Below, one piece after another: positions 1 to 64,000 of a stretch of 64,000 bases of DNA. Positions within the stretch are counted from its first letter, which is position 1. Each line of letters opens with the position of its first letter. Source of the stretch: Zootoca vivipara (lineage: Eukaryota); NCBI RefSeq assembly GCF_963506605.1, contig NC_083281.1:17174001-17238000 (forward strand), written 5' to 3'. The translations under genes were made by a program, and so were the position numbers. Below the pieces are notes generated by a model. The model made no database searches. It was not told where the DNA came from and saw only the letters and a list, made by a program, of their open reading frames with translations.

Positions 1-87
1 CTGGGCTCTTGGTCCCCTGTGACCTCCCCCCCAAAGATGAAAAGAATTCACAAAATGTGACCAGAGAAAAAACTCCTCCCTCCTTAC

Positions 88-721
88 CCAGTGGCCTCTC
101 TCTGGAGTCCAACGGAGTTCTGTCTACCTCAGAGGAATCAAGACTGATTTCTGCAAACAGATCCTTCCCCTGCAAGGGCAACAAGCATTCAAAAGAATTA
201 GATTAGAACTGGAATGGCAAAGGATGGGCAATTTAGTATAGAATTGGGGAATACTCTCCCTCATGTTTTGAGCCCCTTGGGAGTATCCAGATGAAAGTCT
301 CTCTCACCTGCTGCTCTGCCTGCTTTCTCTCCTCTGCCTGGCTCAGGAGGAATCCTTCGGCCAAGGCCACTGCCTGGGAACTGGTCTGTGCTCCACATTC
401 CCTCACCCAGCTCTCTGTCTCTGGAGGAAGGAGAGCCAACAACTGCTCCAAGATCACCAGGTCCAGGATCTCAGCTTTCGTGTGCCTTTCTGGCTTCAGC
501 CACCGACAGCAAAGGTGATAGAGTTGGTTGCAAAACTCTCGGGGTCCTTTGGCCTCCTGGTAGAAAAGCCGCCCGAGCTGCTGGCTCTGCACATCTGAGC
601 GGAGGACGTCCTCATCACCCAGGATCCTTTGGACAGACTTTCCCCAGATTCCTCCATGGCTATGAGTTAGGATGGAATGGCCTCTTCCTGCTTCAGTGCC
701 AGCCGAGTCTTCCTCATCCAT
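88..721 (-). CDS. SCAN-KRAB-ZNF gene A, 5' coding exons (SCAN exon 721-308, linker exon 169-88); continues off the left edge
   Basis: ORF 233..721 has SCAN motifs (YQEAKGPRE...[20 protein letters not shown]...WVRE). CAG|GTGAGA donor at 308. An 82-bp exon with AG/GT ends matches paralogs B-D. Confidence 0.85.
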
Positions 722-2371
722 CTCTGTTCTCAGGACACCTCCAAGAAATTGAAAGTTATGTCTGTCCTAATGTGTGGTTTTAGCAAATCCTAAAAAGCAA
801 ATACATTTTTTCTGATAAAAATGAATACACAATTGGGTGAATGTTCCCTGGGCAAACATGGATGAGTCTTTCTAGGAACCAGGGCTGGACTGTACCACAA
901 CTCAGACTGATCTTTCTTTTTAAAAAAAAGGAAGGAAGAAGAAGGAAGGAAGTCAGAATGGATGAGTTTGTGCTAAGTACCACTGGGACCCAAGGCAATA
1001 GTGGGGGTCTCTCCCACCCACATTTCTTTCCTGCTTCTGCCTCATGTTCCAACACTTAGAATCTCCCATATTCTCAAGACGCCTTCAGTGGGTCCCTCTT
1101 TCTTTATTCTGAGGGTCAGATATTTACCTGGCCAACCCCCCCCCCCCCCGAGAGCCAAGTGGGTGGGGCAAAATAACTTGTGGGCAGGGCTGGAATCATC
1201 CCTACCTCTTGGCCTCCCTCATCCCACTCTCCTGCCTCTGGGTTTAGATTGCTCTCTGCCACAGATTCTCCCTGCTCACTGAGCCCTGTTACCTCTTCAG
1301 CTTCAGATACCTCCTCCTCCCAGTCTTCTCCCTCTGACCAGTCATCATTGCCCCCAAACCCCTCCCCTGGCCCAGAGCCGCCTTCCCCAGCTGGTTCCCC
1401 TCATCATTCCTCTGTGCCCACCCAGTCAACGCAGCTCCCTCCTTACATCCTTTATTCTGTTACCACCAGGTTGGGCTCTGCTTTTCTTTAGGGTGAAGAC
1501 AGTCCAGCCTCCTGTTCTCTCCCAAGGGCAACTCTCTCCCCCTGCACTTCCCAGCAGCTGGCATTCAGAAGCATGGCTGCCTCCAATTGTGGGGGCCAGG
1601 AGCCATTGCTAACCCACTGCTCCTCCCTGAATTGGCCTCATCCTCTTCTAAAGCTATCTCGCTTGGTGGCCATCCCTTCCTCCTGTGAGAGGGGGTTCAA
1701 TGGGTCTAACTGTGCACTGTGACATGGAAGGACTTTATCATAGAGACCAAATTTTTATTTCTATCTCCAAAGGTGTCCATCTGGCTGCCACCTGGGCTGA
1801 TGAACGTGGCTGTTTCCTCAATCCCATCGGGGTTCCTTTGCATGCCCTTTACTTCCTGACTCAGTGACCCTCCCCCAGGAGCAAGCGGCGTCTTGATGCT
1901 AAGGAAGAAGAGAGTTGCAGACCTCCTGCTACTTGCAGCCTCCCTGGTTTTGCAGAGTGGAAGCGGGGCAGAACCTCTTGTCCCTGGCTTGGGGATCCCC
2001 CTGCAGGAACTGCGCATGCTCCCCATGGACCCGCCCCCGCAGCCCTGGGACACCCCCGCCCCACTTCTCCCCCAATGCACCCTAAGCCAGAAAAGTGAGG
2101 AAACTCACCAGGTCCCTGAAGGGAAACTGAGGCGGCTCCTGCAGAGGAGACGAAAGCCACCTTCCCCCTCTTGCAGGGAGGAACCTGGGAAAGTGGGAGG
2201 GGCTTTGGCTCGGGAGGACCTCGCTCCCTTTATTTCCTGTCCACTCTAGCAATGCATCTCAGTTCCTTTTTACCCTTGCAAGCTGGAGCAAACCAAGCTC
2301 ACATTTTCTCTCTCTCTCTCAGGAACCCAGGAGGAGCCACGTGAATTGCAGAAATAAACCCGAATAAGACA

Positions 2372-2460
2372 GGAGAGATCTGCTGGTAGAACACGAGTCT
2401 CTTTGATCTCAGGGTCCTGGGTTCGAGTCCCAGGGGTTGGGCTAGATGACTTTGGGGGTC
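2372..2460 (+). mobile_element. tRNA-Lys(CTT)-derived SINE with CR1-like tail, internally deleted copy
   Basis: Degenerate match to tRNA-Lys (gatctcagggtc-tgggttcgag B box), followed by gggttgggctagatgac. Fuller paralogs at 13531, 27750 and 39011. Confidence 0.7.
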
Positions 2461-3189
2461 CCTAATAATGACGACTCCATGGCTCTCGTGGTTGGCCTTC
2501 TGCGCTGTTCCTTTGAACCCTTGCAAAGCGGAGCTTCCCAGGCTCCCTTCTCTCTCTCTCAGGAGCCAGGCACCCAGTGGGGTCTTCTTTGGAGGACCCT
2601 CCTGGCTGCCCTGCACCCTCCCCTGCAGCCCTGGGACTCCCCCCATCTCCCCAACGAGAAATGAGACTCACCGGATCCCAGAAGGCGGAGCAGAGAGACA
2701 ACAGCCCCCCTCCCCTTGCAGAAAGGGGGAGCCTCCTCCCTTTATTCCTGGTCCTCTCTAGAAATCCAGCTCAGTTCCTTTTAACCCTTGGCGAGCCGGG
2801 CGCACCCATCTCCCCCCTCTCTCCCTCTGCCAAGCAGGCTCCCCGGGCATGGCCTGCACCCATCGGGGTCTTATTTGGGGGGCCCTCTGGGCTGGCTTCT
2901 GAGCTGTTCCCTCTCTTGGATACAGAAGCAGGAGGAGCACGAAAGGCCCGAATGGGGACAGGCTCTGCAAAGACATCCTCCGGGCACCAGCCTGGCTTTC
3001 ATTTTGATGCCAACAGCACCCTGAAAGAACTGAGACCTGAACTCTGAGGTCAAACACTGCCTTAAAATCGCACCAGCCTCTTCCACATTTGAAAATGGAA
3101 GCAATTACTTCCAGTTTTTCGGCATTCGAAAACTGAATCGTTCAGCTTCGAAGACGCTAAAAAACCGAGGTTCCGCTGTACAGTATATC

Positions 3190-4888
3190 AAATAGAATAG
3201 AATAGAATAGAATAGAATACACACACACACATACACCCATCACAACTCCGGGATCATATTATTTAGTTACAGCATTTAAGATGGTTATAGCTCTTGCATA
3301 GACACTTTTTTAATCTATTCGTTCTTGATTGAATTGTTCTGTATCTCTTGCCCGAAGGCAACGGTGCAAAAAGACTATATCCAGGATGAGATGAATCCTG
3401 TAAAATATTATTTGCTTTTTGAAGGCAATGGGAGTTGTATAGTTCTTCCAGAGATGGCAGAGGATGACCGATAATCTTTTGGGCTGTGATTATGATCTTC
3501 TGGAGCACTTTCCTATCCATGACTGTGAAGCTGGAAAACCAAGCACAGATACAGTATGTAAGAATGTTCTCTATGGAGCCTCGGTAGAAGGACACCAGCA
3601 GTCTCTCACTCAGCTTGTTCTTTTTTTTAAAGTCTGAGGAAATATATTCTCCGCTGGGCCTTCTTCACCAGAGCAGTGGTATTCGCACTCCAGGTCATTC
3701 TCTGCTCGATGGTAACACCCAAGAACTTAAACACAGCCACCCTCTCCACCCGGTCCCTGCCAATATACAGGGGCTGAATGTCCACCTTTTTCTTCCTGTA
3801 GTCCACCACCAGTTCCTTGGTCTTGACAGTATTAAGGACCAGATTATTATCTCCACATCAACCATAGAGCTGCTCCACCTCATCCTGATAGTCGGACTCA
3901 TCCCCCCCAGAAATGAGCCCCACCACAGTGGTGTCATCAGCAAACTTGATGATTTTGTTGCTAGAGTGGATAGCTGTACAATCATAAGTGTAGAGCAGGC
4001 ATCCCCAAACTTCGTCCCTCCAGATGTTTTGGACTACAATTCCCATCATCCCCGACCACTGGTCCTGTTAGCTAGGGATCATGGGAGTTGTAGGCCAAAA
4101 CATCTGGAGGGCCGCAGTTTGGGGATGCCTGGTGTAGAGGGTATAGAGCAGGGGACTCAACACACAACCCTGTGGGGAGCCGGTGTTAAGGCTAAGGGCT
4201 GTGGACATATATGACCCTACTCTAACCCTCTGGGAGTGGTCCGACAGAAACTTCAAAACCCAGAGACAAATGGAGTTAGAAAGTCCAAGCGCCTCTAGTT
4301 TGGACATCAGTCTATGGGGGAGGATAGTGTTAAAAGCAGAGCTAAAGTCCATGAACACCAGCCTCACATAACTCCCCAGCTGCTCCAGATGGGACAGAGC
4401 GGCATGGAGTGTGGTAGTGAGGGCATACTCCGTGGATCAATTCACCCTGTATGCAAACTGGGAGTTGTCAAATGTCGATGGAAGACAGGAAATGATGTAA
4501 CTCCGTACCAGTTTCTCAAAACACTTCATAATAATCGGAGTAAGTGCAACTGGTCTGTGGTCATTCAGACTACTAATTGTGGATTTTTTTGGCAGAGGAA
4601 CAATAGTTGATGACTTCAGGCAGGGTGGGATAATAGACTGGTGTAGGGACTTGTTGAAGATCTTAGTAAAGACCCTCGCCAGCTGGTCCGCACAGCCCCT
4701 CAACACCCGTCCAGTGATGCCATCAGGGCCAACAGCCTTCCTTGGATTCAGAGACCTCAGTACCTGCCTCACCTTATGCTCTTCTACAGTAAATGAGGGG
4801 CCACTCTGGGCTGGTAGCTGTAATACAGCCTTCTCTGGTGGCTCTCTCTCAAAGCGAGCGAAGAAGAAATTAAGCTCCTCCGCCAGTG
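3190..4888 (-). mobile_element. Rex1/Babar non-LTR retrotransposon, 5'-truncated and degenerate
   Basis: RT fragments KAVGPDGI, RPVALTPIIMKCFE, FMDFSSAFNTI, GSPQGCVLSP, KFADDT, KKAQRRIYFLR, FYRGSIENILT. (CTATT)n tail at 3190-3218. Absent from the paralogous site near 40570. Confidence 0.9.
3996..4131. mobile_element. 136-bp hAT (Charlie-like) MITE nested in the Rex1 RT
   Basis: TIR caggcatccccaaact/agtttggggatgcctg; perfect 8-bp TSD gtgtagag (3988-3995, 4132-4139). Confidence 0.92.
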
Positions 4889-7267
4889 AACTTTATTCGC
4901 CTAGTATCCTTTAGATGTCACTATATAACCTTGCTTCTCCCGCCTTACAATCAGTGTTGGAAATGAGAATGGGAACTTTGTACCTGGGATGCAACATTTC
5001 ATGGAAGCAATGCAATCAGATGCTATTCTCTATTAAACACATTCCTGCCCTTAGCGCTCTTCCCTTCGTCTCCTTCCTTCCATCTTTGAAGACGCTAGTC
5101 AGGACAGATCCACTTCCTCCCATGGAGAAAGAACTTGGATTAGAGAAGCTCCCATCCCATCGCCAGCCCTCTTGTTATCCTAAGAAATTGATGGTCATGT
5201 CATTAAAGATCATCTTCAATGGGATCTCTGTGGGTTGGAGAAATCAATTTGCCCGCAACCCTTACACCTTGGACTCCACACCAATGCAACTCCCCTCACC
5301 TTGCAAAATGACGGATCCATGGCGTTTAGGACCCCCCACAATCCTAGGGGTGTAAGAAATCCAGACTTGCCTTGCATAGAGCTTCCTCCTCCTCCTCCTG
5401 TTGCTGCTTGTATAGGGAACCCGGTTGCAACAGAATAAACGACCATTGCCTTTGCTTCGCTTCTCCTTGGTGGGAGTTCACCCATCCTTCCGACCACTGA
5501 GGAGCCTGATAGGGTTTCCCGAACCATCAGTGTATTTTTACAACCATTTCAACCCCTCACATCAATTGTTGCTTTGTAAATGTTTTTCTCTCTCACTCTG
5601 TGCGCACACACTTGTGCAATGAGTAGAGTGTTTGCTTAACTGCTCAACTTCGAAAATGAAGAGGACAGCACTTGACTTAAGCTTCTCACAGACGAAAGAT
5701 TGAAACTACTGCCTTTTATGGCAAACATGCTCTGTGTGTGTTCAGAAGATACCAGGAAGAGCTTCAAGCAGACACTGCCACCATCCTGGTCATGCCAAGG
5801 CTGACTATGGCAAACAGGAATAGAACAGAACAGAAATGTAGAGTAGAAAGGCACCCCCAACTACTGACAATGCAGGAATCTCAACTCAATGAGAGATGGG
5901 TCATCCAACATCTGATTAAAAACCTCCCAAGAAGAAGAGGACACCACCTTCTGACGGAGTCTGTTCTACTGTTGAAGAGTTCTTACTGTCAGAGAGATCT
6001 TCCTGAAGTTTAATCAGAACCCCATTCCAGGATCTTTAGGCCACTGGTTCATATCCTAACCTCCAGAGCAGGAGAAAAAAGGAGCACCACCAATTTGCAG
6101 CTTTGAGGAGCTGAAAGAGGAAGCACCTTGAGCCTCCCTAATCATGCTGTGAAAACCCAGGCATCTTCAGATCAAGGGCGGTACCTGTATACAAATTGAA
6201 TAGCAATAGAAATAATGAAGTATGTGAATTGCTCATGTGGTAAGAATTTGCTTCCACATCACCAGTTCGTGACCCAGGGGAGGGAACACCTGAAACAAAA
6301 ACTCAGAACCAAGAGAATGAGAGCAATCTCAGCACCCTGCAGGGACCCGGTTTATGCAAACTTGTATTGCAATAGGAAAGCCTTGCTAACCTGTTGTTCT
6401 GCAGAACGGCTAGCTTGAAAAGGCTGCTAGGAGGCACGTTAGAAGAAACTTATATGCACAACACTGAAGACTCATAAAACATCAGAAAAAGGTCACAGGT
6501 CATGGGGCACGTGGTTCCATGCGGGTATGGACTCCCCTGATATTACCTTGCAGTGTCCCAGAGTGCCCAGGCCATTTGGGTCTCTTATGTGTCACTTTGA
6601 CACCATGCCCATGGCAACCAGGCCTTCCATGGGACTGTTGACATTCCAATCCCCTATCTTACTTCCCTGGTACCAAAACATGTCAAAGGGGTTTGAGGAG
6701 AGATGTGAGTTCACACCGTGGTGGTAGCTCAACACCTCCCTCTTTCCCAAAACATCACCTGCCCTTCTAGGGTCAGATAAGGCTGGAAGTGGTAGGCAAT
6801 GTACACATCACAGCTTTACACAGTGCAGGAGGGTGGCATGAAGGTTACAAAATGCAGACCCATAAAAATCAAGCCTAATACATTTGATCTAAGAGGCTAA
6901 ATGCAATTAATACTAGGACACTTTGAACAATATCAAAATCTATAATATTTAATATTCAATCAACTATCAAAATTTTTACTCCAAGTCCTTCCAAGGAAAG
7001 TTGAACATGGACGGCAACTTCATCAGTCTCGCCCAATTGCTCTTATCACTCTGTTCAGCCATGACGTGAAGAAGGTATTAAACACCTTGGCCAAGGACTT
7101 GCAAGTCACAGTTCCGGGTACATAGTAGGAAGAGATATGGGGCACCAGATGTGGCAAAGAACCCAGCTACAATCCTCACCTCACACTGACTGAAGTCTCC
7201 TAAAATTAAATCTGTATATAGTAACTTTTATAGTTCTCCCCCACTGTGAGTTCTTTGATCGGAAACA

Positions 7268-7740
7268 TCAGGGAGTTGTTCGGGCTACTCCCGAGTAAAG
7301 ATGCTCCAGTCCACACTGTCTTAAAGAGTTTTATTGTGCATACTATTTACAGTGCAGAGATAGCAGAAAACATGGCCACCTAGTCACTTTCAGAGTCCGG
7401 CAATGGCTTTCGTCTGCTTCAGGGCCAGCATAAAAGCCTGGGCACCCCGAAACGCCGTCCCTTAGCCCTACGTGAGGGTGCGCACTTCAATTCGGGCGCC
7501 GGATGGAGAGGTCTCCCCTCTTGCTGGTTGGGGCAGCGCCTGGGCTCTGATGTCTCGCTAAGCCCCTCATCCGCTGTCCCTCGACCAGAGCGTTGCCAGG
7601 GCTCGGACGCCTCACTGAGCCCTCCCCCCATTCCGCTCCATTCCTCGTTCCCTCCTCCTGACTCGCTGCTCATGCTATTGCTGGGTGAAGTGCTAGTCAG
7701 GATGACGGGGGGAGGCTCCCTGTAGGGAGTACCCCTGACA
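7268..7740 (-). mobile_element. Solo LTR inserted in the terminal zinc finger of gene B
   Basis: Minus strand starts TGTCAGGG and ends CCCTGA (short terminal inverted repeat). Flanking direct repeat ggaaaca at 7261-7267 and 7741-7747. Internal AATAAA near 7330. Confidence 0.75.
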
Positions 7741-7792
7741 GGAAACAAGACAGGCCTTGTTGACAGAAGCTTTTTCCACATTCTAAGCAGTG

Positions 7793-12226
<4,434 letters not shown>

Positions 12227-12392
12227 CTTCTGGACATGCGTAGAAGCAACTTCCGATGCCGCTGTGCCCATTTCCAAAATGTCCGCAGCGCCAGAAGTCG
12301 CTTCTACGCATGTCTGGAAGTGCATAGAAGCAACTCCTGGTGCCGCGGCACTGCTGATCCCGGATTTTTCAATCCGGAACTTGGCACCTATG
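12227..12392. mobile_element. One-ended hAT/Blackjack-type MITE remnant abutting the gene B ATG
   Basis: Ends in aacttggcacctatg, one mismatch from the TIR of the 52103 MITE. Internal inverted repeats gacatgcgtagaagc/gcttctacgcatgtc. Absent in A, C and D. Confidence 0.7.
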
Positions 12393-13530
12393 CTGTTACC
12401 TCTTCAGATTCAGATACCTCCTCCTCCCAGTCTTCTCCCTCTGACCACTCATCATTGCCCCCAAACCCCTCCCCTGGCCCAGAGCCGCCTTCCCTTGCAG
12501 GTTCCCCAACTGGTTCCCCTCACCATTCCGCTGTGCTAACCCAGTCAATGCAGCTCCCTCCTTGCATCCTTTATTCTGTTACCACCAGGTTGGGCTCTGC
12601 TTTTCTTTAGGGTGAAGACAGTCCAGCCTCCTGTTCTCACTGAGGCCAACCAGGGGCCTCTTCTAGGAAGCCCACCAGCAGGGCTGGAGCCCAAGAGCAA
12701 CCCTCTCTCCCTGCACTTCCCAGCAGCTGGCATTCAGGAGCACGGCTGCCTCCAACTGTGTGGTAGAGGAGCCATCGCTAACCCTCTGCTCCTCCCTGAA
12801 TTGGCTTCATCCTCTTCTAAAGCCATCTCGCTTGGTGGCCATCCCTTCCTCCTGTGGATGGGAGTTCCATGGGTCTAACTGCGTACTGCGACATAGGACT
12901 TTATTTATTTCTACCTCCAAAGGTGTCCATCTGGCTGCCACCTGGGCTAATTAACGTGACTGTTTCCTCAATCCCATCGGGATTCCTTTTCATACCCTTT
13001 TCTTCCTGACTCGGTGACCCCTCCTCCCCAAAGGGACAAGCGGCATCTTGATGCTAAGGAAAAAGAGAGTTGCAGACCTCCTGCTACTTGCAGCCTCCCT
13101 AGTTTTACAGAGAGGAAGCGGGGCAGAACCTCTTGTCCCTGGCTTGGGGATCCCCCTGCAGGAGCTGAGCAGGCTCCCCATGGACCCGCCCCCTGCAGCC
13201 CTGCGACACCCCCGCCCCACTTCTCCCCAATGCACCCTAAGCCAGAAAAGAGAGGAAACTCACCAGGTCCCTGAAGGGAAACTGAGGCAGCTCCTGCAGA
13301 GGGGACGAAAGCCACCTTCCCCCTCTTGCAGGGAGGAACCCGGGAAAGTGGGCGGGGCTTTGGCTCGGGAGGACCTCGCTCCCTTCATTTTCTGTCCTCT
13401 CTAGGAATGCATCTCAGTTCCTTTTAACCCTTGCAAGCTGGAGCAAACCAAACTCACATTCTCTCTCTCTCTCTCTCTCTGAGGAGCCCAGGAGGATCCA
13501 CGTGAATTGCAGAAATAAACCCGAATAAGG

Positions 13531-13652
13531 CAGGAGAGCTCAGTTGGTTGAACACGAGTCTCTTTGATCTCAGGGTCTTGGGTTCGAGCCCCAGGTTGGG
13601 CAAGAGATTCCTGCGTGGCCGGGGGTTAGGCTAGATGACTTTGGGGTGTACC
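13531..13652 (+). mobile_element. tRNA-Lys-derived SINE with CR1-like 3' part
   Basis: agctcagttggt...tctcagggtcttgggttcgagccccaggttgggca, then agattcctgc..ggggttaggctagatgac. Confidence 0.75.
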
Positions 13653-13717
13653 TTATAATGACGACTCCATGGGCCTCTTGGCTGGCTTTCTGCGCTGTTC
13701 CTTTGAACCCTTGCAAA

Positions 13718-13860
13718 NNNNNNNNNNNNNNNNNNNNNNNNNNNNNNNNNNNNNNNNNNNNNNNNNNNNNNNNNNNNNNNNNNNNNNNNNNNNNNNNNNN
13801 NNNNNNNNNNNNNNNNNNNNNNNNNNNNNNNNNNNNNNNNNNNNNNNNNNNNNNNNNNNN
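13718..13860. other. Assembly gap (143 N)
   Basis: Run of N at the position where the duplicate copy has a long (CT)n. Confidence 1.
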
Positions 13861-14408
13861 GAGGGGTCTTCTTTGGGGGACCCTCCTGGCTGCCCTGCAC
13901 TCTCCCCTGCAGCCCTGGGACTCCCTCATCACCCCAACGAGAAAGGAGACTCACCGGATCCCAGAAGGCGCCACTGAGGCAGCCCTTGCGGAGCAGAGAG
14001 ACAACAGCCCCCCTCCCCTTGCAGAAAGGGGGAGCCTCCTCCCTTTATTCCCGGTCCTCTCTAGAAATCCAGCTCAGTTCCTTTTAACTCTTGGCGAGCC
14101 GGGCGCACCCATCTCCCCCCTCTCTCCCTCTGCCAAGCAGGCTCCCCGGGCATGGCCTGCACCCATGGGGGTCTTTTTGGGGGCCCCTCTGGACTGGCTT
14201 CTGAGCTGTTCCCTCCCTTGGAAACAGAAGCAGGAAGAGCACGAAAGGCCCGGAGGGGGAGAGGCTCTGCAAGGACATCCTCCTGGCCGGCCTTTTCCTC
14301 GCCAAGCTCTCCGGGCACCAGCGTGGCTTTCATTTTGATGCCAACAGCACCCTGAAATAACTGAGACCTGAACTCTGAGGTCTAACACAGCCTTAAAATC
14401 GCATCAGT

Positions 14409-15807
14409 TTCGAATTTTCCGTATCTGGGCAAGGTAATTGAGAGAGCTGTTGCTGAACAGCTTGGCAGGTACTGGAGGTTTCCCTCCTGGTTTCAGGACC
14501 GAGAGGGCTCTGGTCTCCTTAACAGATGATCTCCGTAGACAACTGGACTGAGGTGGGTCGGGACTGCTGATTCTCTTAGATTTGTCAGCAGCCCTTTGAC
14601 ATGGTCATCATCATCTTCTGGAGCACCGCCTCACCGAAGTGGGGATACAGGGCATAGCCTGACAATGGTTATGCTCTTTAATCCCTGGTTGGGGACAGAG
14701 GGTGGCGCTAGGGAGGGAGATGTTGTCGTGCCACTCCTCGGTGTGTGGTGTGCTGCAGGGCACAATCCTCTCCCCAATGCTTTTTAACATCTTTATGCGC
14801 CCCCTTGCCACTATTGTCCGGAGGTTTGGGCTGGGTTTTCACTCGGCTCTATCTGTTGATGGATGGCCACACCGACTCGGCCGCGGACACACTGACCAGA
14901 TGCTTGGAGGCTGTGGCTGGATGATTTCGTGGGAGCCGACTGAAACTAAATCCTTCAAAGACAGAGGTCCTCTGGCTGGGTCAGGATGGCATAGGGATGA
15001 GAGACCAACTCCCTTCTCTTGCGGGGGCCCAATTAGTGCCATTGCCTTCCGTTAAGAGTTTGGGTGTAATCCTTGACGCCTCCCTTTCTATGGAGGCGCA
15101 GGTTACAACAACAGCTAAGGCGACATTTTTTCACCTTCGGCGCATCTAGCAGTTGGTCCCTTACCTTTCCCACCCCATCCTGGCCACAGTGATCCATGCA
15201 ACGGTCACCTCCAGGCTTGATTACTATAATTTGCCCTTGAAGCTGTCCCAGAAACTCCAGCGGGTGCAGAATGTTGCAGTGGTCCCTGCCACGAGAGCAT
15301 ATTCACCCAGTGCTTTTCCAGCTGCACTGGCTCCCGGTGGAGTACAGGGTCAGATTTAAGGTGGTTTTGACCTTTAAAGCCCTTCATGACCTAGGACTCT
15401 CGTACTTACGGGACTGCCTCTCCCGGTATGCCCCGCGGAGGACCTTAAGGTCCATAAATAGTAACACCCTAGAGGTCCCGGGCCCGAAGGAAGTCAGATT
15501 AGCCTCAGCTAGAACCAGGGCCTTTTCAGCACTGGCTCCGACCTGGTGGAACGCTGTGTCTCATGAGACCAGGGCCCTGTGGGACCTGATTTCTTTCCGC
15601 AGGGCCTGTAAGACAGAGTTGTTCCGCCTGGCCTTTGGCCTGGACCCAACTTGATCCCCTCCCCCACTTTCCCTTTTCATATGAGGCTGCATTTCAATTT
15701 TATTTTTGTATTTAATCTTGTTTTTAAGTTCTATCTTAATTGTTTTATATCTAGTGTTAGCCCCCCTGCGCCCAGTTTTGGCTGGGGAGGGCAGGGTATA
15801 AATAAAA

Positions 15808-15843
<36 letters not shown>
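14409..15843 (+). mobile_element. L2-clade LINE, 5'-truncated and degenerate
   Basis: GVLQGTILSPMLFNIFM, HATVTSRLDY, LHWLPVEYRVRFK, RAFSALAPTWWN; (ATT)n tail; empty site in the paralog near 39840. Confidence 0.88.
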
Positions 15844-15844
<1 letters not shown>

Positions 15845-16193
15845 GCCTCTTCCCAATCCTATTTCCTTCGGCATTACTCTCTTTATTTTTTCTAGTAAAG
15901 CATTTTCCTTTTAATATTTGCTACTTCCCCAAATAAAGACAACCCTTCTTGTGATATGTGGAAGCTCTAGATAAATTTACATATAACTATTTGTATCACC
16001 ATGTAGAACTACAATCTGTTCCAGAAGACAATCGAAAACTGAGGCACAAAAATGGAAAAACATGCAGCGAAGACATCTGATGTCCGAGGCGCGTTCGAAA
16101 ACGGAAGCAATTACTTACAGGTTTTCGGCATTTGAAAACTGTAATGGTTGGCTTCCAAGACACTCGAAAACCGAGGTTCCACTGTATATCAAG

Positions 16194-16785
16194 CTAGCTG
16201 GCCCGGCCACGCGTTGCTGTGGCTCATCCATGTGATTCCCCCCACCCTGTGGCAATCCATGACGTATCCTCCTCCCCCCACCTTATCCCTGTGATTCCCC
16301 CACCCTGTCCCGACCCATGACATACCACGCCCCCTCTTCCCCCCACCCCGGCTCATCCCTGTGACTGGTCCCACCGTGTCCTGACCTATCCCATCCCCTC
16401 CCCCCAACCCCCACCCAGGTGAGTCAGTACCTCCATTCAGCCTAGTCTGTAAAGGCTTCAGCCTAGTATGTAAACGGGAGCCGAGGTGCTGTTGAGAGGG
16501 AAGGTTTTATAGGTGCAGTAGCAGTGTAGCCACCACTAGAGGGTGCTGGTTTGCAACCTGGTTCTTTTCCCAGCATGCATTTTTGTCTGGGTGGTGTGTT
16601 TTGAAACACGAGGTTTTGGGGGTTTTACCTGGCACAGGTGTGACATCTGTCTTTGAAAATGGTACAGGGTCACACTCATATTCGCATGCGGCATTGTGTC
16701 AAAATTTGAACGCAATCGGTCAAGCGGTTTTGGTGAAATGTGGATACTAACGGACATGGCCAGTTTACATTTTTATATATATAAA
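16194..16785 (-). mobile_element. Non-autonomous Helitron
   Basis: Minus-strand 3' CTAG preceded by a GCCAC..GTGGC hairpin; (TA)n-rich 5' end; no TSD versus the empty paralogous site atcaaataaac near 40570. Confidence 0.75.
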
Positions 16786-18864
16786 TAAACTTTATTTTTC
16801 TAGTATCCTTTCAGTGTCACTATATAGCCTTGCTTCTCCCACCTTACAATCAGCGACAGAAATGAGGATGGAAACTTTGTACCTGGGATGCAACATTTTA
16901 TTGAAACAATGCAATGAGAGTCTGTTTCCTCTTTAAACACATTCCTGCCCTTAGCTCTTCCCTTCATCTTCTTCCTTCCATCTTTGAAGGCATACCCTGG
17001 AGTACCCTAAAGCAAACAAACTTGTCCTTCTCTTGCTCCCAACTCCTTTTGCCGTACAATGAACCAAGGACTCTGTTTCCTCATGGATACCATTCTTTCC
17101 TCTTGGCATACACCCATTGTGAATGATCGGAGGACAGCAGAAAAAGAATCCTTGACTTAAGATTCTCACAGAAGAAAGGAAAATAAAAAGTACGTGAATT
17201 GCTCGTGTGATCAGCATTTGCTTCTACATCACCGGTTCGTGACCCAGGGGAGGGAATACCTGAAACAAAATCTCAGAACCAAGAGAATGAGAGCAATCTC
17301 AGCATCCTGCAGAGACCTAGTTTATTCAAACTATTGCAATAAGACAGCCTTGCTAACCAGTTGTTCAGCAGAACGGCCAGTTCGAAAAGGCTGCCAGGAG
17401 GCATATTAGAAGAAAGCTTATATACACAGCACACAAAGACTCATAAAATGCCACAACACTCTTTCACTTGCATCAAGAAAGGTCACAGGTCATGGGACTT
17501 GTGGCTTAATGTGGATATCGACTCCTCTGAAATTACCTTGCGGTGTCCCAGAGTGCCCAGGTAATTTGGGTCTCTTATGTCTCACTTTGACACCATGCCC
17601 ATGGCAACCAGGCCTTCTATGGGACTGTTGACATTTCAATCCCATATCTTACTTCCCTGGTACCAAAAGATGACAAAGACCTTTGAGGAGAGATGTGAGT
17701 TCACACCCTGGTGGTAGCTCAACTCCTCCCTCTTTCCCAAAACATCACCTGCCCTTCTAGGGTCAGATAAGGCTGGAAGTGGTAGGCAATGTAAACATCA
17801 CAGCTTTACACAATGCAGGAGGGTGGCATGAGGATTACAAAATGCAGGCATACAAAAACCATGCCTCATACGTTCTATCGAAAAGGCTAAATGCAATAAG
17901 TACTAGGACACTTTGAACAGAATCAAAATCTATTAATATTATATTAATATAGTATCTAACATTAACTGAACTATCACAATTTTTACACTAAGTCCTTCCT
18001 AGGAAAGCTCGGCATGGACAGCAACCTCATCAGTGTCGCCAAATCACTCTTATTCCTCTCCCCAGGTATGACGTGAAGAAAATATTCAATGAATGAGTCT
18101 TTATTTGCATCAGCCACCGGCCTACCAATAAAGAACAATATGATATACAAAGAATAAAGATAAAAAGTCCGTTATATAAAATGCATTGTAGGATTTTGAG
18201 TCAATAGTCAAATAGTGGATCTTACTCTAATTGTCCCAGCTAAAAAGTTTGCAACCTTTGCTGTCACCTACTCATCTTGATCTGCCAAGAGAAAGGAAAT
18301 TGTCAAGAAGGCATGAAACACCTTGGCCAAGAACTTGCAAGTCACAGTTCTGGGTACGTAGTAGGAATTACTATGGTCTCCTAAAATTAAATCTGTATAC
18401 AGCCACTACTATAATTTGCCCCCAATGTTAGTTCTTTGATGGGAAGCGAGGCGGGCCCTGTGACTGAAGCTCTTTCCACATTCTTGGCACTGGAATAACA
18501 ACAACAGCAACAACATATTTATACCCAGCCCATCTGGCTGGGTTTTCCCAGCCACTCTGGACGGCTTTCAAAAGAATATTAAAATGCAATAATCTATTAA
18601 ACATTAAAAGCTCCCCTAAACAGGGCTACCTTCAGATGTCTTCTAAAAGTCTGGTAGTTGTTTTTCTCTTTGACATCTGGTGGGAGGGCGTTCCACAGAG
18701 CGGGTGCCACTACCGAAAATGCCCTCTGCCTCGTTCCCTGTAACTTGGCTTCTCGCAGTGAGGGAGCCACCAGAAGGCTCTCTGCGCTGGACCTCAGTGT
18801 CCGGGCAGAACAATGGGGGTAGAGATGTTCCTTCAGGTATACTGGACCGAGGCTGTTTAGGGCT

Positions 18865-25653
<6,789 letters not shown>

Positions 25654-26173
25654 CTCTGTTCTCAGGAAACCTCCAAGAAATCAAAATAAGTCTCTATGTC
25701 TTCTGCCAAGTTCTGTCTGTTCTAATGAGAGGTTTTAGCAAATCCTAAAAAGCAAATACATTTTTCTGATAAAAATTAATACACAATCAGGTGAATATAA
25801 ATGTTCCCTGGGCAAGCATGGATGAGTCTTGCTAGGAACCAGGGCTGGACTGCACCACAACTCAGAGTGCGCTTTCTTTAAAAAATAAAGGAAGTCAGAA
25901 TGTATGAGTGAGTTATTTGTACTAAGTGTAACTGATACACTCACACACCCAAATGTCAGGGCACATTTCTTTCCTGCTTCTGCCTCATGTTCCAGCACTT
26001 GGATTCTACCACATTCTCAAGACTCCTGGGCTGGGTCCCACTTTCTTTATTCTGAGGGTCAGATCTTTACCTGGCCAACCGCCTAAGGACCAGAGCTTCA
26101 CCTGGCCAAATAACACGTGGGTGGGACCAAATAACTTGTGGGTGGGGCCAAAGGACACTGTTTAAAAAAGATA

Positions 26174-26349
26174 CAGTGGTACCTCGGGTTGTGGACCTGA
26201 TCCATTCCGGGGTGCCGTTTGCACCCTGAAAAGTCCGCAACCTGAGCAGAGCTTTCGCACATGCATGTGCGCATGCGGAGGAACCCAGAAGTAAAGACGG
26301 GTCCCTGAAAAGACGCAACCCGCAGCGGACGCAACCTGAGGTATGAATG
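26174..26349. mobile_element. Tc1/mariner (Tigger-like) MITE
   Basis: TA|cagtggtacctcgggttg...caacctgaggtatgaatg|TA; empty site in paralog D near 46560. Confidence 0.82.
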
Positions 26350-27749
26350 TATAGGATTTGCCTTCTTTCTGTGATTAGTTTTATACTCTTCTTAATATTG
26401 TGATTTACTTTTTTAATAAGGGAATTTTGGGTGAACAGCAAGTAATTGATTATGATGATGGAGGGGGGGGGAGCTTGTCACAGGAGGAGGGGAGACCCCT
26501 ATTCCTCTTCACCAGCCAGAATCATCCCTACCTCTTGACCTCCCTCATCCCACCCTCCTGCCTCTGGGTCTAGATTGCTCTCTGCCACAGATTCTCCCCG
26601 CTCACTAAGCACCGTTACCTCTTCAGCTTCAGCTACCTCCTCCTCCCAGTCTTCTCCCTCTGACCACTCATCATTGCCCCCTGGCCCAGAGCCGCCTTCC
26701 CCAGCTGGTTCCCCTCACCATTCCGCTGTGCTACCCCAGTCCATGCAGCTCCCTCCTTGCATCCTTTATTCTGTTACCACCAGGTTGGGCTCTGCTTTTC
26801 TTTAGGGTGAAGACAGTCCATCCTCCTGTTCTCTCAGGTGACAACCTGGGGCCTCTTCTGGGAAGCCCACCAACAAGGCTGGAGCCCAAGGGCAACTCTC
26901 TCTCCCTGCTCTTCCCAGCAGCTGGCATTCAGAAGCATGGCTGCCTCCAACTGGGGGGGAGGGCAGGAGCCATTGCTAACCCACTGCTCCTCCCTGAATT
27001 GGCCTCATCCTCTTCTAAAGCCATCTTGCTTGGTGGCCATCCCTTCCTACTGTTGATGGGAGTTCCATGGGTCTAACTGTGCACTGTGACATGGAAGGAC
27101 TTTGTTTATCATAGAGGCCAAGGTTTTAGTTCTACCTCCAAAGGTGTCCATCTGGCTGCCACCTGGGCTAATGAACGTGACTGTTTCCTCAATCCCATCG
27201 GGGTTCCTTTGCATGCCCTTTACTTCCTGACTCAGTGACACCCCCCCCCCTCTCCAAAGGAGCAAGCGGTGTCTAAGGAAGAAGAGAGTTGCAGACCGAG
27301 TCCTGCTACTTGCAGCCTCCCTGGTTTTGCAGAGAGGAAGCGGGGCAGAACCTCTTGTCCCTGGCTTGGGGATCCCCCTGCAGGAGCTGCGCATGCTCCC
27401 CATGGACCCGCCCCCATGCAGCCCTGGGACAACCCCGCCCCACTTTTCCCCCAATGCACCCTAAGGCAGAAAAGAGAGGAAACTCACCAGGTCCCGGAAG
27501 GGAAACTGAGGCAGCCCCTGCAGAGGAGACGAAAGCCACCTTCTTCCTCTTGCAGGGAGGAACCTGGGAAAGTGGACGGGGCTTTGGCTCGGGAGGACCT
27601 CGCTCCCTTTATTTCCTATCCACTCTAGGAATGCATCTCAGTTCCTTTTAACCCTTGCAAGCTGGAGCAAACCAAACTCACATTCTCTCTCTCTCTCTGA
27701 GGAGCCCAGGAGGATCCACGTGAATTGCAGAAATAAACCCGAATAAGGC

Positions 27750-27870
27750 AGGAGAGCTCAGTTGGTTGAACACGAGTCTCTTTGATCTCAGGGTCTTGGG
27801 TTCGAGCCCCAGGTTGGGCAAGAGATTCCTGCGTGGCCGGGGGTTGGGCTAGATTTATTAGGGGTGTCCC
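27750..27870 (+). mobile_element. tRNA-Lys-derived SINE (paralog of 13531)
   Basis: Near-identical to 13531-13652. Confidence 0.75.
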
Positions 27871-27881
27871 TAATAATGACG

Positions 27882-27944
27882 CCTGGCGTGCTATGGTCCA
27901 TGGGGTCACGAAGAGTCGGACACGACTAAACGACTAAACAACAA
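27882..27944 (+). mobile_element. Extremely 5'-truncated BovB insertion (about 63 bp)
   Basis: Identical by eye to the 3' end of the BovB at 58857-58920; TSD aataatgacg (27872-27881, 27945-27954); empty in paralogs. Confidence 0.9.
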
Positions 27945-28670
27945 AATAATGACGACTCCATGGCCCTCTTGGCTGGCTTTCTGCGCTGTTCCTTCGAAAC
28001 CTTGCAAAGCGGAGCTCCCCAGGCTCCCTTCTCTCTCTCTCAGGAGCCAGGCACCCAGAGGGGTCTTCTTTTGGGGACCCTCCTGGCTGCCCTGCACCCT
28101 CCCCTGCAGCCCTGGGACTCCCCCCATCTCCCCAACGAGAAATGAGACTCACCGGATCCCAGAAGGCGGAGCAGAGAGACAACAGCCCCCCTCCCCTTGC
28201 AGAAAGGGGGAGCCTCCTCCCTTTATTCCTGGTCCTCTCTAGAAATCCAGCTCAGTTCCTTTTAACCCTTGGCGAGCCGGGCGCACCCATCTCCCCCCTC
28301 TCTCCCTCTGCCAAGCAGGCTCCCCGGGCATGGCCTGCACCCATCGGGGTCTTATTTGGGGGGCCCTCTGGGCTGGCTTCTGAGCTGTTCCCTCTCTTGG
28401 ATACAGAAGCAGGAGGAGCACGAAAGGCCCGAATGGGGACAGGCTCTGCAAAGACATCCTCCGGGCACCAGCCTGGCTTTCATTTTGATGCCAACAGCAC
28501 CCTGAAAGAACTGAGACCTGAACTCTGAGGTCAAACACTGCCTTAAAATCGCACCAGCCTCTTCCACATTTGAAAATGGAAGCAATTACTTCCAGTTTTT
28601 CGGCATTCGAAAACTGAATCGTTCAGCTTCGAAGACGCTAAAAAACCGAGGTTCCGCTGTACAGTATATC

Positions 28671-30369
28671 AAATAGAATAGAATAGAATAGAATAGAATA
28701 CACACACACACATACACCCATCACAACTCCGGGATCATATTATTTAGTTACAGCATTTAAGATGGTTATAGCTCTTGCATAGACACTTTTTTAATCTATT
28801 CGTTCTTGATTGAATTGTTCTGTATCTCTTGCCCGAAGGCAACGGTGCAAAAAGACTATATCCAGGATGAGATGAATCCTGTAAAATATTATTTGCTTTT
28901 TGAAGGCAATGGGAGTTGTATAGTTCTTCCAGAGATGGCAGAGGATGACCGATAATCTTTTGGGCTGTGATTATGATCTTCTGGAGCACTTTCCTATCCA
29001 TGACTGTGAAGCTGGAAAACCAAGCACAGATACAGTATGTAAGAATGTTCTCTATGGAGCCTCGGTAGAAGGACACCAGCAGTCTCTCACTCAGCTTGTT
29101 CTTTTTTTTAAAGTCTGAGGAAATATATTCTCCGCTGGGCCTTCTTCACCAGAGCAGTGGTATTCGCACTCCAGGTCATTCTCTGCTCGATGGTAACACC
29201 CAAGAACTTAAACACAGCCACCCTCTCCACCCGGTCCCTGCCAATATACAGGGGCTGAATGTCCACCTTTTTCTTCCTGTAGTCCACCACCAGTTCCTTG
29301 GTCTTGACAGTATTAAGGACCAGATTATTATCTCCACATCAACCATAGAGCTGCTCCACCTCATCCTGATAGTCGGACTCATCCCCCCCAGAAATGAGCC
29401 CCACCACAGTGGTGTCATCAGCAAACTTGATGATTTTGTTGCTAGAGTGGATAGCTGTACAATCATAAGTGTAGAGCAGGCATCCCCAAACTTCGTCCCT
29501 CCAGATGTTTTGGACTACAATTCCCATCATCCCCGACCACTGGTCCTGTTAGCTAGGGATCATGGGAGTTGTAGGCCAAAACATCTGGAGGGCCGCAGTT
29601 TGGGGATGCCTGGTGTAGAGGGTATAGAGCAGGGGACTCAACACACAACCCTGTGGGGAGCCGGTGTTAAGGCTAAGGGCTGTGGACATATATGACCCTA
29701 CTCTAACCCTCTGGGAGTGGTCCGACAGAAACTTCAAAACCCAGAGACAAATGGAGTTAGAAAGTCCAAGCGCCTCTAGTTTGGACATCAGTCTATGGGG
29801 GAGGATAGTGTTAAAAGCAGAGCTAAAGTCCATGAACACCAGCCTCACATAACTCCCCAGCTGCTCCAGATGGGACAGAGCGGCATGGAGTGTGGTAGTG
29901 AGGGCATACTCCGTGGATCAATTCACCCTGTATGCAAACTGGGAGTTGTCAAATGTCGATGGAAGACAGGAAATGATGTAACTCCGTACCAGTTTCTCAA
30001 AACACTTCATAATAATCGGAGTAAGTGCAACTGGTCTGTGGTCATTCAGACTACTAATTGTGGATTTTTTTGGCAGAGGAACAATAGTTGATGACTTCAG
30101 GCAGGGTGGGATAATAGACTGGTGTAGGGACTTGTTGAAGATCTTAGTAAAGACCCTCGCCAGCTGGTCCGCACAGCCCCTCAACACCCGTCCAGTGATG
30201 CCATCAGGGCCAACAGCCTTCCTTGGATTCAGAGACCTCAGTACCTGCCTCACCTTATGCTCTTCTACAGTAAATGAGGGGCCACTCTGGGCTGGTAGCT
30301 GTAATACAGCCTTCTCTGGTGGCTCTCTCTCAAAGCGAGCGAAGAAGAAATTAAGCTCCTCCGCCAGTG
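28671..30369 (-). mobile_element. Rex1/Babar copy with nested hAT MITE at 29477-29612 (part of the duplicate)
   Basis: Same sequence as 3190-4888. Confidence 0.9.
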
Positions 30370-32748
30370 AACTTTATTCGCCTAGTATCCTTTAGATGTC
30401 ACTATATAACCTTGCTTCTCCCGCCTTACAATCAGTGTTGGAAATGAGAATGGGAACTTTGTACCTGGGATGCAACATTTCATGGAAGCAATGCAATCAG
30501 ATGCTATTCTCTATTAAACACATTCCTGCCCTTAGCGCTCTTCCCTTCGTCTCCTTCCTTCCATCTTTGAAGACGCTAGTCAGGACAGATCCACTTCCTC
30601 CCATGGAGAAAGAACTTGGATTAGAGAAGCTCCCATCCCATCGCCAGCCCTCTTGTTATCCTAAGAAATTGATGGTCATGTCATTAAAGATCATCTTCAA
30701 TGGGATCTCTGTGGGTTGGAGAAATCAATTTGCCCGCAACCCTTACACCTTGGACTCCACACCAATGCAACTCCCCTCACCTTGCAAAATGACGGATCCA
30801 TGGCGTTTAGGACCCCCCACAATCCTAGGGGTGTAAGAAATCCAGACTTGCCTTGCATAGAGCTTCCTCCTCCTCCTCCTGTTGCTGCTTGTATAGGGAA
30901 CCCGGTTGCAACAGAATAAACGACCATTGCCTTTGCTTCGCTTCTCCTTGGTGGGAGTTCACCCATCCTTCCGACCACTGAGGAGCCTGATAGGGTTTCC
31001 CGAACCATCAGTGTATTTTTACAACCATTTCAACCCCTCACATCAATTGTTGCTTTGTAAATGTTTTTCTCTCTCACTCTGTGCGCACACACTTGTGCAA
31101 TGAGTAGAGTGTTTGCTTAACTGCTCAACTTCGAAAATGAAGAGGACAGCACTTGACTTAAGCTTCTCACAGACGAAAGATTGAAACTACTGCCTTTTAT
31201 GGCAAACATGCTCTGTGTGTGTTCAGAAGATACCAGGAAGAGCTTCAAGCAGACACTGCCACCATCCTGGTCATGCCAAGGCTGACTATGGCAAACAGGA
31301 ATAGAACAGAACAGAAATGTAGAGTAGAAAGGCACCCCCAACTACTGACAATGCAGGAATCTCAACTCAATGAGAGATGGGTCATCCAACATCTGATTAA
31401 AAACCTCCCAAGAAGAAGAGGACACCACCTTCTGACGGAGTCTGTTCTACTGTTGAAGAGTTCTTACTGTCAGAGAGATCTTCCTGAAGTTTAATCAGAA
31501 CCCCATTCCAGGATCTTTAGGCCACTGGTTCATATCCTAACCTCCAGAGCAGGAGAAAAAAGGAGCACCACCAATTTGCAGCTTTGAGGAGCTGAAAGAG
31601 GAAGCACCTTGAGCCTCCCTAATCATGCTGTGAAAACCCAGGCATCTTCAGATCAAGGGCGGTACCTGTATACAAATTGAATAGCAATAGAAATAATGAA
31701 GTATGTGAATTGCTCATGTGGTAAGAATTTGCTTCCACATCACCAGTTCGTGACCCAGGGGAGGGAACACCTGAAACAAAAACTCAGAACCAAGAGAATG
31801 AGAGCAATCTCAGCACCCTGCAGGGACCCGGTTTATGCAAACTTGTATTGCAATAGGAAAGCCTTGCTAACCTGTTGTTCTGCAGAACGGCTAGCTTGAA
31901 AAGGCTGCTAGGAGGCACGTTAGAAGAAACTTATATGCACAACACTGAAGACTCATAAAACATCAGAAAAAGGTCACAGGTCATGGGGCACGTGGTTCCA
32001 TGCGGGTATGGACTCCCCTGATATTACCTTGCAGTGTCCCAGAGTGCCCAGGCCATTTGGGTCTCTTATGTGTCACTTTGACACCATGCCCATGGCAACC
32101 AGGCCTTCCATGGGACTGTTGACATTCCAATCCCCTATCTTACTTCCCTGGTACCAAAACATGTCAAAGGGGTTTGAGGAGAGATGTGAGTTCACACCGT
32201 GGTGGTAGCTCAACACCTCCCTCTTTCCCAAAACATCACCTGCCCTTCTAGGGTCAGATAAGGCTGGAAGTGGTAGGCAATGTACACATCACAGCTTTAC
32301 ACAGTGCAGGAGGGTGGCATGAAGGTTACAAAATGCAGACCCATAAAAATCAAGCCTAATACATTTGATCTAAGAGGCTAAATGCAATTAATACTAGGAC
32401 ACTTTGAACAATATCAAAATCTATAATATTTAATATTCAATCAACTATCAAAATTTTTACTCCAAGTCCTTCCAAGGAAAGTTGAACATGGACGGCAACT
32501 TCATCAGTCTCGCCCAATTGCTCTTATCACTCTGTTCAGCCATGACGTGAAGAAGGTATTAAACACCTTGGCCAAGGACTTGCAAGTCACAGTTCCGGGT
32601 ACATAGTAGGAAGAGATATGGGGCACCAGATGTGGCAAAGAACCCAGCTACAATCCTCACCTCACACTGACTGAAGTCTCCTAAAATTAAATCTGTATAT
32701 AGTAACTTTTATAGTTCTCCCCCACTGTGAGTTCTTTGATCGGAAACA

Positions 32749-33221
32749 TCAGGGAGTTGTTCGGGCTACTCCCGAGTAAAGATGCTCCAGTCCACACTGT
32801 CTTAAAGAGTTTTATTGTGCATACTATTTACAGTGCAGAGATAGCAGAAAACATGGCCACCTAGTCACTTTCAGAGTCCGGCAATGGCTTTCGTCTGCTT
32901 CAGGGCCAGCATAAAAGCCTGGGCACCCCGAAACGCCGTCCCTTAGCCCTACGTGAGGGTGCGCACTTCAATTCGGGCGCCGGATGGAGAGGTCTCCCCT
33001 CTTGCTGGTTGGGGCAGCGCCTGGGCTCTGATGTCTCGCTAAGCCCCTCATCCGCTGTCCCTCGACCAGAGCGTTGCCAGGGCTCGGACGCCTCACTGAG
33101 CCCTCCCCCCATTCCGCTCCATTCCTCGTTCCCTCCTCCTGACTCGCTGCTCATGCTATTGCTGGGTGAAGTGCTAGTCAGGATGACGGGGGGAGGCTCC
33201 CTGTAGGGAGTACCCCTGACA
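32749..33221 (-). mobile_element. Solo LTR (duplicate of 7268-7740)
   Basis: Same sequence and flanks. Confidence 0.75.
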
Positions 33222-33273
33222 GGAAACAAGACAGGCCTTGTTGACAGAAGCTTTTTCCACATTCTAAGCAGTG

Positions 33274-37706
<4,433 letters not shown>

Positions 37707-39215
37707 CTTCTGGACATGCGTAGAAGCAACTTCCGATGCCGCTGTGCCCATTTCCAAAATGTCCGCAGCGCCAGAAGTCGCTTCTACGCATGTCTGGAAG
37801 TGCATAGAAGCAACTCCTGGTGCCGCGGCACTGCTGATCCCGGATTTTTCAATCCGGAACTTGGCACCTATGCTGTTACCTCTTCAGATTCAGATACCTC
37901 CTCCTCCCAGTCTTCTCCCTCTGACCACTCATCATTGCCCCCAAACCCCTCCCCTGGCCCAGAGCCGCCTTCCCTTGCAGGTTCCCCAACTGGTTCCCCT
38001 CACCATTCCGCTGTGCTAACCCAGTCAATGCAGCTCCCTCCTTGCATCCTTTATTCTGTTACCACCAGGTTGGGCTCTGCTTTTCTTTAGGGTGAAGACA
38101 GTCCAGCCTCCTGTTCTCACTGAGGCCAACCAGGGGCCTCTTCTAGGAAGCCCACCAGCAGGGCTGGAGCCCAAGAGCAACCCTCTCTCCCTGCACTTCC
38201 CAGCAGCTGGCATTCAGGAGCACGGCTGCCTCCAACTGTGTGGTAGAGGAGCCATCGCTAACCCTCTGCTCCTCCCTGAATTGGCTTCATCCTCTTCTAA
38301 AGCCATCTCGCTTGGTGGCCATCCCTTCCTCCTGTGGATGGGAGTTCCATGGGTCTAACTGCGTACTGCGACATAGGACTTTATTTATTTCTACCTCCAA
38401 AGGTGTCCATCTGGCTGCCACCTGGGCTAATTAACGTGACTGTTTCCTCAATCCCATCGGGATTCCTTTTCATACCCTTTTCTTCCTGACTCGGTGACCC
38501 CTCCTCCCCAAAGGGACAAGCGGCATCTTGATGCTAAGGAAAAAGAGAGTTGCAGACCTCCTGCTACTTGCAGCCTCCCTAGTTTTACAGAGAGGAAGCG
38601 GGGCAGAACCTCTTGTCCCTGGCTTGGGGATCCCCCTGCAGGAGCTGAGCAGGCTCCCCATGGACCCGCCCCCTGCAGCCCTGCGACACCCCCGCCCCAC
38701 TTCTCCCCAATGCACCCTAAGCCAGAAAAGAGAGGAAACTCACCAGGTCCCTGAAGGGAAACTGAGGCAGCTCCTGCAGAGGGGACGAAAGCCACCTTCC
38801 CCCTCTTGCAGGGAGGAACCCGGGAAAGTGGGCGGGGCTTTGGCTCGGGAGGACCTCGCTCCCTTCATTTTCTGTCCTCTCTAGGAATGCATCTCAGTTC
38901 CTTTTAACCCTTGCAAGCTGGAGCAAACCAAACTCACATTCTCTCTCTCTCTCTCTCTCTGAGGAGCCCAGGAGGATCCACGTGAATTGCAGAAATAAAC
39001 CCGAATAAGGCAGGAGAGCTCAGTTGGTTGAACACGAGTCTCTTTGATCTCAGGGTCTTGGGTTCGAGCCCCAGGTTGGGCAAGAGATTCCTGCGTGGCC
39101 GGGGGTTAGGCTAGATGACTTTGGGGTGTACCTTATAATGACGACTCCATGGGCCTCTTGGCTGGCTTTCTGCGCTGTTCCTTTGAACCCTTGCAAAGCG
39201 GCGCTCCCCAGGCTC

Positions 39216-39218
<3 letters not shown>

Positions 39219-39300
<82 letters not shown>
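39219..39300 (+). repeat. (CT)n microsatellite, about 40 units
   Basis: Direct; only about 6 units in the A and C paralogs. Confidence 0.97.
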
Positions 39301-39303
<3 letters not shown>

Positions 39304-40002
39304 AGGAGCCAGGCACCCAGAGGGGTCTTCTTTGGGGGACCCTCCTGGCTGCCCTTCACTCTCCCCTGCAGCCCTGGGACTCCCCCATCTCCCCAACGAG
39401 AAAGGAGACTCACCGGATCCTAGAAGGCGCCACTGAGGCAGTCCTTGCGGAGCAGAGACACAACAGCCTCCCCTCCAATGCAGGAAGGGATGGGGGGGGG
39501 CTTTGCTCTGTGGGGCCTCCTCCTTTATTCCCGGTCCTCTGTTCCTTTTAACCCTTGGCGAGCCGGGCGCACCCAACTCCCCGCCCTCTCCCTCTGCAAA
39601 GCAGGACCCCCGGGCACGGCCTGCACCCATGGGGGTCTTTTGGGGGGACCCTCTGGGCTGGCTTCTGAGCTGTTCCCTCCCTTGGAAACAGAAGCAGGAG
39701 GAGCGCGAAAGGCCCGGACGGGGAGAGGCTCTGCAACAAGCTCTCCGGGCTCCAGCCTGGCTTTCATTTTGATGCCAACAGCACCCTGAAAGGACTGAGA
39801 CCTGAACTCTGAGGTCTAACACTGCCAGAAAACCGCATCAGCCTTTTCCCAACCCCATTTCCTTTGACATTACTCTCTTTATTTTCCCTTCCTAATAAAG
39901 CATTTTACTTTTAACATTTGCTACTTTCCCAAATAAATACAACCCTTTTTGTGATATGTGGAAGCTCAGTCTAGATAAATTTACATATAACTATTTGTAT
40001 CA

Positions 40003-40359
40003 GGACGCAGGTGGCGCTGTGGTCTAAACCACAGAGCCTTGGGCTTGCCGATCAGAAGGTAGGTGGTTTGGTGGTTCGAATCCCCGTGACGGGGTGAGCT
40101 CCCATTGCTCGGTCCCAGCTTCTGCCAACCTAGCATTTCGAAAGCACGTCAAAGTGCAAGTAGATAAATAGGTACAGCTCCAAGCGGGAAGGTAAACTGC
40201 GTTTCCGTGCGCTGCTCTGGTTCACCAGAAGCGGCTTAGTCTTGCTGGCCACATGACCTTGAAGCTGTACGCCGGCTCCCTTGGCCAATAACGCGAGATG
40301 AGCACCGAAACCCCAGAGTGTCACGACCAGACCTAATGGTCAAGGGTCCCTTTACCTTT
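40003..40359 (+). mobile_element. Full-length Sauria SINE (Squam1)
   Basis: ggacgcaggtggcgctgtggtctaaaccac...ccctttaccttt; 14-bp TSD aactatttgtatca; empty site near 15985. Confidence 0.92.
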
Positions 40360-41552
40360 AACTATTTGTATCACCATGTAGAATTACAATCTGTTCCGGA
40401 AGACATTCGAAAATTGAGGCACAAAAAATATATATGGAAAAACACACAGCAGAAGACATCTGACGTCCGAGGTGCATTCAAAAACGGAAGCAATTACTTC
40501 CAGGTTTTTGGCATTTGAAAACCGAAACGTTCAACTTCGAAGACACTAAAAAACCAAGGTTCTATTGTATATCAAATAAACTATTTGTCTAATATCCTTT
40601 AGATGTCACTATATAACCTTGCTTCTCCCGCCTTACAATCAGTGACAGAAATGAGGATGGAAACTTTGTACCTGGGATGCAACATTTTATTGAAACAATG
40701 CAATGAGATTCTATTCCCTCCTTAAATGCATTCCTGCCCTTAGCTCTTCATCTTCTTCCTTCCATCTTTGAAGGCATACCCTGGAGTACCCTAAAGCAAA
40801 CAAACTTGTCCATCTCTTGCTCTTAACTCCCTTTGGCGTACAATGAACCAAGGACTCTGCTTCCTTATGGATACAATTCTTTCCTCTTGGCATACGCCCA
40901 TTGTGAATGATCGGAGGACAGCAGAAAGGGAATCCTTGACTTAAGCTTCTCACAGAAGAAAGGAAAATATAAAGTACGTGAATTGCTCATGTGATCAGCA
41001 TTTGCTTCTACATCACCGGTTCGTGACCCAGGGGAGGGAATACCTGAAACAAAATATCAGAACCAAGAGAATGAGAGAGCAATCTCAGCATCCTGCAGGG
41101 ACCTGGTCTATTCAAACTATTGCAATAGCACAGCCTTGCTAACCGTTCAGCAGAACGGCCAGTTCGAAAAGGCTGCCAAGAGGCATATTAGAAGAAAGCT
41201 TATATACACAGCACACAAAGACTCATAAAATGCCACAACACTCTTCCACTTGCATCAAGAAAGGTCACAGGTCATGGGACTTGTGGCTAAATGTGGATAT
41301 CGACTCCTCAGAAATTACCTTGCGGTGTCCCAGAGTACCCAGGCCATTTGGGTCTCTTATGTCTCACTTTGACACTATGCCCGTCTTTATTTGCGGCAGC
41401 CACCGGCCATACCAATAAAACAATATTATATTCAAAGAATAAAAATAAAAAGTCTGTTATATAAAATACACTGTAGGGTTTTGAGTCAATAGTCAAAAAG
41501 TGGGTCTTATTCTAATTGTCCCAGCTAAAAAGCTTGCAACCTTTGCTTCCCA

Positions 41553-46113
<4,561 letters not shown>

Positions 46114-47223
46114 CTCTGTTCTCAGGAAACCTCCAAGAAATCAAAAGAAGTCCCTACGTCTTCTGCCAAGTTCTGTCTGTCCTAATGAGAGGTTTTAGCA
46201 AATCCTAAAAAGCAAACACGCTTTTCTGATAAAAATTAATACACAATCAGGTGAATATAAATGTTCCCTGGGCAAGCATGGATGAGTCTTGCTAGGAACC
46301 AGGGCTGGACTGCACAACAACTCAGGCTGAGCTTTCTTTAAAAAAACGAAGGAAGGAAGAAGAAGGAGGAAGTCAGAATGGATGAGTGAGTCATTTGTAC
46401 ATTTCATTCCTGTTTCTGCCTCATGTTCCAGCACTTGGATTCTCCCACATTCTCAAGACTCCTGGGGTGGGTCCCTTTTTCTTTATTCTGAGGGCCAGAT
46501 CTTTACCTGGCCAAAGAACAGGTGGGTGGGACCAAAGGACAGTGTTTAAAAAAGAGAGATATAGGATTTGCCTTCTTTCTGTGGTTAATGCTTAACAAAA
46601 GTAAGAGGAGAGGTCCAAGCAGGTGCCCTGTAGATGTCAACAACTAGGAAATCACTATTGAAAATAACAGATGCTGCCAGTCCCCTGAAGAATGAGTGGT
46701 GAGTCCCCTTGAAAATAGAGGGTGAAGACACCTCCTCCCCCTTAGATGGATCTGAGAAAAATACAAACAGGGACTTTGTCGGGGGAATTCTGCTCTTCTG
46801 CCTAAGTAAAAAAAATGTATGGCAAGCCTTACAACTAGGGATCTATGTTCCTTTAAAAAAATAATATTTTTATTGACAATTTTTGAGATACAATAAGAAT
46901 CAAACAAGAATTTAAAAAAGAAAAAGAAAAGGAGGGGGGAAATGGGGGGCCCTGACTGCATGATGGGCTAGGACAGAAACAGGAAAGCACCAGTTCTTGG
47001 GTTCCATTAAAAACTGAATTACCTGTGGCTGTGAACAAAAGCCTGGCCCATGACAACCAGTACATTTGGCTAGCGATTGTCCTGAATGTTTTAACATCAG
47101 CTGAACATATGTGAAAGAAACTTCAATTAAAGATATCTTCTACACTTTCCAAAGAGGCCATCTGGCAAAGCGAGTAATGAAGAAGATTGCTTATCCATTT
47201 AAAGCATACACTTTTATGTAATA

Positions 47224-48041
47224 CTAGTTGGCCCTGCCACGCGTTGCGGTGGCTCAGTTTGTTAAAGGGAGCCTCAGAGTCCCACTTCAGACTCCCCTCA
47301 CCTTCAGAGTCCCCGTTTTTCATGTGTTATGTTTACATAGGCGCATCCCTGTGTCTCCACCCACCCTGTTCTGTCACTCCTCCCCCCATCCCCCGGTTCA
47401 CCCCTGTGATTGGGCCCACCCTGTGACCTATTCGGCCCCCCTTCCCCCACCCACGCAGGCCCCTACCTCCACTTGGTCTAGTATGGTAAGTGGCCTAGTC
47501 TGCAAAGCCGAGGCGAGATACTGTGGAGAGGGCATGTTTCATCCCTGTGTCTCCCCCCACCCTGTTCTGACCCATTTCCTATTCCTGCCCCATATTCGCC
47601 CCCCACCCCCACCCCCAGGCAGGCCCCTACCTGCACTTGGCCTAGTCTGGAAAGCGGCCTAGTCTGCTGCGGCCTATTCAATCTGCTGGGCAATGTTGGC
47701 CTTGTTGCTGCCAAAGGCCTGTTTTCAGTTGGTTGCTGTGGAATTTTGTGATGTCATCTGGTGGTGCGGCTTTGGAGGTAGCAGCGTGCGACCTGTCTTT
47801 CTATTGGATGCTGCTGGAGTCTCCAGACCTTCTGCTGGTGATGTCTAATTTGGGCGCCCCTTTTTGTGTTTAATCATTATTTTACGTGCGAAAGGTGTTT
47901 TTGTTTTTTTTAACTTTACGCCAGATTCCTCCCTGATGGGGAAGGTACAATTTGTCCTAATCTGATGCAATTTGGTTCAGCGGTTACGGAGCAAGGCTGT
48001 GACCTCCGCACACACAGTGGGAACATTGATATATATATAGA
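47224..48041 (-). mobile_element. Non-autonomous Helitron, same family as 43459-44287
   Basis: 5' TC, 3' GCCAC..GTGGC hairpin and CTAG|T. Confidence 0.88.
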
Positions 48042-48228
48042 TAACCCACCCATCTGGCTGGGTTTCATGTTTTGAAAAGGCAGAACTGGAGGAAGAATAT
48101 TCACAGGGAAAACAGTAAACAATCTTCCATCCAAGGCTTGCTGTGGGAGTGTTAGCTTCCCAGGTGCTGCTGTTGAGCCCCATCGAAATATCAGAGCTTC
48201 TTCCCATAGAGAGATGTCTTGAATTTCA

Positions 48229-48384
<156 letters not shown>

Positions 48385-49259
48385 CTAAAAGAAAAAGAAA
48401 AAGGTTGTCCTCTCAGACAACATCAAGGTGAACTGTTACACTTTGCTCTGTTGTCTTCTGCCTCTTACTTGATGTTATGTTTTAATGGGATTCTTCTTCT
48501 GCACATTTCATGATGGACACATTCCCATTTGCCACATGGGAGGAATCCCTTTCTTCTTTCCCTGTGTGCTGTTCTTGCCGGGTGGGGAGGACCCTCCTGA
48601 TGCCCTATAGACAACTTCAAGGGTCGCAGGGGGGCAATGACAGGGGGATGAGAGGGGGAAAGCTCCATTGTGCGACTGATGGGGTGAATCCTGGCCAGTC
48701 TTTGGTATGGTGTATACCAATATATATCGACTACCTGGAGATGCGGGTGATTGAAGCTAGGACCTTTGGCATGCAAAGTAGATGCTGAAACAGTTCCAGC
48801 TTTTCCCATGCCTGCTGCAGTTGCTGTTTGAGCAGGTAATTTGGGACGGCAGCAGCAAGATGGATTGTTCGATCAGTTGAAGGTCAGACTGAGAACATGG
48901 CACTAAAAATATACCTTCAATGGTCACATGAGGCTGTTTTTAAGTTTTGTGCACCATTTTTAGTGCTACCTGGAACCTGGTGGAAATTTTTCAAGCTTTA
49001 GTTTCTTCGCAACTGGAGACTAACCATCAACTGCAATTTCCCTAAAACCAAATTCCAGAGTGCACTAGGACTGGCTGAACACGAAAGTCTACTTGCAGTT
49101 GCTTAGCATGTTGGACAAAGAGACCTGGGTTTGTTTCAGCGTGCAAACTGGGTGATCTTGGGCTAACCAAATGCCTAGTCACGGGACCCTTGTACAGATA
49201 ACCTGGGAAAACTGTATCACTTTAAGCTCTTTAGAGGAAGAGCAGGTTGAAAAGTGGTT

Positions 49260-49474
49260 AAAGGGTAAAGGTAAAAGGACCCCTGACCATTAAGTCCAGT
49301 CAGGGACAACTCTGGGGTTGCAGCGCTCATCTCGCTTTACTGGCCGAGGGAGCTGGCGTTTGTCTGCAGACAGCTTCTGGGTCATGTGGCCAGCATGACT
49401 AAGCTGCTTCTGGCGAACCAGAGCAGCGCACGGAAACACTGTTTGCCTTCCCGCCAGAGCAGTTCCTATTTATC
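49260..49474 (-). mobile_element. Sauria SINE 3' half
   Basis: Reverse complement of about 40160-40360 (ggtaaaggtaaa tail). Confidence 0.85.
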
Positions 49475-49712
49475 TCCGCAGGACCTTACATATGAGTATG
49501 ACCCCTGTTCTGCAGAGTACACGCAAGTACTAGTTATAAAACTGAAGAAGCATTAACCGAAACAGATGATTACCCTGGATCACAGTCTGGTTTATGGTTA
49601 ACTACAGATTAAAACAGTTATATTTTGCCCAAGAACTGGTCGACGTGTTGCCTCCTTTTCTCAGCATTTTGATTTTAAACTTGTGAGCCTGAGGGAAGCA
49701 ATCATATTAGTT

Positions 49713-49848
49713 CAGGCATCCCCAAACTTCCGCCCTCCAGATGTTTTGGACTACAATTCCCATCTTCCCCGACCACTGGTCCTGTTAACTAGGGATCATG
49801 GGAGTTGTAGGCCAAAACATCTGGAGGGCCGCAGTTTGGGGATGCCTG
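49713..49848. mobile_element. hAT MITE (family of 3996-4131); flanks show no TSD
   Basis: Near-identical to 3996-4131. Confidence 0.88.
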
Positions 49849-50500
49849 CTCTATGTCAATACCAACTGCAGATCACGTCCTAATGCATGAATAAAAAAAC
49901 TTACAGAATAAAATGTTTTATTGGTGTTCAACAAGCCATCTCTTTTGTCCCCATTCAAGTATTTCCCTCAACCACCTTTGCTCAGAGCACACAAGCAGTG
50001 TCTCAGATATCTCAGTGAAGGACATGCATCTGATGTGCAGATCTGAGACAGCTACCACCACGTATGCTCAGGAGTTTGCTAACACAGCTGTTGCAGATTT
50101 AGCTGTGGCTAGTGGCTCGACACAGGTCTTGGAATCCAGTCTTGAAAGGGGTACAGGGTTTGTCCTCAAAGGACGGAAAACCACGTCCAAAGGATGTAAG
50201 GGTAGACACTGTTTCCTTGGAGAACCACGTCCAAAGGCCATGTGTGCCAACACTGTTTCCTCAGAGAGGAATGAGGCTAGGGGTCGAGTCCCAACGAAGC
50301 CAGGTGTGAAACTGATAGTCAGGAGAGCTATGACGCCAAGACTAGTCGGTAGTGCAAGATGGTAAAGCCCAAGGCTAATCCAGTTGCAGGTAGTTCCAAG
50401 GGTGGAACGGGTGATACAGGGGTATACTGTGGGTATGACACCTGTATGGTTGTTGCAGTTACACTGATGACTACAACACAGTACATGAATCGGGGGAGGA

Positions 50501-50865
50501 TGTTAGAATTCCTGCTCCGTGTTTGCAGGTCATGAGATTGTCTATCATATGATGGTGTATGTTTTCATTTCACAGTGTGGGAAGTGACGGAGACAGGATG
50601 TTTTGTTCTTTCTCTTTGCTGTCTGATGAGAAAGAGGAAGGAGCTAAGTCAGAATGCTCCGAGTGTATTATATGTAAATACAGATTAGCCAAAATGCCGT
50701 GCTAATGAGTTCTGTTACGCAAACGGCAAATACTCTGCAGGTATCAGTCACTGTGATGTTGAAAAAAGCTCTTGAAGCTCCCCAACGATCAACCAGGAGG
50801 GAGAGAACATGCCAGTCGGGGCATGTGTCTCTACCAGGGTCCTACACGAGAGGACGATCCTAACA
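50501..50865. mobile_element. Solo LTR-like element
   Basis: TGTTAGAAT...ATCCTAACA termini; flanks gagga/cacgg do not match. Confidence 0.6.
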
Positions 50866-51750
50866 CACGGTCGGCAACCAGGGATGATGGGAATTGTAGT
50901 CTTGAAGGCATACTGAAGGTGGAGACCAAAGGTAGCCATTTCTCCAGGATTGTTCTGTTGATCTGTAGGACTTTGTTCTCGTCTGACCTACACTTAAATA
51001 GCTGACGCTTTCACAAGACCACATTCTCAGCATCTCCTCCAGCTTTCCCCACCCCAGGTTATTCTTCTTCCATTTACAACGGCCTAATAAATAAAAACAA
51101 AAACATACAACAGGCTGTTTTTGGTTCTCAGCTTCCTGAAGATTAAATCAACACTTTTTTTTTATATATAAAAAAGGTTTTTTTTGTATTGTACAGACCT
51201 TGTAAGTCACTTTGAGACTTTGTGGAGAAAGTAATGGAAAAATAATTGAGGGAGGGAAAACAATAAAAAGCAGGACCTCAATCATTCCAGTGGTAAAAAT
51301 AAATAAATGAGACCCCTATGAAAAGACTTCAAACTAGTCACTGCACAAACATTGAAATTATGAGAATATGCAAGTACCAACTTGAACAAGCCCAAGTGTG
51401 CTGTTTATAACACTTGCATAAGTAAGGATGAAAACGTAATATTAACAGTAAGACTCAGAATACCTGTGGCTCCCATAGGTTCTTCCAACCAGGAACCATA
51501 CGCTTAGGCTTATTAACACAATTATGACATAAAACTCTGGTGCGTATGCCTCTTACAAAGCCATTAAGTGCCTCAATTTTTCACACCCCCTCATGCCATA
51601 GTATCAGAAAACTCAAAAAAGAGCAAGGCAAAAATTGAAAAAAAAGAGCCCTGCCAATCCAGCATCCTGTTCTCCAAGTGGCCAGCCAGACCCTCCAATA
51701 GGAAGCCTACAAGATATAATAAGGGTTTATGAACGAAGCAGCAAACAAGC

Positions 51751-51882
51751 ACATGCCTCCTGCATGGTTTATCTCCTCAGTCACTGCCCGAAGACTCAGA
51801 GTAGCAGTAGGAATATGCCGGTTGCAGACCATCGGCGTGGAAGAGGACTATACACGCAACCTCAACAGATATCCCCGTTGGG
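51751..51882 (-). ncRNA. SNORA73: U17/E1 (SNORA73, snR30 family) snoRNA-like sequence, shortened and lacking H and ACA boxes
   Basis: Minus strand CCAACGGGGATA...AGTCCTCTTCCAC...GC-ATATTCCTA (m1, 51808-51816)...GAGTC...TGACTGAGGAGAT-AAACCAT (m2, 51764-51770)-GCAGGA, colinear with vertebrate U17 as recalled. Confidence 0.8.
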
Positions 51883-52102
51883 TTGACAGCAGCATGAACG
51901 GCAAGTGCATTTGTAGAAAGCTGCCTAATCTCTAGGCCAGCATGACCAATGGCCTGGAATTATGGGCACTGTAGTCCAACATGGCTGATGCCCTTTCAGA
52001 ACTGCTTATACCCAGACAGCATTTTATATTTCAATGAACTTTTAGTCTAAACTTAAGAGTACAGCATTATTTTCACAGTGGAGTTTATAAAGACAACAGT
52101 AG

Positions 52103-52192
52103 CATAGCTGCCAAGTTATCCCTTTTTTTAAGGGATTTTCCCTTATGCTGAATAGGCTTCCTCGCGAGAAAAGGGAAAACTTGGCAGCTATG
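52103..52192. mobile_element. 90-bp hAT (Blackjack-type) MITE
   Basis: 15-bp TIR catagctgccaagtt; TSD aacagtag/aacagtgg. Confidence 0.85.
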
Positions 52193-52842
52193 AACAGTGG
52201 TCTTAATGACACACACATACACCCCGGCCCGCAAAAGGCAAATAGGAAAAAGTAATTATTCTCATGAATACCTTGAGATTCAAAACTGCTGTACATACCC
52301 ATTTCAGGATTATATGGCCATTCCAACAGCATGCAATGGACTTTCAAGCATACTACAATGGGAAGAACAAAATTGTACAATAGTTAAGACAATGTATTCC
52401 TGGGCTGGTCACACATTGAGTGTGTGTCTGTGTCATTTCTTCCCTCTCCCCCCCCCCCCAATTTCTAGGGAGTTTAAAGAAAATTCATGATTGGCCCACA
52501 GCACTTTTGTCGTCGATCCTCTTGGAACGACTTGGTTACTGACCCCCGCCTATTAAATTCTATTTATATAAGCAATATATATACAGGCACGATATTCTAA
52601 ATTTGAACGCAAGAGCTTTTATTTTATTTTGCAGCGAGAGGAGGTAGCATTAGAAAGCTTAGCTGCTTGTGCCGCCAGAGTTTTTTGCTGCTGTTATTGT
52701 GGGGGGGGGGGAGATGTTGATTTCTATGAATTGCATGTCTTTTTAGAATAACATTTTTTTACTTAAGCTCTTTAAGATATTGCTAGGCGGCCTGGAAACC
52801 TGTGTGTAACAGGCTACTTATAAGTTCAATAACTAATAATAG

Positions 52843-53037
52843 AAGGGGCTCAGCTCAGTGGTAGATTATCTGTTTTGCACGCAGAAGGTTCCAGGTTCAA
52901 GCCTCAGCATCTCCAGGTAGGGCTGGTAATGTCCACTGCCTGAATCCATGGGGAGCCACTGCCAGTCTGTGTAGACAACACTGAGCTCGATGGACCAACG
53001 GTCTTAACTCAGTATAAGGCAGCTTCCCCTGTTCCTA
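52843..53037 (+). mobile_element. Squam3-like tRNA-derived SINE
   Basis: agctcagtggtaga...ccaggttcaagcc head; gccagtctgtgtagacaacactgagc...tataaggcagcttcc tail. Confidence 0.8.
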
Positions 53038-53083
53038 AGTAAATTATGTTTATAAGTGGAGACAATTGATGTGCTCCTTAACA

Positions 53084-55606
53084 TAAGATTACCAGATTTT
53101 TTTTCAATGAATCCGGGGGCACTTTTCAACTTCAGCCGGAATGATAGCTTGATAGGAAGTTTGCCTTTATTACTAAGGTAATACATTAAAACAACCACAT
53201 TAATGAAATTGAAGAGTTACCTTTGTTCTTAACTAGTTGTATTGTTCCGAAGAGTGCACCTTGCTGAGAAGATCTCGTCTTGACTCCAGTTTTGTTGCAA
53301 ATTCTTGGCAATCCATGGCAAAGTTACTCTGGACCACTAACATAGCTTTGATAGTGTCAATATCAAGTCTTGATCTCTGAGATGTCCACATCATGTTCAT
53401 GGAAGAAAACACTCTCTCCACTGCAGCATTGCTTCCTGGTAGACAGAGACAGAGTTGAACCAACCTTTGCAGCTGTGGAAAGGGCATCATCTTCTGACAG
53501 AAGAATGAGAAAATGTCGCTCCATCTTGAACACACATCAGCCCCATCTTCATTCCATTTAGTTATCTTTTCTTTTGATACATATTCTTTCAAAGAAGAAA
53601 TTTCATCAAATAAATGATCTTCACTTAGATCAACTCCTTCGACTCTTGATGAAAAATATTGGAGACACTCTTCAAAGTTTTCTCTCTGTGGAGAAGTCCT
53701 AAGCAAAATACACTCCATACACCTAATATCTTCCGAGTGGGAGCTCCAAGCATTTAGGTATTCAATAGCAGTAGTGTAGAAGTCTCTTGATATGGTGAGA
53801 AATTCTTCCTGCGTGCAGGAACCTTCTTCTTCAAGAGATGGCAAAAGTTTCCTCACTGAGAGGGGAATAAACTTGTCATCATTCCTAGCCTGAAGTTTCT
53901 GAATCAAACTGTTGAGAATCATGCAAGATTCCACTGCTGTTACTGCCTCTCCTTCGGCTTGGAGTATAGAATCACGGAAAAGTGGCAGAGTTGAGGCAAC
54001 AAAATTCATCCATAAATAGGTGCAAGGATCACTGAACCACTTTTTCAGCATGGCTGGACATTTCTCCTCAGACAGAAAGAAGGATTTCAAGGCAGCATAT
54101 ATTTCACAGATCCTTCTGATGGCTGGTAGCAGCGAAAGCCATCTGACATTACTATAGCTAAGAATATTCTTGTATTCCTGTCCTACAAACTCGCAAAACT
54201 CTTTTAGAGGTTCTACTCTCACTGCAAATATGTGAAAATAACCAAAAATCTTTACTACAAGCCCTTCAACATCAACAGGGATTGAATTTATTGCAGAATG
54301 CGCACTGTTATGTATCATATGAGCATTACATCCCAAGCCGAGGATATTCTTTCCCAAACCTTCCTTCATTTTGGTGAGGACATCGTTTGATCCTTTCCTC
54401 TTCAGACCACCAAAGTTAGTGTTTGTATTGTCTGCTGAAACCGCTACCACTTTACGCTCCAAACCAAGATCCTTGATTGTTTGAAATGAAGCTGTGTATA
54501 TTATTTCAGCTGTTTCCCCTGCAATTTGAACAAAGTCCACAACTTTATTACGGATGGATACAGCTTTCTCAGCATTCACATGTACGTAGCGAACAATAAT
54601 TGGTAGTAATTTTGTATTACAATGATTTGAAGCATCTAGAAGTATAGTTACAAAAGAAGCACGACTGCTTTCTTCTACAGCTTCAGCAATCGCCCAGGGA
54701 GCAATCACGTGTTTGACAATGGCTTCAACTTTTGTTCTGGAACACATGAATTTCTTAATCAAGCTGGAAGGGCAGTCCATAGACTTGAAACTGTGGTTAT
54801 GCCTCACGGTATGAAATGCGAAAGTTCCTTCTTGAAGGGCAATGTTTATTTCACTTTGATACGGCACAATTGTCTTCAAGTATGCTGATACCTTCTTTGT
54901 GTTTCTACTTTCCCGAATCAAGGAGCTTTTGTGTCTTTTAGTTGCAACATGTTCAACGACTGAGGTCCGCCCGCCACTTCCAACAGTAAAAGTTACTTCA
55001 CATAGTGAACAAAATGCAGAATGTTCCTTCACGCCTCTTCTGATAAATGGAAAATCCTTTAGTATCAAATCAGTAACCACACATTTTCGTTTCTTCGACG
55101 TCTTATTAGCTTCAATAACTACAATATAAATTACAAAAAGTACACGTGGATGTTAAAAGACTGCCGATACTGCTAAAAACGAACACTCAACACTGGAAAA
55201 AGCAACAGAATGAAAGAGGAAGAGGAAAACGGAAGTGAGATGTGAAAACATGTGCGAGTTGGCAGAGAGCCAATCACATTTCGAGAGAAAACCATGTGAT
55301 AGCAGCTAGCCAATCACACTTTGATATACATATTGATATGTCTTGTGCTGTTGAAGCAATCACACAACATTCATTCCGTACTAATTCCAAAGAGAAGGAA
55401 ACTCAAGAATGAGTTGTTTCCTTCCAAAGAGAATGCCATGTAGGAGTAATTTACAGTTACTGTATCTTATAAATCTAGAACACTCAAAATATAAATTCGG
55501 GGACATTAAATTAAACCCAGGGACATTCCAGGGACGGATTTTGTCAGGGGACTGATTTGTAAATCTGGGGGCTGTCCCTGGGAAACGGGGACGTCTGGTA
55601 ACCTTA
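53084..55606 (-). mobile_element. Full-length hAT (Blackjack-type) DNA transposon
   Basis: TIRs taagattaccaga (53084) / tctggtaacctta (55606); TSD ccttaaca/ccataaca; subterminal GGGAC repeats; internal transposase. Confidence 0.92.
53233..55101 (-). CDS. hAT transposase (BED finger, DDE, C-terminal dimerisation domain); probable start codon is ACG
   Basis: CSLC..H..H, LLDAS, SADNTNTN, CNAH, RWLS, SNAAVERVFS. The frame upstream of the listed ORF reads (ACG)SKKRKCV. Confidence 0.9.
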   Translation of the reverse strand, partial: TSKKRKCVVTDLILKDFPFIRRGVKEHSAFCSLCEVTFTVGSGGRTSVVEHVATKRHKSSLIRESRNTKKVSAYLKTIVPYQSEINIALQEGTFAFHTVRHNHSFKSMDCPSSLIKKFMCSRTKVEAIVKHVIAPWAIAEAVEESSRASFVTILLDASNHCNTKLLPIIVRYVHVNAEKAVSIRNKVVDFVQIAGETAEIIYTASFQTIKDLGLERKVVAVSADNTNTNFGGLKRKGSNDVLTKMKEGLGKNILGLGCNAHMIHNSAHSAINSIPVDVEGLVVKIFGYFHIFAVRVEPLKEFCEFVGQEYKNILSYSNVRWLSLLPAIRRICEIYAALKSFFLSEEKCPAMLKKWFSDPCTYLWMNFVASTLPLFRDSILQAEGEAVTAVESCMILNSLIQKLQARNDDKFIPLSVRKLLPSLEEEGSCTQEEFLTISRDFYTTAIEYLNAWSSHSEDIRCMECILLRTSPQRENFEECLQYFSSRVEGVDLSEDHLFDEISSLKEYVSKEKITKWNEDGADVCSRWSDIFSFFCQKMMPFPQLQRLVQLCLCLPGSNAAVERVFSSMNMMWTSQRSRLDIDTIKAMLVVQSNFAMDCQEFATKLESRRDLLSKVHSSEQYN

Positions 55607-55684
55607 CCATAACAGAGAAAGGTTTCAATAGACTAAAGAAAAACCTTCTCCCTTGGACATAACTGGAAAGGAGGCTGTGTAAAC

Positions 55685-55818
55685 CAGGGGTCAGCAAACT
55701 TTTTCAGCAGGGGGGCGGTCCACTGTGCCTCAAACCTTGTGGGGGGCCGGACCAGTGGTTGGGGAAGATGGGAATTGTAGTCCAAAACATCTGGAGGGCC
55801 GAAGTTTGGGGATGCCTG
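55685..55818. mobile_element. hAT MITE with dissimilar ends
   Basis: Left caggggtcagcaaact, right agtttggggatgcctg; flanks gtgtaaac/ttctaaac. Confidence 0.7.
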
Positions 55819-55887
55819 TTCTAAACACACACACACACGCTCAAAGAATTATGGGCACTGTAGTTCACCCCTCATACCGTAGCTACC

Positions 55888-58800
55888 CCCCTTCATGGAT
55901 CAATGCCTTGTCGTGGCGAAGGGGCTTGAATAACTCAGAGAAGCTATGAGCTATGCCATGCAGGGCCACCCAAGATGGACAGGTCATAGTGGAGAGTTTT
56001 GACTAAACGTGATCCACCTGGAGAAGGAACTGGCAAGCCACTCCAGTATCCCTGCCAAGAAAACTCCATGGACAAAGACAACAGGCATATAAAAGTTATG
56101 ACGCTGGAAGATGAGCCCCTCAGGTCAGAAGGCGTCCAACATGCTACTGAGGAAGAGCGGAGGACAAGTACAAGTAGATTCAGAGCTGATGAAGCGGCTG
56201 GGCCAAAGCCGAAAGGATGCTCAGTTGCGGATATGCCTGGAAGCGAAAGGAAAGTCCGATGCTGTAAAGAAAAATATTGCATAGGAACCTGGAATGTAAG
56301 AACCATGAATGGAGGTAAGCTGGATGTGGTCAAAAATGAGATGACAAGAATAAATATTGACATCCTGGGCATCAGTGAACTAAAATGGAAGGGAATGGGC
56401 GAATTCAGTTCGGGTGACTATCATATCTACTACTATGGGCAAGAATTCTGTAGTAGAAATGGAGTGGCCCTCATAGTCAACAAAAGAGTGGCAAAAGCTG
56501 TAATGGGATGCAATCTCAAAAATGACAGAATGATCTCGATACGAATCCAAGGCAGACCTTTTAACATCACGGTAATCCAAGTTTATGCACCAACTACCGG
56601 TGCTGAAGAAAGTGAAATTGACCAATTCTATGAAGACCTACAACACCTTCTAGAAATGACACCAAAGAAGGATGTTCTTCTCATTACAGGGGATTGGAAT
56701 GCTAAAGTAGGAAAACAAGAGATAAAAGGAACAACTGGCAAGTTTGGCCTTGGAGTTCAAAATGAAGCAGGGCAAAGGCTAATAGAGTTCTGTCAAGAGA
56801 ACAAGCTGGTCATCACAAACACTCTCTTCCAACAACACAAGAGACGACTCTACACATGGATATCACCAAATGGGCAGCATCGAAATCAGATTGATTATAT
56901 TCTCTGCAGCCAAAGATGGAGAAGCTCTATACAGTCAGCAAAAACAAGACCTGGAGCTGACTGTAACTCAGATCATCAGCTTCTTATAGCAAAATTCCAG
57001 CTTAAACTGAAGAAAGTAGGAAAAACCACTGGGCCAGTAAGATACAATCTGAATCAAATCCCTTATGAATACACAGTGGAAGTGAGGAACAGGTTTAAGG
57101 ATTTAGATTTGGTGGACAGAGTGCCTGAAGAACTATGGATGGAGGCTCGTAACATTATACAGGAGGCAGCAACGAAAACCATCCCAAGGAAAAGGAAATG
57201 CAAGAAAGCAAAATGGCTGTCCAACGAGGCCTTACAAATAGCGGAGGAGAGGAGGCAAGCAAAATGCAAGGGAGATAGAGAAAGATACAGGAAACTGAAT
57301 GCAGATTTCCAAAAAACAGCAAGGAGAGACAAGAGGGTCTTCTTAAATGAGCAATGCAAAGAAATAGAGGAAAACAATAGAATGGGGAAAACCAGAGATC
57401 TGTTCAAGAAAATTGGAGATATGAAAGGAACATTTCGTACAAAGATTACCATAATCAAGGACAAAAGTGGTAAGGACCTAACAGAAGCAGAAGACATCAA
57501 GAAGAGGTGGCAGGAATACACAGAGGAATTATACCAGAAAGATATGGAGGTCTCGTACACCCCAGGTAGTGTGGTTGCTGACCTTGAGCCAGACATCTTG
57601 GAGAGTGAAGTCAAATGGGCCTTAGAAAGCACTGCTAATAACAAGGCCAGTGGAAGTGATGATATTCCAGCTGAACTATTTAAAATTTTAAAAGATGATG
57701 CTGTTAAGGTGCTACACCCAATATGCCAGCAAGTTTGGAAAACTCAGCAATGGCCAGAGGATTGGAGAAGATCAGTCTACATTCCAATTCCAAAGAATGG
57801 CAGTGCCAAAGAATGCTCCAACTACCGCACAATTGCGCTCATTTCACACGCTAGCAAGGTTATGCTTAAAATTCTACAAGGCAGGCTTAGGCAGTATGTG
57901 GACCGAGAACTCCCAGAAGTTCATCTGTCTCCTGAGAAATCTCTATGTGGGACAAGAAGCTACAGTTAGAACTGGATATGGAACAACTGATTGGTTCAAA
58001 ATTGGGAAAGGAGTACGACAAGGTTGCATATTGTCTCCCTGCTTATTTAACTTATATGCAGAATTCATCATGCGAAAGGCTGGACTAGATGAATCCCAAG
58101 CCGGAATTAAGATTGCCGGAAGAAATATCAACAACCTCAGATATGCAGATGACACAACCTTGATGGCAGAAAGCGAGGAGGAATTAAAGAACCTTTTAAT
58201 GAGGGTGAAAGAGGAGAGCGCAAAATATGGTCTGAAGCTCAACATCAAAAAAACCAAGATCATGGCCACTGGTCCCATCACCTCCTGGCAAATAGAAGGG
58301 GAAGAAATGGAGGCAGTGAGAGATTTTACTTTCTTGGGCTCCTTGATCACTGCAGATGGTGACAGCAGTCACGAAATTAAAAGACGCCTGCTTCTTGGGA
58401 GAAAAGCAATGACAAACCTAGACAGCATCTTAAAAAGCAGAGACATCACCTTGCCGACAAAGGTCCGTATAGTTAAAGCTATGGTTTTCCCAGTAGTGAT
58501 GTATGGAAGTGAGAGCTGGACCATAAAGAAGGCTGATCGCCGAAGAATTGATGCTTTTGAATTATGGTGCTGGAGGAGACTCTTGAGAGTCCCATGGACT
58601 GCAAGAAGATCAAACCTATCCATTCTTAAGGAAATCAGCCCTGAGTGCTCCCTGGAAGGACAGATCGTGAAGCTGAGGCTCCAATACTTTGGCCACCTCA
58701 TGAGAAGAGAAGAATCCTTGGAAAAGACCCTGATGTTGGGAAAGATTGAGGGCACTAGGAGAAGGGGACGACAGAGGATGAGATGGTTGGACAGTGTTCT

Positions 58801-58927
58801 CGAAGCTACGAACATGAGTTTGACCAAACTGCGGGAGGCAGTGCAAGACAGGAGTGCCTGGCGTGCTATGGTCCATGGGGTCACGAAGAGTCGGACACGA
58901 CTAAACGACTAAACAACAACAACAACA
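55888..58927 (+). mobile_element. RTE-BovB LINE, full span, with an internal RT deletion and frameshift near 57921
   Basis: APE (GTWNVRT, GDWNA, DYIL, SDH) and RT (GVRQGCILSP, YADD); (CAA)n tail; 12-bp TSD accgtagctacc. Confidence 0.96.
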
Positions 58928-59042
58928 ACCGTAGCTACCAGTAACCACTAAACTACAGTGCTACAGGAAAGCATGTGCTTCAAATGTGCTTTACATAACT
59001 TAAAAACACATTTGAAGCATGAAACATATGCTTTCCTGAGGG

Positions 59043-59358
59043 CCCCAGTCCTGCCACTCAGCACCTGGCCCAGGGCGGGGCCTGATGGGCTCTCTTTTGT
59101 TTTGTTTTTGGTTTAAATTGCTGCTATTTTTTACCTATGTCATTTTAATCCGTGATATTAATGCTGTATTCTTAGTTTTAGATTTTGATTTATATGGAAA
59201 TTGTTTTCCATTTGGTTGTGAATTTTTTTATGTGGTTTTTTTATTGTTTATGACTTTTGCAATTATGTAAATCTTGTCATGTTGTAAGCAGCCTTGAGCA
59301 TTGTTTTTAACTGTGGAAAGGCGGCATACAAATAAAAAATGATGATGATGATGATGAT
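59043..59358 (+). mobile_element. Probable L2-type 3' UTR fragment with (GAT)n tail
   Basis: T-rich body, tgtaagcagccttgag..gcggcatacaaataaa and a microsatellite tail. Confidence 0.55.
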
Positions 59359-59458
59359 GTAGCACTGTAGTTTAGCTGTCACTGGTAACTACAGTCCAAG
59401 AATAACATCTGCAGATATTCCATTTGTATAAATTTATGCTGTTCCTATCTTTGAAAGT

Positions 59459-59673
59459 TAGGGTTGCCAGACTCAATAGTGGACAGGACTTCTGTGCCTT
59501 TAATTGCCCTGCTCTCTTTTGAGTCTGGAAACCTTAAAGAGAAACCAGCAGACCCTTTGCTTGGAAATTAAACAAAGGGTCTGCTGGTTTCTCTTTAAGG
59601 TTTCCAGACTCAAAAGAAAGCAGGGCAATTAAAGGCACAGAAGTCCTGTCCACTATTGAGTCTGGCAACCCTA
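59459..59673. mobile_element. Fold-back hAT-Blackjack MITE (near-perfect palindrome)
   Basis: tagggttgcca termini; about 100-bp inverted arms around a 13-nt loop; perfect TSD ttgaaagt. Confidence 0.93.
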
Positions 59674-60108
59674 TTGAAAGTGTTCCCAACCAGGTTCCCA
59701 ATCACTCTTGGCTATTGGCCATGCTGACTGGGGCCAATAAAAGCTGTAGTTCTAAACATCTGGAGTGCACCTGGTTGATGGAGGCTAGTCCAGGTAGTAC
59801 TCTTAAGATCAAACAGAAAAAAAATTCTCCAGTACCTTGCATTTCCAAATTAGACATGTTCACCTGTGGATCAAATGTACTCCTCAGCAGCACCCGATGA
59901 GGTTCTCAAGGCTTTCTGACCACAAAACAAAAGTGCACTTTAGTGTATTACAACTGCATGAAATACAGCTTTGTACAAGTACCATTGGCACCAAGCAATG
60001 TACAGCCTAGCATCCAAGAATACACTGCATAAACATTTTTGACCAAACTTGTCTTTGTTTATAAATGCTTGGTTTCAGGAAAGCTATAAAGCCTCACAAA
60101 GATTAGAG

Positions 60109-60243
60109 CAGGCACCCCCAACCTTCAGCCCTCCAGATGTTTTAGACTACAATTCCCACCATCCCTAACCACTGGTCCTGTTAGCTAGGGATCATGGGAA
60201 TTGTAGGCCAAAACATCTGGAGGGCGCAGGTTGGGGATGCCTG
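60109..60243. mobile_element. hAT MITE (family of 3996-4131)
   Basis: TIRs present; perfect TSD gattagag. Confidence 0.9.
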
Positions 60244-60771
60244 GATTAGAGCAACTGCTGTTAGGAAAATCTGTAGTTTTGCAGTTTAAAAATTGATGCT
60301 TCAGAACCTCATATAGTTTTTAAATACAATCTTGCTTGAAATGATCAAAGTTGAAAGGTTTCTCCCCACCCATCAGCACCGCGATATGCACATGTGTACA
60401 CTGTTAAGAGGTCACTAGCAATCAAACCTAGGATCGTGCTAGTGCGGATGAAATGAGAAGAGGAGAGAACCACGTACACCACCCTGAGCTCTTTTAAGGA
60501 AAGGAGAGAAACTAATTAAACAATAAAGCTTTTTAGAGGGGTAAGAAAGATCCAATTTGCCTCGCGAGTTTAACAGAACTTCACAAAGAAGACATCCATG
60601 CAAACGGGTACGAATGAGGCTACTCATAGCTTTTTTCCCGAGCGCAGACAAGCCAAGAGGAATCCCAGATGGAAACCAGTGAAGTGCACTGCAAGCAGAG
60701 GAAGGGTTGCTGTAGCGCACCATTCTTCCCAGGCCTCAAAAACAAATTGCCACCCATGCCGGCTGCTGTAC

Positions 60772-61260
60772 CTGTTGAACTTCTGGCTGACGGGAAAGAG
60801 CAAGCCGCCCGACTGCACGGCGCATGCGGCAAAGGTGTCCCGTCCAAGAGGAAAGCCCACGAGTTTCCTCCGTCTGGGCGGCCCTCACTTCCTGCTCTCA
60901 GTCGGCTTTTTCAGCGTGCGGGCCAATGTGGGAATAGTATTTTATTTTATTTTTAAATCGAACAACAACAAAAAAATGGTCCTCGGCGCATAGTGATTAT
61001 TTGAAAGCACTGCACTTCTGCCTGCTGATTTCTCTCTCCCCTACCTCTTAAACCTTACTCCACTATAGCTATTTCTACCAGTTTTTCCCCGCACATGGCG
61101 GAGAACATCGATGGCGAATGGGAACCGAACTTTTTACAGATTTATGAAGACTGGACCTTTTAGGGTATTTTAATATTGTCTATTGGCGACACAGAGCATG
61201 CGTAATAGCGATGGGTTGGGGGAAGGAGGGAGACAGGATGCAGAGGAGCAGTGATTGGTT
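60772..61260 (-). promoter_or_regulatory. CpG-rich housekeeping promoter region with a TCT/TOP start
   Basis: CTCTTTCCC (60800-60792), NRF1-like GCGCATGCG (60820-60828), ETS CAGGAAGTG (60894-60886). Further upstream: CCAAT boxes, CATAAA, YY1-like GCCAT and a GTAAGG donor near 61058. Confidence 0.65.
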
Positions 61261-61374
61261 GAACTCCAAGGTGGCGCCGAGTTTAAAGAGAAGGAAAGTC
61301 CTGCTCTTGGCTGCCTAAAAAGTTCAGGGTGGGGACACCCAGCAAGTAGTTTGGGGCATCTTATTCCTCTGCAC

Positions 61375-61377
<3 letters not shown>

Positions 61378-61438
<61 letters not shown>

Positions 61439-62560
61439 TTATTTATACCCCGCCCATCTGGCTGGGTTTCCCCAGCTTCCAACTGAATATTAAAACAGTA
61501 CAGCATTAAACATTAAAAACTTCCCTAAACAGGGCCGCCTTCAGTTGTCTTCTAAAAGGAAAATAGTTACTTATTGCCTTGACATCTGCTGGGAGGGCAT
61601 TCCACAGGACGGGTGCCACTACCGAGAAGGCCCTCTGTCTGGTTCCCTGTAACCTCACTTCTCGCAATGAGGGAACCGCCAGAAGGCCCTCGGTGCTGGA
61701 TCTCAGTGTCCGGGCTGAATGGTGGGGGTGGAGACGCTCCTTCAGGTATACAGGACCGAGGCCATTTAGGGCTTTAAAGGTCAGTACCAACACTTTGAAT
61801 TGTGCTCGGAAACGTACTGGGAGCCAGTGATGATCTCTCAGGACCGGTGTTATGTGGTCCCGGCGGCCACTCCCAGTCACTAGTCTAGCTGCCGCATTCT
61901 GGATTAATTGCAGTTTCCGGGTCACCTTCAAAGGTAGCCCCACGTAGAGCGCATTGCAGTAGTCCAGACGGGAGATAACTAGAGCATGCACCACTCTGCG
62001 GGCAGGTAGGGTCTCAGCCTGCGTACCAGATGGAGCTGGTAGACAGCCGCCCTGGACACAGAATTAACCTGTGGCTCCATGGACAGCTGTGAGTCCAAAA
62101 TGACTCCTAGGCTGCGCACCTGGTCCTTCAGGGGCACAGTTACCCTATTCAAGACCAGGGAGTCCTCCACACCTGCCTGCCTCCTGTCCCCCACAAACAG
62201 TACTTCTGTCTTGTCAGGATTCAACCTCAATCTGTTAGCCGCCATCCATCCTCCAACCGCCTCCAGGCACTCACACAGGACCTTCACCGCCTTCACTGGT
62301 TCTGATTTAAAAGAGAGGTAGAGCTGGGTATCATCCGCATACTGATGAACACCCAGCCCAAACCCCCTGATGATCTCTCCCAGCAGCTGCATGTAGATGT
62401 TGAATAGTATGGGGGAGAGGACAGACCCTGAGGCACCCCACAAGTGAGAGCCCAGGGGTCTGAACACTCACCCCCCCCTTCCACCATTTTCTGAACATGG
62501 CCCAGGAGGAAGGAGTGGAACCACTGTATAACAGTGCCCCCAGCTCCCAGCCCCTCTAGA
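61378..62560 (-). mobile_element. L2 LINE, 5'-truncated, with (ATT)n tail
   Basis: [40 protein letters not shown]. Confidence 0.92.
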
Positions 62561-63286
62561 GTTGCAGAAGAAGCAAACAAAGTCTAATCGAGCTAATGTA
62601 GTGTAGGGGTTCAAGGGCTGAAAACAGAGGGTAGAAATGGATGTTAAACTGCTCAAGCCACTAACAGGTTGCAGTATTTTGAAGTGGGTGGATTATAGTT
62701 AGGAAAAGCATCTCCTGTCACTAAACCCTCCAGTCAGTATCTTAGGAGTTTTTAAGGCAGGATTTGGCTCACCAGTGACTTTCCAGATGTTGTTGAACTC
62801 CCATCATAGCCACTGATCAGGGGTGATGAGATTTTGACAGGGACTGTGCTGAGGAGGGCTGCTCTGAGCAGGAATGGTGGGAGCCTCCCCCTCCCCCTCC
62901 CCCTGCTCCTGATCAGGATCATGAATCTTCCTAGGAACAGGAGGACAGTCTAGATTTGGAACAGTGGTTTGCAGAGGGACATAGTTTGGAAGACAGAAGC
63001 TGGGAAGAACTGGGTGGTGAACAGCTAGGGGAAGAAGAACTGGGGGAGAGTTAACAGACTCAATATTGCTGGAAAGCATCCATCCAATCAGCCCAAGGTA
63101 AAGGAGAGCAGATAAGGTGGCAGCACAGGAAGCACAGCAGTGGTTGCCAGATCAGGTTGCAAGACTCGGAAGTGACGTGGGTGACTAGAGGGGACGTGGG
63201 TGGAACCCTTAATTGGGAGCACCTTCATTCCGAGGAATGGATTCTTTGTTCTCTCCCTGTGATCATTAAAAACTATAAATGGTAAG

Positions 63287-63493
63287 AAACAAAATAAAAG
63301 AATTCCTTCCAGTAGCACCTTAGAGAACAACTAAGTTTGTTATTGGTATGAGTTTTCGTGTGCATGCACACTTATTCAGATGCACATGAAAGCTCATACC
63401 AAATAACAAACTTAGTTGGTCTCTAAGGTGCTACTGGAAGGAATTCTTTTATTTTGTTTCGACTACAGCAGACCAACACTTCTACCTGCCTGT
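63287..63493. mobile_element. Penelope-like pLTR fragment in inverted arrangement
   Basis: Long inverted repeat of the cataccaa..cttagttggtctctaaggtgc unit; TSD aactataaatgg(t/c)aag. Confidence 0.8.
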
Positions 63494-64000
63494 AACTATA
63501 AATGGCAAGCGACTCATTTCACTTTGTTCTGCTTATATATACTGCCAAAGAGGGGGAGGGAGCTGAGTCCATGGAGCCTGACAGATTTGTAGTCCAAAAG
63601 CATCTGTGGGGCTACAGGTTCCCCATCCCTGCCATAGAGTATCATAGTCAATGACAGCTCAAAATGAGTACAGGCTGTGTAGGAATAAATATTTCCCTCT
63701 CTCTTATCTATGAAGATAATCTCTCCCAAGCAGTGTAAGTAATAATGAGAGCCCTGAGCAACATGGGTAGTTTTCACATGAGCTTTTGATGTAGCTCACT
63801 ACGCTACCCAGTTTTAAAATTAACTCTGTGGCTTGTCCAAGCCCTCTGTCGTCCTTATAACATCTGCAACTGTCTACTATATTGTAGACCAAACCAAGTG
63901 GGGAATTAAAACTCACCTGATTTCATTTCTGCCTTTCAGTGGATGGATCTTGTCATGTCCACCTGATTCAGCCATCTCTCACTCTCCATCCATGGATGAT

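Follow-up and report, generated by a model that had tools for sequence, protein, structure and literature searches.

The minus-strand sequence at positions 51751-51881 of the window (the whole 64-kb stretch of DNA that was analysed) is a remnant of a SNORA73/U17 small nucleolar RNA gene, 131 nt long where intact copies have 208-209 nt. It is most likely, and we hold this with high confidence, a non-functional pseudogene: a U17 copy that sits inside a DNA duplicate of the SNHG3 locus, has suffered two deletions, and carries a mutated ACA box. The proper annotation of 51751-51881 is SNORA73 pseudogene, because the sequence descends from SNORA73 but its score falls short, box H and ACA are gone, and the hairpin expected of the family is not predicted to form. 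A pseudogene of this kind matters little in itself. The caution that it offers is that short motifs left intact in a young duplicate do not point to selection.

Features and divergence of the U17 remnant

In an E-value scan of window positions 48000-58000, Rfam model RF00045 (SNORA73) matches the remnant with 59.2 bits (E 1.6e-12) across model positions 1-219. This is below the gathering score of the model, 74 bits, and compares with 156-198 bits for the six intact U17 copies of the genome. The remaining eight Rfam matches in 48000-58000 (mir-5408, SNORD53, tRNA, SCARNA7 and others) are all sub-cut-off, and at gathering level the entire 64-kb window contains no Rfam match. An earlier note, made from the letters of the sequence, had described a U17 of about 130 nt on the minus strand with perfect m1 and m2 motifs and had called for a SNORA73 search; that description is borne out, with the Rfam match found, yet under the gathering score. 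Both m1 (51816-51808) and m2 (51770-51764) have the same letters as in the four copies at the SNHG3 locus. The pair m1...m2 occurs a single time in the window when both strands are considered, so the match is not due to chance.

Two deletions separate the remnant from its parents. One, of 22-23 nt with its junction at 51829-51833, where copies 1 and 3 have TGG on both sides, has removed box H, and no ANANNA element is found between the two hairpin regions of the remnant. The other, of 55 nt relative to the parents or 54 nt relative to copy 4, has its junction at 51855-51856 in the 5' domain. By alignment to the parent copies, the ACA box is now GCA (51754-51756), where a box H/ACA snoRNA would have ACA three bases from its 3' end; no second ACA occurs within the remnant or ahead of the acceptor. 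The earlier reader had seen the loss of the H-box segment (here at about 51833-51829) and the change from ACA to GCA correctly, and had also placed the 3' end of the RNA (51751) correctly at 44 nt upstream of the exon start at 51706. The shortened 5' stem proposed in the same place (CCAACG/CGATGG) survives in its letters, but it is a mere leftover of the second deletion, includes an A-A mismatch, and has a predicted pairing of 0, a weak test given that the prediction for intact copies is 0-0.16.

Eight substitutions, at 51865, 51864, 51844, 51819, 51802, 51787, 51785 and 51756, set the remnant apart from all four parents. Two further differences adjoin the deletion junctions, giving 10 in all, so that 8-10 of 128 sites (6.3-7.8%) differ; the parent U17 copies show 2-10 differences per approximately 207 sites among themselves. 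Across seven flanking segments, the duplicate differs from the parent at 379 of 3634 aligned sites (10.4%), which is 5.2% per lineage on the assumption of equal rates in both copies. At the flank rate, the probability of at least 8 changes in the remnant is 0.35, and of at least 10 changes 0.13, so the remnant has no deficit of changes. The probability that the 16 motif bases stay untouched is 0.27-0.43. Judged by these alignments, the divergence of the remnant is at or above the 5.2% flank rate and shows no constraint, for a sample of 128 sites in which selection on 16 bases could escape notice. With divergence at about the neutral rate, retention of m1 and m2 by chance is to be expected.

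The 3' domain has five changes, none compensatory. One hits ACA, and two break stem pairs: the change at 51802 in the upper stem, and a T>G substitution at 51819 that turns a U-A pair of the basal stem of the 3' hairpin into G-A, non-standard in the Rfam alignment. When the 3' domain is folded in isolation, the predicted probability of the basal stem is 0.98-1.0 for copies 1 and 4 and 0 for the remnant. Full-length folding gives the same stem 0.37 in copy 1 and 0.94-0.99 in copy 4; the program is thus imperfect, and its predictions leave proteins out. In the remnant, the prediction pairs part of m1 with the 3' tail. According to these predictions, the hairpin that displays m1 and m2 would collapse in the remnant. 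Compared with functional members of RF00045, then, the remnant has both m1 and m2 but neither the score nor, by prediction, an internal loop closed by a basal stem. A different local hairpin is predicted at its 5' end, with probability 0.98-0.99. This new hairpin of 7 bp arises from the two adjacent substitutions at 51865-51864, which, from their arrangement in the sequence, are possibly a single template-switch event.

The parent SNHG3 locus and its duplicate

At least seven matches to RF00045 are present in the genome, from 29 candidates scored: four on contig C6, two on contig C3, and the remnant. The four on C6 are intact U17 genes at C6:33,630,619-33,634,217, with scores of 192-198 bits. 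Exons with RCC1 repeats follow 13 kb downstream on that strand, and RCC1 itself heads the PDB matches of one of them (E 1e-29). An arrangement of U17HG/SNHG3 upstream of RCC1 is described in PMC7601244. Because the four U17 genes of C6 lie just upstream of RCC1 on the same strand, as in U17HG/SNHG3, the cluster is identified as SNHG3. This parent locus carries four U17 copies, and its spacers after copies 1 and 3 form an internal repeat that is 4.3% diverged (28/652 sites); for human SNHG3, PMC7601244 gives two U17 copies. The two copies on C3 score 156-160 bits and precede RPS7-domain exons by 1.3 and 2.7 kb. They are near-identical 225-nt genes, 54 kb apart in C3:24,615,668-24,674,337, with RPS7-domain exons after each. 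The C3 locus is apparently a tandemly duplicated RPS7 gene with intronic U17, well diverged from the SNHG3 type.

The minus strand of the window from 48731 to 64000, continuing to about 66900 in window-equivalent positions, aligns as a colinear duplicate of C6:33,626,397-33,636,831, interrupted by later insertions. About 10.4 kb of the SNHG3 locus is represented, introns included, 16 Mb from the parent on the same contig, where it borders a SCAN-KRAB-zinc-finger cluster. Order and orientation agree throughout, from the promoter and the intronic sequence to the acceptor at 51706 and the last exon. The segment 50866-51750 (minus strand), which contains the intron end, the acceptor (exon start 51706) and the putative last exon, shows 9.0% substitutions relative to C6:33,629,766-33,630,618, downstream of copy 4; at the acceptor itself the parent is identical. 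The earlier note held that SNHG3 is not visible here, which is wrong, as the flanks of the remnant are a diverged SNHG3 copy from which the acceptor at 51706 is inherited. The 3' exon and the promoter each have two copies in the assembly, one in the window and one in the parent, and a search of the genome found no SNHG3 duplicate besides these two loci. The presence of introns, promoter and colinear homology identifies a DNA duplicate rather than a retrocopy. Homology runs through introns and flanks, and the disabling changes come without a sign of constraint (in a small sample), the pattern of a snoRNA pseudogene made by DNA duplication.

The stretch that holds U17 copies 1 and 2 in the parent is missing from the duplicate, which is left with the one remnant. 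The 5' flank of the remnant is closest to that of copy 3, while the 3' flank is that of copy 4, and a fusion of parent copies 3 and 4 was considered on this basis. Against the fusion, the internal repeat of the parent is 4.3% diverged versus 10.4% for the duplicate. As far as sequence comparison can tell, the remnant may be either a fusion of copies 3 and 4 or an older single last copy; the younger parental repeat favors the older copy, although gene conversion could mislead.

Later gains of the duplicate are a LINE, a hAT element and an LTR-like insertion. The LINE (55888-58922) has endonuclease and reverse-transcriptase frames and shows 98% identity to copies near the parent locus, and so belongs to a young family. 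The hAT element includes an open transposase frame of 639 codons (53233-55152, minus strand; Pfam Dimer_Tnp_hAT), over which one RNA-seq run, X15, has low minus-strand depth that may stem from other copies. The insertion in the last exon (49997-50868, about 870 nt) stands in place of about 80 nt of parental sequence, and its ends read as LTR-like. A further Rfam match, to mir-5408 at 49739-49822, scores 42 bits, sub-cut-off, on both strands. It was rejected as a microRNA gene, the sequence being an inverted-repeat element of about 145 nt with many local copies.

Three raw RNA-seq runs labelled as the same species, about 6% of each run, plus one contig set, were aligned to 45400-61300 at 96% likeness. 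The runs are long-insert RNA-seq, in which an RNA of 130 nt would be missed, and say nothing on such an RNA. Depth in the raw runs is 0-0.17 at 60268-61300, the region of the duplicated promoter, and 0-0.29 at 51241-51771; in the bin 51772-52302, which covers most of the remnant, a repeat at 52103-52192 dominates the depth. Among the 40 of 264 differences listed, X15 reads on the last exon have the parent base in 20/20 cases at 50973, 13/13 at 50981, and 11/11 at 50992. At 50942, the base in 41/41 X15 reads matches neither reference copy; two reads of run X14 have the window base. A joint at 49996-50869, with at most 35 letters on its short side, fits the 80-nt spacer of the parent, and contig set X1 has a low-depth piece at 49973-50605. 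The alignments suggest no or very little expression of the duplicate in the sampled RNA.

Competing readings of the locus

The duplicated SNHG3 promoter (60785-61295, minus strand) retains its CpGs: 20 of 27 aligned parental CpGs are kept there, and the other six segments together keep 8 of 24 (Fisher p=0.005). Such retention is what would be expected had the promoter stayed unmethylated in the germline. A pyrimidine tract at 60800-60791 is inferred to be a 5'TOP start, and a deletion of about 395 nt then removes the putative exon-1 donor of the parent. A SCAN-KRAB-C2H2 zinc-finger gene (41553-46113, minus strand) follows the promoter on its strand at a distance of 14.7 kb; it has five coding exons, GT-AG ends, and an intact open frame of 639 amino acids with 12 fingers. 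A filler of about 14 nt separates the SNHG3 duplicate from an extra KRAB-A exon (48258-48384, minus strand), part of a 1.5-kb duplicate of 43447-44964.

This layout raises the possibility, which we regard as rather unlikely, that the SNHG3 promoter starts transcripts that splice into the downstream zinc-finger gene, with the remnant in an intron. Beyond the CpGs kept in the promoter (20/27 against 8/24), the frame of the gene that begins at 46113 is intact, with pN/pS of 0.53-0.69 against four paralogues, values that rest on small counts of 6.5-24 synonymous changes. Its SCAN exon is also the sole one of five to lack the upstream segment of the cluster: a shared segment of 1.3 kb precedes the other four, and no homologue of it is found before the SCAN exon of this gene. 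The RNA data and the exon structure argue the other way. Depth near the promoter is the 0-0.17 given above. On the SCAN exon, reads of run X15 show the bases of paralogues (9/9 at two sites), and reads on the KRAB exon do so in 15 of 16 cases over the three runs. Among the 15 of 74 joints listed, none leads from the duplicate to the zinc-finger exons, and the duplicate has lost the putative exon-1 donor. Upstream segments that belong to the cluster itself are not CpG islands, so a different promoter, such as the LTR-like insertion or 46515-47211, could go unnoticed.

Capture of the promoter is a reading that concerns the host, and it is compatible with a dead remnant. Given the duplicated promoter with its retained CpGs, the intron that holds the remnant may be transcribed in some tissue. 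If capture did occur, which we doubt, the promoter taken would be an unmethylated one of 5'TOP type, from a host gene without its U17 cargo, and the zinc-finger gene would be one without a 5' end of its own. A growth-regulated housekeeping promoter would then control a KRAB transcription factor whose intron holds the U17 remnant as a fossil, and the recruitment of a snoRNA host gene promoter by a zinc-finger gene would be traceable, a result of more consequence than the pseudogene. A weak search, by title and start of abstract, found no paper on this locus or on such promoter capture.

For the remnant itself, the earlier note had offered two readings, a decaying paralog or a non-canonical intronic RNA that has kept its ability to pair with 18S and does not need dyskerin. 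The first stands, with neutral-rate divergence, loss of the boxes, a broken basal stem, and a parent with four intact copies in addition to the two near RPS7. Intact U17 copies would have made the duplicated one redundant, leaving it to decay at about the neutral rate. According to PMC5207380, exonucleases trim intronic H/ACA RNAs, and bound RNP proteins protect these RNAs and set their ends. With both boxes and the basal stem gone, dyskerin, Nop10 and Nhp2 would not be expected to assemble on the remnant, and if the intron were transcribed, the exonucleases that trim snoRNAs would probably degrade the remnant RNA. The 5' deletion alone might be tolerable; the loss of H, ACA and basal stem together would leave nothing to protect or position the RNA. 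The m1 and m2 motifs presumably survive since 16 bases often escape a divergence of 5-8%.

The second reading, a minimal box-less and dyskerin-independent RNA that pairs with 18S ES6 through m1 and m2 as a decoy or chaperone, is highly improbable and finds no support in the data. It has the perfect m1 and m2 to its credit, and since the 5' hairpin of yeast snR30 is described as dispensable (PMC7601244, PMC2664660), the 55-nt deletion would not by itself have to abolish function. H/ACA RNAs with very short 5' hairpins, such as AluACA7, can accumulate as well, though both of their boxes are kept (PMC5207380). The remnant, however, has lost both H and ACA, its basal stem is disrupted, and part of m1 is paired in the prediction. 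Published work links both the accumulation and the function of such RNAs to their boxes (PMC5207380, PMC7601244, PMC2664660): ACA is reported as required for U17 RNP assembly in vitro (PMC7601244), and 18S processing as needing m1 and m2 unpaired in an internal loop at the right spacing to ACA (PMC2664660). Survival of the motifs is expected by chance with a probability of 27-43%, six intact U17 genes exist, and no other protective end structure is evident in the remnant.

Least probable of all, and very unlikely, is that the remnant came about by retroposition of U17 or is an artefact of the assembly. An 11-kb duplication at 99.9% identity does occur elsewhere in the window and human U17 retrogenes do exist (PMC1802619), but the duplicate is 10% diverged, carries its own insertions and comprises introns and promoter; no poly(A) tail or A tract follows past 51751, and 53-72% of the words of 45400-53100 are found in five runs of genome-like size (four samples from two studies, one maybe the assembly source). 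The 11.25-kb repeat (2464-13717 and 27945-39197) lies within the zinc-finger cluster, and its SCAN exon has a stop codon in both copies; the first copy ends at an N run, 13718-13860. It is either a recent duplication or assembly redundancy.

Comparison with known U17 genes and copies

The pseudogene shares with SNORA73/U17 (RF00045; snR30 in yeast) common descent, m1, m2, most of the sequence of the 3' hairpin, and placement within the final intron of a host of the SNHG3 type. It differs in being 77 nt shorter, in having neither box H nor ACA, in the mismatch of its basal stem, and in its sub-cut-off score. The surrounding stretch is likewise colinear with U17HG/SNHG3 upstream of RCC1, including promoter, pyrimidine start tract and last exon; a title cited in PMC7601244 places U17HG/SNHG3 in the 5'TOP family. 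Unlike that locus, the duplicate adjoins a zinc-finger cluster without RCC1, has one remnant in place of four U17 genes, has lost about 395 nt of exon 1 and intron 1, and has received LINE, hAT and LTR-like insertions.

AluACA RNAs are a precedent for a much reduced 5' half of an H/ACA RNA (PMC5207380). As described there, H and ACA are retained in these RNAs and their accumulation depends on a BIO motif, whereas the remnant has neither box.

The human copies U17c-f, with 86-90% identity, resemble the remnant in being diverged extra copies of U17 (PMC1802619). They and other H/ACA-derived copies are described in that source as retrogenes with target-site duplications, most of them with poly(A). 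A snoRNA retrogene has poly(A) and no host introns; here the parental intron, acceptor and promoter are present, and the remnant arose through DNA duplication with introns and promoter. That origin by DNA duplication is its only difference from the known human U17 retrogenes.
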